Positions 1-64,000 of a stretch of DNA of 64,000 nt are shown one piece after another. The position numbers and the translations under genes are program-made. The DNA is from an uncultured delta proteobacterium. Its GTDB lineage: Bacteria > Desulfobacterota > Binatia > UBA9968. How positions within the stretch are numbered: position 1 is the first letter of the stretch; the number at the start of each line of letters is the position of its first letter. Under the pieces are notes generated by a model that was given only the letters and a program-made list of their open reading frames with translations, made no database searches and was not told where the DNA came from. The stretch covers positions 64,001 through 128,000 of the forward strand of contig CAWFJP010000003.1 in NCBI GenBank assembly GCA_963816145.1. The letters run 5' to 3'.

Positions 1-3000
1 CAGGCGCCGCTGGCGGAGATCTATCAACTAGCCGGACGCGAGGGGATACTCTTGCCGTCAATCCGGGTGGCGGTGCGCTCGGGCGACACACCGGCGCAGG
101 AGCGCCAGGCGATGGTGCGCCGGCCGCCGCATATTCTCATTACCACGCCCGAATCGCTGTATATTCTGCTCACCTCGGCGCGGAGCCGGGAGTTCCTGCG
201 CTCGTGCGAAACTCTGATCCTCGATGAAATTCACGCCATCGCCCAGGACAAGCGCGGCGCCCACCTGGCGCTGTCCATCGAACGCTTGGCGGCCTTGGCC
301 GAGTCGGCCGCTCCAGCGCATCGGTTTGAGCGCGACGCAAAAACCGATCGATGAAGTGGCGCGGCTCTTGGTCGGCACCAAACGGATTCGCCGTGACGGT
401 ACGCCCGACTGTGCCATCGTCGATGTCGGTCATAAGCGCGAGATGGAACTGCGCATCGAAGTGCCGGATGAGGAGCTCGGGCCGATTATTCGCCAGGATA
501 TCTGGGCGGCGGTTTACGACAAGCTGGTCGAACAGATCCAACTCCACCGCACAACTTTGATTTTTGTCAACACCCGGCGCCTGGTTGAGCGGGTGTCGCA
601 TCAGCTGAGCGAACGCTTGGGCGAGGGTAAGGTTGGCGCGCACCATGGCAGTTTGTCGCGCAAGACCAGGCTGGAGGTCGAAGAGAAGCTCAAGTCTGGC
701 CTCTATCCGGTGGTAGTTGCCACCGCTTCCCTCGAGCTCGGCATCGACATCGGCCACGTCGATGTCGTTTGCCATATCGGCGCGCCGCGCAATCTGGCGG
801 TGTTGTTACAGCGGATCGGTCGTTCAGGCCACTGGATGGGCGCCATCCCCAAGGGGCTGTTCTATCCCTTGACGCGCGACGATCTCATGCAGTCGATTGC
901 CGCGATCCGAGCGGTGCGGCAGGGCCAACTGGATAAGCTCAACCTGACTTACAAGCCGCTCGATATCTTGGCGCAGCAGATGGTGGCGACGGTGGCGAGT
1001 TCGGAGAATTTAACCACAAAGAGCACAAAAAGCACAAAAAAATTGCCCCCACTTTCATCCTCCCCCGCAGTGCGGGGGAGGAAAGAGGAGGGGGATGGCT
1101 TTTTAGTCAACTTCGATAAGCTCAACATGTTCGCTAGGTCGCAACACGCAACGAAGACTTCAGAAGAGGGCATTGCTGAAGAGGATCTTTGGCAACTCAT
1201 GCGTAGCGCTTATCCGTATCGCGATCTCTCCCGAAAAGAGTTCGAGGAAGTCTTGGACATGCTCTGCGAGGGAGTTGAGACTCGGCGCAGCCGGCGCAGC
1301 GCCTATATTCACCGCGATCGCATCCATGGCATGTTGCGGCCGCGGCACGGCGCGCGCTTGACGGCGATCACCAACGGCGGGGCGATCCCCGATACCGCCG
1401 ATTACAACGTTGTCGAGTTCGCCACCGAGACCTTCGTCGGCACGGTGAACGAGGATTTCGCCATCGAGAGTTTGGCCGGCGATATTTTTCTCTTAGGCAA
1501 TCGCTCCTGGCGCATCCGGCGCGTCGGTTCAGGCAAGGTCTGGGTCGACGACGCTCAAGGACTGCCGCCGAGTATTCCCTTTTGGATGGGCGAGGCGCCG
1601 GCGCGCACGGTGGAGTTGTCTCAGGCTGTATCCGACCTGCGCGCTGCGGTGGCGGAGCGGGTGGGCGACCGCACCGCAGCGGTGGCATGGCTTCTAGGCG
1701 AAGTCACGATGGCGCCGGCGGCGGCCGAGCAAATCGTCAGCTATGTTGCCGATACCGTCGCAGTCCTCGGCACCGTGCCAGGGCAGGATAAGATTATCGC
1801 CGAGCGTTTTTTCGACGAAGCCGGCGGTATGCAGTTGATTCTTCATTCGCCCTGGGGCGGTCGCGTCAACCGCGCCTGGGGCTTGGCGCTGCGCAAACGT
1901 TTTTGCGTGAGTTTCGACCGTGAGCTGCAAGCGGCGGCCACCGACGACGGCATTTGTATTTCGCTGGTCGAGCAGCATTCGTTTCCGTTAACCGATGTGT
2001 TCGCCATGCTCAAGCCGGCGATCCTCGAATACAATCTTACCCAAGCGGCGCTCGCCTCGCCGATGTTCACCAACCGCTGGCGCTGGAACGCCACCCGGGC
2101 CCTGGCGCTCAAGCGTCATAACGGCGGCAAAAAAGTTCCGGTAGCGATCCAGCGCATGCGCGCCGAAGATTTGCTCGCCGCGGTGTTTCCCGAACAAGTG
2201 ATGTGCCAAGACAACCGCAGCGGTTCTGTGGAAATCCCGGACCACCCCTTGGTGCGCGAAACCATGGGCGATTGCCTGCATGAAGCGATGGACATCGACG
2301 GCCTTTCGGCGATCCTCGCCAAGATCGACAGCGGCGCAATCCAGACGCTCGCCATCGATACGCCGGCGCCCTCGCCGATGGCCCATGAAATTTTGAACGC
2401 CAACCCCTACGCGTTTCTCGACGATGCACCGTTGGAAGAGCGCCGCGCCCGGGCGGTGTCGTTACGTCGCGTCGATCCCTGGCTGGGGCGCGAGTTCGGC
2501 CAGCTCGATCCCCAAGCGATCGCGGAAGTCTGCCGACAAGCCTGGCCCGAACCGCGCAATGCCGACGAGCTGCATGATTTGCTGTTGGGCGTTTGTCTGT
2601 TGCCGGTCGATTGGCGGCGCGATTGGCATTCCCTGGCCGCCGCGTTGATCGATACCGGCCGCGCGACCGTTGCGGCATGGCAAAATTCACAGGGCGTGCA
2701 GCGCGCCTATGTCGCCGCCGAGCGTGTCGATTTGATCCGAATCGCAATTCCCGAAGTGTCGATCGCTCCCGCCATCGCCTTGCCGCTCGGTTTTACCGAG
2801 ACCGTCGCGTCGGAGGAAGAGGCCGTCAAGAAAATCGTTCAAGGTTGGCTCGAAGTGAGCGGACCGGTGAGCGCCACGGCGCTCGATGCACGGCTCGGTC
2901 TGGCGCGAAATAGAGTTGACGCCGGACTTCTCGCTTTGGAGAGCGCCGGGGTGGCGATGCGCGGCCAATTCACCGGAAAATTTCTTGGCCCCCAAAATGC

Positions 3001-4222
3001 CGAAGACGTCGAGTGGTGCGACCGGGTTTTGCTGGCACGCATCCATCGATTGACTCTGGGAAAGTTGCGCCGCGAAGTTGAACCGGTATCGGCCGCCGAC
3101 TTTATCAAGTTTCTCACCCATTGGCAGCATGCCACACCCGGTGCCAGACTGCGCGGCCGAGACGGTGTGTTGCGCGTCATCGAACAGCTGCAAGGCTTAG
3201 AACTACCGGCGCCCGCCTGGGAGCAGCATGTGCTGCCGGCGCGCATCGAAAACTACGATCCGGCCGATCTCGAACACCTTTGCTTGAGCGGCATCGTCGC
3301 CTGGGGGCGGTTGCGCAACGATACCATGCCCGAAGAACTCCGCGGCGGCCCAAAGACTTCGCCGGGCAAGCGCATGAAACGACTGCTGGCGCCGGCGCGC
3401 AACGCGCCCATCGCGTTTTTGCTGCGCGAGGAAATGGCAAACTATCTGGAGCCGCTACACAGCGAATTCAAGAACATACCAAGTCTATCGACGATGGCTT
3501 TGGAAGTGGCGCGCTATCTTGATCAGCACGGCGCGTCGTTTCTTGTCGATATCGCCAAAGAAACCGGTCTGTTGAAAGTCAAAGTTGAAGAAGCTCTCTG
3601 GCAACTGGTCGCCCATGGACTAGCCACCGGCGACGGCATCGCCGGGTTGCGCGTCCTGTTAACTGCGGAACAGAAGCGGGTCGGCCGGCGGCGCAGTTTG
3701 CGGCTCATCAGCGGCGGCCGCAATCCAGAGCGGGCGATGCCGGTGGGGCGGTGGTCGCTCTGGCGCACAAAAATTTCTCAACTGGATGTTAGCGACGAGA
3801 GCCGGATGGAACGGCAAGCGCGTCAGCTGTTACAGCGCTACGGCGTGATGTTTCGCGATTTGTTGGCGCGGGAATCGTTTAGTGGAAGTTGGCGCAACTT
3901 TTTGACGATCTATCGCCGCTGGGAAGCGCGCGGCGAGATCCGCGGCGGGCGTTTCGTCAACGGTTTCGTCGGCGAGCAATTTGCCTTGCCGGAAGCGGTG
4001 CAGCGCTTGCGCGAGCTCCGGCGCGGCAAAAACGAGGCGAACGAGCTACTGATTGCTGCCGGCGATCCATTGAATTTAGCCGGAATTTTGACCCCCGGGG
4101 CGCGCATCTCACCCTATTCGAACCAAATGATCGCTTACCGCAACGGTGCTCTGATCGACTCTGGCTTCTTGGGTGAACTGGTGAGCCGGCTGCAACCGTC
4201 AGAAGGTCGTAATCTGACTTGA
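1..4222 (+). CDS. lhr: Lhr-family ATP-dependent SF2 helicase (5'-truncated by the window; +1 frameshift at ~304)
   Basis: Frame 1 from base 1 gives [19 protein letters not shown]. The second frame continues [40 protein letters not shown] and the C-terminal [13 protein letters not shown] typical of long Lhr. One extra base in gag-t-cgg-ccg joins the two ORFs. Confidence 0.9.
1015..1129. repeat. Repeat-derived in-frame insertion within lhr (9-bp-period unit + GC palindrome + FDKL-type repeat fragment)
   Basis: cacaaagag-cacaaaaag-cacaaaaa at 1015-1042; perfect palindrome tcctcccccgca-g-tgcgggggagga at 1058-1082; cttcgataagctcaacatg at 1111-1129. Confidence 0.7.
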
Positions 4223-4340
4223 ATTCTGCCTATGACTTAAGGCGCAAGTTGCGGGCGAAAATTGCCCGGTGTTAGCCAAGTGTATAAAAACTGGAAGGTG
4301 AATACCGGGAACTTTCAACTTCCGGTTTGCATCGATCCGA

Positions 4341-4655
4341 TTACGCGGAAAATGGCTTGCTTTGCTCGACACGACCGCTGGCGCCATTGACCTTGCCGGA
4401 CATGGGCGAGCTCAATACTTCTTTTAAAACGCGAATCTCCACAATATCTTCCTGCAACCGGGTCAAACCTTCTTTGGCGCGGTGAATTTCCGCGAGCATC
4501 GAGTCCAATTCACCAATCGTGATGGTTTCCAAGGCTTGGCGAATCTTGCGGTTCATGCCGAAGAGATTCTGCACGCCGCCTTTGTCGGAGATTTTGTTGT
4601 CGAGTTCGGTGTAAACGCGGGTCACGCCTTCCATCTGGCCTTTAACGTCGTCCAT
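4341..4655 (-). CDS. hypothetical helical/coiled-coil protein (104 aa)
   Basis: ORF MDDVKGQMEG... with a strong aggagga RBS upstream of ATG 4655. Confidence 0.7.
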   Translation of the reverse strand: MDDVKGQMEGVTRVYTELDNKISDKGGVQNLFGMNRKIRQALETITIGELDSMLAEIHRAKEGLTRLQEDIVEIRVLKEVLSSPMSGKVNGASGRVEQSKPFSA

Positions 4656-4837
4656 GGGATTCCTCCTGAGATGCTTGCGGTGAAACTTAGCTTGATGTAA
4701 CTCTCTCTCAATCATAGTTGTGATGCGAAAACAAGAAGTGATTGCGTCAATGAAAAATCTTGAGCAACTCAAAGCCGTTAGCGATGGGGGCAAAAAAGTT
4801 TTTGTTGCTTTCATCGAAGCGAGATAGGAATAATTGC

Positions 4838-7063
4838 ATGAACCAGATGCGTAGCATTGGCATTCCGAGTCCGCGCGTCGAAGGCGAGCATAAGGTCAGC
4901 GGTGTCGCCCAATACGCTGTCGATGTCAATTTACCCGATATGCTGTGGGCAAAAGTATTGCGCAGCCCGCTCGCCCACGCACGGATCAAGAAGATCGATG
5001 TTGCCAAAGCGCGCGCGCTGCCTGGCGTCGTCGCGCTGTTGACCGGCGCCGACCTCGCCGGCGCCAAGATCGGCAAGAAAATTATCGACATGCCGCTACT
5101 TGCCGACGGCGTGGCGCGTTTTATGGGCGAGAAAATCGCCGCGGTGGCTGCAAAAAGCGAAGAGATCGCCGAGGCGGCGCTCGATTTGATCGAAGTCGAG
5201 TATGAAGAACTGCCGGTAATCATCGACCCGCTGGAAGCCGCCCGACCCGGGGCGCCGTTGATTCATCCCGATGTCGCCGATTACAAAGGGCTGCTGCACA
5301 AGATCGACACGCCGAGCAACGTATGCGTCAGTCTAACTTGGAAAAAAGGTGTGGTGGAAGAGGGCTTTCACCAATCTGATTTGATCGTTGAGAATACCTA
5401 TCGTGTGCCGGCGATCCATCAGGCTTATATCGAGCCGCATTCTTCCATCGTGCGCGTCAATGCGGACGCCACGGCGGACATCTGGTCCTCGAACAAGAGT
5501 CCATTCGGCATGCGCGATGCGGTAGCCAACACGCTGCAGATCGCGCCGGCGGGTCTGATCATTCATTCTTGCTATGTCGGCGGCGATTTCGGCGGCAAAG
5601 GCGATGGCAACGATGTCGCGCTTTGTTACGCCCTGGCTAAACGAGCCGGCCGACCGGTAAAACTCTTGATCGATTACACTGAAGAGCTGACCGCCGGCAA
5701 TCCACGCCACGGCGCGGTGATCAAGATCAAGACCGGCGTGAAGCGAAACGGCTTGATGATCGCCGAGCAGATCGAGTTTTACTTCGACAGCGGTGCCTAC
5801 GGTTCTTACCGGCCGCAGGGCTATTTGGTCGGTGCGCACGATACGCCTGGCCCTTATCGCGTCCCCAACTGCTTGATTGAAGAAAAATATGTCTACACCA
5901 ATACGATGCCGGCGGGGTACATGCGCGCTCCGGGGCACCTCCAAGGCATGTTTGCATCCGAGAGCCACATGGACGTCGTCGCCAAGCGCTTGAACATGAA
6001 TCCCATCGAGTTTCGCCGGATGAATTTCATGCACGATGGCGACCCGTCGCCGTTGGGGCATGTAATCCCGCATGTCAAAGCGACTGAGACGCTCGCTCGC
6101 GCAGTCGAAGCGTCGGGGTTCGCCAAGCCCAAGCGAAAAAATAGCGGCCGGGGCTGCGCTGTCGGCGACTGGGTTTCCAAGGGCGGCGAGTCTTACGCGC
6201 GGATTAAGATTGACGAGGAAGGTGCGATAACTTTGTCTTCGGCGGTCACCGATACCGGTCCCGGTGTCTTCACGATGATGCGCCAGATCGTCGGCGAAGA
6301 GCTGAAAGTACCGCTCGATGCCATTGCAGTTGAAATGCTGGATGCCGATAAAGTCGTCAAAGATACCGGCGTGCGCGGCAGCAGCAGCACCCGTGTCCAT
6401 GGCGGCTCGGCGTTAGATGCCTCGCAGCGGGCGCGCGAGGAGATTCTCAAGACAGCCGCGGCGGCGATGCAGGCGACGCCCGAGGAGTTGATGCTGTTCG
6501 ACGGCGGGGTGACCCACGGCCGTGCCGAGCGACGCATGACCTACGGCGAGATCGCGCGCGCCAATGGCGGCCCGATTTTGGTCGAAGGTCATTACGCCAA
6601 TATGTCGGACGGTCCGGAAGCCTCTCTGGTCGCCCAAGTCGCCGAAGTCGAAGTGGACGAGGAAACCGGCGAGGTGCGGGTGATTAAATTAACCACCGCG
6701 CATAATACTGGCGCGATTCTCAACCCGCTGACCCACCAAGGGCAGATCGACGGTGCGCTGGCGATGGGATTCGGCTACGGTTTGATCGAACACCTCGGCT
6801 ACGACGAGAGCGGCAAAGTTTTGGCGGCGAATCTCGGCGAATACAAAATTCCCAACATCAAGGATATACCGCCGCTGCAGACAACTATCCTGCAGTCGGA
6901 TTTCGGCAGCGGGCCGTACAACAGCATGAGCATCGGCGAGACCGCTTTGATACCCACCGCGGCGGCCATCGCCAACGCGGTGGCGGATGCCGTCGGCGTG
7001 CGGATTACGTCGCTGCCGATTACCGCTGAGAAGGTACTCAACGCGCTAAAGGGACGGGGATAG
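4838..7063 (+). CDS. xanthine dehydrogenase-family molybdopterin-binding (large) subunit
   Basis: LRSPLAHARI, HQAYIEPH, VGGDFGGKG, YMRAPG, NPLTHQGQIDG, SIGE motifs. No small or FAD subunit adjacent. Confidence 0.92.
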   Translation: MNQMRSIGIPSPRVEGEHKVSGVAQYAVDVNLPDMLWAKVLRSPLAHARIKKIDVAKARALPGVVALLTGADLAGAKIGKKIIDMPLLADGVARFMGEKIAAVAAKSEEIAEAALDLIEVEYEELPVIIDPLEAARPGAPLIHPDVADYKGLLHKIDTPSNVCVSLTWKKGVVEEGFHQSDLIVENTYRVPAIHQAYIEPHSSIVRVNADATADIWSSNKSPFGMRDAVANTLQIAPAGLIIHSCYVGGDFGGKGDGNDVALCYALAKRAGRPVKLLIDYTEELTAGNPRHGAVIKIKTGVKRNGLMIAEQIEFYFDSGAYGSYRPQGYLVGAHDTPGPYRVPNCLIEEKYVYTNTMPAGYMRAPGHLQGMFASESHMDVVAKRLNMNPIEFRRMNFMHDGDPSPLGHVIPHVKATETLARAVEASGFAKPKRKNSGRGCAVGDWVSKGGESYARIKIDEEGAITLSSAVTDTGPGVFTMMRQIVGEELKVPLDAIAVEMLDADKVVKDTGVRGSSSTRVHGGSALDASQRAREEILKTAAAAMQATPEELMLFDGGVTHGRAERRMTYGEIARANGGPILVEGHYANMSDGPEASLVAQVAEVEVDEETGEVRVIKLTTAHNTGAILNPLTHQGQIDGALAMGFGYGLIEHLGYDESGKVLAANLGEYKIPNIKDIPPLQTTILQSDFGSGPYNSMSIGETALIPTAAAIANAVADAVGVRITSLPITAEKVLNALKGRG

Positions 7064-7083
7064 GCAGAGGGACGAGTGAGTTA

Positions 7084-7506
7084 GTGATCAGCGATTTAGA
7101 GACGCTAAAGCAAGACAAGAACCATGGCGCACTTTCCAACGGCATGACCGGAAACGATATCAGCCCTCTGGAGCGGTTGATCAACGCAACCAGGAATTCG
7201 CTGAGCGGGCTGAGCCGCGCCTGGCGATCCGAGGCGGCGCTGCGCTATGAGATCTATGTTTTAGTTATCGCGCTACCGACGGGGTGGGTACTGGGGCGCA
7301 ACGCGATCGAGCGCGCGCTCATGATCGCCAGTGCGCTTCTGGTTGTCATTGTCGAAGTGCTTAACACGGCCATCGAGGCGGTGGTCGACCGCATCGGCCC
7401 GGATCGCCACGACTTGTCCGCCTTGGCAAAGGATTTGGGTTCCGCCGGGGTTTTATGTTCGATCGTTTTAGCAACTGCAGTTTGGGGGATCCTGCTGTTC
7501 GGTTAG
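7084..7506 (+). CDS. dgkA: diacylglycerol kinase (true start may be ATG 7144)
   Basis: EAALRYE, EVLNTAIEAVVD, AKDLGSA motifs; three hydrophobic segments. Confidence 0.9.
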   Translation: MISDLETLKQDKNHGALSNGMTGNDISPLERLINATRNSLSGLSRAWRSEAALRYEIYVLVIALPTGWVLGRNAIERALMIASALLVVIVEVLNTAIEAVVDRIGPDRHDLSALAKDLGSAGVLCSIVLATAVWGILLFG

Positions 7507-7539
7507 GTGAAGTGCAATACTAAACAAATAGGTGAGGAG

Positions 7540-8142
7540 ATGAATACTTTCAAAGGATTGTCCAAGGTCGGTTTAGCGTTGGTGTTGATGGTACATCTCA
7601 GTGGAACGCCGGCACTCTCGGGGGAACCGTTGGAGCTGGTCAAGTCTTCGGGCGAAAAGGTTATTGCTATACTGAAAGATCCCAAGCTGAAGGCGCCGGA
7701 CAAGAAACAAGAGCGGGTGGAGCGGTTGAAGGAGATTATCAACCCGATTTTCGACTATGATGAAATGGCGCGTCGCACCCTGGGCGCGCACTGGCGCCGG
7801 CGCACGCCGGCGGAGCAGCAGGAGTTTCTCAGACTGTTTCACGCTTTCCTGGAGAAAGTTTATTCCGAGAAGCTCGATCTCTACGCGGGCGCGGGAGCGG
7901 TTTTTGGCCGCGAAACCATCGAACAGGACTACGCCGAGGTTGAATCGAAGGTGACCAATGGCAAAGGCGAAGAGAGCCCGGTACTCTACCGTTTGAAGCG
8001 CGCCGACGGCAAGTGGAAAGTCTACGACGCCGTGGTTGAAAACATCAGTATCGTCAACAACTACCGTTCGCAGTTCGACCGCGTGATCACCAAATCATCC
8101 TTTGATGAATTGAAGAAGATGTTGCGGGAAAAGGGCGCTTGA
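7540..8142 (+). CDS. mlaC: MlaC/Ttg2D-family phospholipid-binding protein
   Basis: Signal peptide, FDYDEMARRTLG, WKVYDAVVENISIVNNYRSQF; RBS gaggag before ATG 7540. Confidence 0.85.
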   Translation: MNTFKGLSKVGLALVLMVHLSGTPALSGEPLELVKSSGEKVIAILKDPKLKAPDKKQERVERLKEIINPIFDYDEMARRTLGAHWRRRTPAEQQEFLRLFHAFLEKVYSEKLDLYAGAGAVFGRETIEQDYAEVESKVTNGKGEESPVLYRLKRADGKWKVYDAVVENISIVNNYRSQFDRVITKSSFDELKKMLREKGA

Positions 8143-8167
8143 GCCGGGCGGTTCAATTATCCTTCTT

Positions 8168-8659
8168 CTATCGCGCCGCCGAATTATTCCGCCGACCATG
8201 CAATTTCACAAACAGTTCATAGAACGATCCTAGACTGCGCTCTTCCAACTCTGGATAGCCTGCCTTATTGCGCGCCAAGATCGTGAAACTGAGCTGTTTT
8301 TTGTGCAACTCAATCAGCTCGGCATTTCTGGTTTCCAGATAGGCGCCGACGGTGCGCAGGGTGTTGGGCAGACTGTGAAAGTCCGGGAGCCGATGGCTTT
8401 TTGTCCGGTTGGCCGATCCCTGGCGGTCGAGTTCGTCGAGATCTTGGTTCGTATACGTTAGCGAAGTTGTCATGCCTTCACTGCGCAGCCGTTTCTGCCA
8501 GTAGCGCAGTGTCGATAAGAGCGATGTTTCTTTTTCCGGCTCGCCGCGCACTGTGTAGTTCTCGCCTTGATGAGTTAGTTCGAATACCCAGATTCGCTGC
8601 GCTTCGAGGGATTGGCCGATGCTGCGCAGTTGCCGTTCGTAGGATGGTCTGTTCGCCAT
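8168..8659 (-). CDS. hypothetical protein with an internal two-fold repeat
   Basis: SYERQLRSIGQSLE and SLPNTLRTVGAYLE repeats; a related fragment lies at 59645..59857. Confidence 0.7.
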   Translation of the reverse strand: MANRPSYERQLRSIGQSLEAQRIWVFELTHQGENYTVRGEPEKETSLLSTLRYWQKRLRSEGMTTSLTYTNQDLDELDRQGSANRTKSHRLPDFHSLPNTLRTVGAYLETRNAELIELHKKQLSFTILARNKAGYPELEERSLGSFYELFVKLHGRRNNSAAR

Positions 8660-8770
8660 TGATGAATCCTCATTCATCGCAGATTGGCGCCCGGTGTAAG
8701 GTCGAGATGCTCGCCACCCGCGTCATAGCACTGTCGTTCCATTGCTGACAAGAGCTAAACCGGCGATTTG

Positions 8771-8799
8771 TTGACAAGGTTTAGGGCTGAACGTAAGGT
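8771..8799 (+). promoter_or_regulatory. putative sigma70 promoter for the UbiD-family gene
   Basis: ttgaca-17 bp-taaggt, about 40 bp upstream of the RBS aggagg and ATG 8841. Confidence 0.5.
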
Positions 8800-8840
8800 G
8801 GACCAACTTCAATTTTGCTGTCAATTGTCAGGAGGATTTC

Positions 8841-10310
8841 ATGGCACGACCGGAACGAGTTGGCGCGAGCCATAGCACAGTGACTTATCGCGGACTCCGC
8901 GACTGGATAGACCAGGTCGATAAAATGGAGGAGTTGCTGCAAGTTAACGGTGCCCACTGGGACCGCGAGATGGGCGCGATCACGCAGATGCTCACGGAAG
9001 GCGGCAAGGGTAAAGCGCCGGCCATCTTATTCGATGAAGTGCCGGATTATCCGAAAGGCTACCGGACGTTGTACGGCCAATTTTCAACCATCAAACGAGT
9101 TGCCTTAACTCTCGGTTTGCCGCTCGAGTACGAACATAAAGCCGATATCGTCAAGGCCTACCACCATGTCATGACCGACATGAAGTTGCTCAAACCCAAG
9201 ATGGTCAAGACCGGACCGATCTTCGAAAACGTTTTGGAGGGCGATAAGGTCGACGTGCTCAAGCTGCCGGTGCCGATCCACCATCAGCGCGATACCCACC
9301 GGTATGTCGGCACGGCGGATATGTGCATCACCAAGGACCCGGATGCCGAGTGGTACAACTTCGGCGCCTATCGCTGCGAAGTCTACGACGGCAAAACCAT
9401 CGGCTGCCAGATCACCGAGGGCAAGCATGGCCGCATTCACCGCGACAAATACTTCGAGCGCGGCCAGAGCTGCAAGTTCGCTATCGTCTGCGGCCAAGAT
9501 CCGCTGCTCTATATGCTCTCCGCCAGTCCTTTGCCGTCGGGAGTTTCCGAATACGATTTCGCCGGCGGCATCCGCGGCGAGCCGGTGGAAGTCGTCAAGG
9601 GTCCGTACACCGGCTTTCCGATTCCCGCCGACGCCGAGATCGTCATCGAAGGCGAGGCGGTGCCGGGAAAGAGCCAGCCCGAAGGGCCGTTCGGCGAGTG
9701 GATGGGCTACTATTCCGACGACGTCGTGCCGCGCCCCTATCTCGATGTTAAAACGGTCATGTACCGCAACAATCCGATCCTCACCTGCGCGCCGCAGCAT
9801 AAGCCGGTGGACGAGACCGGCCTGCTCAAAGGCATTGCCGGCGCGGCGGAGATTTGGAATGCGCTCGAAGCCTGCGGTCTCCCCGACATCCTCGGCGTTT
9901 GGAATCACGAAGGCGCTCCGGCGACCCGTTTTACGGCGATCCAAATTCGCCAGCGTTATCCCGGCCATGCTCGCAACGTCTTGCATGTGGCATCCAATTG
10001 CATGGCCGGCGCCTACAACGGCAAATGGACGGTAGTTGTCGATGACGATGTCGACTGCTCCGATATCGATCAAGTGCTGTGGGCCATGGGCACACGCTTC
10101 GACCCAATCACCGATATCGATTTGGTGCAGAAGGCCTGGTCTTCCGGGCGCGATCCAATGTTTTTGCCGGGCAATTTCAACAACCGGATATTGATCGACG
10201 CCTGCCAGCCTTATAACCGAAAGTTAAAGGGCGAGTTTCCCAAGGTCGTCGAGGTGCCGGAGGACTACCGGGCGAAAATGAAGGCGAAATTTCCGCAGCT
10301 CTTCAAATAA
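8841..10310 (+). CDS. UbiD-family (prFMN-dependent) decarboxylase
   Basis: NFGAYR, AEIVIEG, EGPFGEWMGYY, VVDDDVD motifs. Confidence 0.92.
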   Translation: MARPERVGASHSTVTYRGLRDWIDQVDKMEELLQVNGAHWDREMGAITQMLTEGGKGKAPAILFDEVPDYPKGYRTLYGQFSTIKRVALTLGLPLEYEHKADIVKAYHHVMTDMKLLKPKMVKTGPIFENVLEGDKVDVLKLPVPIHHQRDTHRYVGTADMCITKDPDAEWYNFGAYRCEVYDGKTIGCQITEGKHGRIHRDKYFERGQSCKFAIVCGQDPLLYMLSASPLPSGVSEYDFAGGIRGEPVEVVKGPYTGFPIPADAEIVIEGEAVPGKSQPEGPFGEWMGYYSDDVVPRPYLDVKTVMYRNNPILTCAPQHKPVDETGLLKGIAGAAEIWNALEACGLPDILGVWNHEGAPATRFTAIQIRQRYPGHARNVLHVASNCMAGAYNGKWTVVVDDDVDCSDIDQVLWAMGTRFDPITDIDLVQKAWSSGRDPMFLPGNFNNRILIDACQPYNRKLKGEFPKVVEVPEDYRAKMKAKFPQLFK

Positions 10311-10318
10311 CGAAGACG

Positions 10319-10412
10319 GTTCCAGCCGTCCCAATCGTTCCAGAGGTTCCAATGGTAAAACCGGAATCTCCGAAACAAATGGAACGACTGGAACCGTTGG
10401 AACGATTGGAAC
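10319..10412. repeat. 9-bp-period tandem/inverted hairpin repeat (gttcca-nnn)4 ... (tggaac-nnn)4
   Basis: gttccagcc gtcccaatc gttccagag gttccaatg ... tggaacgac tggaaccgt tggaacgat tggaac fills the intergenic gap. Confidence 0.85.
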
Positions 10413-10419
10413 TGATTTT

Positions 10420-11145
10420 ATGGTATTCACCAGCTGGCGCGGCGTAGTCGGGGTCGTCAAACCCACCCATCGGCCGGGATCGTTGGAAGAATTCATCCGC
10501 TTGATGCCGGAAGGCGTCGGCGTAGTGCCGGTGTACTTGGACTTCAAGCGTGGTACTGAGGACGAGTTCGGCTCGGCACTCAATGCGGTTCACGAAAAAG
10601 TCGCCGAGCTTGCCAAAGAGGGCGTCGACTTGATCCATCCTGAAGGCGCCCCGCCGTTCATGATACAAGGGTTCAAGGGCGAGGCGAAAATCACCAAGCA
10701 GTGGGAAGACGAATTCAAAATCCCCATTGTCACAGCGGCGCAGACCCAAGTCGAAGCGCTACGCGCGCTGGGCGTGAAAAAGTTCGTCGGCGTGACTTAC
10801 TTTGTCGGCAGCATCAACGATATGTTCACACGCTATTTCCAGGAGGCGGGTTTTGAAGTCCTGGCGATGGAGGGGATGAAGGTCGACTTCGCCGACGTTG
10901 GCCGTCTAGCTTCGACAGAAATCTACGGCCACACGCGCCAAGCCTTTCTCAAACATCCCGAAGCCGACGGCATCTATATGCTCGGCACCGGCTGGCGCTG
11001 TCTGGATATTATCCGCCTGCTCGAAGAAGATCTGCAGGTACCGGTCGTCCACGCTGTCCCGGCGCGCGTCTGGTCGGTGCAGAAGCGGCTGCACATCCGC
11101 CAGAAGGTTAAAGGATTCGGCAGGCTGCTCGAAGAGATGCCGTGA
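10420..11145 (+). CDS. Asp/Glu racemase / maleate isomerase / arylmalonate decarboxylase superfamily protein
   Basis: IPIVTAAQTQVEALRALGVKK, ADGIYMLG, LEEDLQVPVV, GFGRLL pattern. Confidence 0.8.
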   Translation: MVFTSWRGVVGVVKPTHRPGSLEEFIRLMPEGVGVVPVYLDFKRGTEDEFGSALNAVHEKVAELAKEGVDLIHPEGAPPFMIQGFKGEAKITKQWEDEFKIPIVTAAQTQVEALRALGVKKFVGVTYFVGSINDMFTRYFQEAGFEVLAMEGMKVDFADVGRLASTEIYGHTRQAFLKHPEADGIYMLGTGWRCLDIIRLLEEDLQVPVVHAVPARVWSVQKRLHIRQKVKGFGRLLEEMP

Positions 11146-11710
11146 CCTCCGAAGACTAAGGGTTCAAAGAATCCCAGTTCATTGACTGGTCAACGTCCAT
11201 TATTGAGAACCGAGCCTAGCCGCGAAAGGCGAACGATTGCGGCCCCACCAAGCTGGGACCTCGACCACCGGAGTGTCCAAAAGGTTGAGCGGATTTGTCC
11301 AGGTATTCACCAACCTCACATTAAACGAGAACGACAGGGGCATCGTCCGCGTCATCAGCGGACGTTCGCACAAACCGAGCGTCGTGACCCGCGGCGATGT
11401 GCTGTTCCTCAACGCCGGCAGCGCCGGGCCGAGGAGATTTAAGTTGCTGGTGACCGTTGCGCAACTAAACATTCAGCCCCAAACTTTGTGCTCAGAAATT
11501 GTCGAACTGCTTTAGTGAAGCTGTGACAATGCGACTAAACTCCAAGGTCCGCTAATAAGTAGCGGTTATAATTCTGATGATCGGTACGGGATAAATAAAG
11601 TGTGGTTAGCCCGGGTTTTTAGAAAAGAAAGTTAAGGAACCACGTGAGTTGGCCGTCTCTATTCTCCCGCGTCATTTCTGGGTTCTGCAAAGGGAAACCG
11701 GTTATCTGTA

Positions 11711-12706
11711 CTAAAACCTCCCTTCGCGGGCCAATTTTCTTGTGATGTCGTCGACAACCAAATCATCGGCCTTTAGGCGCCGTACTTTTTCGTTGCTGAC
11801 TCCGAGAAGTCGGATTCCGTTGCGAATCCCGTCAACACTCGGATAGATTTTCTTTTCATAGAGTCCGACAACGCGCCGATAGCCTTCTTCGGCATCTTCC
11901 GTCCGTGCCAGCCGAATCCCTTTGATCAAGCTTTTCAACACCTCCGGTTTATTTCCAGGATTGCGGATGAAATCAACGCTATCGAGTAGCGCTCGTAAGA
12001 CGTTTTCAATTGTCGAGGGTGATGAGGTGATGAAACTGCGCCGAACGATAATTCCCGATCCCTGATACGGAATGGGTAAGGCGCCTAGATCAGCTAGGAG
12101 GCGAAAACCCTTGTCCTGCACGAGCTTGCCGAAAGTGTAGCCCAGGTAGGCAGCGTCGACGATGCCAGTTAACAGTCCCTGGGCGATGACCGGTTGATCG
12201 CCCAGGGTTCGAATCTGGATTTTGTCCCGTTCAGGCGCCAGCTTCCAGTGATCCAGCGCGAGCATGGTGAATAACCATCCAGCACCGCTCAAGCTATTCA
12301 GGCCAATTATTTTACCCTTCAGCTCTAACGGATTGGATATCTTGGGATGCGCCATCACTGTGCCTGTGAGCTTATTGATAAACCCCGCCACAAAAACCAG
12401 ATCGGCACCTTCGGCGATTGCTCCGAGATTGGCGTTGGACATCGAGCCCCAGTGCATTTGCGATTCTCCGCTGCTCAGCGCGGCCGTACCGACGAGGCCA
12501 CTACGGACGTGCACCAGGGCCACATCGATACCGTATCGGCGAAAAAGACCTTGGTCTTGAGCGACATAGAGCGCCGCTTCACGCTCGGTTTGGGAACCTG
12601 TGGTGATGACGATATTCGTGATTGGCGTCGCTGCTTGGGCGAACTGATATCCGGAGACCAAAAGAGGGAAGAAGAGGGCTACGACAAAACTGAACGGCTT
12701 GACCAT
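11711..12706 (-). CDS. ABC transporter substrate-binding protein (NMT1/SsuA-like)
   Basis: Signal peptide, YVAQDQGLFRRYGID, LKGKIIG; paralog of 15782..16774. Confidence 0.85.
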   Translation of the reverse strand: MVKPFSFVVALFFPLLVSGYQFAQAATPITNIVITTGSQTEREAALYVAQDQGLFRRYGIDVALVHVRSGLVGTAALSSGESQMHWGSMSNANLGAIAEGADLVFVAGFINKLTGTVMAHPKISNPLELKGKIIGLNSLSGAGWLFTMLALDHWKLAPERDKIQIRTLGDQPVIAQGLLTGIVDAAYLGYTFGKLVQDKGFRLLADLGALPIPYQGSGIIVRRSFITSSPSTIENVLRALLDSVDFIRNPGNKPEVLKSLIKGIRLARTEDAEEGYRRVVGLYEKKIYPSVDGIRNGIRLLGVSNEKVRRLKADDLVVDDITRKLAREGRF

Positions 12707-12839
12707 AGTTGTTCTACCGTTGGTAATGGTAATCGATGGGGCGGTCAAAAGGCAACCGTGCCGCGGTCATGAATTGCAGCATCTCTTGAAGACATAACAG
12801 TGTCCTTGTAACATTCCTCCGGTTTGAGTTTTCGCTGGA

Positions 12840-14849
12840 ATGACATCTATGCCTACAAAACCAAATGACGCGGGCATTAGTCAAGATTTGGAGCTGCCGC
12901 TGGAACAGCGGAAGCTTCATGCGAAGTGTTTCCACCGGACTGGAATAATCAGTGAATTTGCCAAAGCCGACATTGAACAATCCGTAGACAATCGGTTCGA
13001 ACAGATTGTCGAGAGATATCCTGATCGGATCGCCGTCAAAACATCAAAACAATCTGTGTCCTATGCGGAACTCAACTTCATGGCCAATTGCGTGGCTGGC
13101 GCGATCGCGAAGCAACAAGAGCACCGGTCGGGCCCCGTGGGGATTTTATTTAACAGCGGATATGAACTGCTGGCGGCGATGCTGGGCGTATGGAAAGCGG
13201 GGAATACCGTTACCCTTTTGGACCCCATGTTGCCGAGCGCCAGGATTGCGGCGATGTTAGAAGAGTCCGAGGCTAATCCTCTAATTACTGACAAACAAAA
13301 TACTTCCTTAGCCCTGGACGCGGTGTCTATACACCGATTGTTGCAGTTTGAATCTATTGAACGATCCACCTGGCCTAAAAGTTTGCAGAGGCACCTCTCG
13401 CCCAAAGCATTCTCCTGCTTCGTTTATACGTCGGGTTCAACGGGCCAAGCAAAAGCGGTGATTTTGAGTCACCGAAACATGCTCCATCAGACAAGGCTGT
13501 TTACCAATGCATATCATCTGTGTCCGAATGACAGAATAGCCCTGTTGACTTCCGGCACCAGCAACACAGTTCACACTGCTCTATTGGCTTTGCTCAACGG
13601 TGCCACGCTTCTGCCATTTGATGTGCGACAAGAGGGCATAACCCGCGTTTCCGATTGGCTTGTCCGGGAGGAAATATCGATATGCCTGCTCAGCTCGCCG
13701 CTTTTTCGAAGCTTCTGTCAAACGTTGACGGGCAACGAGATGTTCTCCGATCTTAGACTCCTCCGTTTAAGGAGCGAAGCCGTTTATAAGAGAGACTTCG
13801 AGCTCTACAAAAAATACTTTCCCCGCCAATGTCTGTTAGCGAGCGGCCTGGCATCTACGGAAACAGGACTCTCGCGGAATTGTTTTTTCGATCACGACAG
13901 CGAAATCGCTGCTGATGAAGTTCCCGTGGGGTATGCGGTTGAGGATAAGGAGATAGAATTGCTAGATGTTGAAGGCAGGCGGGTTGGCTTCCACGAAATT
14001 GGCGAAATCGTCGTGCGCAGCCAATATCTTTCGCCTGGTTACTTGCGCCGACCTGATCTGACGGAAGCTAAATTCAGAGCGGATCCGCAAGGCGGAGAGA
14101 ACCGGCTATACTTCACGGGCGATTTGGGTCTGATGCTGCCTGATGGTTGTTTAATTCATAAGGGACGGAAAGATTTTCGCATCAAGATTCGCGGCTACGG
14201 AGTCGAAGTCGCCGAGGTGGAAAGGGCCCTGCGCGCCCATGCGGCAATCAGAGACGCTGTGGTGGTGGGACGAGACAAGAAATCGGCGGAGACGCAATTA
14301 GTTGCCTATTTCACCCTGGCACAACAGAGTAGTCCAAGCGTAAGTGAGCTGCGGGAATTCTTGGCTACATCGCTGCCCGCGTACATGATTCCTTCAGCCT
14401 TTGTTAAATTGGATGCTCTACCGCTAACCCCGCAGGGGAAAATCGCTCGGCGGGCGTTACCTGACCCTGAAAAGAGCCGGCCGGAATTAAGCGTTCCCTA
14501 CGTCGCGCCGCACAGCGACATGGAACTGCAACTCGCAAGAATCTGGAGTAATGTACTCAGCCTCGATCGAGTCGGTATCCATGATAATTTCTTCGACCTG
14601 GGGGGGCATTCGTTGGCAGCCACTCGGATAATTTCCCGGGTGGTCCAAACATTTCAATTTGAACTCCCCGTCAGGTCTCTCTTCGATGCACCGACAATCG
14701 CTGAAATGGCAGTCATCATCAGTCAGAACCAAAGCAAGCGGGCAAGCGACGCGGAGCTAGCACAGATGTTACGCGATGTGGAGACGATGACGGAGGAGGA
14801 GGCCCAGCGGCATGGGGAGGAAATGACTTCGACAATCTCCACCAAGTAA
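12840..14849 (+). CDS. stand-alone NRPS-like adenylation-thiolation (A-T) protein with atypical specificity pocket
   Basis: YTSGSTG, YFTGDLG, GRKDFRIKIRG, LPLTPQGK; PCP motif DNFFDLGGHSL; acidic C-terminal helix. Confidence 0.9.
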   Translation: MTSMPTKPNDAGISQDLELPLEQRKLHAKCFHRTGIISEFAKADIEQSVDNRFEQIVERYPDRIAVKTSKQSVSYAELNFMANCVAGAIAKQQEHRSGPVGILFNSGYELLAAMLGVWKAGNTVTLLDPMLPSARIAAMLEESEANPLITDKQNTSLALDAVSIHRLLQFESIERSTWPKSLQRHLSPKAFSCFVYTSGSTGQAKAVILSHRNMLHQTRLFTNAYHLCPNDRIALLTSGTSNTVHTALLALLNGATLLPFDVRQEGITRVSDWLVREEISICLLSSPLFRSFCQTLTGNEMFSDLRLLRLRSEAVYKRDFELYKKYFPRQCLLASGLASTETGLSRNCFFDHDSEIAADEVPVGYAVEDKEIELLDVEGRRVGFHEIGEIVVRSQYLSPGYLRRPDLTEAKFRADPQGGENRLYFTGDLGLMLPDGCLIHKGRKDFRIKIRGYGVEVAEVERALRAHAAIRDAVVVGRDKKSAETQLVAYFTLAQQSSPSVSELREFLATSLPAYMIPSAFVKLDALPLTPQGKIARRALPDPEKSRPELSVPYVAPHSDMELQLARIWSNVLSLDRVGIHDNFFDLGGHSLAATRIISRVVQTFQFELPVRSLFDAPTIAEMAVIISQNQSKRASDAELAQMLRDVETMTEEEAQRHGEEMTSTISTK

Positions 14850-14909
14850 TTTGCAGTTGCCCGCCTTTTGTCGGCGTGTGAAATCTTCTCCACAATGTTT
14901 AGGCGAGAT

Positions 14910-15160
14910 TTGCTTCAAGGCATCGTCGTCGAGTCGATCTACAACTGGTACTGGCTGGTCGACGGGTTGATGGATAAAGGGCACAAGCTTCATCTGGCCA
15001 ACACCGCCGCGATCCAGCAGTACGCGGGACTCAAGTACACCGACGACAACTCCGATGCTCGATGGCTCGCCCATATTCTAAGGCTCGGAGTTTTACCTCA
15101 AGGCTATTTCTATCCCAAACATGATCGAGCGGTGCGCGATCTTTTGCGCAAGCGCAGTCA
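14910..15160 (+). pseudogene. IS110-family transposase N-terminal fragment
   Basis: GIVVESIYNWYWLVDGL..HLAN..KYTDDNSDARWLA..LRLG..GYFYP..RAVRDLLRKRSQ, matching the DEDD-type IS110 N-terminus; truncated. Confidence 0.8.
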
Positions 15161-15189
15161 AACGTTAAAGTACGAGGTGCTCAAACGCA

Positions 15190-15590
15190 CGATGCGATCG
15201 GCAGGAGGGTGGGCGGAAGTGAAGTCCCAGAGGCGGCGTCTAAAGCCGCAACCGTCCGACGAGCGGGTCTTGGGAGGCGGAGAGTTCGTCGAGCGCATCT
15301 TGAGCCAGGCTGATAAGGAGGTGCAACGCCAGCAAGCGGCGCGCCGGCAGGGCGGACGGATCGAGCGGTTGATTGCCGCAATGTGTAAGGATAAGGGAGT
15401 CTCGCTGACCGAGCTCAGAAGTGGCAGCCGGCGCGGGGAACTCCCTCAAACTAGGGCTGCGTTGGTGGGCAAGTTGATCGAGGACTTCGGCGTCGCGGCC
15501 GCCGAGGTTGCACGCCAAGTGGGGATATCGACTTCCGGGGTTTCGAAGATATTGAGCCGACGTTTGTCCAACTAGTCAACAACGTCCCCA
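15190..15590 (+). pseudogene. C-terminal fragment of a REP-associated (Y1/RAYT-like) transposase with terminal HTH, plus element end
   Basis: RSAGGW..V...DERVLG.GEFVERIL...LRSGSR...AEVARQVGISTSGVSKIL followed by tagtcaacaacgtcccc; the catalytic HUH part is absent. Confidence 0.65.
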
Positions 15591-15663
15591 TGCTTTCCCC
15601 TAAGATTAGAGGTCGCTGGGTATACTCCTCTATACGCTTTCATCAAGGCACACGGCGATTCAT

Positions 15664-15731
15664 CTGTCATTTCGAGGCGAGCCGAGAAATCTCTGCAAAC
15701 CCGAGATCTCTCACTTTGTTCGAGATGACAG
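15664..15731. repeat. REP-like palindromic element (ctgtcatttcga...tcgagatgacag)
   Basis: Terminal inverted repeats with inner gagaaatct/agatctctc arms; intergenic. Confidence 0.75.
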
Positions 15732-15781
15732 TCAATAGGGGAATTATAGGCGCTTCGCTGAATTTCCACCGCTGTAAGAAT

Positions 15782-16774
15782 TTAGAACTTTCCTTCCTTC
15801 TCCAGCTTCCTGACGAACCGGTCGTCGACTAAGTCCTCGGCTTTCAGCTTGCGGATCTTTTCATTGGTTTGCCCGAGCAGGCGAATGACATTGCGCACAC
15901 CGTCGACACGCGGGTAGATTTTCTTTTCGTAAATATTGGCGAGGGTGTCGTAGCCTTCCATCGCTTGTTCGACTTTTTGCAAGCGCAAACCCTTCATCAG
16001 ACTCTTCAGCACGGCCGGTTTATTTTCCGGCTTTTCGAGGAACTGCAACGCATCGATCATGCCTCGCAGGACGTTCTCGACGACCTCAGGGTTCGAGTTC
16101 ATGTAGCGCCGGGTCGTCATTATACCCGTGCTCTGGAATGGGATGGGCAGTTTGGAGAGGTCGCCGAGATTGGTGAAGCCCTTGTTGAGCAGCGGCGCGG
16201 AAAAGGTGTAGCCCAAATGCGTCGCTGCAACGGTGTCGTTGGCCAACGCCTGGCTGCGCACCGACTCGTCGCCGAGAATACGAAAGGTGATGCCGTCGCG
16301 CTTGGCGTCGAGGCCCCAATATTCGAGTGCGAGCGTGGTAAACATCCAACTGCCGCCGCTGGCGCTGGTGACCGCGATAGTTTTGCCTTTCAGGTCGGCG
16401 GGGGTTTTAATTTTCGGCGAGGCCATGATGTTGCCGATGAGTTTGTTGATGATACCGGCGACAAAGACGATATCCATGCCCTCGGCGGCGGAGCCGAGGG
16501 TGGCACCGGTGGCCGAGCCAGAATGGAAGTGCGTTTCACCCGATGCGAGGGCGGCCATGCCGACCGGGCCGCTACGCACGACGACAAACGACACCTCCAA
16601 ACCGTAGCGGCGAAAGAAACCCTGGTCCTGGGCCACGTAATTGACCGCATCGCGTTCGCTAAACGACCCGCTGGTCATGATGAGTTTGGTGATCGTTTGA
16701 GCACCGAAAGCGGGCGCAGCTGTGAACAGCAGAACGCAAAGAAGCAATCGCCGGAATATTCGATAAAGTGTCAT
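15782..16774 (-). CDS. ABC transporter substrate-binding protein (NMT1/SsuA-like)
   Basis: Signal peptide, YVAQDQGFFRRYGLE, DLKGKTIAV; RBS ggagg. Confidence 0.88.
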   Translation of the reverse strand: MTLYRIFRRLLLCVLLFTAAPAFGAQTITKLIMTSGSFSERDAVNYVAQDQGFFRRYGLEVSFVVVRSGPVGMAALASGETHFHSGSATGATLGSAAEGMDIVFVAGIINKLIGNIMASPKIKTPADLKGKTIAVTSASGGSWMFTTLALEYWGLDAKRDGITFRILGDESVRSQALANDTVAATHLGYTFSAPLLNKGFTNLGDLSKLPIPFQSTGIMTTRRYMNSNPEVVENVLRGMIDALQFLEKPENKPAVLKSLMKGLRLQKVEQAMEGYDTLANIYEKKIYPRVDGVRNVIRLLGQTNEKIRKLKAEDLVDDRFVRKLEKEGKF

Positions 16775-16794
16775 AAAGGACCTCCGCGACGCCG

Positions 16795-16823
16795 AGAGTA
16801 AAGTAAAGCTATGGCACGGTCAA
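16795..16823 (-). promoter_or_regulatory. putative sigma70 promoter for the substrate-binding protein gene
   Basis: Minus strand ttgacc-17 bp-tactct, about 20 bp before ATG 16774. Confidence 0.45.
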
Positions 16824-17028
16824 GGCGAAACGCCGGTCGCGGATCGGTGTCATGATTATGAAGGGACAGATTTATCGCTGCGCGCGAAATGACAGAGCCT
16901 GAGTCGCGTTGCGGCGAACCCAGCGAGGCATCCCGCCCAACTGCGCCGCCAGGAAATTCCCTTAGGTTGGCGACCATGCTATAAAAGTGGATAGTCTCAA
17001 GCAGTCTTTATTAGAGCATGAGTCGACA

Positions 17029-17847
17029 ATGATCCTTGAACCGGAAAAATTTCGTAGTTTCGAATTAGCCGGCTGGCAGGAAATTCCTGCCGGTTACCAC
17101 GACGCCTTCGGTCCATTGACCGCGCAAGCGATCGAACCGCTGCTCGATGCCGTGCGGTTGAAGAAAGGCATGAGCTTTCTCGACATAGCCAGCGGGCCGG
17201 GCTATGTCGCAGCTGCTGCCGCCAAGCGCGGCGCCACCGTGCTCGGGGTCGATTTCTCGGCAGCGATGGTCGCCCATGCGCTGCAGTTGCAGCGTGGGGT
17301 GGAGTTTCGCGAAGGCGATGCCGAGGCGCTGCCTTGCGGTAATGGTTTATTCGACGCTGCGGCGATGAACTTCGGCATTCTTCATCTCGGCCAGCCGGAA
17401 AAGGCGCTCCTCGAAGCGCACCGGGTTCTGCGCGCGGGCGGTCGCTTCGCGTTCTCGGTATGGGCCAAATCAGAAGAGACCATCGGCTTTGGCATTGTCC
17501 TGCGAGCCGTGGAACTTCACGGCGAGCCGCGCGTCGAGCTGCCGGAAGGGCCGCCGTTCTTTCGCTACAGCGACCCTGAAGAGTGCAAGCGCGGTTTGAT
17601 CGTCGCCGGCTTTGATTCGCCCAGCGTCGCCAAGGTTCATCAAGTCTGGCGCTTGCCAGCCGGCGACGGCTTGTTCAATGCCATGAAGGAGAGCACGGTC
17701 CGCACGGCCGGTTTGCTGCGCGCGCAGAAGCCGTCGGTGTTGGCAAAAATTCGCGATGAGATGCGCAACGCTTTGGGAAAGTACACCAAGGGCGATGTTG
17801 TTGAGTTACCGATGCCAGCGTGGGTGGCGTCAGGGGTGAAGGCTTAA
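17029..17847 (+). CDS. class I SAM-dependent methyltransferase (UbiE-like)
   Basis: LDIASGPG motif I, GVDFS, GDAEALP, RVLRAGG. Confidence 0.88.
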   Translation: MILEPEKFRSFELAGWQEIPAGYHDAFGPLTAQAIEPLLDAVRLKKGMSFLDIASGPGYVAAAAAKRGATVLGVDFSAAMVAHALQLQRGVEFREGDAEALPCGNGLFDAAAMNFGILHLGQPEKALLEAHRVLRAGGRFAFSVWAKSEETIGFGIVLRAVELHGEPRVELPEGPPFFRYSDPEECKRGLIVAGFDSPSVAKVHQVWRLPAGDGLFNAMKESTVRTAGLLRAQKPSVLAKIRDEMRNALGKYTKGDVVELPMPAWVASGVKA

Positions 17848-17895
17848 ATTAAGCCCGTTCAAAACGTTTTCCGGATAGATCGGACAGTTCCAATC

Positions 17896-17976
17896 CGTCA
17901 TGCCAGTGAAAAACGGTATCCATCTTCGGTTTCGATTACTTACGAACCGTGGATACCGGCTTTCGCCGGTATGACG
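17896..17976. repeat. palindromic MITE/REP-like element, copy 1 (cgtcatgcc...ggtatgacg)
   Basis: Inverted termini; shares cgtcatgcc.gtgaaaa.cgg.atccatcttcg with 22548..22631; lies between convergent genes. Confidence 0.8.
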
Positions 17977-17999
17977 AGTGGGAGGCGTTTATCGCGTCG

Positions 18000-19199
18000 T
18001 TAACTGACCGCCTTTTCGTTTTCGATGTCAGGGATCGGAGTAGGAAATTCAAATTCCTCAGTGCTCGCGTTTTCCAGTCCGTAGCGGACCAATTCGTTCA
18101 CATCCAACTTCGATTCATCGGATTCGACCTCGTCGAATCGCGCCTTGGTTGCGGGGTGTTTGGGGACGAACAGTTGGCAGCAGTCCTGGTCGGGGATCGA
18201 GGAAGTCTCAAAGGTGCCGATACGGCGCGCTTGGTCGACGATCTCTTGCTTGTCCATTCCCACTAGCGGTCGCAGGATCGGCAGGGTGACAGCCTGTTGA
18301 ATCACGGTCATGTTTTCCAGCGTCTGCGACGCCACCTGGCCGAGACTTTCGCCGGTAACCAAGGCGCGGGCTTTTTCTTTACGCGCGATGCGTTCGCCGA
18401 TGCGCAGCATCATGCGTCGGTACAGGACGACGCGCAGCGGCCGCGCCACGGCGGCGACGATTTGGCGTTGGATCTCGCCGAAGGGAACCATGTAGAGCCG
18501 CGATTGAAACTGGTGGCGGGTCAGCAGCTTGACCAGCTTGCGCACTTTGTCCTGGGAAGTCTTGTCCTGATAGGGCGCGCTGTGAAAGTGCACGAAGATC
18601 ACCCGGCAGCCGCGCTGCATCATGCGATAGGCCGCCACCGGCGAGTCGAAGCCGCCGGAGATCAGCGACAGCAACCGTCCGCTGGCGCCGACCGGCAAAC
18701 CGCCGGCGCCGGGTAATTTATTGAAACCGAAAAAGGTATCCTTCGGCAGGATTTCGACATAGACGGTGAATTCCGGATTGGTGAGATCGACCCGAGCGCC
18801 TGACTTTTCCTGAACGGCTGCGCCGAGTTGGCGATTGATCTCTGGCGAATTCAGCGGGAAGTTCTTGTCGCCGCGTTGGGTATCGATACGGAAGCTGGAG
18901 AAATGCGCGCCATTGAGTCCTGCCAGGATTTGGCTGCGCAGTTGGTCAATATCGCGCTCGCTGCGCTGGACTAGAGAAAAGTTGGCGATGCCGAAGACGC
19001 TGGAGATGCGTTCGCTTAACGTCTGGGGCTCGATTTCGTTGCGAAAAGTCAAAACTAGGCGGGCCGGCAAACTGCGGATTTCCTTGGCGCCCAAATCTTT
19101 GACCGACGCGAGGATATTACGCTTGAGCATCTCAGTAAAATAAGCCCGGTTGCCCTTTTTGAGAGCGATTTCGTGATAGCGGATCAGAACGGAGTCCAT
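18000..19199 (-). CDS. thiI: tRNA 4-thiouridine synthase ThiI (no rhodanese domain)
   Basis: YHEIALKKGNR, THUMP region, PP-loop SGGFDSPVA, TGESLGQVASQT, DCC..F.PKHP. Confidence 0.95.
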   Translation of the reverse strand: MDSVLIRYHEIALKKGNRAYFTEMLKRNILASVKDLGAKEIRSLPARLVLTFRNEIEPQTLSERISSVFGIANFSLVQRSERDIDQLRSQILAGLNGAHFSSFRIDTQRGDKNFPLNSPEINRQLGAAVQEKSGARVDLTNPEFTVYVEILPKDTFFGFNKLPGAGGLPVGASGRLLSLISGGFDSPVAAYRMMQRGCRVIFVHFHSAPYQDKTSQDKVRKLVKLLTRHQFQSRLYMVPFGEIQRQIVAAVARPLRVVLYRRMMLRIGERIARKEKARALVTGESLGQVASQTLENMTVIQQAVTLPILRPLVGMDKQEIVDQARRIGTFETSSIPDQDCCQLFVPKHPATKARFDEVESDESKLDVNELVRYGLENASTEEFEFPTPIPDIENEKAVS

Positions 19200-19284
19200 G
19201 CACGAGAACTAACAGATTCAACCGGCTTTTGCATGCCGTCGACCCTATGGTAGTATCGGCGGCAGCAATCAAGAGGAGTGATCC

Positions 19285-19611
19285 ATGAGCAACTTCAAAA
19301 AACTATCCGATGCCAAGAGCTTTTCGGCGGATAAGATGAAAAAGAATAGCGTCTTCGAAACTGAGCACTTTTTCTGCGATACTTATTGTTTCGAACCCGG
19401 ACAGGAGCAGAAGCCGCACACCCACGCTCATGAAGACAAAGTCTATTACGTGCTCGAAGGGCGCGGTTCCTTTAACGTCGGTTCTGAAGAACGTGAACTG
19501 GGAGCAGGGGAGATCGCCCTGGCGCCGGCCGGGCAGAGCCATGGAGTAGCCAACCGCAGCCAGTCGCGTCTAGTGACTTTGGTCTTCGTGACGCCGAAGC
19601 CACATCATTAA
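19285..19611 (+). CDS. cupin-domain protein
   Basis: PGQEQKPHTH..EDKVYYVLEG and APAGQSHG cupin motifs; RBS gaggag. Confidence 0.85.
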   Translation: MSNFKKLSDAKSFSADKMKKNSVFETEHFFCDTYCFEPGQEQKPHTHAHEDKVYYVLEGRGSFNVGSEERELGAGEIALAPAGQSHGVANRSQSRLVTLVFVTPKPHH

Positions 19612-19706
19612 GCCGTAGCTGGCGGTTCAAGGTTCCAGGTTCAATGTCAATTCGGAGCAAAACTTCACCGTATGACGTTCGTGTGTGCGGCTGAATGAGG
19701 AAGATC

Positions 19707-20129
19707 ATGGCCGACGAAATCCAAGCCGTCGCTCAAGCGAACCAAGCTTTTTACCGTGCCTTTGAGACTCTTAAAATCGAGGCGATGGAACAAGTCTGGG
19801 CCAAAGACGCCGACATCCAGTGCGGTCATCCCGGCTGGTGCATCCTGCGCGGCTGGGGCCCGGTGATGGAGAGCTGGAAGCGGATCTTTGAAAACACGCC
19901 ATCGATGCAGTTCACTTTGACCGACGTGAATATCCAGGTGAGCGGCGAAGTTGCCTGGGTGACGCTCTATGAAAACTTGAACAGCTCGATCCAAGGGCAG
20001 AACTTCTCTGCGGCCATTCTGACCACCAACGTTTTCCAAAAAACTGCCGATGGTTGGCGCATGATCCTGCATCACGGCTCATCGGTTTCCCAGCCGATCG
20101 ATCAGGATGAGAGCAATACGGTGCATTGA
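19707..20129 (+). CDS. SnoaL/NTF2-like protein
   Basis: ANQAFYRAFE, CGHPGW..LRG, TNVF...GWRMILHHGS. Confidence 0.85.
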   Translation: MADEIQAVAQANQAFYRAFETLKIEAMEQVWAKDADIQCGHPGWCILRGWGPVMESWKRIFENTPSMQFTLTDVNIQVSGEVAWVTLYENLNSSIQGQNFSAAILTTNVFQKTADGWRMILHHGSSVSQPIDQDESNTVH

Positions 20130-20163
20130 AGCCTACCCTAACTTTCGTCTACGGTCGTTCGAT

Positions 20164-20355
20164 ATGAATAGCTGGATTCGCCGCATTTTGGCTTCGCTAG
20201 CGATTATCCTCATTTTCGTCGCCTTTATGTTTTTCTATCCTGTCCTCTATAATTCGCTTGGGAGAATTTTGGCGATGTCGATGTGGTTGGTATTGATTTT
20301 CATGTGCGAGGTGCTTTGGAACTTTGTATGCGATAATTCAAAACGAAGTGAATGA
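20164..20355 (+). CDS. small two-TM membrane protein (hypothetical)
   Basis: Two hydrophobic helices; stop overlaps the next start (atga). Confidence 0.5.
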   Translation: MNSWIRRILASLAIILIFVAFMFFYPVLYNSLGRILAMSMWLVLIFMCEVLWNFVCDNSKRSE

Positions 20356-21071
20356 ATGTGGTAACAAACTCTTTCGCAGGAAAAATCGCGTTGGTCACGG
20401 GTGCAGGGCGCGGCATCGGACGCACCATCGCGATGAGCCTCGCGAAGAACGGGTGCGAGATCTGCCTTACTGCCCGAAGCCTAGATCAGCTTGTCACTGT
20501 GCAGTCGGAGATTCAGGCTCTGGCTGTTAAAGCCAACGTAGTCCAAGCCGATCTCACCCGCGACGATGATCTGCATTCGTTGGTTCAAAGGTGCGGGCCG
20601 GTAGATATTCTCATCAACAACGCCGGTTGGGGCAAGCGCGCGCCGGTGGTCCGCTCGCGCGTCGACGACTGGGATCAAACCTTCCGGCTCAACCTGCGCG
20701 CGCCGATGATCCTCGCCAAAGAGTTTCTGCCGGCGATGATCAAGAAGGGAGATGGCGCGGTCATCAACATCGGCTCGGTGTCCGGCAAGAGCGGCGAAGC
20801 CAACGGCGCCGCGTACTCAGCGTCGAAGTTCGGCCTGATCGGCTTCACGCAATCCCTTTATGAAGAAGTCCGGGAGCATGGCATCAAAGTCGCGGTCATC
20901 TTGCCTGGCTTCGTCGACACGCCGATGATCCCGCCGGTGAAACATCTGGATCGTAGCAAGATGATTCAAGCGGAAGATGTCGCCCAAGCGGTGCTCTATG
21001 TGCTCGACGCGCCACCAACAGCGTGTCCGGTCGAAATCACGATCCGGCCGCAGCGGACACCGTATCGGTGA
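20352..21071 (+). CDS. short-chain dehydrogenase/reductase (SDR)
   Basis: TGAGRGIG, NNAG, YSASK catalytic motif. Confidence 0.92.
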   Translation: MNVVTNSFAGKIALVTGAGRGIGRTIAMSLAKNGCEICLTARSLDQLVTVQSEIQALAVKANVVQADLTRDDDLHSLVQRCGPVDILINNAGWGKRAPVVRSRVDDWDQTFRLNLRAPMILAKEFLPAMIKKGDGAVINIGSVSGKSGEANGAAYSASKFGLIGFTQSLYEEVREHGIKVAVILPGFVDTPMIPPVKHLDRSKMIQAEDVAQAVLYVLDAPPTACPVEITIRPQRTPYR

Positions 21072-21375
21072 TGGAAAAGGGTTGGCTCGGCATGACGCAG
21101 TAGTTTCAGCGCGTCCGTTCGTCCAATCGTGGGCGCCGTCAGGGTTTCCGACGCAGACCATCGGCTTTGCGCGGGTACGAAATGTTACGCACCATGGATT
21201 CGCTTGGCTCAACCATCCGACGGGACAGCTTTAGGCGTGCAACAGGGCGTGGGTGATGCGCCCGTAAAGCGACAGCATATCGCCGTTGACTCCTACCTTC
21301 GCGATTTGACAGGAAAAATCAGAAACTGTAACCCTATTGGAAAGAAATTTTAAAGTTATTTGTGGAGGAGATCCG

Positions 21376-22441
21376 ATGGCCATGATCGATGCCGACACTC
21401 ACGTCGATGAGTGCGAAGAGACTTGGAAAAAGTTGGAGGGTACGCCGTACGCCAAGTACATTCCGGTGACCACCACGATGCCGCCCGATGAGGCCAAGCG
21501 AGCCGGATACAATGCGACTAATAGCCGCTGCTGGGTGGTCGAAGGCCGGCTGCAGAACCGCGCCATCCGTGATGATATCAATCATCCGCTCCGAGTCTTC
21601 CGCGAACTTGAAGATGTGCCCGGCCGGGTCGCGCATATGGACAAGATGGGGGTGGCGGTGCAGGTCATCTTCCCGACATTTTTCATTCGCTACAATACCG
21701 GTAACGCCGAAGCCGAGTGGGCGTTGACCACGACTTACAACCGCTGGCTGGCCGAGAAATGCGCGCCGACCAACGGCCGGTTGCGCTGGGCCGCGGTGCT
21801 GCCGCTCCTGAGTCCCGACAGAGCGGTAACGGAGTTACGCTGGGCAAAAGAGCATGGCGCCTGCGGCATCTTCAAACGCGGCTTCGACCTTGACCGCTAT
21901 GTGACCGATGCCGCACTTCTTTCCAGTTTATGAAGAAGCCAGCGCCCTCGATCTGCCGCTGTGCATCCACACCGGCCACCCGCTGCCTGGCCATGAATGG
22001 GATCGCGGGTTTCCGATCATGTACTCCTGCGGCGCAGTGGTTAGCTCCGGCATCGCCAAGCAGTTTCCCAAGCTAAGATTTGGCTTCATTGAGTCGGGAG
22101 CGTCGTGGATTCCTTATACGATCTCCCAGTTGGGGGCGGTAAAACGCCAATCGCTGCGCGGTAAAGCAACGCGCTTGCCCAACCTTTACGAATTGGAACC
22201 GGATATGTTCCGCGCCAACCGGTTGTTCGTCACCATCGACCCCATCGATGATATCGAGTCGATTCTAAAGTTCGGCACCGAAGACAACTTGATGATCGGC
22301 ACAGACTACAGTCACACCGATATCTCGGCCAACCTGAGCGCGCTCGACGAGGTCAAGGGCTGGGTCGACGAAGGCCGGATCAACAACACCCAGGCGAAAA
22401 AGATTCTCGAGACCAACTCCAAGGAGTTCTACCGGCTGTAA
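21376..22441 (+). pseudogene. amidohydrolase_2-family protein, split by a +1 frameshift at ~21910 (possibly sequencing error)
   Basis: IDADTH, YNRWLAE, then gat-g-ccg-cac joins to PHFFPVYE..PLCIHTG..FIESGASW..GTDYSH. Confidence 0.8.
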
Positions 22442-22547
22442 AGAAAGAGATTTCGGAAACGGATTATTCCCGCAAAGGCGCAAAGACACCAAGGTAGGAA
22501 GAGGCTAAGGCAGCACAACGCAGACTGGATAAGGCGCGGCGAGAATT

Positions 22548-22631
22548 CGTCATGCCGGTGAAAACCGGCATCCATCTTCGACTTTGGCGCACCGATGATA
22601 GCCCTGAATTCCGGCCTGCGCCGGAATGACG
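22548..22631. repeat. palindromic MITE/REP-like element, copy 2
   Basis: cgtcatgccggtgaaaaccggcatcca...gaattccggcctgcgccggaatgacg; homologous to 17896..17976. Confidence 0.8.
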
Positions 22632-22701
22632 GAGGGAGGCGTCAGCTGTCAGTCAATGATTTCTGAGCCCCCTAGCTTGGAACCAAGGCGGTTCATTCCG
22701 A

Positions 22702-23379
22702 TTAGGCACAGAGCTGCGCTAGACGGGTCAGTTCCACTTCCTCGAGGCTATTTACGATGCTGTCGGCGTCTCGTAGCAGCTCGGCCGGATGCGAGTTGGT
22801 GACCGCCAGACATTTCATGCCGGCCCGCCGGGCGCCTTTGATGCCTTCTTTGGAATCCTCGATGACAACGCATTCGCTGGCATGAATGGCATCGTTATTT
22901 TGCGCATTCAACGTTGCCAGCGCTTTGAGATAGATATCGGGCTCGGGTTTACCCCGTTCGATATCCTCGGCGCTGACGATGGCTTTGAAGTGATGAATTA
23001 AGCCGACGGTGGTAAGGATGGTTTCAATCTCGTGGCGCAGGGCGCCGGATGCGACCGCCAGCGGCAGGTTGTTGGCCAAATCGGCGACGAGTTCTTTCAC
23101 CCCCGGAAAGATCGCGACATGGTTGCGGATCGCTTCCTGGTAGTAGACCGCCTTGCGGTCAATTAATTCTGTCAGTTTTTCATGGTTTAACGGCCGGTTG
23201 TGTTCGCGATAGCCAAAACTGAAGGCGCCGCGGTCGTCGAAGCCTAGGTAGCGTGCATAGTAGGCCTCTTTGCTCAGATCGATGCCTTCCTCGGCAAAGA
23301 CCTTCTGGAACATTTCAAAGTGGATCGGCTCATCGTCGACGATGATGCCATTGAAGTCGAAAATAACCGCGCGCAGCAT
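22702..23379 (-). CDS. HAD-family phosphatase (beta-PGM/CbbY-like)
   Basis: FDFNGIIVD motif I variant, VASGA, GKPEPDIY, IEDS. Confidence 0.88.
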   Translation of the reverse strand: MLRAVIFDFNGIIVDDEPIHFEMFQKVFAEEGIDLSKEAYYARYLGFDDRGAFSFGYREHNRPLNHEKLTELIDRKAVYYQEAIRNHVAIFPGVKELVADLANNLPLAVASGALRHEIETILTTVGLIHHFKAIVSAEDIERGKPEPDIYLKALATLNAQNNDAIHASECVVIEDSKEGIKGARRAGMKCLAVTNSHPAELLRDADSIVNSLEEVELTRLAQLCA

Positions 23380-23438
23380 GATTCTAACGTACAGGATTCG
23401 TCTTTTGTTTCAACGCGATCTGCGCTAGAAAAGCATCT

Positions 23439-23990
23439 ATGGCAACAGATCATCATGAGGCGCACCACGCTGGCCACGGGCATGGCCATGTCGAGTATCG
23501 CTTCTGTCCTAAGTGCGGCGGCGGTTTGGATAAGAAGATCGTCAAAAGCAATGAGCCCCACCGGCTGGTCTGCCAGGCCTGTTCGTTCATTTTCTACCAA
23601 GATCCCAAGGTAGTTGCCGGCACCGTGTTTACTTTGAACGGCGGCATCGTCTTGCTCAAGCGCGGTGTCGAGCCGGCGTTGGGCAAGTGGGTGTTTCCCG
23701 GCGGCTACGTCGATCGCGGCGAGAGTGTCGCCGACGCCGCAGTGCGCGAGACCAAGGAAGAATGCCTGCTCGACGTAAAACTCGGCCCTTTGCTCAATGT
23801 CTACTCCTACGCCCGCTCACCCAACGTGATTGTGGTTTACACGGCTGAAGTTATTGGCGGGACGCTCACCGCCGCCGATGAGTCGACCGATGCCGCGGTC
23901 TTTGCGCCGACAGACTTGCCGTGGCATGAACTCGCCTTCGACAGCACCCAGGACGCGCTCAAGGATTATATTCGCGCGTACCTGAAATAG
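23439..23990 (+). CDS. NUDIX hydrolase with N-terminal His-rich tail and zinc ribbon
   Basis: CPKCG..CQAC zinc ribbon; PGGYVDRGESVADAAVRETKEE Nudix box. Confidence 0.9.
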   Translation: MATDHHEAHHAGHGHGHVEYRFCPKCGGGLDKKIVKSNEPHRLVCQACSFIFYQDPKVVAGTVFTLNGGIVLLKRGVEPALGKWVFPGGYVDRGESVADAAVRETKEECLLDVKLGPLLNVYSYARSPNVIVVYTAEVIGGTLTAADESTDAAVFAPTDLPWHELAFDSTQDALKDYIRAYLK

Positions 23991-24175
23991 GAAAATCCTC
24001 CTCGATCCCCCTTTGTCAAAGGAGGGATGAATTCGCAAATCAAAGCAACTCGATTAGAAGGCGTCTTGTCTGCGGCTTGCGACGACAAGAGAACGCGGCT
24101 TCGCCGAGGAGTGACAACCGCAATCGGGATCAGTACAATTTCCCGCTTCGAAAAAGATGGGTTAGGGAGATTTCT
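23991..24175. repeat. inverted pair of REP-like units (aaatcctcctcgatccccctttgtcaaaggaggga / tcccgcttcgaaaaagatgggttagggagattt)
   Basis: Two degenerate copies in opposite orientation, each with an internal hairpin, between convergent genes. Confidence 0.6.
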
Positions 24176-24255
24176 GGATTGATGAAGCGCCATATAACGA
24201 AAGGCCCGCGAGCCTGAATGACGCTGCGGGCGTCGTTAAGTGAATGGGGATTGAG

Positions 24256-24564
24256 TTACCCTAAGTCAACCAGCACGTCGTCGCCTTCAACTTGAACTTC
24301 GTATTTCTCCGTCGGCAGGGCGGGGAGGAGTTCGTTTTCACCGGTGGTGACGTTGTAGCGCCAACCATGCCAGGGACAGATGACCGTGGTGCCGTCTATC
24401 TCACCTTCGGCCAGTGGACCGCCGCGGTGGCCGCAGACATCGTTGATCGCGTAGAATGTGCCGTCGATATTGAAGACGCCCACCGCCTTGCCGTTGATCT
24501 CTAAGCTTTTGCCGCAGCCGCCTTTGACATCGTCGGTTTTGCAGACTTTTACGAAATTGGCCAT
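24256..24564 (-). CDS. Rieske [2Fe-2S] ferredoxin
   Basis: CGH..GPL and CPWHGW ligand motifs. Confidence 0.92.
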   Translation of the reverse strand: MANFVKVCKTDDVKGGCGKSLEINGKAVGVFNIDGTFYAINDVCGHRGGPLAEGEIDGTTVICPWHGWRYNVTTGENELLPALPTEKYEVQVEGDDVLVDLG

Positions 24565-24627
24565 TGCCCAAGTTCCTTTCTGATCTGGAACAAATTTCCG
24601 CTTAATATACGGACTTGAAGCGTGGTT

Positions 24628-25716
24628 TCAAGGGGCGGGGTGACGAGTGGTGACAATCGGCCTCGTACTCACCGTCGCGCCGAATTCGCTGCCGTCGTGA
24701 TGCACCGACAACTTCGTGCCCGGTGTCCAGAAATCTTTGTTGACATAACCCAGGGCGATCGGTTTTTGGAGTGCAATCGAAGCCACCGAACTGGTGATTT
24801 GACCTATTTCCTTACCCCCCGCGCTGAGTTTGTCACCGGGACTTGCCGGCGTATCGCCTTCAACCAGCAGGCCGCAGAGCTTCTTATTGACATGACCGCG
24901 CGAACGGATGCGCTCGACGACCTCCTGGCCGAGATAACAGCCTTTATTGAAGCTTACGGCGTCGTCCAGAGCGACTTCGAGCAGCAAATAGTCTTCGGAA
25001 AAATCCACTCCATAGCGGGGGATGCCGGCTTCGACGCGCAAGGTATTCTGTGCCTGCGCGCCGACCCATGCTGCGCCCCGGTCGATCAACCGTTGGGCGA
25101 ATGCCGAAAGCTGTGCAGTTTGGACGATTAGATCGAAGCCATCGTAGCCGCTGCGGTCGGCGCGCACGACGCAGACCGGAGCGCCGTCGAACTGCACCAT
25201 ACCATGGTGATCGGGCTCTGCTGGCAGATCGGCATTACCAAAGACTTTCTCCAGGATCGCTCGCGCCCGCGGCCCCTGGAGCGACAGCATCTTCCACTGC
25301 TCATTGGGGTCGTGGATCTCCACCTCATCGGCGACCAGGTAGCGATTGAGATGAGTCAAAATCTTTTCTTTGAGCGGTTCCCAAAAATCCAAATAGAAAG
25401 AGTTCAACGAGCACAACACTCGGACATCGGCAATCACTTTGCCCTGCTGGGTGAGGATCGTCGCCTGCTGGCCGTCGAACATCTTCAGCGGTCGCAGATC
25501 GTTGGAGAGCATGCCTTGAAGATAAGACAGCCGATCGTCGCCTGTGAACTGAAGCATGGCGCGATTGGCGAGATCGAACAGACCAGCAAACTTGCCGACC
25601 GCTTGGTATTCGCGCGCCGGATCGCCGAAATGGTCCGGCAAGAGCCAACCATCTTGTTCGATGAATGCAGCCCCTTGGCGTTGCTGCAAATCGGAAAGGG
25701 TCGATCGCTTTGCCAT
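24628..25716 (-). CDS. ygfZ: YgfZ/GcvT-family folate-binding protein
   Basis: KGCYLGQEVV signature, LRVEAGIP, GcvT-like N-terminus. Confidence 0.85.
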   Translation of the reverse strand: MAKRSTLSDLQQRQGAAFIEQDGWLLPDHFGDPAREYQAVGKFAGLFDLANRAMLQFTGDDRLSYLQGMLSNDLRPLKMFDGQQATILTQQGKVIADVRVLCSLNSFYLDFWEPLKEKILTHLNRYLVADEVEIHDPNEQWKMLSLQGPRARAILEKVFGNADLPAEPDHHGMVQFDGAPVCVVRADRSGYDGFDLIVQTAQLSAFAQRLIDRGAAWVGAQAQNTLRVEAGIPRYGVDFSEDYLLLEVALDDAVSFNKGCYLGQEVVERIRSRGHVNKKLCGLLVEGDTPASPGDKLSAGGKEIGQITSSVASIALQKPIALGYVNKDFWTPGTKLSVHHDGSEFGATVSTRPIVTTRHPAP

Positions 25717-25834
25717 TGCTGCGAATATATACCGTCAAGCGCTGCCGTTGACAATGCCAATTGCTGGCTTGCGATCATTGATAGATAGATTAGCGGTGTG
25801 ATAGACAGACAGTATCTTATTACGGAGGTGCTTC

Positions 25835-26302
25835 ATGGCAGGACTCGAAGGGCAAAAAGCGCCGGCGTTCACTCTCGCGGGGAGCGACGGCAAACAGCAT
25901 TCGCTGGCTGAGTACGCCGGCAAAAACGTTATTTTGTGGTTTTATCCGAAAGACGACACACCTGGCTGAACCAAGGAAGCGTGCGGGTTCCGCGACGCTA
26001 TCGATACTGTAACCAAAGCCAATACCGTGGTTGTCGGTGTCAGCCCGGATGGCATCGATTCGCACAATCAATTCATCAGCAAGTTTAACCTGCCCTTTGT
26101 TCTGCTCGCCGACCAGCAAAAAGAGACTATGAAGGCCTACGGTGCTTGGGGACCGCGCAAGAACGCCCAAGGCGAAGTATCGGAAGGGACGATCCGTTCG
26201 ACGGCATTGATCGGCGCCGACGGCACGATTAAGAAACACTGGATTCCCGTTACCGATGCCGGCGCTCACCCGGCGGAAGTTTTGGAATTCTTAAATAAAT
26301 AG
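25835..26302 (+). CDS. bcp: selenocysteine-containing peroxiredoxin (BCP/PrxQ family), 155 aa, Sec at TGA 25967-25969
   Basis: RBS ggaggtg and ATG 25835 give MAGLEGQKAPAFTL...[19 protein letters not shown], in frame with the ORF 26027..26302 (GVSPD, RSTALIG). The TGA occupies the peroxidatic Cys position. Confidence 0.9.
25978..25999 (+). promoter_or_regulatory. putative bacterial SECIS hairpin (Prx 1)
   Basis: agcgt-gcgg-gtt-ccgc-(g)-acgct; apical loop begins with G about 17 nt after the UGA. Confidence 0.65.
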
Positions 26303-26316
26303 ATTTTCACTCCATC

Positions 26317-26361
26317 GCTCAGGGAGCGCTCCGTTCAATTCGCCGGTGGCGCTCCCTGAGC
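26317..26361. other. 13-bp perfect stem-loop between Prx 1 and LysR
   Basis: gctcagggagcgc ... gcgctccctgagc, no U-tract; possible mRNA stabiliser or processing site. Confidence 0.6.
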
Positions 26362-26380
26362 TACCCGCTTCACCTATTCC

Positions 26381-27289
26381 ATGGCCAAAGTCAAAGCCGA
26401 TCTTGATCTCCACAAACTAGAAATTTTCTACTGGGTGGCTGAACAGAAGAGTTTTTCTCAAGCTGCCGAATTGTTATCTCTGCGCCAGCCAACCATAAGT
26501 GCTCACGTGCAAGAACTCGAGAAGGCGGTGGGCGGCAAGCTGCTCTACCGCATGCCGGGGAAAGTCAGTCTGACGCCGCTCGGTCTCATGCTCGCCGAAC
26601 GGGCGAAGAATCTGCTCAGTTTCAAGCGCGAAACCATCGCCGCTGTGGAACAGTTTCACGGCACGCTTAGCGGCGAACTTTGGGTCGGTGGTAGCAGCAT
26701 TCCCGGTGAATATCTTTTGCCGCAGAAATTGGGCGAGTTCACCAAGAAGTATCCGAAGGTGAAACCGATCCTGCGCATCGGCGATTCCGCCGGTATCATT
26801 ACCGAACTGATCGAAGGGAAAGTCGAGATCGGCTTTGTCGGCTTTAAAGGCGACGATGGCCGGCTCACCTTCGAGAAGATCTGGGACGATGAAATGGTCG
26901 TGGCGGTACCCAAAGGTCACCCCTGGACCAGGCGTAAAGCCATCGAAGTCGCCGATCTGCGCAATGAAAAATTCATCTCACGCGAACATGGCTCGGGAAC
27001 TCTGGACTCCTTACGCCAATTGCTAGCCAAGCACAAACCACCCGGCGAGCTTTTGAACATCACCATGGAACTCGGTAGCACAGAGGCGGTCAAGGAAGCC
27101 CTGATGGCCGGTTACGGCTTTTCGATCTTATCGCGCATTTCGATCCAACACGAGTTAGCCGACGGCAACATCGTCGAGGTGCCCATCCGCGGCCTCAAGA
27201 TGGAGCGCGGCTTCTATCAAGTATTGCACAGCCGCCGGCCGCTCCATCCCATCGCGCAGACCTTTCGCGTCTTCCTCAAGACACAATAA
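26381..27289 (+). CDS. LysR-family regulator, CysL-like (resembles the selenium-metabolism-associated LysR type)
   Basis: HTH SFSQAAELLSLRQPTISAHVQELE; GGSSIPGEYLLP, REHGSGT, STEAVK typical of CysL-like substrate domains. Confidence 0.9.
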   Translation: MAKVKADLDLHKLEIFYWVAEQKSFSQAAELLSLRQPTISAHVQELEKAVGGKLLYRMPGKVSLTPLGLMLAERAKNLLSFKRETIAAVEQFHGTLSGELWVGGSSIPGEYLLPQKLGEFTKKYPKVKPILRIGDSAGIITELIEGKVEIGFVGFKGDDGRLTFEKIWDDEMVVAVPKGHPWTRRKAIEVADLRNEKFISREHGSGTLDSLRQLLAKHKPPGELLNITMELGSTEAVKEALMAGYGFSILSRISIQHELADGNIVEVPIRGLKMERGFYQVLHSRRPLHPIAQTFRVFLKTQ

Positions 27290-27333
27290 TCGCGGCCAAT
27301 TTTTTCAGGAAAAATTTGCCTGCGGGCTCTTTC

Positions 27334-27348
27334 ATAGCTATTTCCTAT
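27334..27348. promoter_or_regulatory. putative LysR box ATAG-N7-CTAT upstream of the sulfoxide synthase gene
   Basis: atagctatttcctat is a palindromic T-N11-A site in an AT-rich spacer 40 bp before ATG 27388. Confidence 0.5.
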
Positions 27349-27387
27349 TTAGTATATAGCTCAAATGAATTCGCGGAGGGCTGAGAC

Positions 27388-28746
27388 ATGGCACTGTCGC
27401 TGAAGAGCCGGGGACCGAGCGCCGCCGAGCAGTTGCGCGAGAGATTTGCCGCCGCTTGGGCTCGGTCAGATCAATTGTTCGCCATCGTGGGCGACGCGCA
27501 AACGTTGGCCAAGCCGATCGTTTGGCGCCATCCGTTTATTTTCTACATTGGCCATTTGCCGGCGTTCTCTTGGAACCAAGTGTGCGGCGGGATTCTCCAT
27601 TGGCCGTCGTTCAACAGCTATTTCGACGATCTGTTCTGCCGCGGCATCGACCCCGATGTCGACACTGGTGAATGCCATTGGCATCCCGAAGTACCGGACC
27701 AGTGGCCCACACTCGCAGAGACTGTTTATTATCGTGATCGGGTTCGCAGGGCGCTGCTCGATTCTACCGATGCGCTTGGCTATTGCCCTTCCACCGACCT
27801 GCTGGCTCAAGGCGGGCGCGTCTTCGAACTGATCTTGGAGCATGAGTACATGCACCAAGAGACCTTGATGTACATGATGCAACAGATGACGTCCGACGCT
27901 AAGCTCCGGCCGCGCAATTTTCCGCGCTATGCATTCGGACGAGCCGCAGCGAGGGAGACCGTACGGATTCCCGCGGGGAAAGCCCGTTTGGGGACGCGCT
28001 TCGATGAACTAACCTTCGGTTGGGATAATGAATTTTCCGAGATCACTGTGGACGTGGCTGGGTTCAAGATCGACAGTTTGCCGGTGACCAACGGCGAATT
28101 CTTTGAATTCGTCACTGTCGGCGCCTATGCCGATCCGCGCTATTGGCGCCCCGAGGACTGGCAGTGGAAGGAGCTGGAGCACAAACAGCATCCAACTTGC
28201 TGGCTCAAACAAACCGATTGCTGGTTTTATCGCGCCATGTTCGACATTTTGCCCCTCGAACAAGTGGCGAGCTGGCCGGTGTATGTGAGCCTGGCCGAAG
28301 CTCGCGCCTTTGCGAAGTGGCGCGGCCAACGTTTGCCGACGGAAGCCGAATATCAGCGCGCGGCCTATTACGGGCCCAGTGAACGTGAATCGACCTATCC
28401 GTGGGGTGATGGTGAGCCGAGTCCGCGCCACGGCAACTTTGACTTTGCCGCGTGGTCGGCCCATCCGGTCGGATCTCATCCCGCCGGAGCGAGCCGTTGG
28501 GGGGTGCAGGAGCTCATCGGCAATGGCTGGGAGCTGACCGACACACCGTTCGCGCCGCTGCCCGGATTCACGCCATACATGACGACCTATCCGGACTATT
28601 CGAAAGATTTTTTCGACGGCAAGCACTTTGTCGTCAAGGGCGCGTCATGGGCCACAGACAAGCAACTTTTGCGGCCAAGCTTTCGTAACTGGTACCAAGC
28701 CCACTATCCTTATGTGTTCGCCAAATTTCGCTGTGTCAGTGATTGA
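27388..28746 (+). CDS. EgtB/Egt1-like non-heme iron sulfoxide synthase (DinB + FGE-sulfatase domains)
   Basis: RHPFIFYIGHL, RGIDPDVD..CHWH.EVPDQWP, EHEYMHQETL iron ligands, RLPTEAE, GNGWE, RNWYQAHYPY. Confidence 0.85.
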   Translation: MALSLKSRGPSAAEQLRERFAAAWARSDQLFAIVGDAQTLAKPIVWRHPFIFYIGHLPAFSWNQVCGGILHWPSFNSYFDDLFCRGIDPDVDTGECHWHPEVPDQWPTLAETVYYRDRVRRALLDSTDALGYCPSTDLLAQGGRVFELILEHEYMHQETLMYMMQQMTSDAKLRPRNFPRYAFGRAAARETVRIPAGKARLGTRFDELTFGWDNEFSEITVDVAGFKIDSLPVTNGEFFEFVTVGAYADPRYWRPEDWQWKELEHKQHPTCWLKQTDCWFYRAMFDILPLEQVASWPVYVSLAEARAFAKWRGQRLPTEAEYQRAAYYGPSERESTYPWGDGEPSPRHGNFDFAAWSAHPVGSHPAGASRWGVQELIGNGWELTDTPFAPLPGFTPYMTTYPDYSKDFFDGKHFVVKGASWATDKQLLRPSFRNWYQAHYPYVFAKFRCVSD

Positions 28747-28771
28747 TATGGCCGGAGCGAAAGGAATCATC

Positions 28772-29053
28772 ATGAAAGCAATTTGGGAAGATGCCGTTGT
28801 CGCCGAGTCCGACCAAACCATTGTGGTGGAAGGCAATCATTATTTCCCGCCGGATTCGATCAAGAAGGATTGCTTTGGTCCCAGCGACACGCATACGACG
28901 TGCCCCTGGAAGGGTGTCGCTAGCTACTACAACGTGAAGGTTGGCGAAAAGGTCAACGCGGATGCCGCTTGGTTCTATCCCGATCCCAAGGAAGCGGCTA
29001 AGTCAATCAAGGATTATGTAGCGTTTTGGCGCGGCGTAAAAATCGCGGAATAG
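28772..29053 (+). CDS. DUF427 (nucleotidyltransferase-like) protein
   Basis: VEGNHYFPP, TTCPWKGVASYY, AAWFYPDPK, VAFW. Confidence 0.9.
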   Translation: MKAIWEDAVVAESDQTIVVEGNHYFPPDSIKKDCFGPSDTHTTCPWKGVASYYNVKVGEKVNADAAWFYPDPKEAAKSIKDYVAFWRGVKIAE

Positions 29054-29064
29054 GGATCCCGTCG

Positions 29065-29865
29065 ATGAAAGTTTTGCAGCTCGCCTCCTGCATGGCGGAA
29101 AATACCGAACCCTTCTGTAGCGCAATCGCCGAGATCCTCGAGATCGAGGTCGGGATCCCGTTTGAATATGTCACGGGAATTCCTTGGCAAGAACGCGAGC
29201 GTTTATTCGACTTGGGCGAAATCCAGATTCTTTGGCTGTGTGGCCTGCCCTATGTCAGCAAAGCCGATCTCGTTGACAGCGGCATGGAACTGCTTGCAGT
29301 GCCGGTCCCAGCGGGGCCGCGCTACCATGGGCGGCCGGTGTATTTTTCCGATGTTATCGTGCATCGAAAAAGCTCATTCGAGTCGTTCGTCGATCTACGA
29401 GGCGCCGCCTTCGCCTATAACGAGCCGCGTTCCCATTCTGGATTCAATGTCGTGCGCGCTTACTTGGCCGAACTCGGCCAGCGCGACGGTTACTTCGGCA
29501 GCGTCGTCGAATCCGGCGCCCATGCGCGGTCGATCGAAATGATTCTATCGGGCTCGGTTGATTGTGCGGCGATCGACAGCACTGTATTGGAGTGGTTCCA
29601 GGCTCAGCGATGGGTTTTTCGCGACGAGCTGCGCGTTATCGAAACCATCGGCCCTAGTCCGATTCCGCCCTGGGTGGTTTCGACGAAATTGTCCGCCGAT
29701 CTACGCTGCCAAATCCGCCAGCTGCTGCTGAAACTCCACTTACTTCCACGAGGCCGGGCCGCGTTGGCGCAGGCGCAACTGGCGAAATTTATTTCTGCCG
29801 AGGATCGCGACTACGACCCGATTCGCCGCATGGCGCGCGTGGCGGAATCGGTTTTGCTCGCTTAG
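29065..29865 (+). CDS. PhnD-like (phosphate/phosphonate-binding fold) protein lacking a signal peptide
   Basis: WLCGLPY, YFSDVIV, AYNEPRSHSG, SGAHARS, AAIDS, GPSPIPP. Confidence 0.8.
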   Translation: MKVLQLASCMAENTEPFCSAIAEILEIEVGIPFEYVTGIPWQERERLFDLGEIQILWLCGLPYVSKADLVDSGMELLAVPVPAGPRYHGRPVYFSDVIVHRKSSFESFVDLRGAAFAYNEPRSHSGFNVVRAYLAELGQRDGYFGSVVESGAHARSIEMILSGSVDCAAIDSTVLEWFQAQRWVFRDELRVIETIGPSPIPPWVVSTKLSADLRCQIRQLLLKLHLLPRGRAALAQAQLAKFISAEDRDYDPIRRMARVAESVLLA

Positions 29866-29931
29866 AGTCTATGCTAGAACATTCACCGTGCGCAGGAGCA
29901 CATCGCTAAGACAAGAAGGAGGTCAACGAGA

Positions 29932-30396
29932 ATGGCGAGTTTAGAAGGCAAGAAAGCGCCGGCGTTTAGCCTTGAGGGCAACGATGGCAAGAACCATTCG
30001 TTGGAAGATTACAAAGGTAAAACGGTGGTGATGTTTTTCTATCCAAAAGACAGCACCCCTGGCTGAACTAAGGAAGCTTGCGGGTTCCGTGATTTGAACC
30101 CCTCACTCAAAAAGAAAAATGTTGTCGTTCTTGGCGTCAGCAAAGACACCATCGAGTCGCACAACAAGTTTGCCGAGAAGTATCAGTTGCCCTACGTGCT
30201 GCTGTCGGACCCCAAAACCGAAGTCATGAAAAAATACAGCGCGTTCGGCAAGAAGATGATGTATGGCAAGGAAGTGCAGGGAACGATTCGCTCGACCGTT
30301 GTCATCGGCCCTAAAGGCGATGTAATCAAACATTGGCCGACGGTCAAGAAGGCCGAGGAACATCCGAAAGAAGTGCTGGCGTTCCTCAATGGCTAA
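29932..30396 (+). CDS. bcp: selenocysteine-containing peroxiredoxin (BCP/PrxQ family), 154 aa, Sec at TGA 30064-30066
   Basis: RBS aaggagg and ATG 29932 give [14 protein letters not shown]...[19 protein letters not shown], in frame with the ORF 30094..30396. Confidence 0.9.
30078..30092 (+). promoter_or_regulatory. putative bacterial SECIS hairpin (Prx 2)
   Basis: ttgcgg-gtt-ccgtga; same gcgggttccg core and same spacing from the UGA as in Prx 1. Confidence 0.55.
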
Positions 30397-30528
30397 TTCG
30401 ATTCCCTCGGTACTTTACATGAGCGCAATTGCGTCCGGTTTCATCGTAATAAATTAGGATTGACATCGGCTCATGGCGTGATATTTTTCCGTCATCGTAA
30501 ATTTCTATCTCTTTAAGAGGGTGAAACT

Positions 30529-31626
30529 ATGCATCGACGGGAGTTTTTGAAGCAGGGATTGAGCGCCTCGGCGGGATTGGCCTTGGCGGGCATGCCCAGG
30601 TTTGCCGGTTGGGCCTACGCAGACGACCCGACCAAGTGGCGCACTTTTGAAGTCACAACGATTATCGAGGTTAAGGATGCGGTGGGTGGTGTGCGCGCCT
30701 GGGTTCCGGTGCCCTTAACCACCAATACGGATTATTTCAAACGCGAACCCGATACCTGGACCGGCAACTTCAAATCCGCGCGGGCGGTGCAGTATGACAA
30801 ATATGGCACCGGTATTGTTTTCGCGGAATGGGCTCCGAGCGAAAAGGCCCCCCAGCTGGAAGTAAAAAGCAAGTTCATGACCCGCGACCGGGCGATCGAT
30901 GTGAACGGCAAACCGGCGGCCGCGGCAAAAGAAAACGCCGCGGTGCTCAACTATTTCCGCCAGCCCTCCAAATTGATCCGCACCGACGGTGTCGTCGCCA
31001 GCACTTCGAAGAGCATCGTGATGGGGTATAAGAACGATGTCGATAAGGCCAAAGCGATTTACGAATGGATTGTCGACAACACCTTCCGCGACGCCAAGGT
31101 CAAAGGTTGCGGCATCGGCGATATCTCAACCATGCTCGAAAGTGGCTACTTAGGCGGCAAGTGCGCCGATCTAAATGCGCTCTATGTCGGTCTCGCGCGC
31201 GCCGCCGGTTTGCCCGCCCGCGATGTCTACGGCATTCGTGTCGCGAATTCTTCGGAGTTTAAGAGCTTGGGGCGCGCTGACGACATCACCGGGGCGCAGC
31301 ATTGCCGCGCCGAGGTCTATCTCAATGGCCTTGGCTGGACGCCGGTGGATCCTGCCGACGTGCGCAAAGTCGTCCTCGAAGAGAATTTGCCAGGCGAACC
31401 GTTACCGTTGACCGATGCCAAGGTCAAACGGGCGCGAGAGAAATTGTTTGGCGCCTGGGAAATGAACTGGCTGCCGTACAACTACGGTCACGACATCAAA
31501 CTGCCCGGATCGAAGCTGCCAGAAATCGCCTTCCTAATGTATCCGCAATTGGAAACCGCCAACGGCCGACGCGACAGTCTGGACCCGGCGAATTTCAAAT
31601 ACACGATCAAGTCGAAAGAAGTCTAA
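30529..31626 (+). CDS. Tat-exported transglutaminase-like protein
   Basis: HRREFLK twin-arginine signal; triad GKCADLN, QHCRAE, PVDPAD. Confidence 0.88.
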   Translation: MHRREFLKQGLSASAGLALAGMPRFAGWAYADDPTKWRTFEVTTIIEVKDAVGGVRAWVPVPLTTNTDYFKREPDTWTGNFKSARAVQYDKYGTGIVFAEWAPSEKAPQLEVKSKFMTRDRAIDVNGKPAAAAKENAAVLNYFRQPSKLIRTDGVVASTSKSIVMGYKNDVDKAKAIYEWIVDNTFRDAKVKGCGIGDISTMLESGYLGGKCADLNALYVGLARAAGLPARDVYGIRVANSSEFKSLGRADDITGAQHCRAEVYLNGLGWTPVDPADVRKVVLEENLPGEPLPLTDAKVKRAREKLFGAWEMNWLPYNYGHDIKLPGSKLPEIAFLMYPQLETANGRRDSLDPANFKYTIKSKEV

Positions 31627-31652
31627 AATTCTCATCCTGAAGCGGGTTTCGT

Positions 31653-31688
31653 AAGCGAGGCCTCCACATTGTGGGGGCCTCGCTTTTT
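31653..31688 (+). terminator. rho-independent terminator
   Basis: aagcgaggcctccac-att-gtgggggcctcgc-ttttt. Confidence 0.85.
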
Positions 31689-31719
31689 GTAAGAGCTGGG
31701 CTGGAGAAGAGGGGGAATA

Positions 31720-31791
31720 TCACCACAGAGGGCACAGTGATCACAGAGAAATTGAATCTTATCTCTGTGTGCTCTGTGATCTCTGTGGTGA
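31720..31791. repeat. 9-bp-period inverted hairpin repeat (cacaga-nnn)3 / (ctctgtg-nn)3
   Basis: tcaccacagagggcacagtgatcacagag ... ctctgtgtgctctgtgatctctgtggtga. Confidence 0.85.
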
Positions 31792-31846
31792 CAAATCCTG
31801 CCGCTTGATGCGCGACCCCTCACGGTTATGAGGGATCACCGGCAAA

Positions 31847-32704
31847 TTACCGGCTCAAAGCTTCTTGGATCGCACGAGCGACATAAACATGAGTGAGATG
31901 AGCGCGGTATTCGGAAGATCCGTTGATGTCTTCGATCACTTCGATATTGCGCGTCGACTCGGCGGCCGCGTCCTCAATCAATTTTGCGTCGAGCTTCTTG
32001 CCGCTTAACATCTGCTCCGTACGCTCGGGGCGATAAGCTTTGTCGCCGACGCCGGTAACGCCAATCGCCGCGTGGGTGCATATGCCCGCGCTATCGACCG
32101 CCATGCGCACGGCGACGCCGGTAACGGCGAAGCCCGAGGAGCGCGGCGCGGCTTTCTGATACGCGGTCTTGTCGTTGCCGGTCACCGGCACTTTGATGCC
32201 GGTGACGATCTCGTCGGCTTCCAACACGCTCATCAGCAGCCCAAGAAAAAAATCATCGCACTTGACCCAGCGCTCGCCGTTTGGCCCGAAAACGCGAATC
32301 TCGGCGTCGAGGGCGATCACCGCTGCTGGCCAATCGCCGGCCGGATCGGCGTGGGCGACGCTGCCGCCGATGGTGCCGCGGTTGCGCACTTGGACGTCGG
32401 CAATGGTGGTCGCAGTTTGCGGCAGGAGGGGACATTTGACCTTGAGCAAGTCGGAATATTCGATCTGTTCGTGGGTGACCAGCGCGCCGATCACCAAGTT
32501 GTTGCCCTCTTCGCTGATCGTAGCCAAACCGGGGATGCGGCCGATGTCGACGACGTACCCTGGTTTCGACAGGCGCATCTTCATCAATGGCAGCAGACTC
32601 TGGCCGCCGGAAAGTATTTTGACGTCGTCTTTATGGTCCGAGAGGAACTTGACGGCGTCGGTCAAAGAACGGGGCGCGTAGTATTCGAATGCACCGGGAA
32701 TCAT
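31847..32704 (-). CDS. Mo-hydroxylase FAD-binding subunit (CoxM-like)
   Basis: GGQSLLPLMKMRL, IADVQVRNRGTIGGS, ADPAGD. Confidence 0.92.
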   Translation of the reverse strand: MIPGAFEYYAPRSLTDAVKFLSDHKDDVKILSGGQSLLPLMKMRLSKPGYVVDIGRIPGLATISEEGNNLVIGALVTHEQIEYSDLLKVKCPLLPQTATTIADVQVRNRGTIGGSVAHADPAGDWPAAVIALDAEIRVFGPNGERWVKCDDFFLGLLMSVLEADEIVTGIKVPVTGNDKTAYQKAAPRSSGFAVTGVAVRMAVDSAGICTHAAIGVTGVGDKAYRPERTEQMLSGKKLDAKLIEDAAAESTRNIEVIEDINGSSEYRAHLTHVYVARAIQEALSR

Positions 32705-32706
32705 GA

Positions 32707-35133
32707 CTAGAAAGTCCTCCGCTCTTTTTCCGGATTGTGATTGATCAGGCGCCACACTGCCTCCGGCGTGATCGGCAGTTCGCAAACCTTGGCGCCATAC
32801 TGTTGCAGTGCATCCTCCACGGCGCTGGCGATTGCGGCCGGCGACGGTATGGCTGCGCCTTCACCAGCGGCTTTCTGGCCGAGCGACGTAAACGGCGACG
32901 GCGAGGGTTGATGGATGACCTCGACACGCGGTGTTTCGGCCGCCGAGCATTTGCCGTAATCAAGATAGGTGATCGTCAGCGGTTGGCCCTCGGGGCTGTA
33001 CATGAAACCCTCGCCCAAGGCAACGGCGATGCCATGGGCCGCCGAGCCGTAGACCTGGCCGTTGACGACATCGGGATTGATCACCGTGCCGTTGTCACCG
33101 ACGATCAAATAGCGCAGCACGTGCACCGAACCGGTGTTCTTGTCGACTTCAACGATGGCGGCATGGGCGCCGGCGGAAAAGGTGAACTGCGCACGCACCT
33201 TGCGGTCGGCGCCGGGAACGATGTTCGGTTTGGCGTGGGGGAAGGTATAGTAGAAAGTCGCTTCCAATCCGGCTTCCATGCCGTCGGGGATCAGATGCTG
33301 GTTGTTGTAGGCGATGCGGCCCAACTCGGCGAAGGTGATTTGCTTCGCCGCCGCGCCGGGAACTTTGACCACGCTGTCTTCAATGATCAGTTCGGACGGT
33401 TGGGCTTTGAGATTGAAGGCGGCCAACTGCAAGATCTTCTCGCGCAGCTTGGTCGCCGCGCCATGGATCGCGCCGATGTCGTATAAGTGAAAGTTATTGC
33501 CGCTGTTGGCTGCTGCCACGCCCCATGCCGACAGGTCGCTATCGAAGGGGATGCTGGTGGAAATTTTGTCCGGCGACGCGCCGAGAACATCGGCGGCAAC
33601 CTGGGCCGTCGTTGTTTCGTGGGCCTGGCCGCAATTGGGCGAACCCAAATTGAGAGTCAATGTGCCGTTCTTTTCCAGTTTAATTTTCGCGCCGTTGACG
33701 CCGCCCGATCCGGGCGGTTCCTTCATCTCGGGAAAGATCGCCATGTCGCGGGCGGCGTTTCTTCCGCCGGGTTCGACGCCGACGACTACACCGACGCCCA
33801 GGAGCCGGCCTTGCTCGCGGGCTTCTTTCTGCTCGACCAGAAGATTGTCGTAGTCGATCTTTTCCAGCAGGGTTTTCAGCAGTCCGGGGTAGTCGCCGCT
33901 GTCGTAGACGTTGCCGCTGATGGTGCTGTATGGCATTTCATTGGCCTGGATCAGATTTTTTCGGCGCACTTCGATGGGGCTCAAATTGAGCGCTTGGGCC
34001 ACCCGATCCATCATCCGTTCCCAGATGAAACACATGCCCGGCTTGCCGATGCCGCGGTTTGGGATGACCGGGCACTTGTTGGTCACCACCGCGTTGCCTT
34101 CCATGTAAATGGCCGGGGTTTTGTAAGTATTCGACAGGTTATTGAGCTTGTTGGTGAAGTGAATCGTCAGCGTGCTGATGGTGCCACCGACGTCGTCATA
34201 TTCTTTGAACTTGAGACCGAGCACGGTGCCGTCGTTCTTCACCGCCGCCTCGGCTTCGACTTCCTGGTTGCAAGCGTGACCGCCGGCCATCATATGCTCG
34301 GTGCGGTCCTCGACCCACTTTACCGGCCGCCCGGTTTTCATCGCCAATAGCGAAACCAGCACGACGTACTTGCGGATCAAGTGAATTTTTTGACCAAAGC
34401 CGCCGCCGACATCGGGAATGATCACTCGGACGTCCTGCAGCCCTAGCGCTTCGCGCAGGCCGTCATAAATCACTTCCGGTACTTGCGCGGTTACCCAGAC
34501 CGTCAAGCGTTTGCTCGCCGCATCATAGGACGCGATGACGTTGAAAGGCTCCAATGGCGTCGAGCTGTAGCGATGGATTTTTAGTTTCTCGGTAACCACG
34601 CGATCGGCGGACTTGAATGCCGCGTCGATGTCGCCGTATTGCAGCGAACCGGTCCAGGCGAGATTGGTGCCGAGTTCGTCAAACAAAGCCGCCGCCGATG
34701 GTTTGATCGCCTCGTGAACGTCGACATTCGGACGCAGCGGTTCATAGTCGACTTGGATCAACTCCAGGGCATCTTCCGCCGTGCCGCGATCCCACGCGGC
34801 GACCGCCCCGATCGGTTCGCCGACATAGCGGACTTTGTCCACGGCGCCGGCGTACTCATCGATCGGGCGCTTCAAACCGGCGGCATAGCGGCCCGGCTTG
34901 AACGGCTTGGTCATTTTTTTAACATCGTCGGGGGTCACCACGGCAAACACGTTGGGTTGTTTGAGCGCTTCGGAGGCGTCGACCGACAGGATCTTGGCGT
35001 GGGCGTGGGGACTGCGCAGGATCATCGCCTGAAGCATGCCCGGCAATTTGAAATCATCGGTGTAGAGACCGCGGCCGGTGACATGGCGCGGCCCCTCTTT
35101 GCTGCGTGAACGGTTGCCTACGAACTTAGCCAT
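32707..35133 (-). CDS. Mo-hydroxylase large subunit (CoxL-like fold, not a CO dehydrogenase)
   Basis: LRSPHAHA, DVGGGFGQK, active-site loop PNRGIG, YDSGDY, KAAGE. Confidence 0.9.
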   Translation of the reverse strand: MAKFVGNRSRSKEGPRHVTGRGLYTDDFKLPGMLQAMILRSPHAHAKILSVDASEALKQPNVFAVVTPDDVKKMTKPFKPGRYAAGLKRPIDEYAGAVDKVRYVGEPIGAVAAWDRGTAEDALELIQVDYEPLRPNVDVHEAIKPSAAALFDELGTNLAWTGSLQYGDIDAAFKSADRVVTEKLKIHRYSSTPLEPFNVIASYDAASKRLTVWVTAQVPEVIYDGLREALGLQDVRVIIPDVGGGFGQKIHLIRKYVVLVSLLAMKTGRPVKWVEDRTEHMMAGGHACNQEVEAEAAVKNDGTVLGLKFKEYDDVGGTISTLTIHFTNKLNNLSNTYKTPAIYMEGNAVVTNKCPVIPNRGIGKPGMCFIWERMMDRVAQALNLSPIEVRRKNLIQANEMPYSTISGNVYDSGDYPGLLKTLLEKIDYDNLLVEQKEAREQGRLLGVGVVVGVEPGGRNAARDMAIFPEMKEPPGSGGVNGAKIKLEKNGTLTLNLGSPNCGQAHETTTAQVAADVLGASPDKISTSIPFDSDLSAWGVAAANSGNNFHLYDIGAIHGAATKLREKILQLAAFNLKAQPSELIIEDSVVKVPGAAAKQITFAELGRIAYNNQHLIPDGMEAGLEATFYYTFPHAKPNIVPGADRKVRAQFTFSAGAHAAIVEVDKNTGSVHVLRYLIVGDNGTVINPDVVNGQVYGSAAHGIAVALGEGFMYSPEGQPLTITYLDYGKCSAAETPRVEVIHQPSPSPFTSLGQKAAGEGAAIPSPAAIASAVEDALQQYGAKVCELPITPEAVWRLINHNPEKERRTF

Positions 35134-35599
35134 TTTTCATTCCCTTTGCCGCCTCTTTCACGGCGTCGACGATCTGCACATAGCCGGTGCACATGCAAAG
35201 ATTGCCGGCCAACGCTTTACGGATTTCGTCTTCCGATGGATTGGGGTTTTTCTGCAACAGCGCGTAGCTGGTCATCACCATGCCCGGCGTGCAGTAGCCG
35301 CACTGAAAAGCGTAGTTTTTGACGAACGCTTCCTGCACCGGATTGAGCTCGCCGTCTTTGGCCAGTCCTTCGATAGTCGTGATCTCGCGCCCATCGGCCT
35401 GCACCGCGAAATGCAGACATGACTTGACGACTTTGCCATCGAGCAGCACCGAGCAGGCGCCGCACTCGCCGATGACGCAGCCGACATGGGTGCCGGTCAG
35501 ACCTATGGTCTCGCGCAAGAAATGCGCGAGCAAAATACGCGGTTCGACCTCTTCTTCGTAGAGCCGACCGTTAATGGTCACACGAATGGTTTGCTTCAT
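35126..35599 (-). CDS. Mo-hydroxylase [2Fe-2S] subunit (CoxS-like)
   Basis: GCVIGECGAC, QCGYCTPG, NLCMCTGY. Confidence 0.93.
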   Translation of the reverse strand: MKQTIRVTINGRLYEEEVEPRILLAHFLRETIGLTGTHVGCVIGECGACSVLLDGKVVKSCLHFAVQADGREITTIEGLAKDGELNPVQEAFVKNYAFQCGYCTPGMVMTSYALLQKNPNPSEDEIRKALAGNLCMCTGYVQIVDAVKEAAKGMKNG

Positions 35600-35633
35600 A
35601 AGGAATCTAACCTAACTTTTGATACTGCAAGCG

Positions 35634-36494
35634 TCAACTAATCCGTTGGCAGGCTTCTTGAGCGGCACGGGGCACCAAGACTTTTACCAGCTCACGTTTG
35701 TAGTCCGCCGAGCCGCGGTTGTCGTCGGTGGGGTCGCATTCGCTGGCGGCGACTTCGCCCATTTCGCGGAGTAGGTCGTCGTTGATCGTTTTGCCGCGAA
35801 TGACGGCTTCTGCATTCTTGGCGTGGACGATGGTGGCGGAGACGGAATTTAAACCCAAGCGCACGTCTTCGCAGACCCCATTTGTCACTCGCAGCGTGAT
35901 CGCGACGCCCACGGTGGCGAAATCTTCGACGCTGCGCGGCGTGAACTTGATATGCGCCCAGCCGGTCCGACTCGGTGGAGGGACATGGATCTCAGTCAGC
36001 AGCTCGCTGGGCTCCATGGCGGTTTGATAGTAGTCGATAAAGAATTCGTCCAGCGGCAAAGTCCGCTGGCCTTTGCTACTGGTGAGCGTCACTTCGGCGT
36101 CTAACGCAATCAAGCTCGCGCCGGGATCGGTGAGCGGGTCGCCGCCGGCGAGGTTGCCGCCGATAGTACCCATGTTGCGGATGCGCGGTTGGGCGACTTT
36201 GCGGAAGGTTTCATGGAGCAGGGGATAGTGCTGCTTCACCGCTTTCGACAGCTCGATGTCGCGATGGCGCGCACCGGCGCCGATGCGCAGGCCTTCTTTG
36301 GCGTTATAAGTAATCTTGTCGAACTTCGGCAGCCGCGCCAAGCTGATCACGACTTTGGGGGTGAGCAGTCGTTGGCGCATCATGATGATCATCGATGTGC
36401 CGCCGGCCATGACCCTGCCGTCGTCGCCGTGTTTTTCCATCAAGGCGAAGACTTTTTTCAGCGTCGTCGGTTCTTGGTAGTCGAATCTAATCAT
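35634..36494 (-). CDS. Mo-hydroxylase FAD-binding subunit
   Basis: AGGTS, IRNMGTIGGN, DNRGSADYK. Start set at MIRFDY because the upstream in-frame extension is repeat DNA. Confidence 0.9.
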   Translation of the reverse strand: MIRFDYQEPTTLKKVFALMEKHGDDGRVMAGGTSMIIMMRQRLLTPKVVISLARLPKFDKITYNAKEGLRIGAGARHRDIELSKAVKQHYPLLHETFRKVAQPRIRNMGTIGGNLAGGDPLTDPGASLIALDAEVTLTSSKGQRTLPLDEFFIDYYQTAMEPSELLTEIHVPPPSRTGWAHIKFTPRSVEDFATVGVAITLRVTNGVCEDVRLGLNSVSATIVHAKNAEAVIRGKTINDDLLREMGEVAASECDPTDDNRGSADYKRELVKVLVPRAAQEACQRIS

Positions 36495-36526
36495 GCGTCT
36501 GCTTGCCCGTGGGCCAAAAGAGGTTC

Positions 36527-36613
36527 TCACCACGAAGGACACGAAGAGCACGAAGTTCGGAACAATCATTAGTTTCTCTAAACCCTTCGTGCCCTTCGTG
36601 AGCTTCGTGGTGA
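36527..36613. repeat. 9-bp-period inverted hairpin repeat (cacgaag-nn)3 / (cttcgtg-nn)3
   Basis: tcaccacgaaggacacgaagagcacgaag ... cttcgtgcccttcgtgagcttcgtggtga. Confidence 0.88.
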
Positions 36614-36646
36614 AAGATTTTTTCGCTTTCATGTCTCGTGTGCGGC

Positions 36647-38929
36647 TTATTTACTACTCTGTTTTTCCTTTAGGGCGCGAAGTATCTTTTCCGGTGTGAT
36701 CGGCAAGGTCTTCACGCGCACGCCGACGGCGTCGAAGATGGCGTTATTGATCACCGCTGCGGTCGGATCCATGTTGAGTTCGCCCAATCCCTTGGCGCCG
36801 AAGGGGCCGGTGGGCTCGTAAGAATCGGCGAAGGCATGTTGCAGCGGCGGCATGTCGCGCATGGAGGGAATACGATAATCGGAAAAATTGGGGTTGATCG
36901 GCCGCCCTTCCTCGATCTGCAAACCTTCGGTGAGCGCGTAGCCGAGGCCTTGGGCCAAACCGCCTTCGACCTGGCCTTCGGCGCCGATCGGATAGATCAC
37001 TGTGCCGCAGTCGGAGGCGACGACCATTTGCAGGACTTTCACCTGTCCAGTCTGAGGGTCGACGTGAATCTGCGCTGCTTGCACGCCGTAGTTGTACGCG
37101 CCCGATTCGTTGCCGAAGCGGGTGCTATCAGGGAGCACGGAGTCGGCGTCGAAACTGCCGGAGCCGACGATGGGCGCGCCGTTATGGCGGAACAGTCTGG
37201 CGCGGGCGACATCGGCGACGGTCACGGCTTTACCTTCGGCGCCCTTCACGAAAATCCTGCCATCCCGCGACATCATGTCGGCGGCGTTGGCTTCTAACAT
37301 CTCGGCGGCCTGCTCAAAGAGTTGTTGTTTAACGTTGGTGGCGGCGTTCTTGACCGCGTTGCCGCTGACATAGGTTAAACGGCTGGCGAAAGCGCCCAGG
37401 CAAAAGGTCGTCAGATCGGTGTCGGCGCGGGAGATTTCCACATCTTCCACCGGCACGCCGAGCTCTTCGGCGGCGATCTGGCACATCGCCGTGTGCACGC
37501 CCTGGCCGCATTCGCCTTCGCCGCTCAGGATCAGCGCCTTGCCGTCTTCGTTGATTTTGATTGTCGCCGAGCTGCCGTCGTAGTCGCCGAAGTGGCGTTT
37601 GCCGCTGACGTGAACGGTGCAGGCCAAGCCCAACCCCGTGTTCGGCGCTTTGTTGGCGCGCTTGGCTTGCCAGTCGATCATCTTCTCGGTCATGTCGAGG
37701 CACTGCTTGAGCTCGCAACTGGTGACGCGATTGCCGTGCGGCGAGACGTAGCCGACTTCGGCGGCGTTGATACGGGCGATTTCCAATGGATCGATGCCGA
37801 GGGCGTGTGCGCCCAGGTCGATGGCCTGCTCGACCGCCCATTCCGCCGAAGGATTGCCGAAGCCGCGGAACGCTCCGGTGGGAATCTTGTTAGTGTAGAC
37901 AAGCTTGGCTTCGAGCTTGACGTCGGAATACTTGTAGCAAGTGTCATGGCGCATCGCCGCGACGCCGGTGATCGCCGGCGCCTTGGCCGAATAGGCGCCG
38001 TTGTCGGCGATGACTTTCAGTTCTTTGGCACGGATGCGGCCGTCCTTTTTAAATCCCATCTTGACGTTGATCTTCATGAACACACGCGGTCGGCAGCCGG
38101 CCAAAAACTCTTCTTCGCGGCTGTTGATCACCCGCACCGGTTTGCCGGCTTTGCGCGCCAGCACGGCGCAGACCAGCGCATTGTTATCGTCGCAGGACTT
38201 GCCACCGAAGCCGCCGCCGACCGCGCTCTGAATAATCCGCACGTCGGTCTCGGGCACGCCCAAGGCCGTGGCGATGCGGTAGCGCGCATTGAACAGCGTC
38301 TGGGTGTTCATGTAGATCGTATATTTACCGTTGGGCGCATACTCGACCACGCTGCCGATGGTCTCGATGGCACAGTGCCACTGCGGCATGCTGGTGAAGG
38401 TGTCCTCGACGATGATGTCTGAATCGGCGAAGGCTTGGGCGATGTTGCCGCGTTCGAGATCCAAGTGCATGGCGATGTTATTCGGCTTGTCGTCGTGCAC
38501 CAACGGCGCGCCGTCTTGCATCGCTTCATCGGCATCGAACACACCCGGCAACGGCTCCCAGTCCACTTCGATCAAATCGAGCGCTTCTTCGGCGATATCG
38601 GGATCGATGGCCGCCACCGCCGCAACTTCTTCGCCGACGTAGCGGGTTTTACCGACCGAGAGAATATATTGGTCGGCAAAAAATGCGCCCCAGGGGCGCT
38701 TGATCGTGTCTTCGGCGGTGACCATGGCGCGGACGCCGCGCAGCTTCTCGGCCTTGCTGGTGTCGATGCTGCGGATGCGCGCGTGGGGATAGGGGCTGCG
38801 CAAGATCCTGCCGGTGAGCATGCCGGGCAAATGAATGTCGGCGATGAATTTGGAGTCGCCGGTGACTTTGTCGAAGCCCTCGACGCGCTGGACGCGCTTG
38901 CCGACGACGGAGAATTGAGATTTAGCCAT
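36647..38929 (-). CDS. Mo-hydroxylase large subunit (xanthine dehydrogenase / 4-hydroxybenzoyl-CoA reductase alpha-like)
   Basis: LRSPYPHARI, VGGGFGGK, GAFRGFGNP, EGQVEGG, GPFGAKGLGE. Confidence 0.92.
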   Translation of the reverse strand: MAKSQFSVVGKRVQRVEGFDKVTGDSKFIADIHLPGMLTGRILRSPYPHARIRSIDTSKAEKLRGVRAMVTAEDTIKRPWGAFFADQYILSVGKTRYVGEEVAAVAAIDPDIAEEALDLIEVDWEPLPGVFDADEAMQDGAPLVHDDKPNNIAMHLDLERGNIAQAFADSDIIVEDTFTSMPQWHCAIETIGSVVEYAPNGKYTIYMNTQTLFNARYRIATALGVPETDVRIIQSAVGGGFGGKSCDDNNALVCAVLARKAGKPVRVINSREEEFLAGCRPRVFMKINVKMGFKKDGRIRAKELKVIADNGAYSAKAPAITGVAAMRHDTCYKYSDVKLEAKLVYTNKIPTGAFRGFGNPSAEWAVEQAIDLGAHALGIDPLEIARINAAEVGYVSPHGNRVTSCELKQCLDMTEKMIDWQAKRANKAPNTGLGLACTVHVSGKRHFGDYDGSSATIKINEDGKALILSGEGECGQGVHTAMCQIAAEELGVPVEDVEISRADTDLTTFCLGAFASRLTYVSGNAVKNAATNVKQQLFEQAAEMLEANAADMMSRDGRIFVKGAEGKAVTVADVARARLFRHNGAPIVGSGSFDADSVLPDSTRFGNESGAYNYGVQAAQIHVDPQTGQVKVLQMVVASDCGTVIYPIGAEGQVEGGLAQGLGYALTEGLQIEEGRPINPNFSDYRIPSMRDMPPLQHAFADSYEPTGPFGAKGLGELNMDPTAAVINNAIFDAVGVRVKTLPITPEKILRALKEKQSSK

Positions 38930-38961
38930 ATTGGTTATCGTTGAGCGTATTCTTTCGGATT

Positions 38962-39047
38962 ATCTCTCGCAAAGACGCTAAGCTCGCAAAGGGAAGAACA
39001 ACTTCTTGGGTCTTAATACTTGGCGTCTTTGCGCCTTTGCGAGAGAT
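38962..39047. repeat. 8-9-bp-period inverted hairpin repeat (cgcaaag / ctttgcg)
   Basis: atctctcgcaaagacgctaagctcgcaaag ... cttggcgtctttgcgcctttgcgagagat; a half copy lies at ~22471-22493. Confidence 0.85.
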
Positions 39048-39057
39048 TGTCTTAATC

Positions 39058-39609
39058 TTAGCTCGTTTTTGCCACCGGTTTATAAACGTCGAGGCTCTGA
39101 ATCTTTGCTGTGGTCTCGCGTTTACGAAACTGATAATCCGGATCGGTTTTGCCATTGATCACGGCCATCACCGATTCGAGAATCTTGTAATATCCCGTGC
39201 AGCGGCACAGATTGCCCGACATCCACTCCTTCACCTCTTCTTCACTCGGCTGGGGATTTTCATCGAGCAGAGCTTTGGCAGCCATGATCTGGCCTGGAGT
39301 GCAGATGCCGCACTGAAAGCCGCCATATTCAATAAACGCCTGCTGCAGCGGATGGAGCTTGCCGTTTTTAGCCAGTCCCTCAATGGTTTCGATATTTTTG
39401 CCTTCACAGCCAGCAGCTAGGGTCAGACAGGAACTTACCAGGCGGCCATCGACAATCACGCTACACGCGCCGCAGACGCCGATGCTACAACCCTCTTTGG
39501 TGCCGGTGAGGTCGAGGCTGTCGCGCAGCACTTGCAACAGCAAGCGGTTGGCTTCGACTTCGACCTCGTAATCTTGTCCGTTGACGGTGAGAGTCAACTG
39601 CTTTTTCAT
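39058..39609 (-). CDS. Mo-hydroxylase [2Fe-2S] subunit
   Basis: [26 protein letters not shown]. Confidence 0.92.
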
Positions 39610-40019
39610 GTCGCCGACCATAGCGTTTGTCGCCAATAGATTCAACGTTTCGGGCGCATAAAGGCTGGCGTGAATCGCCCGGGCTCCGAGACATTTTCCC
39701 AGGAGAATTGAATCCAAGATTCGTACTCGCCTTGCCTAGTGATTGGGCAAGCTGCCCGGATATTCGGCATTGGATGAATCACGATCTGTCCAATCCAGTT
39801 GTGAACCGGGTATATCCTGAGGGTTTCGAGATCGTACTAAATGATTTTGCCAATACGACGGTGGCGTGAAATCTTGCTCCGAAATTTCCCTGAGAGTTTT
39901 AATTGGACTGATGATTCAGTTGTGATATGGCGTCAATGTGGGTCGGGTTGCCTTACCATAATCCTGGTCGTCAGGGTTTCATTCGAAATAATTTACCGGT
40001 CGTGGATAAGGAGAACAGC

Positions 40020-41093
40020 GTGACACATAGAAGCATTAGATTCTTATTCCTGGCGCTGGTCGCGCTCATAACCCTTAGCGTCGAATCGAAGCGGGCCGAC
40101 GCGCAAAGCGGCGGCGCTACTGATCCGCGCTTCGAAAAGCTCGCCAAAGACCTATATCCGAAAGCGAAAAAAGAAGGATCGTTGGTCATCTATACGATCT
40201 GGGACGTCGAGCATATCCGCTCAATCCTGGCGGTTTTCAACAAGCGCTTTCCGGACATCAACACGAGCTATTGGCAGGGCACGCGCTCCGAGATCATTGC
40301 CCGCACCTTGACCGAATTTCAGGGTGATCAGAAAAGCACCGACGTGATTCTCAGCGAGGGCGCGCCGGTGGTGCTGCGCGCCGCCGGCGCGATCGAGCCC
40401 TATAACACTGTGCAAGCTAGTGCGCTGCTGCTGCACGATCCGACACTGCCGACGGTGAGCCTGCAGATCATGGCGCTTTCGTATAACACCAAAAAACTTA
40501 AATCCGAAGATCTGCCCAAGAGCTGGGAGGATGTGATCAATCCCAAATATAAAGGCATGGTGGCGCTCGACGATCCACTGCGGGCTGGACCGTTGAGTGG
40601 CTTGCTCGCCGGAACAAAAGAGTACTGGAAAGACGATGCCCGCTGGACCAAATACGTCAAGGGATTGAAGGCGCTCAACGTCACCTTGCACAAAAGCACC
40701 AGTGCGATGTTTCGCTTGCTGATTGCCGGCGAGTATTCCATCGCCATGCCTTCGCTGCTGCACGACGTGGTCGAAGAGAAAGAAAAGAGCAGTCCGGTGG
40801 ACTACGTGAGAAGCGCCGCGCCGATTATTTCGGCGCAGCAGTTGGGTATTTACGGCAAGGCGCCGCATATCAACGGCGCCAAGTTATTCGCCGAGTGGAT
40901 GATTGCGCCGGAGGGACAGCTGGCGGTGGCCGCAGTGGGCCGTGAGGTGTCGCGCAAAGGAGTGAAATCCAAAGCGTCGATCGAGAGCGCCTGGGATAGC
41001 AAGGTCAAACCGATCCCGCTAATCAATAGCGCTTATTCCGAAGACCCGCGCAAGTGGCTCGACGCCAACGTCAAGCCATTGTGGGAAAACTAG
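40020..41093 (+). CDS. ABC transporter extracellular solute-binding protein (Fe/thiamine/AfuA-like fold)
   Basis: RBS aaggag and GTG 40020; signal peptide, AKKEGSLVIY, YNTK..LPKSWED, APHINGAKLF. Confidence 0.85.
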   Translation: MTHRSIRFLFLALVALITLSVESKRADAQSGGATDPRFEKLAKDLYPKAKKEGSLVIYTIWDVEHIRSILAVFNKRFPDINTSYWQGTRSEIIARTLTEFQGDQKSTDVILSEGAPVVLRAAGAIEPYNTVQASALLLHDPTLPTVSLQIMALSYNTKKLKSEDLPKSWEDVINPKYKGMVALDDPLRAGPLSGLLAGTKEYWKDDARWTKYVKGLKALNVTLHKSTSAMFRLLIAGEYSIAMPSLLHDVVEEKEKSSPVDYVRSAAPIISAQQLGIYGKAPHINGAKLFAEWMIAPEGQLAVAAVGREVSRKGVKSKASIESAWDSKVKPIPLINSAYSEDPRKWLDANVKPLWEN

Positions 41094-41185
41094 CCGGGTT
41101 AGCCTGCCTCGCGCGCTGGCAACTTAACAAAGATCAAGAGTCGTGCTGGCGCGTGACACTGCAAAAGGTGTAGAGCATAAGACCG

Positions 41186-42472
41186 ATGATAAGCAAACGG
41201 GAACAAGCCGAAGTCATCAAGCGCATTGATCGTGACGAGCTAGCCGCGCTCACCAAAGATCTCGTCGATATTCCAAGTCCGACCGGTTCGGAAAAAACCC
41301 TCGGTGATTTTATTCTTGGCTGGTTCGCGCGCCATGGCATCAAGACCGTGCGCCAAGAGATTAACCCCGAGCGACTTAATGCCGTTGGCATTGTCGAAGG
41401 TGGTGCCAACGGGGTTTCGTTGATGATCAACGGTCATATGGACACGAGCTACACGGGCACCGCGGAAGACGCGATGTTTTGCCGTACCCTCGAGCCCGAT
41501 GACGATCTCAAAGGCGCGGTGCGCGACGGCAAGGTGTTCGGCCTCGGCGCATCCAACATGAAGTCGGGTCTGGCCGCGTTCATGGTCGCGGGAAAGGCGA
41601 TCCGTGAAAGCGGCCTCAGACTGAAGGGCGATCTTATTTTAGCGGCGGTCGCCGGCGAAATCTCGAGAACTCCCATCGGTCCCTATCAGTCAGAAGCGTA
41701 TCGCGGCGAAGGCACCGGTACGATTCATTTGTTAACCCACGGTATTCAGTCGGACTATGCCATCGTTGCCGACCGCTCGGGCCACTCGATTGTCTGGGCG
41801 CAAAATGGCGTGGCTCAGTTTAAAATCAGCACCTTCGGCGATCCCCATGCGGCATGGGGCGTGACTCGCGAAGAGAAATCACCGGAAGCCTCCAGCGCTA
41901 TTTTGAAAATGATCAAAGTTTTGCAAGCAGTTGACGGCTGGGCTGGCGAATTCGAACGAGCTCACGTTTATGCCTCGCCACATGGCCCGCTGGTGCCAAA
42001 GGTCAACATCGGTTCGATTCAGGGTGGCGCGCCGTTCCGGCCCAACTATTATCCCGGGGTTTGCTCGATCTATGTCGACGTGCGCACGCCACCGGAATTG
42101 CGGCCTGTGCAAGCGCAGCGCGAACTGAAGGCGGTACTCGGCAAGCTCGGCATCGAATTCGAGTTGGAAATGTACGCGTCCAAGATGGGCTATGAGGCAA
42201 AAAAGGTTGATTCGGTCATTAAGGTTCTCGAAGAGAGTTATCAGGCGCTGCTCGGCAAGAAGACGCCGACACCGACCGGCGTGCACGCGAGTATTTGGAC
42301 AGACACCAATATTTACAACGAAATGGGCATTCCGGCGTGCAAATTTGGCTTGGGCGGGGGACGCTGGAAGTTTCGTTCCGAGCAGATCGACGTTGAGGAT
42401 ATCTACCAGGCGGCTCAGGTTTATGCCTGTGCTGCACTGGAAATTTGCAACTGGGACAAGCCGCGGGATTGA
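41186..42472 (+). CDS. M20/ArgE-DapE family metallohydrolase (atypical ligands)
   Basis: LVDIPSPTG, NGHMDT, GLGASNMKSG, VAGEI. Confidence 0.82.
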   Translation: MISKREQAEVIKRIDRDELAALTKDLVDIPSPTGSEKTLGDFILGWFARHGIKTVRQEINPERLNAVGIVEGGANGVSLMINGHMDTSYTGTAEDAMFCRTLEPDDDLKGAVRDGKVFGLGASNMKSGLAAFMVAGKAIRESGLRLKGDLILAAVAGEISRTPIGPYQSEAYRGEGTGTIHLLTHGIQSDYAIVADRSGHSIVWAQNGVAQFKISTFGDPHAAWGVTREEKSPEASSAILKMIKVLQAVDGWAGEFERAHVYASPHGPLVPKVNIGSIQGGAPFRPNYYPGVCSIYVDVRTPPELRPVQAQRELKAVLGKLGIEFELEMYASKMGYEAKKVDSVIKVLEESYQALLGKKTPTPTGVHASIWTDTNIYNEMGIPACKFGLGGGRWKFRSEQIDVEDIYQAAQVYACAALEICNWDKPRD

Positions 42473-42481
42473 TTTCGTTCC

Positions 42482-42664
42482 ATGGGCTTTCCGATGGAAG
42501 AGCAGCTGCGAAAAATCAATCGGGATTATGGATTCAATCTAAGCGAAGCGGAAATTCAAACCATCGCGTGCCGAGCCGAGGAGTTCGAGCGCTTGTTTCG
42601 TTGTTTATATGAAGTCGATCTGAGCGAAACGGCGCCGCTGCTGAAACTAGATAAAAGGCCGTAG
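42482..42664 (+). CDS. small GatC/AtzG-like putative amidase partner
   Basis: ~60 aa helical ORF immediately upstream of the amidase, ending in VDLSETAP. Confidence 0.55.
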   Translation: MGFPMEEQLRKINRDYGFNLSEAEIQTIACRAEEFERLFRCLYEVDLSETAPLLKLDKRP

Positions 42665-42666
42665 CC

Positions 42667-44109
42667 ATGGCCGAAGACGGCGAAATAGCGACCATCAGTG
42701 ATTTCGCGCCGCGCATTCGACGCAAAGAAATTTCCCCGGTGGAGCTGACACGGCTCTATCTCGAAAACGTGGCCCGGCTCAATCCGGTTCTCAATGCCTA
42801 TGTTACGGTAATCGAGGATCAAGCCGTCGAAGAAGCGCGTCAGGCGGAGCGGGAAGTTCTCCGCGGCCAATATCGCGGTCCGCTGCACGGTATTCCGTTC
42901 TCGATCAAAGACAATCTGGCAACGCGCGGAGTCAGAACCACCGCGGGATCTAAAATCCTCGCCGAGTGGATTCCCGATTTCGATGCCACGGCGGTGCAAA
43001 GATTGAAAGTTGCCGGCGCGATCCTGCTGGGCAAAACCAACATGCACGAGTGGGCGCTTGGCGGCACGACCATCAATCCGTTCTATGGCACGACGCACAA
43101 TCCCTGGAATGTCGACCATATCGCTGGCGGGTCAAGCGGCGGGTCCGCCGCCGCGGTGGCGGCCGACTTGTGCCTGGCTTCGATCGGTACCGATAGCGCA
43201 CAATCCGTGCGCAACCCCGCTTCAATGTGCGGCATTGTCGGACTAAAGCCGACCTACGGGCGGGTGAGCCAGTACGGCACGGTTGCCGGCACCGGCGCCT
43301 ATTCGACCAATCACACGGGCGTATTGACACGGACGGTGGCGGATTGCGCGCTGGTGCTGCAATGCATCGCGGGCTACGATCCCAGAGATCCGCTCAGCGC
43401 CAACGCGCCGGTAACGAACTTTTCGGCCAGGATCGGCATGGAAGTCAAAGGCATCAAGGTTGGCATTCTGCATGGCTACTTCGATGAATACATCGCCGGT
43501 GAAGTGAGTGAGCGTTTCTCCCAGGCCGTGGCGGCGTTGACTTGGCTGGGCGCGCAATGCGAGGAAGTGACGACGCCGCACCTCGATCTGGTTCCGGCGA
43601 TCAAAGTTTGCACCAGCCGAGTCGAGAATGCCGCCGCCCACGATGCATATTTGCGTACCAAGGCTCAGGAGTATAGCAAGGCGACGTTGCACAGTTATAT
43701 CGCCGCACTGCTGACGCCGGCCTCAACCTATGTGATGGCGCAACGGGCGCGGCGGATCGTCTGCGACGAATTCGATGATTTGTTGAAGCGGGTGCAGTTG
43801 CTGATCTTGCCGACAATCGGCTTTCCGGTACCGACGATCGAACAGTGCAACGAGGGGTATGTCGAATTCGACGGCAAGAAGCTGCCGCGGCAAGATTGCC
43901 GTGGCGGCCTCGAAAGCCTTTGCTGCATTCCGTTCAACGTCACGGGATTGCCGGCGATCAGTGTGTGTTGCGGTTTTTCCCAGTCGGGATTGCCGTTGGG
44001 TCTACAGATCGTCGCCGGCTCGTTTCAAGAGCCATTGCTGTTTCAGCTCGCGCACGCTTACGAGCGGTTAACTGAATGGCACACGCGGCGACCGGCTTTA
44101 CCCAGTTAA
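42667..44109 (+). CDS. amidase signature family protein (GatA/AtzE-like)
   Basis: GPLHGIPFSIKD, GKTNMHE, GGSSGGSAAAVA, GTDSAQSVR, GLPLGLQ. Confidence 0.92.
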   Translation: MAEDGEIATISDFAPRIRRKEISPVELTRLYLENVARLNPVLNAYVTVIEDQAVEEARQAEREVLRGQYRGPLHGIPFSIKDNLATRGVRTTAGSKILAEWIPDFDATAVQRLKVAGAILLGKTNMHEWALGGTTINPFYGTTHNPWNVDHIAGGSSGGSAAAVAADLCLASIGTDSAQSVRNPASMCGIVGLKPTYGRVSQYGTVAGTGAYSTNHTGVLTRTVADCALVLQCIAGYDPRDPLSANAPVTNFSARIGMEVKGIKVGILHGYFDEYIAGEVSERFSQAVAALTWLGAQCEEVTTPHLDLVPAIKVCTSRVENAAAHDAYLRTKAQEYSKATLHSYIAALLTPASTYVMAQRARRIVCDEFDDLLKRVQLLILPTIGFPVPTIEQCNEGYVEFDGKKLPRQDCRGGLESLCCIPFNVTGLPAISVCCGFSQSGLPLGLQIVAGSFQEPLLFQLAHAYERLTEWHTRRPALPS

Positions 44110-44121
44110 ACTCCGGCGTCT

Positions 44122-45780
44122 TTACACCGATCGTCCCGAATGGGTTTTGCCCCAGCGCGCGCGCATGGTTTTCATGGTGTCGCCTTCGCCGACTTCGACG
44201 CGAGTCTGTTTGAGCCGCTCCCAAACCTTCTCATGTTCACTTTTAGCTGCTAGATCCGCTTCTTGCGACAGGTCGTCCGGCCAGTAGCCCATCAGATAGC
44301 CATGCCAGGGCTCTTGCGGTTCCAGTGCTGGTAAACCCAACTCTTCCCAAAGCTGTTTCGCCCGCACCATGAATTCTTTCTTGGGCAGCGACAGGGGCGG
44401 AAAGTCGGCCTTGCGCGTGGCGTCGATCAACACCGACGACTCGCAATTATCATAGCGGCTCGACGGATGGCTGCAGACCATGCCGATGGGCGTGGCGCCG
44501 AAGGGCCGATCGGGAATGATTTTGAAATCCTTGTGCGGCTGCGAACGATGCGTGATCGCCCAAGTGACCGCCACGGGATCTTTGATGTTGATGTCTTCGT
44601 CGCAGGCCACCACCATCTTGCCGACCCGGTCACCGTAATCCAAGATCGCCTGCATCACTTTTCCAGGTTCTTCGTCGTTGCGTTTTTTGAGACTGACGGC
44701 GACGTAGGGGCGCAGATTCACCAGCGGTTCGATCAGATGGACATCGTGCACGCTGTCGAAACCCTTCTTGATCAAGTAGCGCTTGATCAAGGTCGACATA
44801 CCCATTGCCTTGATCTTCGAGCTTTCGCTCGGCGTCACCTGGCTGATGATCGACACCCAGATGGGATTTTTTCTGTGCGTGACGCACTTCAACTCGAAAA
44901 TAAAACTCAACGTGCGCGGATCGATATAGCCCATCGACTCGCCGTAGGGGCCTTCTTCTTCCATGTACTTAGTGGGAATAATTCCTTCCAGGACGATTTC
45001 CGCGGTCGCTGGCACTTCCAAGTCGACGGTCTTGCACTTGATCAGTTGCACCGGCGCGCCCTGCAGGCCGCCCGCCAAGGCCAGTTCATCGACATCGGGC
45101 GGCACTTTCTGAGTCGCCGCATAGGACACCACCGGGATGGTGCCGACGACGATGGCGACCTCCAAAGGCTTGCCCATACGCCGGCATTTCTCCCATTGAT
45201 TGGACAGGTCTTGCGGCGTGCCGGTCATGAGCCCGGTGCGATCGGGTCCCTTAATCAATCCGCGATAGTTGCCGACATTGCGCTGGCCGGTTTCAGGATC
45301 CTTGGTGATCCAGTGGCCGGCGGTGATGTAAGGGCCGTTGTCGAAGCCGGGCGTGGAGATCGGCACGGCGAATTCGTTGATCCCGCCATGGGCGAGCAGA
45401 TCCGCGCCCATATGGACTTCTTCCTGGGCCGGTCCGCTGTCGACCATCACCGGCGCGATCAGATTATCGAGGGCGTGGATCCAACGATCGGGCACTTCCT
45501 CCGGCTGGCACTTGAGTCCCAGCGAATAAATCGCTTCCGAACCGGACAAGCCGCCGACCAAGACCGAGCAGTCGTACTTATGGCCTTTGCCGTCGACGAC
45601 GTTGTCGAACAAGAAACCACGGCGCTGCGATTCGGCGATGCCGCCGCGATACTGCCAGCGCACCAGCGGTTGCAATTCGCTGTCCTTGTTGATCTCGCGG
45701 CGGATGCGATAAAGCTTTTCATGCTTTTCCAGTTCGCCGATAAATTCGCGCAAATCATGATAGGGCTGAGCAAAATTCAT
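44122..45780 (-). CDS. UbiD-family decarboxylase
   Basis: NVGNYR, AEIVLEG, EGPYGESMGY, DEDIN, IDATRK. Confidence 0.9.
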   Translation of the reverse strand: MNFAQPYHDLREFIGELEKHEKLYRIRREINKDSELQPLVRWQYRGGIAESQRRGFLFDNVVDGKGHKYDCSVLVGGLSGSEAIYSLGLKCQPEEVPDRWIHALDNLIAPVMVDSGPAQEEVHMGADLLAHGGINEFAVPISTPGFDNGPYITAGHWITKDPETGQRNVGNYRGLIKGPDRTGLMTGTPQDLSNQWEKCRRMGKPLEVAIVVGTIPVVSYAATQKVPPDVDELALAGGLQGAPVQLIKCKTVDLEVPATAEIVLEGIIPTKYMEEEGPYGESMGYIDPRTLSFIFELKCVTHRKNPIWVSIISQVTPSESSKIKAMGMSTLIKRYLIKKGFDSVHDVHLIEPLVNLRPYVAVSLKKRNDEEPGKVMQAILDYGDRVGKMVVACDEDINIKDPVAVTWAITHRSQPHKDFKIIPDRPFGATPIGMVCSHPSSRYDNCESSVLIDATRKADFPPLSLPKKEFMVRAKQLWEELGLPALEPQEPWHGYLMGYWPDDLSQEADLAAKSEHEKVWERLKQTRVEVGEGDTMKTMRARWGKTHSGRSV

Positions 45781-45880
45781 AGAGTTTTGGTCTATGTTTT
45801 TTTTTCTGGTTTATCAAGGCCAGTTGGGCCATTTTGCTTGCAAATTTACCGGCGCATCGTAAGATTGGGCGTCCCCGCTC

Positions 45881-47284
45881 ATGGCACTCAAACTCTTTAA
45901 TACTTTGACCAACGGGAAGGAATCGTTCACGCCTCTTACACCTGGGAAAGTGCGCATGTACGTCTGCGGCGTGACGGTATACGACTCGGCGCATGTCGGC
46001 CACGCGCGCTCGTTTTTCACTTTCGACGTCATCTATCGCTATTTGAAGTTTGCCGGCTTCGACGTTGAGTACGTGCGCAACTATACCGATGTCGACGACA
46101 AAATTATCAAGAAAGCCAACGATGAAGGAGTGAGCTGCGATACGATCACCGGACGTTACATCGCAGAGTTCGCTCAGGACGGCGAGAGCTTGGGCTGGCT
46201 GCGGCCGTCGCACGAGCCGCGCGCCACCGACCATATCGCCGAGATCATCGCGATCATCGAGAAACTCGAGGCCAAGGGTCTCGCCTACCGGGTCGACGGC
46301 GATATGTATTACGCCGTGTCGGGCTTTGCCGACTACGGCAAGCTGTCACGCAAGAAAATCGACGAGCTGGAGTCCGGCGCGCGCGTCGAAGTCGACGAGC
46401 GCAAGCGCTCGCCGCTGGATTTCGCTTTGTGGAAGGCGAGCAAACCTAACGAACCGACCTGGGAGAGCCCGTGGGGACCAGGGCGGCCAGGTTGGCATAT
46501 CGAATGCTCGGCCATGAGCACCAAATATTTGGGCCAGCCCTTCGATATTCACGGCGGCGGTCGGGATTTGATCTTTCCCCATCACGAGAACGAGATCGCC
46601 CAGTCCGAGGGCGCATTCGGCCTGCCGCTGGCGCGCTATTGGATTCACGCCGGCTTTCTCAACATCAATCACGAAAAAATGTCCAAGTCGCTGGGCAATT
46701 TTTTTACTATTCGCGATATTCTCGGCGACTTCGATGCCGTGGCGCTGCGCCATTTTTTTCTCGCCAGCCACTACCGTAATCCGCTGGATTTCTCTAAAGA
46801 TGGTTTGGAAGAGGCGGGCAAAGCGGCCGACCGGATCTTTGACACCTTCGAGCGGCTCGCCAAGGTGGTCAAGCTTGACACACTGGCGACCCCCGACGGC
46901 ACTCTGATGGACGCGTTCCGCCAGGAAATGGACGACGATTTCAATACGCCGCGGGCGCTGGCACTGATCTTCGATGAGGTGCGCGCGCTCAACAAACTAC
47001 TCGATGAAAAAACTACTAAAGGGATCGGGGCGCGCTATGCGGCGCTGCGGGCGATGTGCGATGGCCTGGGATTGCTCCAGGAAGGTTATCTTGAACGCAA
47101 GAAACAGCGTTGGCTGAAAAAAGGCACCTTAGCGGAAAGCCAGATCGAAACCGCGATCGCTCAGCGCAATGATGCGCGGCGGGCCAAGAATTGGCCCGAA
47201 GCCGATCGTCTTCGCGACGAACTCAATCGCCATGGCGTTTCGATCGAGGACACGCCGGAGGGGACGATATGGAAAGTAAGATGA
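45881..47284 (+). CDS. cysS: cysteinyl-tRNA synthetase
   Basis: CGVTVY, HVGH (HIGH), GRPGWHIECSAM, KMSKS, DDFNT. Confidence 0.97.
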   Translation: MALKLFNTLTNGKESFTPLTPGKVRMYVCGVTVYDSAHVGHARSFFTFDVIYRYLKFAGFDVEYVRNYTDVDDKIIKKANDEGVSCDTITGRYIAEFAQDGESLGWLRPSHEPRATDHIAEIIAIIEKLEAKGLAYRVDGDMYYAVSGFADYGKLSRKKIDELESGARVEVDERKRSPLDFALWKASKPNEPTWESPWGPGRPGWHIECSAMSTKYLGQPFDIHGGGRDLIFPHHENEIAQSEGAFGLPLARYWIHAGFLNINHEKMSKSLGNFFTIRDILGDFDAVALRHFFLASHYRNPLDFSKDGLEEAGKAADRIFDTFERLAKVVKLDTLATPDGTLMDAFRQEMDDDFNTPRALALIFDEVRALNKLLDEKTTKGIGARYAALRAMCDGLGLLQEGYLERKKQRWLKKGTLAESQIETAIAQRNDARRAKNWPEADRLRDELNRHGVSIEDTPEGTIWKVR

Positions 47285-49170
47285 TGGGAGCGGCAGGCGG
47301 CGGTTTCCTGATTGCCTTCGGACTATGCGCTGCGCTCGCCTGGATCTCTTCAGCGTCGGCGCAGGAGTCGCCTGCCGGCGGGCAGGCTGAGATCAACATG
47401 CGTCGATCGGCGCAGAGCCGGCCGTACCAAGGGCGTGAAGTTGAGGGCGAAGAGCGTCAAATCGGACCCGGCGACAGCCTCTGGCGCATTTTGGTGCGCG
47501 ACAAAGGATTGCCTGGGGAAAAGTTTCACAGTTATTTGGTAGTGATTCGCGGACTCAATCCGCAGATCAAAGATCCGCAGATCCTCCGGGTCGGCGACAA
47601 GATTTTTATTCCGTTGCGGCCCGATCAGGTAGCCAGTTCGCGCCCAGCGTCGGACAAACGTGAAGACTCCTCGAGCATCAACCGGGGCGGCACGACCAAT
47701 TATCGGGTCAAGGCCGGCGAGCATCTCTATCAAATCCTCCGTGAGCAACTTAAACTCACCGACGATCGCAAGGTGGCGCAGTATTATGCGCTGGTGAAGG
47801 ATCTAAATTCCGAGCGCAAAACTTGGGATACCCTAAACGAAGGCGAAATCATTCGCTTGCCGGCGATTGGCCAGAGTACGCAAATTACGACAGCACCGGC
47901 AGCAAAGCCGCTGCGCCCCACGGAAACCTTGCCAGCCGAAAAACCTCTGGCGACAGAATCTCGCCCGGGCGCCAGAGTTAGCGGCGACGGAGATGGCAGC
48001 CAAGCTCAGACGACAGCGGCAGGAAAGTCCCAACGACCGGCAGAATCTCGGCGAACAGTCGAAACTAAACCGGCGGCGCCGGCTCTCGATCGCCGTCAGG
48101 CGATGCAGGCGCCGGCGAAAGAACAGATGGGGCTTTTTGCCAGAGTTGCCGAGGCGCTTGGCGGCGAGGTTCAGAACTCCGGCGAAGAAGTATTCTCGAT
48201 CGAAGACGGCAGCATTCGCTTGGATAAGAGCAGTTACCCTGTCGTCTATAGTCCAGTGCTGCGACAAAAAGTAGTCATCGATCCGGACGGCAAGATTCCC
48301 GCTTCTCTGCGCAGCAAGTTGGCGGACCCGACGCTTGGCACGCCGATCGTGCCAATGGCCAATGGCGTATCCATCCGCGAAGCGGTGGGGCAACTTTTGG
48401 CCGGTTTGGGCTATCAGCCGCTGCCAACCGACCGGCCGGTGACCATTCAAGAAGAAGGCGTGTCCTACGAAGCCAAAGGCGGCTGGATGGCGCTGGCACC
48501 GGAGCAGAGCAACAAGACTCAGGAAATTTATGTGATCAGTTTGACCGAAGAGAGTGGAGAAATTCCCGATTACTTGAAAAGCCAGCTACAAAAAAATGGT
48601 CTACATCTAAAAGATATCCTCTTGCCTGGTTCACAAAGCCAGTTGTCACAAAAAGCCCAGGCCGAGGCCAAAGAAGTCCGCAGCCAGGTCAAATCTTGGC
48701 CGCGCGATAAGCGCGAGATGGTCGATGCGCTGTTGTTTTCCTTCGGTGTGCCGTTTGGCGTGGCGGAAAATATCTCCGTGAAATTAAGCGACGGCTTGCG
48801 CATCGATACTCGCACGGACCGGGTATTTGAACTCGCTGGTAAAAAGACTGCACTGTTCTTTCAGCACCCTGATCCTGAAATTGTTAAAGCATTGCAGGAG
48901 ACCCAGGGGGTGCGCGCCGTCGAGCTCGATCTCACGAACCTGTCCTCGCGGGATCTGATTGGCCGGGTGTTGTCCGTGCTCGGCGAGCAGAGCAGCTATC
49001 GCGAGCATCGATTTACCGCCGCCAATGGCGCGGCGAAAGAACGATTGACCGTAACCGCTTGGGGGTTTCATTTGCAGCGGCGCTCGATGTTTGTCACAGA
49101 CCGCCAGATACCTACGGGACTACATCGTTTCTTTTTTGAAAAAGGGCTTGAGATCGTCTATTTTCAATGA
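47269..49170 (+). CDS. secreted protein with two LysM-like domains and a Pro/Ala-rich linker
   Basis: Signal peptide; GDSLWRIL..LNPQIKDPQILRVGDKIFIP and VKAGEHLYQIL..LNEGEIIRLP. Confidence 0.75.
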   Translation: MESKMMGAAGGGFLIAFGLCAALAWISSASAQESPAGGQAEINMRRSAQSRPYQGREVEGEERQIGPGDSLWRILVRDKGLPGEKFHSYLVVIRGLNPQIKDPQILRVGDKIFIPLRPDQVASSRPASDKREDSSSINRGGTTNYRVKAGEHLYQILREQLKLTDDRKVAQYYALVKDLNSERKTWDTLNEGEIIRLPAIGQSTQITTAPAAKPLRPTETLPAEKPLATESRPGARVSGDGDGSQAQTTAAGKSQRPAESRRTVETKPAAPALDRRQAMQAPAKEQMGLFARVAEALGGEVQNSGEEVFSIEDGSIRLDKSSYPVVYSPVLRQKVVIDPDGKIPASLRSKLADPTLGTPIVPMANGVSIREAVGQLLAGLGYQPLPTDRPVTIQEEGVSYEAKGGWMALAPEQSNKTQEIYVISLTEESGEIPDYLKSQLQKNGLHLKDILLPGSQSQLSQKAQAEAKEVRSQVKSWPRDKREMVDALLFSFGVPFGVAENISVKLSDGLRIDTRTDRVFELAGKKTALFFQHPDPEIVKALQETQGVRAVELDLTNLSSRDLIGRVLSVLGEQSSYREHRFTAANGAAKERLTVTAWGFHLQRRSMFVTDRQIPTGLHRFFFEKGLEIVYFQ

Positions 49171-49186
49171 TCGGTCCTACGCGGAC

Positions 49187-49263
49187 GCGCCTGTAGCTCA
49201 ACTGGACAGAGCATCAGACTTCGGATCTGAGGGTTGGGGGTTCGAATCCCTCCAGGCGCGCCA
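49187..49263 (+). tRNA. tRNA-Arg(UCG)
   Basis: Cloverleaf GCGCCTG/CAGGCGC, anticodon arm TCAGA-CTTCGGA-TCTGA, TTCGAAT T-loop, encoded CCA. Confidence 0.97.
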
Positions 49264-49483
49264 TTGTCCAGCAACTTGCCGTCTACACTTAAAGTCATTT
49301 CTAGCCGTTGTGTCCAGAATGTGTCGACAGAATCAGAGCGATCGTTTCACGGGAGGTTATACTTCGGACGCGGATCTCGATCGAGCGTCCGCTGCGCGCT
49401 TTCACATGATTATATCGGAACGCATGCTGCTCGGACGGTAGTGCGATGACATTCTCATCGAGTCGTTCATATCGGGTGCTCCG

Positions 49484-52400
49484 CTAATTTCGCCGGCTGG
49501 TTTCGTAAACTTTCTGTGCTTCGTTGTCCGTCATCGCTTCCAGCTCTCGAAGTAGCTGTGTCAGCTCCAGCTTGCTTGCGCCCTGGGCTTGCTGTTCCGT
49601 GATGCGCATCGCGAGGTCGGCCACGGTTGGAGATTCAAACATGCAGCGTAGCGGCAGTTCGATACCAAAAGCACCGTGGATTCGAGAGACAATTTGTGTG
49701 GCTAGCAGGGAGTGGCCGCCCAGGTGAAAGAAGTTGTCATGGATACCGACCTTGTCGTGTTTGAGAACCTCGGCCCAGATGTCAGCGAGAATCTCCTCGA
49801 CGGAAGTTCGTGGTGCGGCAAAGGAGTTTTCTAGCTCGGCTCTGTTGTGATCCGGAGCCGGCAGAGCCTTTCGGTCGAGTTTGCCGTTGGGCGTTAGCGG
49901 TAGGGAGTTCAAGAAAACATAAGCCGACGGCACCATGAACTCGGGGAGTTTCCGGTGTAGAAAGCTGCGCAGTTCGTGAGCCGATGGGACAGAGCCGGCA
50001 GCAGCAACGATATAGGCGACCAGGCGTCGGTCATCGGGACTATCTTCGCTGGCCAAGACGACAGACACTGTTACCGACGGATGCTGTGCGAGCACCGCTT
50101 CGATCTCTCCAAGCTCGATGCGGTAACCGCGGATCTTGACTTGAAAGTCCTTGCGGCCGCAGAACCCGATGCTCCCATCCGGCAACAGCCGGCCCATATC
50201 CCCCGTCCGGTATAAACGTCGGGTCCCTCCCTGCGGATCGGTCAGGAACGAAGCCGCGGTCAGCTTCGGTCTATCCCAATACCCCAAAGCCACATGCTCG
50301 CTTCGAATGCCGATCTCGCCATAGACCTCGGTAGCCATCCCGGTCTCATCCAGCAGCACCACCTCTGTATCCTCAACCGGATAGCCTACCGGAACCCGAT
50401 GTGCTGAGAGTTGGGTCTTATGGGTGATAAAGTGTTGGAGTGTCAGTGTCGATTCGGTGGGGCCCAACCCGTTGACCAGAATGCACTCTTGCGAGCCATG
50501 CTTTTTAAACAGATCGACATCTGTTTTCTGAACCTCTTCTCCGCCCAGAACGATCATTCGTATTGCTGAAAGATCTTCCTGACCACTCAGGCCGCTAAAA
50601 AGATAACGATAGACCGTCGGTGTAGAATGGTAGATGGTGGCGGTCTGCTTAACGATCTGCTCGACCAAAGCGGCGGGGGCTAGGGTTTTGACATCGAGCG
50701 GGCAAAGAGTCGCCCCGTTCAACAGGGCGCCGAAGATGTCCTGGACCGCGGCGTCAAACCCATAAGTCGAAAGAAGCGTCAACTTGTCATCGCAGCCGAT
50801 GTGCAGGTTATTGGTATAACAGCGTATATGGTGCAGCACATTGCGGTGGTTTTGCATCACCCCTTTGGGCTGTCCGGTAGAGCCGGAGGTGTAAAGGATG
50901 TAGGCCAGAGCATTCGGGGAGACCGCCAGAGCTGGATTGTCGATCGGGGTCGCACCGTCAATGTCATCGACATCGATCACCGGCACGGTTCTGTTGCCAA
51001 GAGCCAACGCCTGGGCCAGGTTATTTCTGTCGCTGACGAAAACTGCCGTGCGACAATTCCCTGAAATATAGGCAAGACGTTCTTGTGGATGGAAACGATC
51101 TAGCGGAACATAAGCATTGTTGCTTTTGAGCACTCCCAGGATCGCGGCGACCATCGGCGCACCATGATCGAACAGCAAGGCGATTCGCTCGCCTCCCTGG
51201 CCGCAGTGCTTGAGTAGCGTGTGGGCAATCCGATTGGCTTGGCGGTTTAACTCGGCGTAACTCCACTGATGCTCTTGAGTTGTGAGCGCCAGTTTTGTTG
51301 GAAACAACCTCGCCTGTTGCTCGAAACGGCTGCACAGAGATTGCTCGATATCTTGTTTCCTGAATTGAACAAACCGATGGTTCGGAGCAATGGGCTGGCT
51401 TTGGTTGGTAAAATCACGGCGTTGGTTTTGGGTTAAGAGTGAATAGCGCGATATCTGACGATCGGGATTCTCGACGATCCCCTCGAGCAGGTTGCAGTAA
51501 TGGCCGAGCAGATTGCTGATCGTATCGGACTCGAACAAATCGGCATTGTAGGCCAGAGTGAGTTTAAGCTTCTCGTCTTGTTCACTGACATACGTCGTCA
51601 GATCAAACTTTGAGTCCGCGTCGCCGGTTGCGATTCGCTCTGCACTTAATCCCTTAAGGCTAAATTCGCCGTCACCGGGCCCGAGCATGTTAAAGAAGAC
51701 TTGAAAGAACGGCGTGCGACTTAGATCTCGTTCCGGCTGCAGTTCTTCGACCAGCTTTTCAAACGGCAGATCCTGATGCGCATAAGCCTCCAGTGCAACT
51801 TCCCGCACCCGACCCAGCAACTCCCGAAACGTTGGGCTGCCGCTCAGATCGGTTCGTATCACCAGCGTATTGACGAAAAAGCCGATCAAGCTCTCGGTCG
51901 CATGGTGGTTGCGGTTGGCGATCGGCGAACCCACGGCGATGTCAACCTGCCCGGTATGACGACGGAGCAGGGCTTGGAACGCGGCCAATAGCGTCATGTA
52001 TAGCGTTACACCATGACTACCGCTGAGCACTTTGAGCCCTTGAGTCAGTGCCTCGGACAGCTCGGTCGATTGTTTTTCTCCCCGATAGCTCTGCACTGCC
52101 GGTCGTGGCCGGTCGGTCGGTAGTTGCAGCACTTCGAGTTCCGCTAACTGTTCTCTCCAATAGGATAGTTGGTGCTCTAACAGCTCTCCTTGCAACCACT
52201 GCCGCTGCCATACCGCGAAGTCGGCGTACTGGATCGGCAGCGGCACAAGCGGCGACGGCTTACCGTTTGAAAAAGCCTCGTAGAGAGCCGATAGTTCACG
52301 ATAAAGCACTGCCATCGACCAACCGTCCGATACGCTGTGATGCAGCGTTAAAAGTAAAATGTGATCCTGGCGAGAGAGACGAAGCAATGGTGCGCGAAAC

Positions 52401-55400
52401 AGCGGCCCTCGGCTGAGGTCAAAAGCTCGCCGGCTTTCTTCTCCCACAAACTCAAGCGCCTCCTGCTCAGGCTCAGCCCTCGCGCTAAGATCCACTATGG
52501 GCAGTTTTAGGGGCAGTGAGGGCGCGATGACTTGAACCGCTTTGTCGCCCACGGTTGGGAAGCTTGTTCGCAAGGCTTCGTGGCGATCGACAATTTCTTG
52601 CAAACTTTGCTCCAGAGCTCTAACGTTCAATTCTCCCCTGAGCCGAATCGCGCTGGGAATCGTGTAAAGCGATTTCCCAGGATCCAGCTGATCTAAAAAC
52701 CATAATCGCTGCTGGGCAAAGGACAGTGGAAGGTCCTTGTCCCTTGAAACCGCAAGGAGGGGGGGGATTTGCGGCCCTTGTTCCTTGTGACGTATTTTCT
52801 CAATGCGCTCCGCCAGACCTGCCACAGTGGACGATTCGAACAGCGATCTCAAGGGTAGATCAAGTTTGAAGGCATCACGAATGCGCGAGACGACCTGAGT
52901 AGCGAGCAGGGAATGGCCGCCCAGACCGAAAAAGTTGTCGTGGATGCCGATCTTGTCGAGCTTGAGCACCACAGCCCAGATATTAGCGAGGTTCTCCTCC
53001 ACCGGGGTCCTTGGAGCGGCAAAGGCATCCTCCAGCTCGGGTCTGCTGTGATCTGGAGCTGGCAGAGCGTTTCGGTCGAGCTTGCCGTTGGGCGTTAGCG
53101 GCAATGAATCGAGGAACACGAAGGCGGACGGCACCATAAAGTCGGGGAGCTTGTGTTGGAGAAAGCTGCGCAGGTTTTGAGCCGAAGGGTTGGAGCCCGC
53201 AGCAGCGACGGTATAGGCCACCAACCGTTTGTCGCCCGGACTGTCTTCTCGGGCCAATACGATGGACTCTTCTATCGATGGATGCTGTCCGAGCGTCGCT
53301 TCGATTTCGCCCAACTCGATGCGGTAGCCGCGGAGCTTAACCTGATTGTCGATGCGGCCCAGAAAGTCGATAGCGCCGTCACGCAGGTAGCGAGCCGAAT
53401 CTCCCGTCTTGTATAGTCGTGCTCCCGGTTCATTGCTAAAGGGATCGGGGATGAATTTCTCAGCTGTTAATTCCGGGCGCATCAAGTAGCCACGCGCCAA
53501 GCCGGCGCCGCCAATGTGGATCTCTCCAGCCACACCTACAGGCACGGCCTGCAGGTTCCGATCGAGGAGGTATATCTGCCGGTCGGCCATGGGACGACCG
53601 ATCGGTATTAAGTTGCCTTCGGACCCGGTCGATGTAATTGGATTGATTGCCGCCCAAACCGTCGCTTCCGTGGGCCCGTAAAAATTCCATACGGGAACGC
53701 CGAATTCCAGTGACTTAGAGGCTAGGTCCATCGGAAAGGCCTCACCCCCACAAATGATCAGCCTAATGTCCAACTCACCGGCGCTCTTTAGAGTTTCCGG
53801 CAATTCTCCGATTAGCTGCCGCATAGCCGAAGGAGTTTGGTTGAGCACCGTCACACGCTCGCGGTGCAGCAAATCGCGGAAAGCCGCAGGCGATTGGGCC
53901 ACCTGCAACGGAACAACTACCAGCCGACCACCCTGAAGAAGTGCTCCCCAAATCTCCCAAACTGAGAAATCGAAAGCGTAGGAATGAAAAACGGTCCAAA
54001 CGTCGTGTTCGTCAAAGCCGAACAGCGGTCGAGTCGCTTCAAGCAGTCGGGCAACGCTACGGTGGAGGATTTGAACCCCCTTCGGCCGGCCGGTCGAGCC
54101 TGAAGTATAGATGACATAGGCGAGGTTCTCGGATGTCATCTGAACAGCAAGGTTTTCCTGGCTTTCTTCGGCAATCATTTTCCAGTCGGCGTCGAGAGAT
54201 ATTACCGCAGCGTGTGCCTCAGGAAGCCTCTCTTTGAGATGCTGTTGAGTTATCACAACCGGTGCCTGGATGTCGTCCAAAACGTAGGCTAACCGCTCCG
54301 TAGGGTAATTCGGGTCGAGCGGCACATATGCCCCGCCCGCCTTTAGGATTGCGAGCAGTCCGACTACCATATGGACGGACCGTTCAACGCATATTCCGAC
54401 CGGTACTTCCGGTTGTACCCCGAGCTTCCTTAGATGATTCGCCAACTGGTTTGCCCGCCGATTCAGCTCTCGGTAGGTGAGTCGCTTTCCTTCGCAGACC
54501 ACCGCGACTGCGTCTGGCGCACGCTCGACCTGCGATTCGAACAATTCATGGAGGCATTTGTCGCGCTTCTGCTGGATCGCCTTTCCGTTCCATGCGTCCA
54601 ACACTTGTTGCCATTCTGTTTCCGTCAAAATCGATAGGGTCGAGAGACGCTGGTCGGGGTCAGCCGTAACGCATTCCAGTAACGTTTGAAAATGTCCTAG
54701 CATTCGGGTGATAGTCGCTGCATCGAAGAGGTCGGTGTTGTACTCAAGGGAGCCAATCAAACCTTGCGGCTGCTCGCGTAAGTCGAGTGCTAGGTCGAAC
54801 CGGGCCGTCCCGTATTCTACATCCAAGGGATCGACAACGAGGCCAGGTAATTTTAACAAGGTCGGGGGAGTATTATGAAGAGCGAACAAAACCTGGAACA
54901 GCGGATTATAACTCAGGTCTCGCTCCGGCTGCACAAGTTCGACCACTTTCTCAAAAGGTAGCTCTTGGTGATTGTAAGCTTCCAAAGAGACCTCTCTGAC
55001 TCGCTTCAGCAGCACTCTAAACGTCGGGTCGCCGGACAAATCGGTGCGTAACACTAGCGTGTTGGCAAAAAAGCCGATCAGTTCCTCGGTCTTGGCGTCA
55101 GTGCGTCCGGCGATGGGAGTGCCCAAGACAATGTCGCACCGATCTATGTAGCGTGAGAGCAAAACCTTGAATGCCGCCAGCAGCGTCATGAACAATGTAA
55201 CGCCTTCCCGCCGGCTTAAGGCATTGAGTAATTCGGAGAGGGACTTTGGAAGAGTCACAGGCTCCCTTGCCCCGCGAAACGACTGGACCGGTGTCCGTGG
55301 CCGGTCCGTTGGCAATTCTAGCATGGCGGGCGCCCCCGCCAGCTGTTGTTTCCAGTAGGCTAGATCTCGTTCGAGAGCCCCGCCTTGTAGCCACTCGCGT

Positions 55401-58400
55401 TGCCAAACAGCGAAGTCCACATATTGAATCGGCAACTCGGCCAGAGGCGAGGGCTGCCCACGGGAGAAGGCTTCGTAGATGACCGACAATTCCCGGAAGA
55501 GTATGCCCATAGACCAACCGTCACTGGCGATGTGGTGGATTGTAATCAGAAGGACATGCTCATCTTGGTCCAGTCGCAGCAAACATGCACGCAGGAGCGG
55601 ACCGCGAACTAAGTCGAAAGAACGCCGCGCCTCCTCAGCCGCGAGCCGCAAGGCCAGAGCTTCCCGTTCGTTCTCATCTTGCTCCTGAAGATTCAGCAAT
55701 GTCAGCTTGATAGGCTCGAACGGGAGGATGACCTGAACAGGTTGCCCGTTGACTTGCGGAAAGGTCGTTCGCAGGGCGTCATGGCGACGGAGGATTTCGC
55801 TGAGGCTCCGCTCGAATGCGGTTACGTCCAGTGGCCCGGTGAGCCGGAGGGCAACGGGAATGTTGTATGCAGAATATCCCGGTTCGAGCTGATCGAGAAA
55901 CCAGAGTCGCTGCTGTGCAAAAGACAAAGGGACTTCACTACGCCGAGGCGTCGACACTATCGGTGGTATTCTTTGTAAGTCCTCTTCTGTCCCAAGGCTG
56001 GCACCAATCGAGGCTGCGAGGGTGGCAATCGTTGGAGTCTCGAACAACCTACGCAACTGAATTTTGACCTGGAAAGAATGATTTACTCTTGATAAGACCT
56101 GCGTGGCTAAGAGCGAGTGCCCGCCGAGTTCAAAGAAGTTGTCATGGATGCCGACTTTGTCGAGTTTCAGGACGTCGGCCCAGATGCTTGCGAGAATTTT
56201 TTCGACCGGAGTCCGAGCGGCGACAAAAGTTTCGTCCAGTTCAGGTCTGCATTGATCAGGAGCTGGAAGCGCGTTACGGTCGAGCTTGCCGTTGGGAGTC
56301 AGTGGTAACGATTCCAAGAACATGATCGCGGAAGGCACCATGTATTCGGGGAGCTTCTGTTGCAGAAACCTGCGCAGGTCCTGAGCCGAAGGGTTGGAGC
56401 CTGCAGTAGCGACGATATAGGCCACCAACCGCTTGTCGCCGGGACTGTCTTCTCGCGCGAGCACCACCGTGTGTTGGATCGCGGGATGTTGACCGAGCAC
56501 TGTCTCGATCTCTGCCAACTCAATCCGATATCCGCGAAGTTTCACCTGATCGTCGATTCGACCGAGAAACTCGATGTTGCCATCAGGCAAATAGCGGGCG
56601 ATATCTCCGGTCTTAAAAAGCCGCGATCCTGGCGTGTCGCTGAAGGGGTTGCTTATGAACTTCTCCGTCGTCAGTTCAGGCCGATTCCAATATCCCCGTG
56701 CCAACCCCTCACCGCCTATGTGAATCTCTCCGGCCACTGCTATCGGCACAGGATTCAGATGTGGGTCCAAAATATAGACCTGCGTGTTACCAATTGGGCG
56801 GCCGATGATGATCGGACTATCGGGATGTAGCCTTGCGACAGTCGCGTTGACGGTGGCTTCGGTCGGACCGTAGAGATTCCACACATCGAGGCCGGGATAA
56901 GTAGCAAAGGTTTTCTCCAACAGTTGTCTGCTGGGGTTTTCGCCACCAAGCAAGAGCGAGGATAGAGCCTCTGGTGGTACAAGATCCGGATCAGAATCAA
57001 TTGCGTCAGTGACTGCGTTCCACAAAGAGGGCACACAGTTCAGGCTGAATCTATCGCGGCAACGGATCGCTTCAAGTAGATTGGCGGGCTGATTGATCGC
57101 CGCATCTGAGACTAAGAAGACCTGGTTTCCATGCAGCAGCGGCGGGAACAATTGCTTCAGCGATGCATCGAAGGTCAGCCTAGTGGTTACGGGTAGATTG
57201 AGAGCTTTCTCGGCCAAAGGAGATTCGCTGAACCAGCAGAGATAATTGACCAGGCTTCGATGCTCAACCATGACGCCTTTCGGGTTTCCCGTGGAGCCTG
57301 ATGTATAAATCACATAGGCTAGGTTTTCATTTTTAGCGCCGTTGGTCGGATTCTCCGCGCTCTCCTGAGCCACGGTCTTCCAGTCTGTGTCCAGACAAAT
57401 GGTTCGATTTTGGATCGATCGCGTAGGCAACTGTTCAAGGAGCTTGCTCTGAGTTAAGACCACCGGAGCCTGGGAATCGCCAATCATGAAAGCTAAACGC
57501 TCTTTTGGATACGTTGGGTCGAGCGGCACGTAGGCGCCGCCCGCTTTGAGAATAGCCAAGAGACCGACGATCATCTCGATGGAGCGTTCCAGGCAGATGC
57601 CGACGAGCACCTCGGGACCAACGCCAAGTTTCTGCAGGTAGTGAGCCAGTTGGTTGGCTCGGTTACTGAGTTCTCGGTAGGTCAACTGTTGCTCTTCGAA
57701 GACCAGAGCTATGGCATCGGGTGTTTTCTCCACCTGAATTTCAAACAGTTCATGGACGCACCGCTCCTTCGGATATTCCGCATCGGTGTCGTTGAACTCC
57801 ACCAGGAGTTGATGGGACTCCGCCTCGCTCAGCAGATGAAAGTCGGCGATGCGCCGGCCGGAGTCTGTGGCTATGTCCCGCAGAAATCTATCGAGCTGAC
57901 CCGATATCCTCCTGACGCTGTCCTCTTCCAATACCCTCGCGTCATAGACCAAACGACATTCTGCCCGATTCTTTGGGAGAAGCAGGGTTAACTCACTGCC
58001 GGTCGCTGGTTCGTAGCCGTCCGGCCTTTCTGTCTGATCTACGATGACCGACAACGTGTGTGCTCCCGGCAACCTCGCCGACGAACGAAGGACAGGGTAG
58101 CGCGCCACGACATCCCGGGCGTAAGTCTCGTGCTGCCTGACCAACTTCACCTGCTCCCGCAGGCCATGGAAAAACTCCGCGAAACTCCGCGTGCAGTCCG
58201 CGTTTACCCTCAGAGGGAGATGGGATGCAAAAAATCCCTCCAAACCAACCAGGTTGCGTCGCAGTTCGATGTCGCTGAACCCGATATCGAAAGGGCGATC
58301 TCCACCGATGCGGGAGAGATAGGCGGCGAATACACCGAGTAGAAAGTCCTCCGTGCTCCAGTCTGCACGGCGATGTTCGAGAAAGGCAACAACCTCTTCG

Positions 58401-59593
58401 GCTAGGGGGATTCGTACAGTTGCGTATTGCGCCGGTTTCACATCCGATGTATTTCGGCCCGCGTAGGGGAGTCTCATAGGCTGTAATTCGTCCAGCCTCT
58501 TCACCCAGAATCCTTCATGCTTACACGCCGACGCGTAACAATCCGTGATTCGCCTCGCGATCTCCGGATCAAGGTCCGTGAACCGATCCCCTTGACGCAG
58601 CTCAAACCGTGCCACAAGGTCGGAAATCGGTAGCGGTTGACCGTCGATGGTCAGCGCCATGCGCAGCGCGATATCGCGGTCCGCTGTAGATACCTTGAGA
58701 GAGCCGCGCTCTATGGCTGTAATGGTCCCTGGGGGGGTGTCGGATGTAGAGTCGAGAACGGCAATCTTCGTAACGATGAAGAACGCTCTTCCCTTGGCGA
58801 GCTTCGGGAGACCCAGTGGGTTGGGATAACGTCCGAAGTCCAAAGCGCGAACGAAGGCATCGATATCATGGGCTCGGCCGTTCCAGCTAAGAACGCATCC
58901 CGCAGCGGGTCTCTTGTACCGCGGGAAGAAAGAGCGTTTGTCAGGGTCTTGCTTCCGCACCGACGCGCGGTCGGATGACAGGTCTTCGACCAGCTCAGCG
59001 AATGAACGAATGGCAGCGTCGTAGCATTTTGCATTGAGGGTGAAGGCGGTTTCGTCATCGGCGATGTCCACGCTACACTGTTGCAGTATATTGCCCGCGT
59101 CGATCAAATCTGTCATCTCGTGCCAGGTGACCCCATGGGTCGTCTCCCGCTGCATGATGGCCCAGCTGGTAGCGTGACTCCCCGCGTACTTAGGTAAGAG
59201 GGCATCGTGGTAGTTGATGGCATACCTGCCCGGCAGCTCCAATAAGTTTTTGGGCAAGATCCGGCTGTTGACGATACTGAAAAGATAATCGAAAGAGCAC
59301 CGGCTCATGAACAGGATAAGGTCATCCGTTGGCTCCATGTGAGCAACGGCCTTACCCTCCGCCCAGCGAAGAATCGATGCATCCCGGGAGATAATGCCGC
59401 AGATCTCGTGTCCACGATCTAAAACTATTTCCCCACATTGTATCGGTAGGGTTCCCTCTCCGACAATAAAACAACGGAATTGATCGCGTTTATAGATGCT
59501 CTTCGCCGCAGCGATTTCACACTGCTTTTTCTCCGGAGATTGCTGCGTCGGCACTGAGGGTCCGTTTCTGATATGATCGGTCATAATTCTCAC
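49484..59593 (-). CDS. NRPS: formyltransferase - partial C - A-T - C-A-T - C-A-T - C-terminal docking-like helix (no TE/R)
   Basis: INYHDALLPKYAG..GVTWH..IDAG (formyltransferase); three YTSGSTG A domains; HHIASDG and HHSVSDG C domains; three LGGHSL PCPs. Confidence 0.95.
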   Translation of the reverse strand: MRIMTDHIRNGPSVPTQQSPEKKQCEIAAAKSIYKRDQFRCFIVGEGTLPIQCGEIVLDRGHEICGIISRDASILRWAEGKAVAHMEPTDDLILFMSRCSFDYLFSIVNSRILPKNLLELPGRYAINYHDALLPKYAGSHATSWAIMQRETTHGVTWHEMTDLIDAGNILQQCSVDIADDETAFTLNAKCYDAAIRSFAELVEDLSSDRASVRKQDPDKRSFFPRYKRPAAGCVLSWNGRAHDIDAFVRALDFGRYPNPLGLPKLAKGRAFFIVTKIAVLDSTSDTPPGTITAIERGSLKVSTADRDIALRMALTIDGQPLPISDLVARFELRQGDRFTDLDPEIARRITDCYASACKHEGFWVKRLDELQPMRLPYAGRNTSDVKPAQYATVRIPLAEEVVAFLEHRRADWSTEDFLLGVFAAYLSRIGGDRPFDIGFSDIELRRNLVGLEGFFASHLPLRVNADCTRSFAEFFHGLREQVKLVRQHETYARDVVARYPVLRSSARLPGAHTLSVIVDQTERPDGYEPATGSELTLLLPKNRAECRLVYDARVLEEDSVRRISGQLDRFLRDIATDSGRRIADFHLLSEAESHQLLVEFNDTDAEYPKERCVHELFEIQVEKTPDAIALVFEEQQLTYRELSNRANQLAHYLQKLGVGPEVLVGICLERSIEMIVGLLAILKAGGAYVPLDPTYPKERLAFMIGDSQAPVVLTQSKLLEQLPTRSIQNRTICLDTDWKTVAQESAENPTNGAKNENLAYVIYTSGSTGNPKGVMVEHRSLVNYLCWFSESPLAEKALNLPVTTRLTFDASLKQLFPPLLHGNQVFLVSDAAINQPANLLEAIRCRDRFSLNCVPSLWNAVTDAIDSDPDLVPPEALSSLLLGGENPSRQLLEKTFATYPGLDVWNLYGPTEATVNATVARLHPDSPIIIGRPIGNTQVYILDPHLNPVPIAVAGEIHIGGEGLARGYWNRPELTTEKFISNPFSDTPGSRLFKTGDIARYLPDGNIEFLGRIDDQVKLRGYRIELAEIETVLGQHPAIQHTVVLAREDSPGDKRLVAYIVATAGSNPSAQDLRRFLQQKLPEYMVPSAIMFLESLPLTPNGKLDRNALPAPDQCRPELDETFVAARTPVEKILASIWADVLKLDKVGIHDNFFELGGHSLLATQVLSRVNHSFQVKIQLRRLFETPTIATLAASIGASLGTEEDLQRIPPIVSTPRRSEVPLSFAQQRLWFLDQLEPGYSAYNIPVALRLTGPLDVTAFERSLSEILRRHDALRTTFPQVNGQPVQVILPFEPIKLTLLNLQEQDENEREALALRLAAEEARRSFDLVRGPLLRACLLRLDQDEHVLLITIHHIASDGWSMGILFRELSVIYEAFSRGQPSPLAELPIQYVDFAVWQREWLQGGALERDLAYWKQQLAGAPAMLELPTDRPRTPVQSFRGAREPVTLPKSLSELLNALSRREGVTLFMTLLAAFKVLLSRYIDRCDIVLGTPIAGRTDAKTEELIGFFANTLVLRTDLSGDPTFRVLLKRVREVSLEAYNHQELPFEKVVELVQPERDLSYNPLFQVLFALHNTPPTLLKLPGLVVDPLDVEYGTARFDLALDLREQPQGLIGSLEYNTDLFDAATITRMLGHFQTLLECVTADPDQRLSTLSILTETEWQQVLDAWNGKAIQQKRDKCLHELFESQVERAPDAVAVVCEGKRLTYRELNRRANQLANHLRKLGVQPEVPVGICVERSVHMVVGLLAILKAGGAYVPLDPNYPTERLAYVLDDIQAPVVITQQHLKERLPEAHAAVISLDADWKMIAEESQENLAVQMTSENLAYVIYTSGSTGRPKGVQILHRSVARLLEATRPLFGFDEHDVWTVFHSYAFDFSVWEIWGALLQGGRLVVVPLQVAQSPAAFRDLLHRERVTVLNQTPSAMRQLIGELPETLKSAGELDIRLIICGGEAFPMDLASKSLEFGVPVWNFYGPTEATVWAAINPITSTGSEGNLIPIGRPMADRQIYLLDRNLQAVPVGVAGEIHIGGAGLARGYLMRPELTAEKFIPDPFSNEPGARLYKTGDSARYLRDGAIDFLGRIDNQVKLRGYRIELGEIEATLGQHPSIEESIVLAREDSPGDKRLVAYTVAAAGSNPSAQNLRSFLQHKLPDFMVPSAFVFLDSLPLTPNGKLDRNALPAPDHSRPELEDAFAAPRTPVEENLANIWAVVLKLDKIGIHDNFFGLGGHSLLATQVVSRIRDAFKLDLPLRSLFESSTVAGLAERIEKIRHKEQGPQIPPLLAVSRDKDLPLSFAQQRLWFLDQLDPGKSLYTIPSAIRLRGELNVRALEQSLQEIVDRHEALRTSFPTVGDKAVQVIAPSLPLKLPIVDLSARAEPEQEALEFVGEESRRAFDLSRGPLFRAPLLRLSRQDHILLLTLHHSVSDGWSMAVLYRELSALYEAFSNGKPSPLVPLPIQYADFAVWQRQWLQGELLEHQLSYWREQLAELEVLQLPTDRPRPAVQSYRGEKQSTELSEALTQGLKVLSGSHGVTLYMTLLAAFQALLRRHTGQVDIAVGSPIANRNHHATESLIGFFVNTLVIRTDLSGSPTFRELLGRVREVALEAYAHQDLPFEKLVEELQPERDLSRTPFFQVFFNMLGPGDGEFSLKGLSAERIATGDADSKFDLTTYVSEQDEKLKLTLAYNADLFESDTISNLLGHYCNLLEGIVENPDRQISRYSLLTQNQRRDFTNQSQPIAPNHRFVQFRKQDIEQSLCSRFEQQARLFPTKLALTTQEHQWSYAELNRQANRIAHTLLKHCGQGGERIALLFDHGAPMVAAILGVLKSNNAYVPLDRFHPQERLAYISGNCRTAVFVSDRNNLAQALALGNRTVPVIDVDDIDGATPIDNPALAVSPNALAYILYTSGSTGQPKGVMQNHRNVLHHIRCYTNNLHIGCDDKLTLLSTYGFDAAVQDIFGALLNGATLCPLDVKTLAPAALVEQIVKQTATIYHSTPTVYRYLFSGLSGQEDLSAIRMIVLGGEEVQKTDVDLFKKHGSQECILVNGLGPTESTLTLQHFITHKTQLSAHRVPVGYPVEDTEVVLLDETGMATEVYGEIGIRSEHVALGYWDRPKLTAASFLTDPQGGTRRLYRTGDMGRLLPDGSIGFCGRKDFQVKIRGYRIELGEIEAVLAQHPSVTVSVVLASEDSPDDRRLVAYIVAAAGSVPSAHELRSFLHRKLPEFMVPSAYVFLNSLPLTPNGKLDRKALPAPDHNRAELENSFAAPRTSVEEILADIWAEVLKHDKVGIHDNFFHLGGHSLLATQIVSRIHGAFGIELPLRCMFESPTVADLAMRITEQQAQGASKLELTQLLRELEAMTDNEAQKVYETSRRN

Positions 59594-59644
59594 ACCCGCC
59601 GGCGCTGCAAGGATTGAATAGAAACTCCGGTCGCCGTCATAACT

Positions 59645-59857
59645 TTATTGCTTCTTCCGTTCTGACTCAGCGCGCGGTCCCGCTGGCGTTTTTGCCCAGC
59701 CCACAAAAGTGTCTCGATGCGCTCGGAAATCGTTTGTTAGTTTAAATGCGTCGATTTCGAGATGCTGCAAAGTTTGACCGATGCACCGAAGAGCTCGGGC
59801 GAAATTGTGACGCTGGCATAATGTTATCACGTCGACCTCTCGGTTTGGTTCTTTCAT
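59645..59857 (-). pseudogene. truncated homolog of the hypothetical protein at 8168..8659
   Basis: NFARALRCIGQTLQHLEIDAFKL vs SYERQLRSIGQSLEAQRIWVFEL; similarity ends after ~40 aa. Confidence 0.5.
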
Positions 59858-60473
59858 AATTAAGTTTCGGAAAATTCATTAATCATAGCATATTTCGTGC
59901 CGTTTTTATTATTTCGGACATTGCAGCAAATTTTTCACATGATTTATAATCTGTCTTAAAATCTCTGACACAACTGGAGGTATTATCCGTACTTTTCCCC
60001 CTCCAGGGCGTTGTTAGTCTTTTTCTAGACGGTCTAAGAAAAATCGAAGCTAGAAACTTCGTGTTCACGACGGTCTGTTTGTAATTTTCAACTCCTCCGG
60101 TCCAAGGTCTTAACCGACTGCCGGCCGCACTCCATGCGGTTACCGTGGGTCGAAGCGCGCCCACGTAGACTTAAACTCCGGAAGCGGCGGCGGCGCGCTG
60201 GGGTCCATTTCTCCAAAGGCGCTATGTGAAATTGCCAGTGGTAAAGCGAGCGACTTGAATCCGTATGCTAAGGCGTAGCTCGTAACGCGGCAACGTGAAC
60301 CGTATGGTGCGGACGATTGAGGAGTGTTGACATTCGATTGAAGCGTCGTTCGATTTTTGTTTCCATCGGTGTTTCCACAAGGGTTGGAATCACAACGCAC
60401 CAGCACGGAAGCGAGAATGCCTAAGCGTTGAATTTTGCTTGTTGCTGATACATGCTGATCAGCGTTCGAGACA

Positions 60474-60521
60474 ACTTCGGATCTGAGGGTTGGGGGTTCA
60501 AATCCCTCCTGGCGCGCCATT
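60474..60521 (+). repeat. attR: duplicated 3' part of tRNA-Arg
   Basis: acttcggatctgagggttgggggttcaaatccctcctggcgcgccatt; begins at the anticodon loop and lacks the 5' half. Confidence 0.9.
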
Positions 60522-60554
60522 TGATAATCATCATCAACATCGCCCGCACCATGA

Positions 60555-60995
60555 ATGGAAAATCCGCTGCGCAAGCAAATTGAAGTCGTCGCCGGGTTAA
60601 TCTTCGATCGGCACAAATTGTTGGTATGCCAGCGCCATCACAGCGCCGCGTTTCCACTCAAGTGGGAGTTCCCCGGCGGCAAGATTGAAGCAGGGGAGTC
60701 GGACACGGCGGCGCTGGCACGGGAGCTAAAAGAAGAGCTTGATATCCGTGCCGGTAGGATGAAACAGCTTCATCGACATCTCCATACTTATCCAGACGGC
60801 CCTGTTGTTTCTCTGAGCTTTTTTCACGTCCTCGATTACCAAGGTGAGATCAAAAATCTGGTTTTTGAACAGATTGCCTGGTCCGAGTTGGCGAGATTAT
60901 TGAATTTTGACTTCCTCGACGGCGATTTGCCCTTGGTGCAACAGCTTGTGCAAGGGAAATTCTCGGCAGATCTCTTTGGCGGCGGGGGATATTAG
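60555..60995 (+). CDS. MutT/NudG-like (d)NTP pyrophosphohydrolase
   Basis: KWEFPGGKIEAGESDTAALARELKEEL. Confidence 0.9.
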   Translation: MENPLRKQIEVVAGLIFDRHKLLVCQRHHSAAFPLKWEFPGGKIEAGESDTAALARELKEELDIRAGRMKQLHRHLHTYPDGPVVSLSFFHVLDYQGEIKNLVFEQIAWSELARLLNFDFLDGDLPLVQQLVQGKFSADLFGGGGY

Positions 60996-61085
60996 CATTG
61001 AGGCGGATTTACCGAGCCATATTGGATTTGACAGCCCGGCGCGGTGAAGCTATCCTGTGGTCACTTCAAAGCTCCTCAACATCTC

Positions 61086-61694
61086 ATGACCCGAACACTC
61101 GTCGCTCTTAGCGTGTTGTCAATTTTCGCTGCCTTGGTTCAGCCTGTCCAGGCGGATGTCTACATGTACAAGGACAAGCAGGGGGTTTTGACCTTCACTA
61201 ATGTGCCGAACCATACCGGTTACAAGCGCATTCTCAAAGAAGGTCCCGCCCGGTCGGGTAGCGGCAATGCAACCAGCGCATCCTTTGACGACCTGATTCT
61301 CTCCGCCTCGGGCCGCTACAATGTCGACCCGGATTTGATTCGGGCGGTCATCAAGACCGAGTCCGATTTTAATACCAATGCGCGGTCGAATAAGGGCGCC
61401 ATGGGTTTGATGCAGCTCATGCCCGACACCGCGCGCTTGAACAATGTCAGCGATGCCTACGACCCCAATGCCAACGTCGAAGGCGGCGTGCGCCATCTAA
61501 GAATGCTGCTGGAACGCTATCAAGGCGATCTTGAGCTCTCCTTGGCCGCCTACAATGCCGGCGCCGGCGCGGTCGAAAAGCATGGCGGCATTCCACCCTA
61601 CAACGAGACCCGCGAATATGTCCGCAAGGTACTGCGCTTCTACGACGCCTTTCGCGGCACTGGTCTCAACTCTCTACAACAAGCGCGCCAATAG
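61086..61694 (+). CDS. SLT-domain lytic transglycosylase with N-terminal DUF4124-like segment
   Basis: YKDKQGVLTFTN, AVIKTES, GAMGLMQLMP, AAYNAG, ETREYV. Confidence 0.92.
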   Translation: MTRTLVALSVLSIFAALVQPVQADVYMYKDKQGVLTFTNVPNHTGYKRILKEGPARSGSGNATSASFDDLILSASGRYNVDPDLIRAVIKTESDFNTNARSNKGAMGLMQLMPDTARLNNVSDAYDPNANVEGGVRHLRMLLERYQGDLELSLAAYNAGAGAVEKHGGIPPYNETREYVRKVLRFYDAFRGTGLNSLQQARQ

Positions 61695-61730
61695 CGCTTC
61701 GCATTTCACTATCGTTTCTTTGAGGCACCG

Positions 61731-62300
61731 ATGGTTTGGACACTGCCGAACCTGCTCAGTCTATTTCGCATTCTGATCATTCCGCTGCTGGTTTATTTGC
61801 TCAGCTTTCCGGACCGGCGCTCCGCGTTATGGTCGGCGGCGCTCTTTGTGGTGGCCGCGATCACCGATTACTTCGACGGCTACTTCGCACGCCGCAACAA
61901 AAGTGTTTCCGAGCTTGGCAAGATACTCGATCCGTTGGCGGACAAACTTATGGTCGCATCGGCTTTGATCATGCTCGCGGCATTGGACCGCCCGGGCGAG
62001 CCCAGCGTGCCCGCCTGGCTGGTGGTGGTGATTTTGGCGCGTGAAAGCGCCGTCACGATCATTCGCGGCATCGCGCTTAGCGACGGCATCGTCATGCACG
62101 CCGAGACTTTGGGCAAGTATAAATTCATCCTGCAATCCTACGCGATCGTCGGCTTGCTGGTGCATTATCGCTATTGGGGCTTCGACTTCTTCGTCGCCGG
62201 GATGTACTTCCTAGTGCTATCCGCCGTCATCGCGGTCTGGTCCGGGGTCAACTACCACGTGCAGTTCTTTCGCCTGCGCTTGGCGCGCAGTGCCAGCTAA
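61731..62300 (+). CDS. pgsA: CDP-diacylglycerol--glycerol-3-phosphate 3-phosphatidyltransferase
   Basis: LPNLLSLFR, TDYFDGYFAR..LGKILDPLADK; conserved pgsA-tRNA-Gly synteny. Confidence 0.95.
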   Translation: MVWTLPNLLSLFRILIIPLLVYLLSFPDRRSALWSAALFVVAAITDYFDGYFARRNKSVSELGKILDPLADKLMVASALIMLAALDRPGEPSVPAWLVVVILARESAVTIIRGIALSDGIVMHAETLGKYKFILQSYAIVGLLVHYRYWGFDFFVAGMYFLVLSAVIAVWSGVNYHVQFFRLRLARSAS

Positions 62301-62352
62301 TCCGCCGGCGAAATTGACAAAGCGGCTGCCTTCATGTAGAAATTTATTCACT

Positions 62353-62429
62353 GCGGGTGTAGCTCAGTTGGCTAGAGCGTATGCTTGCCAAGCATAAGGT
62401 CGTCGGTTCGACCCCGATCACCCGCTCCA
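62353..62429 (+). tRNA. tRNA-Gly(GCC)
   Basis: GCGGGTG/CACCCGC acceptor stem, TATGC-TTGCCAA-GCATA anticodon arm, CCA end. Confidence 0.97.
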
Positions 62430-62434
62430 CTTTC

Positions 62435-62468
62435 AAGCCCCTGGGAAACCAGGGGCTTTTTCTTTTTT
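62435..62468 (+). terminator. rho-independent terminator after tRNA-Gly
   Basis: aagcccctgg-gaaa-ccaggggctt-tttctttttt. Confidence 0.9.
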
Positions 62469-62506
62469 GAGGGAGTGGGGGGAGGAACCTGGCTAGCAAG
62501 ACGGTT

Positions 62507-62710
62507 TCACCTGGGTTGAACTTTTTCCGGGAAAATCTGCTTGCAAATCGAGGGGGGCTTGACCGAGTTTTCGCGGCTCTGATTTTCGATGAAATCGCGC
62601 CGCGTACCGCCGTCCTCGATGTATTTGGCGTAGTCGGCCTCAAGCGTTTTGGTGCTGTCGCCGCTCTGCTTCGAGATAAAACTGGAGCTGGCGCCGATCG
62701 ACTGGTTGCG
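62507..62710 (-). pseudogene. possible C-terminal remnant of a tyrosine integrase
   Basis: Minus frame reads SIGASSSFISKQSGDSTKTLEADYAKYIE, resembling the box II/catalytic Tyr region, and points toward the tRNA. Confidence 0.45.
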
Positions 62711-62739
62711 GCGAGAGATGGTGGCGACGCATGATCGGC

Positions 62740-62983
62740 CTACCTTAACAAAGTCGAGTAATTTATCATGCGCGAGTGGAAGCTAACACCTAATAGTAAT
62801 CGCCTAAAGGTGACGTTGCTTAACATTCTCGCCCGGAACGGCTGCTTTTTGTTTGTGAGAGTCGAGAAGAGTTCGGGAAACCCGACGTTCGACGATTCGG
62901 CAGTCCAAGCAGTACGGCGTGCCAGTCCATTTCTCCCGCCGCCAAAATCATTTCCTATTGGTGACCTCCGCATAATCCCTTGA
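62740..62983 (+). pseudogene. TolA/TonB C-terminal domain fragment
   Basis: YLNKVE*FIMREW...VEKSSGNPTFDDSAVQAVRRASPFLPPP; no N-terminal anchor; in-frame stop. Confidence 0.6.
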
Positions 62984-63219
62984 ACCGACGCGGCCCGTAT
63001 CAGCGAATCCGCTGCCCAACAAGCTTCCAAGGCAAGAGATTTCAGCTATTCAGGTCGGAGGACCAATCTTTTGCTGCGAAACGTGCTCGAATGATCGCCG
63101 AGAAACTGGCGAGTCATATATCTGAGTGTGTCGAAGCCTCGTACAGCTCAATCCTGTAGCGAAGTTGAGCATTCGCACATCACGACCCGTGAAGGAAATC
63201 TTCGATAGTTGTCCAACCG

Positions 63220-63265
63220 CTAGTATACCAACCTTGGTCTTGATCACCTTATCTGCTGTTGTCAT
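63220..63265 (-). pseudogene. N-terminal stub resembling an IS481-family transposase
   Basis: MTTADKVIKTKVGIL with RBS gagg, after which similarity is lost. Confidence 0.35.
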
Positions 63266-64000
63266 CTCGCCTCGCTTCCTTCCTGCAGCTCTCAGCTGCC
63301 TTTTGGACTACGAGGACTCTATCATGACTGGCAGATTTAGTCTTAGCACTTACAAATCAAGCGCTATTCGTTGTCGTCACTTGCGAACTCTAAGGCAGCT
63401 TCGTCTTTATGGCACAGGCTCCCTGCCTACAAGCGACGCTCTGACTAAACTGACAACCATTTTATCGCTGCATTCTAATCGACAAACTCTCGAACACGAT
63501 ACGAACCCACGCCCAAGTTGCAGCAGCGTCAAATCTTGGTAGTTGCTTTCACTCCATAGAAGGATACGCTCGAGTTGGGACGCAAAGCCAAGCAGCCGAA
63601 CGAGAATAGTTGTCGCGTTTATTCCCTAAACGGCAATGATTGTCTCAAGAGTCGTAAGCCGTACATCGCTCCTCTTGATTTTTTTGCTCAAGATTGCAAA
63701 AAGCTAGGACCGTATCCGCTAGTACGCGGCTGCAACTTGTCGAATAGATGCGCTATGAAATGAAGCGAATTGCAATGGAACAAACAAAAGCAACACGAGG
63801 TGTGAACGAGTGCTAAATCACGAACAACAATATTCGATTTGGCCAGTGAAAAAATCGATTCCTCTCGGTTGGGAAAATGCGGGGAAGGAGGGGCCCGAGG
63901 GCGGATTGTCTGGCTTATATCAAGGAAGTGTGGACCGATATAAGATCGCTACGCTTGAAAAACATCGTGAGAAACAACTCCAAGGAATAGCAACGCGGCT

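Follow-up and report, generated by a model that had tools for sequence, protein, structure and literature searches.

The window, the whole 64,000-nucleotide stretch of DNA analysed here, contains a locus in which two selenocysteine (Sec) peroxiredoxins bracket a LysR regulator, a sulfoxide synthase, a DUF427 protein and a PhnD-fold protein. Does this locus make a selenium compound, or is selenium connected to it in some other way? The original prediction favoured a module that makes or recycles a seleno/thio-histidine antioxidant by a SenB-independent route. Gene calls and folding confirmed its description of seven co-oriented genes with a tightly spaced middle trio and a final terminator (Table 1), and Pfam and NCBIfam assignments agree with the seven identities. 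The synthase, DUF427 and PhnD-fold genes are separated by gaps of 25 and 11 nt. The last gene is followed by an intrinsic terminator (dG -34.1, z -4.4), and BCP1 by a strong hairpin (dG -33.8, z -6.1); all 21 type-A relatives folded have a GC-rich hairpin at the corresponding position, some with a T-run. In an alignment of 21 regions upstream of BCP1, TTGAT.G ... GGTGTGATA.A is kept between variable flanks, and BCP2 may have a promoter of its own. The transglutaminase-like gene lies 3' of BCP2 in most relatives, and sequence searches returned no solved relative of its product. As the original prediction states, egtD, senB and selD were absent among window ORFs of at least 100 aa, as was an aminotransferase domain.

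Table 1. Features of the locus (all + strand; positions are those of the window).
Feature	Position	Details
Promoter-like element 5' of BCP1	25778..25807	TTGATA ... GGTGTGATAGA, extended -10 type; alignment; promoter role inferred
BCP1, Sec-peroxiredoxin (PrxQ/BCP type)	25835..26302	155 aa; AhpC-TSA 123.8 bits
SECIS-like hairpin of BCP1	25976..26002	GCGUGCGG-GUU-CCGCGACGC; folding; TGA versus Cys forms
Terminator-like strong hairpin 3' of BCP1	26317..26361	Folding; without U-run in window copy
LysR_Se-family transcriptional regulator	26381..27289	302 aa; NF040786
LTTR-type box 5' of synthase	27334..27359	ATAG-N7-CTAT then TTAGTATATAG; 21/21 aligned regions
Non-heme iron sulfoxide synthase, OvoA branch, EgtB-IV/Egt1-like	27388..28746	452 aa
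DUF427 protein	28772..29053	93 aa; PF04248
PhnD-fold protein, AioX/ArrX-like	29065..29865	266 aa; without signal peptide
BCP2, Sec-peroxiredoxin	29932..30396	154 aa; TGA at codon 45
Promoter-like site 5' of transglutaminase-like gene	30460..30487	TTGACA-16-TATTTT, TG before -10; consensus match only
Tat-signal transglutaminase-like protein	30529..31626	Transglut_core 71.8 bits
Intrinsic terminator after last gene	31653..31690	15-bp hairpin and U-run

Both peroxiredoxin genes have an in-frame UGA at the peroxidatic position, U45 (25967-25969 in BCP1 and 30064-30066 in BCP2), with Cys50 beyond it, the resolving Cys in BCP1. At the aligned codon, BCP1-type relatives have TGA in 22 cases and Cys (TGC/TGT) in 7, and BCP2-type relatives have TGA in 8 and Cys in 20. 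The SECIS-like hairpin, 11 nt after the codon, had a mean dG of -12.9 in TGA forms (n = 32) versus -6.8 in Cys forms (n = 27), a contrast whose p value is too strong because the sequences are related; only UGA forms retain it, Cys forms having lost it through changes at synonymous sites, and the BCP2 copy is weaker. Genes for tRNA-Sec, selA, selB and selD all lie on contig C30 of the same genome. The Cys codons of relatives, the hairpin kept only in TGA forms and the Sec machinery support reading TGA as Sec in both genes, and BCP1 matches the TxxU motif given for the known Sec-peroxiredoxin family (PMC9312934). The BCP 5' of LysR is Sec in 22/22 relatives and a BCP directly 3' of LysR is Cys in 11/11; in the window the downstream BCP is Sec as well, and of the 14 relatives that share this gene order and showed both BCP genes, 4 have Sec there too, so the Sec/Cys pattern is not clean.

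The regulator, which contains 0 Cys, scores 267.8 bits on NF040786 (LysR_Se; cut-off 250), a family that occurs in SelD/Sec organisms close to selenium-related genes, and has selenoprotein genes on both sides in a genome with Sec machinery, which upholds its predicted association with selenium. The LTTR-type box 5' of the synthase gene is conserved amid variable sequence, occurs once in the 7.8-Mb genome and in relatives always lies just 3' of the LysR gene; it was not found in eight cluster-type loci (L018-L025). In three relatives the cluster includes a putative selenate ABC transporter (TIGR04553, 340.7 bits, cut-off 250), and at locus L042 a box lies 5' of it.

The synthase consists of two domains only, DinB_2 and FGE-sulfatase. 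Its H56, H152, H156 and Y401 align to the three-His iron triad and catalytic Tyr of 8VIH, 8KHQ and 4X8B, and its other key residues are R47 and Y53 (the Cys-binding pair) and N434, W435 and Y436. Among solved structures EgtB-IV comes closest (190 and 179 bits), followed by EgtB-I (168), OvoA (160), OvsA (116) and SenA (91). All NCBIfam equivalog scores fall below their cut-offs (OvoA_Nterm 258.8/400, EgtB 224.5/360, SenA 220.3/420). We rejected assignment as OvoA, given the lack of a C-terminal methyltransferase domain, an N-W-Y motif in place of (Y/F)-A-F and the OvoA_Nterm score. The composite motif of the window synthase (RHYH/HMH/YYNWYY) was compared with the EgtB-IV motif RxYH--DxHxHYxNWFx (PMC11030361): 12 of the 13 positions read, out of 17, fit, with Y not F at position 16 and the D/x pair and two gap positions unmapped. 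Both NWY and NWF forms occur among EgtD-fused relatives. Among the best 150 representatives, the 30 relatives of at least 547 aa carried an EgtD domain in 21 cases, an aminotransferase in 6 and an OvoA-type methyltransferase in none; egtD adjoins the synthase gene in 27/33 distant loci, and the tree nests the cluster-type clade (support 0.991) among EgtD fusions. These comparisons agree with the Egt1/EgtB-like identity first proposed and place the enzyme on the OvoA branch, closest to EgtB-IV and of the ergothioneine type.

Sequence and gene fusions also bear on the two small proteins encoded after the synthase. The DUF427 protein (PF04248, 116.2 bits, gathering 22.1; match to PDB 3DJM) has a single invariant Cys, Cys44. 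Close homologues are fused to EgtB (2), EgtD (1), thioredoxin (2), DsbD_TM (3), ThiS (5) and flavoprotein oxidoreductases/disulfide reductases (2); many of these are single metagenomic gene calls, in which calling errors are possible. The fusions substantiate the predicted functional tie to the synthase, and DUF427 proteins are reported to be co-encoded with 5.7% of such synthases (PMC13674229 Table 1). The best solved relatives of the PhnD-fold protein are AioX/ArrX (PDB 6ESK, 6X6B). Six of the seven AioX pocket residues (Tyr88, Cys106, Tyr131, Ser161, Ser163, His192 and Asp210) are kept in 13/13 orthologues, including the arsenite-binding Cys, the sole change being Tyr88 to Trp; C9, C18 and C59 are invariant and the pocket is Cys-lined. 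The protein is predicted to be cytoplasmic, since it lacks a signal peptide and its alignment to mature AioX begins near residue 1, and the cluster has neither the kinase nor the response regulator of an AioX-type two-component system. It scores 66.2 bits against the selenate-binding TIGR04553 model, far below the true members in relatives.

A SenB-independent route by which the module would produce or recycle a seleno-histidine compound, with the PhnD-fold and DUF427 proteins delivering a selenium donor to the synthase, appears distinctly improbable. The LysR_Se regulator, the transporters in three relatives and a Cys-lined pocket able in principle to accommodate selenite or selenide would suit such a route, every cluster genome is that of a selenium user, and fungal Egt1 can accept selenocysteine. 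No tested feature of the synthase, however, fits a C-Se enzyme: R47/Y53 are as in Cys-using OvoA and EgtB-IV, and R-H-Y-H stands in place of the N-E/H-R selenosugar motif of SenA and OvsA (xNEH--HRHxHYYN.. for SenA in PMC11030361). Clustering with senB/senC is also absent; senB lies on contig C29, within a canonical senA-senB-egtD cluster (SenA 489 bits, cut-off 420; SenB 339, 300; EgtD 304, 290.9) of a kind present in most relatives, so a SenB-independent route is not needed. Relatives of the synthase are fused or adjacent to EgtD regardless of selenium status, an outcome named in advance as counting against the selenium route, and in one isolate genome with a synthase-egtD-DUF427 arrangement selD was not found. 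The expected co-occurrence with selenium genes does not discriminate either: sen genes are present in 107/121 genomes across the whole order, cluster present or absent, and their co-occurrence with the cluster is thus a lineage trait. The conserved unit, Egt1-like synthase, selenium-associated LysR and DUF427 tie of the original prediction stand; its seleno-histidine route is not supported.

It is also quite unlikely that the synthase uses free histidine, giving 2-thiohistidine (like AshA and TgiA-II) or 5-thiohistidine (like OvoA) instead of an ergothioneine precursor. Among NCBIfam models the enzyme scores best on that of the OvoA N-terminus, the OvoA branch includes enzymes that use His although their imidazole contacts are EgtB-like (PMC13674229), and egtD is in the locus in 0/37 cluster-type loci, so that the substrate may have changed after linkage was lost. 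Yet N434-W435 is typical of hercynine-accepting classes, where OvoA has (Y/F)-A-F and AshA H-F-Y; the same motif is found in EgtD-fused relatives, ATP-grasp, methyltransferase and OvoB genes were not found nearby, and egtD is elsewhere in 32/37 cluster-bearing genomes, the five in which it was not found being incomplete MAGs. This genome has no other EgtB besides SenA. Adjacency by descent alone, with the peroxiredoxins, regulator and synthase operon functionally independent, we consider unlikely. Synteny in relatives, one of the proposed checks, was found only within one bacterial family (f1), in about half of the sampled genomes; close synthase homologues occur in 45/87 of its genomes and in 0/33 of two sister families, and the DUF427 and PhnD-fold genes are each absent in some relatives. 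Because flanking housekeeping genes (HAD, NUDIX, Rieske, GcvT-like and XDH subunits) are syntenic too, part of the conservation reflects shared ancestry within the family. Against descent alone stand the genome-unique conserved box, the persistence of LysR, a BCP and the synthase as neighbours in two gene orders, and the absence of the regulator orthologue in 3 of 4 tested same-genus genomes without the synthase.

We therefore favour, with a probability of about 0.6, a gene island for antioxidant functions in a soil bacterium that uses selenocysteine and is capable of making selenoneine; in this island a regulatory selenium link is joined to an ergothioneine-type synthase operon. The selenium link would lie in regulation and in the selenoproteins, not in C-S bond-forming chemistry. 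The LysR_Se regulator would bind the ATAG-N7-CTAT box and control the synthase and the closely spaced DUF427 and PhnD-fold genes. The synthase would couple cysteine to C2 of hercynine supplied by the unlinked EgtD, which would feed SenA as well, and an unlinked C-S lyase would complete the product; with hercynine shared in this way, the cell could make ergothioneine beside selenoneine. DUF427, through its invariant Cys, may assist ergothioneine metabolism in thiol redox or sulfur transfer, and the AioX-like protein may use its cysteines to bind a small oxyanion or a reactive S/Se species. The arrangement looks like a new regulatory link from selenium status to a sulfur antioxidant, not a new selenium pathway. 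Newly noted here are the unique box by the LysR_Se gene, the AioX/ArrX-like Cys-pocket protein and the fusions of DUF427 to EgtB, EgtD and redox or sulfur proteins.

Known systems share parts of this locus. The BCPs belong to a known selenoprotein family (COG1225 Bcp, TxxU), with TPGU at the peroxidatic site, a SECIS hairpin, a resolving Cys five residues on and no notable difference. The selenoneine and ovoselenol clusters (SenA/SenB/SenC, OvsA/OvsM) share the enzyme superfamily and probably, through the true sen cluster of this genome, a hercynine pool; unlike them, the locus has no selenosugar-binding motif as described for those enzymes and no adjacent senB/senC, and the SenA score is half of the cut-off. 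The PhnD-fold protein has the pocket Cys, Tyr, Ser, Ser, His and Asp of AioX/ArrX, from which it differs in its cytoplasmic location, lack of a partner sensor kinase, Trp for Tyr88 and two extra invariant Cys near the N-terminus. EgtB-IV (8VIH/8VIG), the best PDB match at about 35-40% identity as judged by eye from the alignment, and Egt1-type EgtD-EgtB fusions share with the synthase the DinB_2 and FGE-like fold, iron triad, catalytic Tyr, R/Y Cys-binding pair and N-W hercynine-type contacts; in contrast to them, the synthase has no adjacent or fused EgtD, has Y for F at one motif position and shares its locus, behind a LysR_Se box, with peroxiredoxins, DUF427 and an AioX-like protein. HrsM, a LysR_Se regulator, controls Sec/Cys isogenes in Methanococcus (Lin et al. 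2015, PMC5322559), and the two systems share the regulator subfamily and a neighbourhood of paralogous Sec and Cys enzyme forms. Compared with the HrsM system as described there, this locus is bacterial, both paralogues (BCP1 and BCP2) are Sec forms in the window, and the putative target operon encodes a small-molecule thiol synthase.

We compared the spacing and flanking signals of the seven co-oriented genes of the cluster with those of relatives. The DUF427 gene begins 25 nt after the synthase gene and ends 11 nt before the PhnD-fold gene, and a strong intrinsic terminator lies directly 3' of the last gene of the seven. A strong hairpin also follows BCP1 in the window, and each of the 21 relatives that share its gene order has a hairpin at this position, so BCP1 is probably a separate transcription unit. 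About 50 nt 5' of BCP2, a TGnTAnA-type extended -10-like element (29871-29882) recurs in several relatives, and BCP2 may therefore be transcribed from its own promoter.

Genes of the cluster, with positions counted from the start of the window
Gene	Position	Strand	Remarks
BCP1 (Sec-peroxiredoxin)	25835-26302	+	TGA at codon 45
LysR regulator	26381-27289	+	LysR_Se subfamily
Synthase	27388-28746	+	DinB_2 and FGE-sulfatase domains
DUF427 protein	28772-29053	+	
PhnD-fold protein	29065-29865	+	without signal peptide
BCP2 (Sec-peroxiredoxin)	29932-30396	+	TGA at codon 45
Twin-arginine transglutaminase-like protein	30529-31626	+	

Beyond the terminator, a long imperfect palindrome with CACAGAG repeats (31714-31798; dG -48.6, z -6.75) sits where the transglutaminase-like and XDH-family genes converge; an Rfam scan of 25000-32500 returned sub-threshold miRNA-model matches alone, on both strands of this hairpin. 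Elsewhere the window encodes three sets of xanthine-dehydrogenase/CO-dehydrogenase-family molybdoenzyme subunits (4760-7060 and 31847-39717), one of which immediately borders the cluster and keeps its synteny among relatives, and, on the minus strand (49487-59593), a non-ribosomal peptide synthetase of 3369 aa that has a formyltransferase domain at its N-terminus and three C-A-T modules.

The synthase scored under every NCBIfam equivalog cut-off: OvoA N-terminal domain (258.8 against 400), EgtB (224.5 against 360) and SenA (220.3 against 420). Compared with solved structures, it matched EgtB-IV best (190 and 179 bits), followed by EgtB-I (168) and OvoA (160), with OvsA (116), SenA (91) and EgtB-II (70) at the lower end. 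As an active-site yardstick we used the composite motif described by Kayrouz et al. (preprint PMC11030361), reading residues off pairwise alignments and an alignment of 97 representatives, which gave R47 H48 Y53 H56 / H152 M155 H156 / Y401 Y404 N434 W435 Y436 Y440. An R..Y pair, described as binding cysteine in OvoA (PMC10696552), is common to the window synthase and EgtB-IV, whereas SenA and OvsA carry N-E in its place. N434-W435 is the mark of hercynine-accepting classes, where OvoA instead has (Y/F)-A-F and AshA H-F-Y. Of the 17 motif positions 13 were read, and 12 of these obey the strict EgtB-IV rule, the exception being residue 436, where Y takes the place of F; the exact window motif occurred in 18 of 98 representative sequences and the F form in 19, and both forms were seen among EgtD-fused proteins.

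A full-library search with the synthase returned 643 representatives at E 1e-30 or better. Thirty of the best 150 were at least 547 aa long, and of these long relatives 21 carried an EgtD histidine methyltransferase domain (14 N-terminal, as in Egt1, and 7 C-terminal), 6 a class I/II aminotransferase of the lyase type, and 0 an OvoA-type methyltransferase. Among 33 loci in which the synthase shares 37-62% identity with the best segment of the window, egtD immediately adjoined the synthase in 27, with family membership checked on a sample, and 4 of the other 6 loci stop within 160 bp of the synthase gene. In a tree of 85 sequences, a chosen subset of matches rooted on SenA of the window's own genome, the cluster-type synthases grouped in a single clade (support 0.991). 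EgtD fusions lay closest to this clade, at supports of 0.58 and 0.85 that do not fix the exact sister. selD was found in 27 of 32 genomes with distant synthase homologs, and the 5 genomes in which it was not found include an isolate with DUF427 beside a synthase-egtD pair.

In both window peroxiredoxins the TGA codon lies within the motif TPG-U-TKEAC. Across 70 related loci, this codon was TGA in 22 and Cys in 7 BCP1-type genes, and TGA in 8 and Cys in 20 BCP2-type genes; a third, distant peroxiredoxin had a TGA in 10 loci. By position, the BCP 5' of the regulator had Sec in 22/22 relatives, the BCP immediately 3' of the regulator had Cys in 11/11, and the downstream BCP2 of the window gene order had Cys in 10/15 and Sec in 5/15, the window among the latter. 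A SECIS-like hairpin, GCGUGCGG-GUU-CCGCGACGC, begins 11 nt past the TGA codon. It is retained in TGA forms (mean dG -12.9, n = 32, both window genes counted) and gone from Cys forms through synonymous changes (mean dG -6.8, n = 27), a test whose p value overstates because the sequences are kin. The hairpin of the window BCP2 is weaker, and the two SECIS regions, each folded as a single sequence, were non-significant alone (z -0.64 and -0.23), so that the TGA-versus-Cys comparison is needed. Contig C30 of the same genome encodes tRNA-Sec, selA, selB and a Sec-containing selD, and Bcp-type Sec-peroxiredoxins with TxxU are a listed selenoprotein family (PMC9312934). The window BCPs are real selenoproteins of a known kind.

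A third Sec-containing AhpC/TSA protein (Sec in DFTGG-U), absent from the window, is encoded roughly 2 kb 5' of the LysR gene at loci L017, L019, L021, L024, L025, L037, L045, L047, L051, L053 and L083; these comprise relatives with the LysR-BCP-synthase order and one genome with the regulator and no synthase.

The LysR protein clears the curated cut-off set for the subfamily associated with selenium metabolism, which was defined by Lin et al. (PMC5322559) and described there as related to HrsM, the controller of Methanococcus Sec/Cys isogenes. It contains no cysteine, as do 7 of 17 orthologs checked, which excludes an OxyR-type thiol switch. Within the 98-nt spacer 5' of the synthase, CATAG-N7-CTAT..TATAG is kept in 21 of 21 aligned sequences while the remainder varies. 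The 26-nt box pattern has 1 exact copy in the 7.8-Mb genome and 18 further matches with three mismatches each, its 15-nt half is single-copy at up to 1 mismatch, and a regulon search of this genome found no second site. In relatives, the box is always on the coding strand just 3' of the LysR gene, and the gene that follows is the synthase or a Cys-BCP at the head of the synthase operon. Extra copies lie 5' of a selenate-type ABC transporter (L042), of a transglutaminase-like gene (L047) and of a permease in a genome with the regulator and no synthase (L083); no box was detected in eight of the cluster-type loci (L018-L025). We infer both binding of the box by the regulator and the regulator's putative effector. 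At L042 (8434-11832), and also at L027 and L063, the putative selenate transporter (TIGR04553 at 340.7 bits, a PhnC-like protein and two PhnE) follows BCP2 in place of the transglutaminase-like gene.

The selenium pathway is already present elsewhere in the genome. Contig C29 encodes SenB (339 bits, cut-off 300), SenA (489, cut-off 420) and, 5 kb past these, EgtD (304, cut-off 290.9); SenA and the window synthase were the full-length EgtB-like genes of this genome, with no other found. This canonical selenoneine region (L012, G000:C29:294000-312000, 900-11466) reads senB, senA, a GlcNAcase-like gene, an alpha/beta hydrolase, a second FGE-like gene, a LysE-type exporter and egtD, then a ProV-like ATPase and a permease carrying a fused OsmF-like binding domain, a pair that presumably resembles the ergothioneine transporter EgtUV. 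Among 37 genomes with a cluster-type locus, egtD was present in 32, SenB in 31 and SenA above its cut-off in 26. In 121 genomes drawn evenly from the same order, SenB was present in 107 and the window-type synthase in 46, all of one family (45/87, plus the window's own genome; 0/5 and 0/28 in two other families). Co-occurrence with sen genes is thus a lineage trait, uninformative on the cluster, and we rejected it as proof of selenium function. The cluster-bearing relatives all come from one family, and unrelated flanking genes are syntenic as well; when an empty site was sought in three cluster-less genomes of the same genus, the flanking GcvT-like gene was also not found. Counts take in unpublished genomes (G019, G030, G107, G112, G129, G139 and G182), on which alone no claim is made.

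The DUF427 protein has one invariant cysteine; its single-sequence fold (mean pLDDT 41) was too low for use. Close homologs (52-78% identity) include fusions to EgtB in both orders, EgtD and the PhnD-fold protein, and further fusions join DUF427 to thioredoxin (2), DsbD-type membrane domains (3), MauE, ThiS (5) and flavoprotein oxidoreductases (2), several of them single metagenomic gene calls. These fusion partners suggest a part in thiol-redox chemistry around ergothioneine, a compound not known to have a dedicated bacterial redox partner. DUF427 is described as having a beta-tent fold common to MsrB (PMC4287342), and it adjoins 5.7% of all such synthases, listed without comment in Table 1 of PMC13674229.

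The PhnD-fold protein is closest to AioX (82 bits) and ArrX (71), far ahead of PtxB (39) and PhnD (26). Badilla et al. (PMC5908839) name seven pocket residues of AioX; six of them, including the arsenite-bonding Cys, are conserved in all 13 orthologs, and two further N-terminal cysteines are invariant. The true selenate-type binding proteins of three relatives carry signal peptides, with Gly at the arsenite-bonding Cys position. A comparison with 300 further genomes of the phylum showed no close homolog (best 37% identical), and the DUF427 and PhnD-fold genes are each absent from some relatives.

One unlikely reading, to which we give a probability of roughly 15%, is a selenium-scarcity switch acting at the level of a small-molecule antioxidant, in which an HrsM-like LysR_Se would induce a sulfur-based back-up unit. 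Under selenium scarcity, LysR_Se would activate the ergothioneine synthase, DUF427 and the AioX-like protein; selenoneine would be replaced by ergothioneine and Sec-PrxQ by Cys-PrxQ. DUF427 would serve as an ergothioneine-linked redoxin passing electrons to PrxQ-type peroxiredoxins, and the cytoplasmic AioX-like protein, with its Cys pocket, might bind selenite, selenide or a related species.

Our literature search found no paper that connects EgtB to either LysR_Se or peroxiredoxins, and the co-occurrence table of PMC13674229 has neither at 1% or more. If the regulatory inference is true, this would be the first case found of a selenium-associated LysR governing sulfur-antioxidant synthesis, and DUF427 and the AioX-like protein, both uncharacterised, would gain a testable setting. 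The synthase class itself and the Sec-peroxiredoxins are already known. AioX and ArrX are periplasmic arsenic-oxyanion sensors, whereas their counterpart here lacks a signal peptide; a cytoplasmic AioX-like protein would, if that regulation is real, widen a family so far made up only of periplasmic arsenic sensors.

Follow-up and report, generated by a model that had tools for sequence, protein, structure and literature searches.

INTRODUCTION

Peroxiredoxins with selenocysteine (Sec) at the catalytic site are an established selenoprotein family. The excerpted text of Zhang et al. 2006 (PMC1794560) counts 12 Sec-containing peroxiredoxins (Sec-Prx) and five Cys-to-Sec events, defines the family by a T/SxxU/C site, and reports two to three Sec-Prx copies in some genomes, with three in Anaeromyxobacter. 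In excerpts of a 2026 review (PMC13188914), the family is listed as 'Peroxiredoxin (Prx), PF00578, TxxU', and a figure legend gives the bSECIS model as a loop of 3–9 nt, a stem of 4–16 bp, a G in the first two loop positions, a spacing of 16–37 nt, and a minimum free energy (MFE) of −7.5 kcal/mol or lower. The excerpted main text of BSepDB (PMC13326102) mentions neither Prx, nor Binatia, nor LysR, and our literature search for Sec together with PrxQ or BCP found no dedicated paper.

Two other described systems are close. PrxU (NCBIfam NF040737, 'peroxi_PrxU') is likewise an AhpC/TSA-fold peroxidase with Sec. The Cys-type BCP/PrxQ enzymes (structures 5enu, 3gkk, and 5iiz; E. coli bcp) have the same length and FYPKDxTPG[C/U]T motif as the gene analyzed here, but Cys in place of Sec.

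Here, we describe a gene at positions 29932–30396 (+) of a 64-kb stretch of DNA, hereafter called the window. As far as the excerpted family descriptions go, the gene has in common with the Sec-Prx family the PF00578 domain, the T-x-x-U site (T42-P-G-U45), a UGA at the peroxidatic codon, Cys-containing homologs, and a hairpin right after the UGA, and there is no essential difference between the two. Since every sequence-level feature of the family as excerpted was found in it, the gene counts as a new member of Sec-Prx. Judged by sequence comparison, it is a genuine, previously unannotated member of this established family, of the BCP/PrxQ type and not the PrxU type. The sequence-only reading had taken it for a selenoprotein gene whose catalytic codon is a UGA that hides it, and had placed an RNA constraint immediately 3ʹ of that codon; the comparative evidence below supports this interpretation. 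The window thereby adds two predicted Sec peroxiredoxins, located in a tandem region, in a Binatia-like lineage.

RESULTS

A BCP/PrxQ-type gene with UGA at the peroxidatic codon

The features of the gene are as follows.

29916..29922 (+): Shine-Dalgarno-like AAGGAGG, 9 nt 5ʹ of the ATG, read from the sequence
29932..30396 (+): coding sequence of a predicted Sec-containing BCP/PrxQ-type peroxiredoxin, 154 residues and TAA, from translation, Pfam, NCBIfam, and structures
30064..30066 (+): in-frame UGA, codon 45, predicted to be read as Sec, aligned with the peroxidatic Cys of homologs
30079..30081 (+): codon of Cys50 (UxxxxC), the presumed resolving cysteine, which is Cys in 43/123 TGA forms among the matches listed

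The frame had been proposed to carry TGA as codon 45, and the TGA was indeed located at 30064–30066. The gene starts with ATG and consists of 44 codons, the TGA, 109 further codons, and a TAA, so that read-through translation yields a 154-residue product, while standard ORF calling returns two fragments of 44 and 100 aa. The read-through product matched Pfam AhpC/TSA (PF00578) with an E-value of 2.5e-40 (137.7 bits against a cut-off of 26) and likewise matched Pfam Redoxin. The best NCBIfam models were PrxQ (NF053650), with 170 bits and a cut-off of 260, and bcp (NF006960), with 132 bits and a cut-off of 140. As both cut-offs were missed and the best models and nearest structures are still those of BCP/PrxQ, the product is expected to work like BCP/PrxQ without being an equivalog of either model. 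The nearest solved structures in the PDB were 5enu (E = 2e-30) and the Xanthomonas BCP structures 3gkk and 5iiz (approximately 8e-28). The cysteine of the TPGCT motif in the solved BCPs aligned with codon 45, so that the TGA coincides with the peroxidatic residue of the PxxxTxxC motif. The active-site motif of the product is P38-x3-T42-x2-U45, together with C50 and R120, the latter aligning with the conserved Arg position of solved BCP enzymes.

PrxU was considered as an identity for the gene and rejected: the product scored 44.3 bits against the NF040737 cut-off of 270 (a paralog in the window scored 38.1), and the model spans 233 positions compared with 154 residues here.

A diverged paralog with the same UGA

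A diverged paralog with the same TGA had been predicted, and tblastn of the read-through protein against the window recovered it with 57.8% identity (E = 8e-58).

25835..26302 (+): paralog, second predicted Sec-containing BCP/PrxQ gene, 155 residues and TAG, with TGA at 25967–25969 (tblastn, Pfam)

The paralog matched PF00578 with an E-value of 4.9e-36, and its TGA occupies the codon equivalent to that of 29932–30396. The nucleotide string said to be shared by the two genes, TGCGGGTTCCG, occurs exactly at 25982 and 30079, in the same codons of both. By itself the string is not rare, with three matches at one mismatch or fewer in the window against 2.68 expected, and its significance comes from its position in both genes. 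The string uses GGG for Gly, which was correctly described as a minority codon: GGG accounts for 157 of 1308 Gly codons in the 38 Pfam-supported ORFs of the window, compared with 766 for GGC. What lifts the pair of TGA genes beyond chance is that both have Pfam matches and that both are kept as TGA genes in syntenic relatives.

TGA forms are widespread and the downstream part is under purifying selection

To follow the TGA forms across genomes, one genome per species was scanned with the pattern F-Y-P-x-[D/A]-x-T-P-G-TGA-T, which is anchored on residues before the stop; the scan retrieved at least 120 loci. The TGA forms were thus retrieved by motif, the scan set is not a random sample, and all counts from it are lower bounds. 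The matches listed from the scan and the two window genes together make up the 123 TGA forms analyzed below. According to record titles, the matches listed came from Acidobacteriota-type taxa, Planctomycetota, Chloroflexota, Actinomycetota, Gemmatimonadota, Myxococcota, and Firmicutes; Candidatus Binatia was named in 8 of the 120 matches listed, and cultured isolates were few. The pattern missed further TGA-interrupted peroxiredoxin genes, namely L008:13986–14441 (...TPG-TGA-IKEACGFRE...) and L026:15634–16059 (...FTGG-TGA-TLEAHNF...), the latter being a second copy in its locus, which means that the family of TGA forms is broader than the at least 120 loci retrieved.

The scan suggests that such a BCP/PrxQ-type selenoprotein is carried by at least 120 species-level genomes; these span many phyla and belong mostly to uncultured soil and sediment lineages, in which the protein is probably widely misannotated. 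Genes of this kind are split or dropped by standard gene callers, so the case has value for annotation. Geobacter, Anaeromyxobacter, and Syntrophobacter, which the excerpted text of PMC1794560 gives as Sec-Prx genera, recur among the matches listed. From this recurrence of genera among the TGA-BCP loci, and within the limits of those excerpts, we infer that the published Sec-Prx representatives are of the BCP/PrxQ type, like the gene described here.

Beyond the TGA, the frame was open for 94–115 codons with downstream homology (E < 1e-3) in 121 of the 123 TGA forms among the matches listed; the exceptions were L067, truncated by the end of its contig, and L009, without homology past the TGA. 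Random stops and decay downstream, which had been named as an outcome that would speak against a selenoprotein, were therefore not seen. Two relatives allowed closer comparison. Locus L006 is syntenic with window positions 18148–30379, with 9.8 kb of synteny at approximately 70% nucleotide identity; both TGA genes are retained in it, separated by 4,082 bp. L008 is also syntenic at approximately 70% nucleotide identity and keeps both TGA genes, the second being the above gene that reads ...TPG-TGA-IKEACGFRE.... Among the window, L006, and L008 orthologs, dN/dS 3ʹ of the TGA was 0.08–0.14 for 29932–30396 and 0.03–0.09 for the paralog, with dS of 0.9–2.2. Values of 0.03–0.14 at near-saturated dS indicate that the part 3ʹ of the TGA is translated and under strong purifying selection.

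These data bear on the view that the gene is a pseudogene, or the product of a nonsense mutation or sequencing error, and gives only a 44-residue peptide. Such a view would account for the two fragments returned by ORF calling and for the thermodynamically unremarkable hairpin of the gene (see below). It is very hard to reconcile with the recurrence of this TGA in the paralog as well as in both orthologs from two relatives that have approximately 70% nucleotide identity, with the low downstream dN/dS, and with the open, homologous frames of 121/123 TGA forms; that L006 and L008 are assembly copies of one error is excluded by dS of at least 0.9. We consider it highly improbable, in line with the initial argument that independent errors or nonsense mutations are implausible, since both TGA genes are kept in L006 and L008 under purifying selection.

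The genetic code and Cys-containing relatives

A change of the genetic code, with TGA as a sense codon for Trp or Gly, could also produce an open frame. Within the window, TGA ends 10 of the 38 Pfam-supported ORFs and is thus an ordinary stop, indicating no change of code there, and none of six other TGA-read-through candidate ORFs in the window contained a Pfam domain. The observation in favor of a sense codon is a W printed at codon 45 in three of the best 120 database proteins; against it, the tree pairs these W-containing proteins with TGA forms. A sense-codon TGA is scarcely credible and ranks last among the explanations weighed here.

For the protein-database comparison, the best 120 homologs were taken, all of full length and 80–89% identical to the 29932–30396 product; three have NCBI names with 'Candidatus Binatia'. 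Codon 45 is Cys with Cys50 in 116 of these best 120, Cys with Ser50 in one, and W in three. The W-containing homologs are P0005, P0015, and P0083, with 83–89% identity, and their pairing with TGA forms in the tree is what gene callers using a TGA=Trp table would produce. They are probably selenoprotein genes translated with that table in public gene calls, which would make their W spurious.

In a maximum-likelihood tree whose search was unfinished, so that its topology is indicative, TGA and Cys forms were interspersed in the clade of 29932–30396. On this tentative tree, the interspersed Cys forms suggest that Sec is dispensable in near relatives of the gene. The pair of genes in a tandem region with two SECIS architectures, together with the interleaving of TGA and Cys forms, may tentatively be taken to illustrate the published 'dynamic Sec/Cys' picture.

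A hairpin specific to TGA forms

To examine the RNA 3ʹ of the UGA, the U of UGA was numbered nt 1, and a hairpin was counted when it had at least six pairs and a loop starting at nt 20–27. Such a hairpin was present in 106 of the 123 TGA forms among the matches listed, compared with 30.5% of synonymous recodings (200 per gene, with the codon usage of each locus) and 64 of 242 control windows placed 120 and 180 nt deeper inside the same genes. Cys-type BCP/PrxQ genes differ in this respect, with the hairpin in 1 of 16 Cys-form bcp genes from diverse taxa other than those of the TGA forms. The mean MFE of nt 1–51 was −14.8 kcal/mol in the TGA forms and −11.6 kcal/mol in the recodings, and the best 5% of recodings was reached by 33/123 of the matches listed.

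Two main architectures were distinguished. In the first, found in 58 sequences among the matches listed, nt 13–20 pair with nt 24–32 around the loop G21-U22-U23 (GUU loop). In the second, found in 32 of the other 65, the stem ends at nt 24–27 and a later loop follows, typically CGUGAU(C/UU), with 30 distinct stems; this subset was picked because it pairs, so that its 'percent paired' is partly circular. Among the TGA-BCP genes, no fewer than two hairpin architectures therefore overlie one conserved peptide, ...ACGFRD..., which makes the family a clean example of two different SECIS hairpins at a shared peptide.

Covariation was assessed in the gapless alignment of all 123 sequences, unselected. 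For the GUU-loop helix, 66.0% of cells were paired compared with 58.0% after shuffling (reached by 0/500 shuffles), the covariation score was 0.256 against 0.148, and 104 cells were doubly changed against 51; as the sequences are phylogenetically related, these shuffle-based numbers are not probabilities. Every slid register scored lower, and a bulge-free version of the helix was likewise above its controls. Pair 20–24 was G-C in 66 sequences and A-U in 16, so that a change between Gly and Glu codons goes with a synonymous change between UUC and UUU, and pair 14–31 was C-G in 41 and G-C in 36 of the 123 TGA forms among the matches listed. For the later-loop helix in one fixed register, all 123 sequences gave no signal above controls, as expected from its minority use and varying loop lengths. 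Rfam searches at gathering and permissive thresholds gave no SECIS-type match, and returned tRNAs and two chance-level matches only. At the level of the sequences compared, the hairpin is specific to TGA forms and is backed by covariation.

The paralog has a clear hairpin of the first architecture.

25978..25999 (+): predicted SECIS hairpin of the paralog, nt 12–20 with 24–33, G28 bulged, loop GUU, −12.6 kcal/mol, pair probability 0.97–1.00

Compared with the bSECIS model, it has a 3-nt loop, 9 bp with one bulge, a G at loop position 1 (G21-U22), a spacing of 17 nt, and the above energy of −12.6 kcal/mol. The 37 nt from the UGA of the paralog, which include every hairpin position, are identical in the window, L006, and L008.

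Synonymous constraint had been put forward as support for a SECIS element, and this argument stood in part. At the family level, codon 51 was GGG in 56 of 70 Gly cases among the matches listed, compared with a GGG share of 19.6% in the long ORFs from these loci and with none of eight Cys-form genes, and Arg53 was encoded by CGC, CGU, or CGG only (112/112 among the matches listed). Among the orthologs of the paralog, conserved residues in codons 46–57 had the identical codon in 11/11, 12/12, and 11/11 cases, compared with 46–60% elsewhere (Fisher p = 0.0004–0.003). The argument did not carry over to the orthologs of 29932–30396 itself, where the codon-level alignment gave identical codons in 9/12, 5/8, and 6/8 cases over the SECIS codons and 51–58% elsewhere, an excess that is not significant. 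Nor did it hold for the paralog pair from which it had been drawn: conserved residues had identical codons in 5/9 cases in codons 46–56 and in 32/59 in the rest of the gene.

Which hairpin serves 29932–30396

Two hairpins can be drawn directly 3ʹ of the UGA of 29932–30396.

30082..30101 (+): most likely SECIS hairpin, stem GGGUUC/GAACCC (nt 19–24 with 33–38), 8-nt loop CGUGAUUU containing G26-U27, −8.5 kcal/mol alone
30078..30092 (+): weaker alternative, GUU-loop hairpin, nt 15–20 with 24–29, loop G21-U22-U23, homologous to the paralog SECIS, from folding

The later-loop hairpin at 30082–30101 folded with a pair probability of 0.94–0.95. Its 8-nt loop and 6-bp stem lie within the 3–9 nt and 4–16 bp of the bSECIS model, its loop starts C25-G26-U27 and so has the required G at position 2, followed by U, its spacing from the UGA to the apical loop is 21 nt (nt 4–24) within the allowed 16–37 nt, and its energy of −8.5 kcal/mol is below the limit of −7.5. 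The GUU-loop alternative had energies of −4.1 to −3.6 kcal/mol and a pair probability of approximately 0, and it falls outside the bSECIS model because −7.5 kcal/mol is required. The region as a whole is not unusually stable, with an MFE of −9.3 compared with −10.4 in synonymous recodings (z = +0.37).

In E. coli fdhF, the archetype, the SECIS places G23-U24 in the apical loop. The bSECIS consensus and fdhF share with the window genes an intragenic hairpin directly 3ʹ of the UGA, whose small apical loop lies at a fixed distance and has a G followed by a U close to its start (G26-U27 in 29932–30396, G21-U22 in the paralog). The predicted 29932–30396 SECIS has no sequence similarity to that of fdhF.

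The orthologs point in both directions. Only two of the 123 TGA forms among the matches listed, 29932–30396 and its L006 ortholog, are able to form both architectures. The L006 ortholog has the same later-loop hairpin, one pair longer in the minimum-energy fold and with up to eight consecutive pairs possible, with an energy of −13.3 against −6.7. The L008 ortholog can form the GUU type only; its minimum-energy fold (−12.2 kcal/mol) has seven pairs around a 5-nt loop.

The working SECIS might instead be the GUU-loop hairpin at 30078–30092, extendable to nt 11–32 and shared with the paralog. The L008 ortholog, with up to eight such pairs when G20-U24 is counted, would fit this, as would the family-wide covariation, which belongs to the GUU-loop helix, and the nine GUU-type pairs that 29932–30396 can make when G-U pairs and a bulge are counted. 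The folding energies, pair probability, and bSECIS energy demand given above all disfavor this hairpin in 29932–30396, and it is the later-loop stem that is strengthened in the L006 ortholog. We regard the GUU-loop hairpin as a possible but rather unlikely SECIS for this gene, and on the modeled folds we rate the later-loop hairpin as the probable one. With the later-loop hairpin as the SECIS, the gene would differ in SECIS architecture from both the paralog and the L008 ortholog, as if by a swap. GGGUUC, part of the string that had been singled out as shared, is probably the 5ʹ strand of the later-loop hairpin in 29932–30396, unlike in the paralog, where it belongs to the GUU-loop apex.

A model for decoding and catalysis

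Considering the above results, we propose that the gene encodes a thioredoxin-fold BCP/PrxQ peroxidase with Sec as the peroxidatic residue, its UGA being decoded via the hairpin within the coding sequence, and we put the probability of this reading at about 90%. The UGA at codon 45 would not be read as a stop. The hairpin starting 15 nt past the UGA (stem GGGUUC/GAACCC, loop CGUGAUUU) would recruit SelB carrying Sec-tRNA(Sec), so that Sec would be inserted. Sec45, activated by Thr42 and Arg120, would attack the peroxide, and the resulting selenenic acid would be resolved by Cys50 to give an intramolecular selenenylsulfide. A thioredoxin-type reductant would presumably reduce the selenenylsulfide, and the enzyme would cycle as a Cys BCP does. 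The gene leaves the knowledge of the Sec decoding mechanism itself unchanged.

Sec machinery and the selenium-linked neighborhood

Genes for Sec decoding were sought around the TGA forms. tRNA-Sec was not found in the 64-kb window (aragorn, Rfam), nor in 1.2 Mb of flanks of the 120 listed loci (aragorn), and selA, selB, and selD were not found among 50 ORFs scanned in the window. For selD, selA, and selB, the flanks of the 120 listed loci were screened with short motifs, a kind of screen whose negatives are weak; it gave five candidates, of which two were confirmed as selB (in L042 and L073) and three were spurious. The selB gene at L042:7761–9665 lies beside a TGA-BCP gene in a Binatia MAG and contains GTP_EFTU, SelB beta-barrel, and SelB-wing 2 and 3 domains (Pfam), and selB in L073 was likewise confirmed with Pfam.

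A regulator associated with selenium lies directly downstream of the paralog.

26381..27289 (+): LysR regulator, NCBIfam NF040786 'selenium metabolism-associated LysR family transcriptional regulator', scoring 267.8 bits (curated cut-off 250)

Among the 76 loci with flanks longer than 5 kb, L006 and L008 were the only ones in which such a regulator lay beside TGA genes. A literature search on the selenium-associated LysR family found no dedicated paper. This regulator, the two selB genes, and the recurrence of published Sec-Prx genera among the matches listed lend indirect support to a Sec-decoding trait in the genome.

This neighborhood bears on which residue is inserted. The UGA might be decoded via SECIS and SelB, or by near-cognate suppression, but as Cys or Trp, for example by a UGA-reading tRNA-Cys variant or under selenium limitation. 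UGA-reading tRNA-Cys variants exist. The selection and open-frame data speak for continued translation without telling which residue enters, the Cys forms at 80–88% identity are functional alternatives, and the unfinished tree shows Sec and Cys forms intermingled, all of which would be compatible with Cys or Trp. The agreement of the hairpin with the bSECIS model, the adjacent selenium metabolism-associated LysR regulator, and the standing of PF00578 with TxxU as an established selenoprotein family argue for Sec instead, and we consider the insertion of Cys or Trp to be improbable. Sec is retained as the residue that would be inserted.

Between the two Sec-BCP genes, at 27388–28746 (+), lies a gene for a protein with DinB_2 and FGE-sulfatase domains, of the EgtB/OvoA/SenA superfamily. 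It scored below all cut-offs (OvoA N-terminal, 259 against 400; EgtB, 224 against 360; selenoneine synthase SenA, 220 against 420), and it is conserved at 79% in L008 and, more weakly, at 34% in L006. The protein may be an unassigned enzyme that forms C-S or C-Se bonds in a selenium-linked neighborhood.

The order of the 4.6-kb block is Sec-BCP, selenium-associated LysR, EgtB/OvoA/SenA-like homolog, DUF427, PhnD-like binding protein, and Sec-BCP. Across the family, of the same 76 loci only L006 and L008 share the neighbors seen in the window. Promoter and terminator scans gave no more than the shuffled expectation. A speculative and improbable extension is that the block forms one lineage-conserved, selenium-responsive antioxidant unit, in which LysR couples two selenoperoxidases to the synthesis of thio- or seleno-histidine compounds. 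A SECIS swap in 29932–30396 is a separate part of this extension; if true, the clade of the gene, with its Sec/Cys interconversion, would provide a natural series of SECIS remodeling within a constrained coding sequence.

Other features of the window

The window also contains a gene at 49484–59593 (−) for a 3369-residue non-ribosomal peptide synthetase with three each of condensation, adenylation, and carrier domains plus a formyltransferase domain at the N-terminus, and a gene at 12840–14849 for a stand-alone adenylation-carrier protein. Three large subunits of molybdopterin hydroxylases (xanthine dehydrogenase/CO dehydrogenase family) are encoded at 4760–7063 (+) and 31847–39717 (−), two of them in full sets with FAD and 2Fe-2S subunits; some enzymes of the xanthine dehydrogenase/CO dehydrogenase class are selenium-dependent. 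An ORF at 14868–15575 (+) weakly resembles an IS110-type transposase domain, with 21 bits where the cut-off is 29. The region 21337–22441 (+) contains two ORFs that overlap, lie in different frames, and cover Amidohydro_2 profile positions 58–110 and 126–289, which looks like a frameshifted or misassembled amidohydrolase gene and not like TGA recoding.
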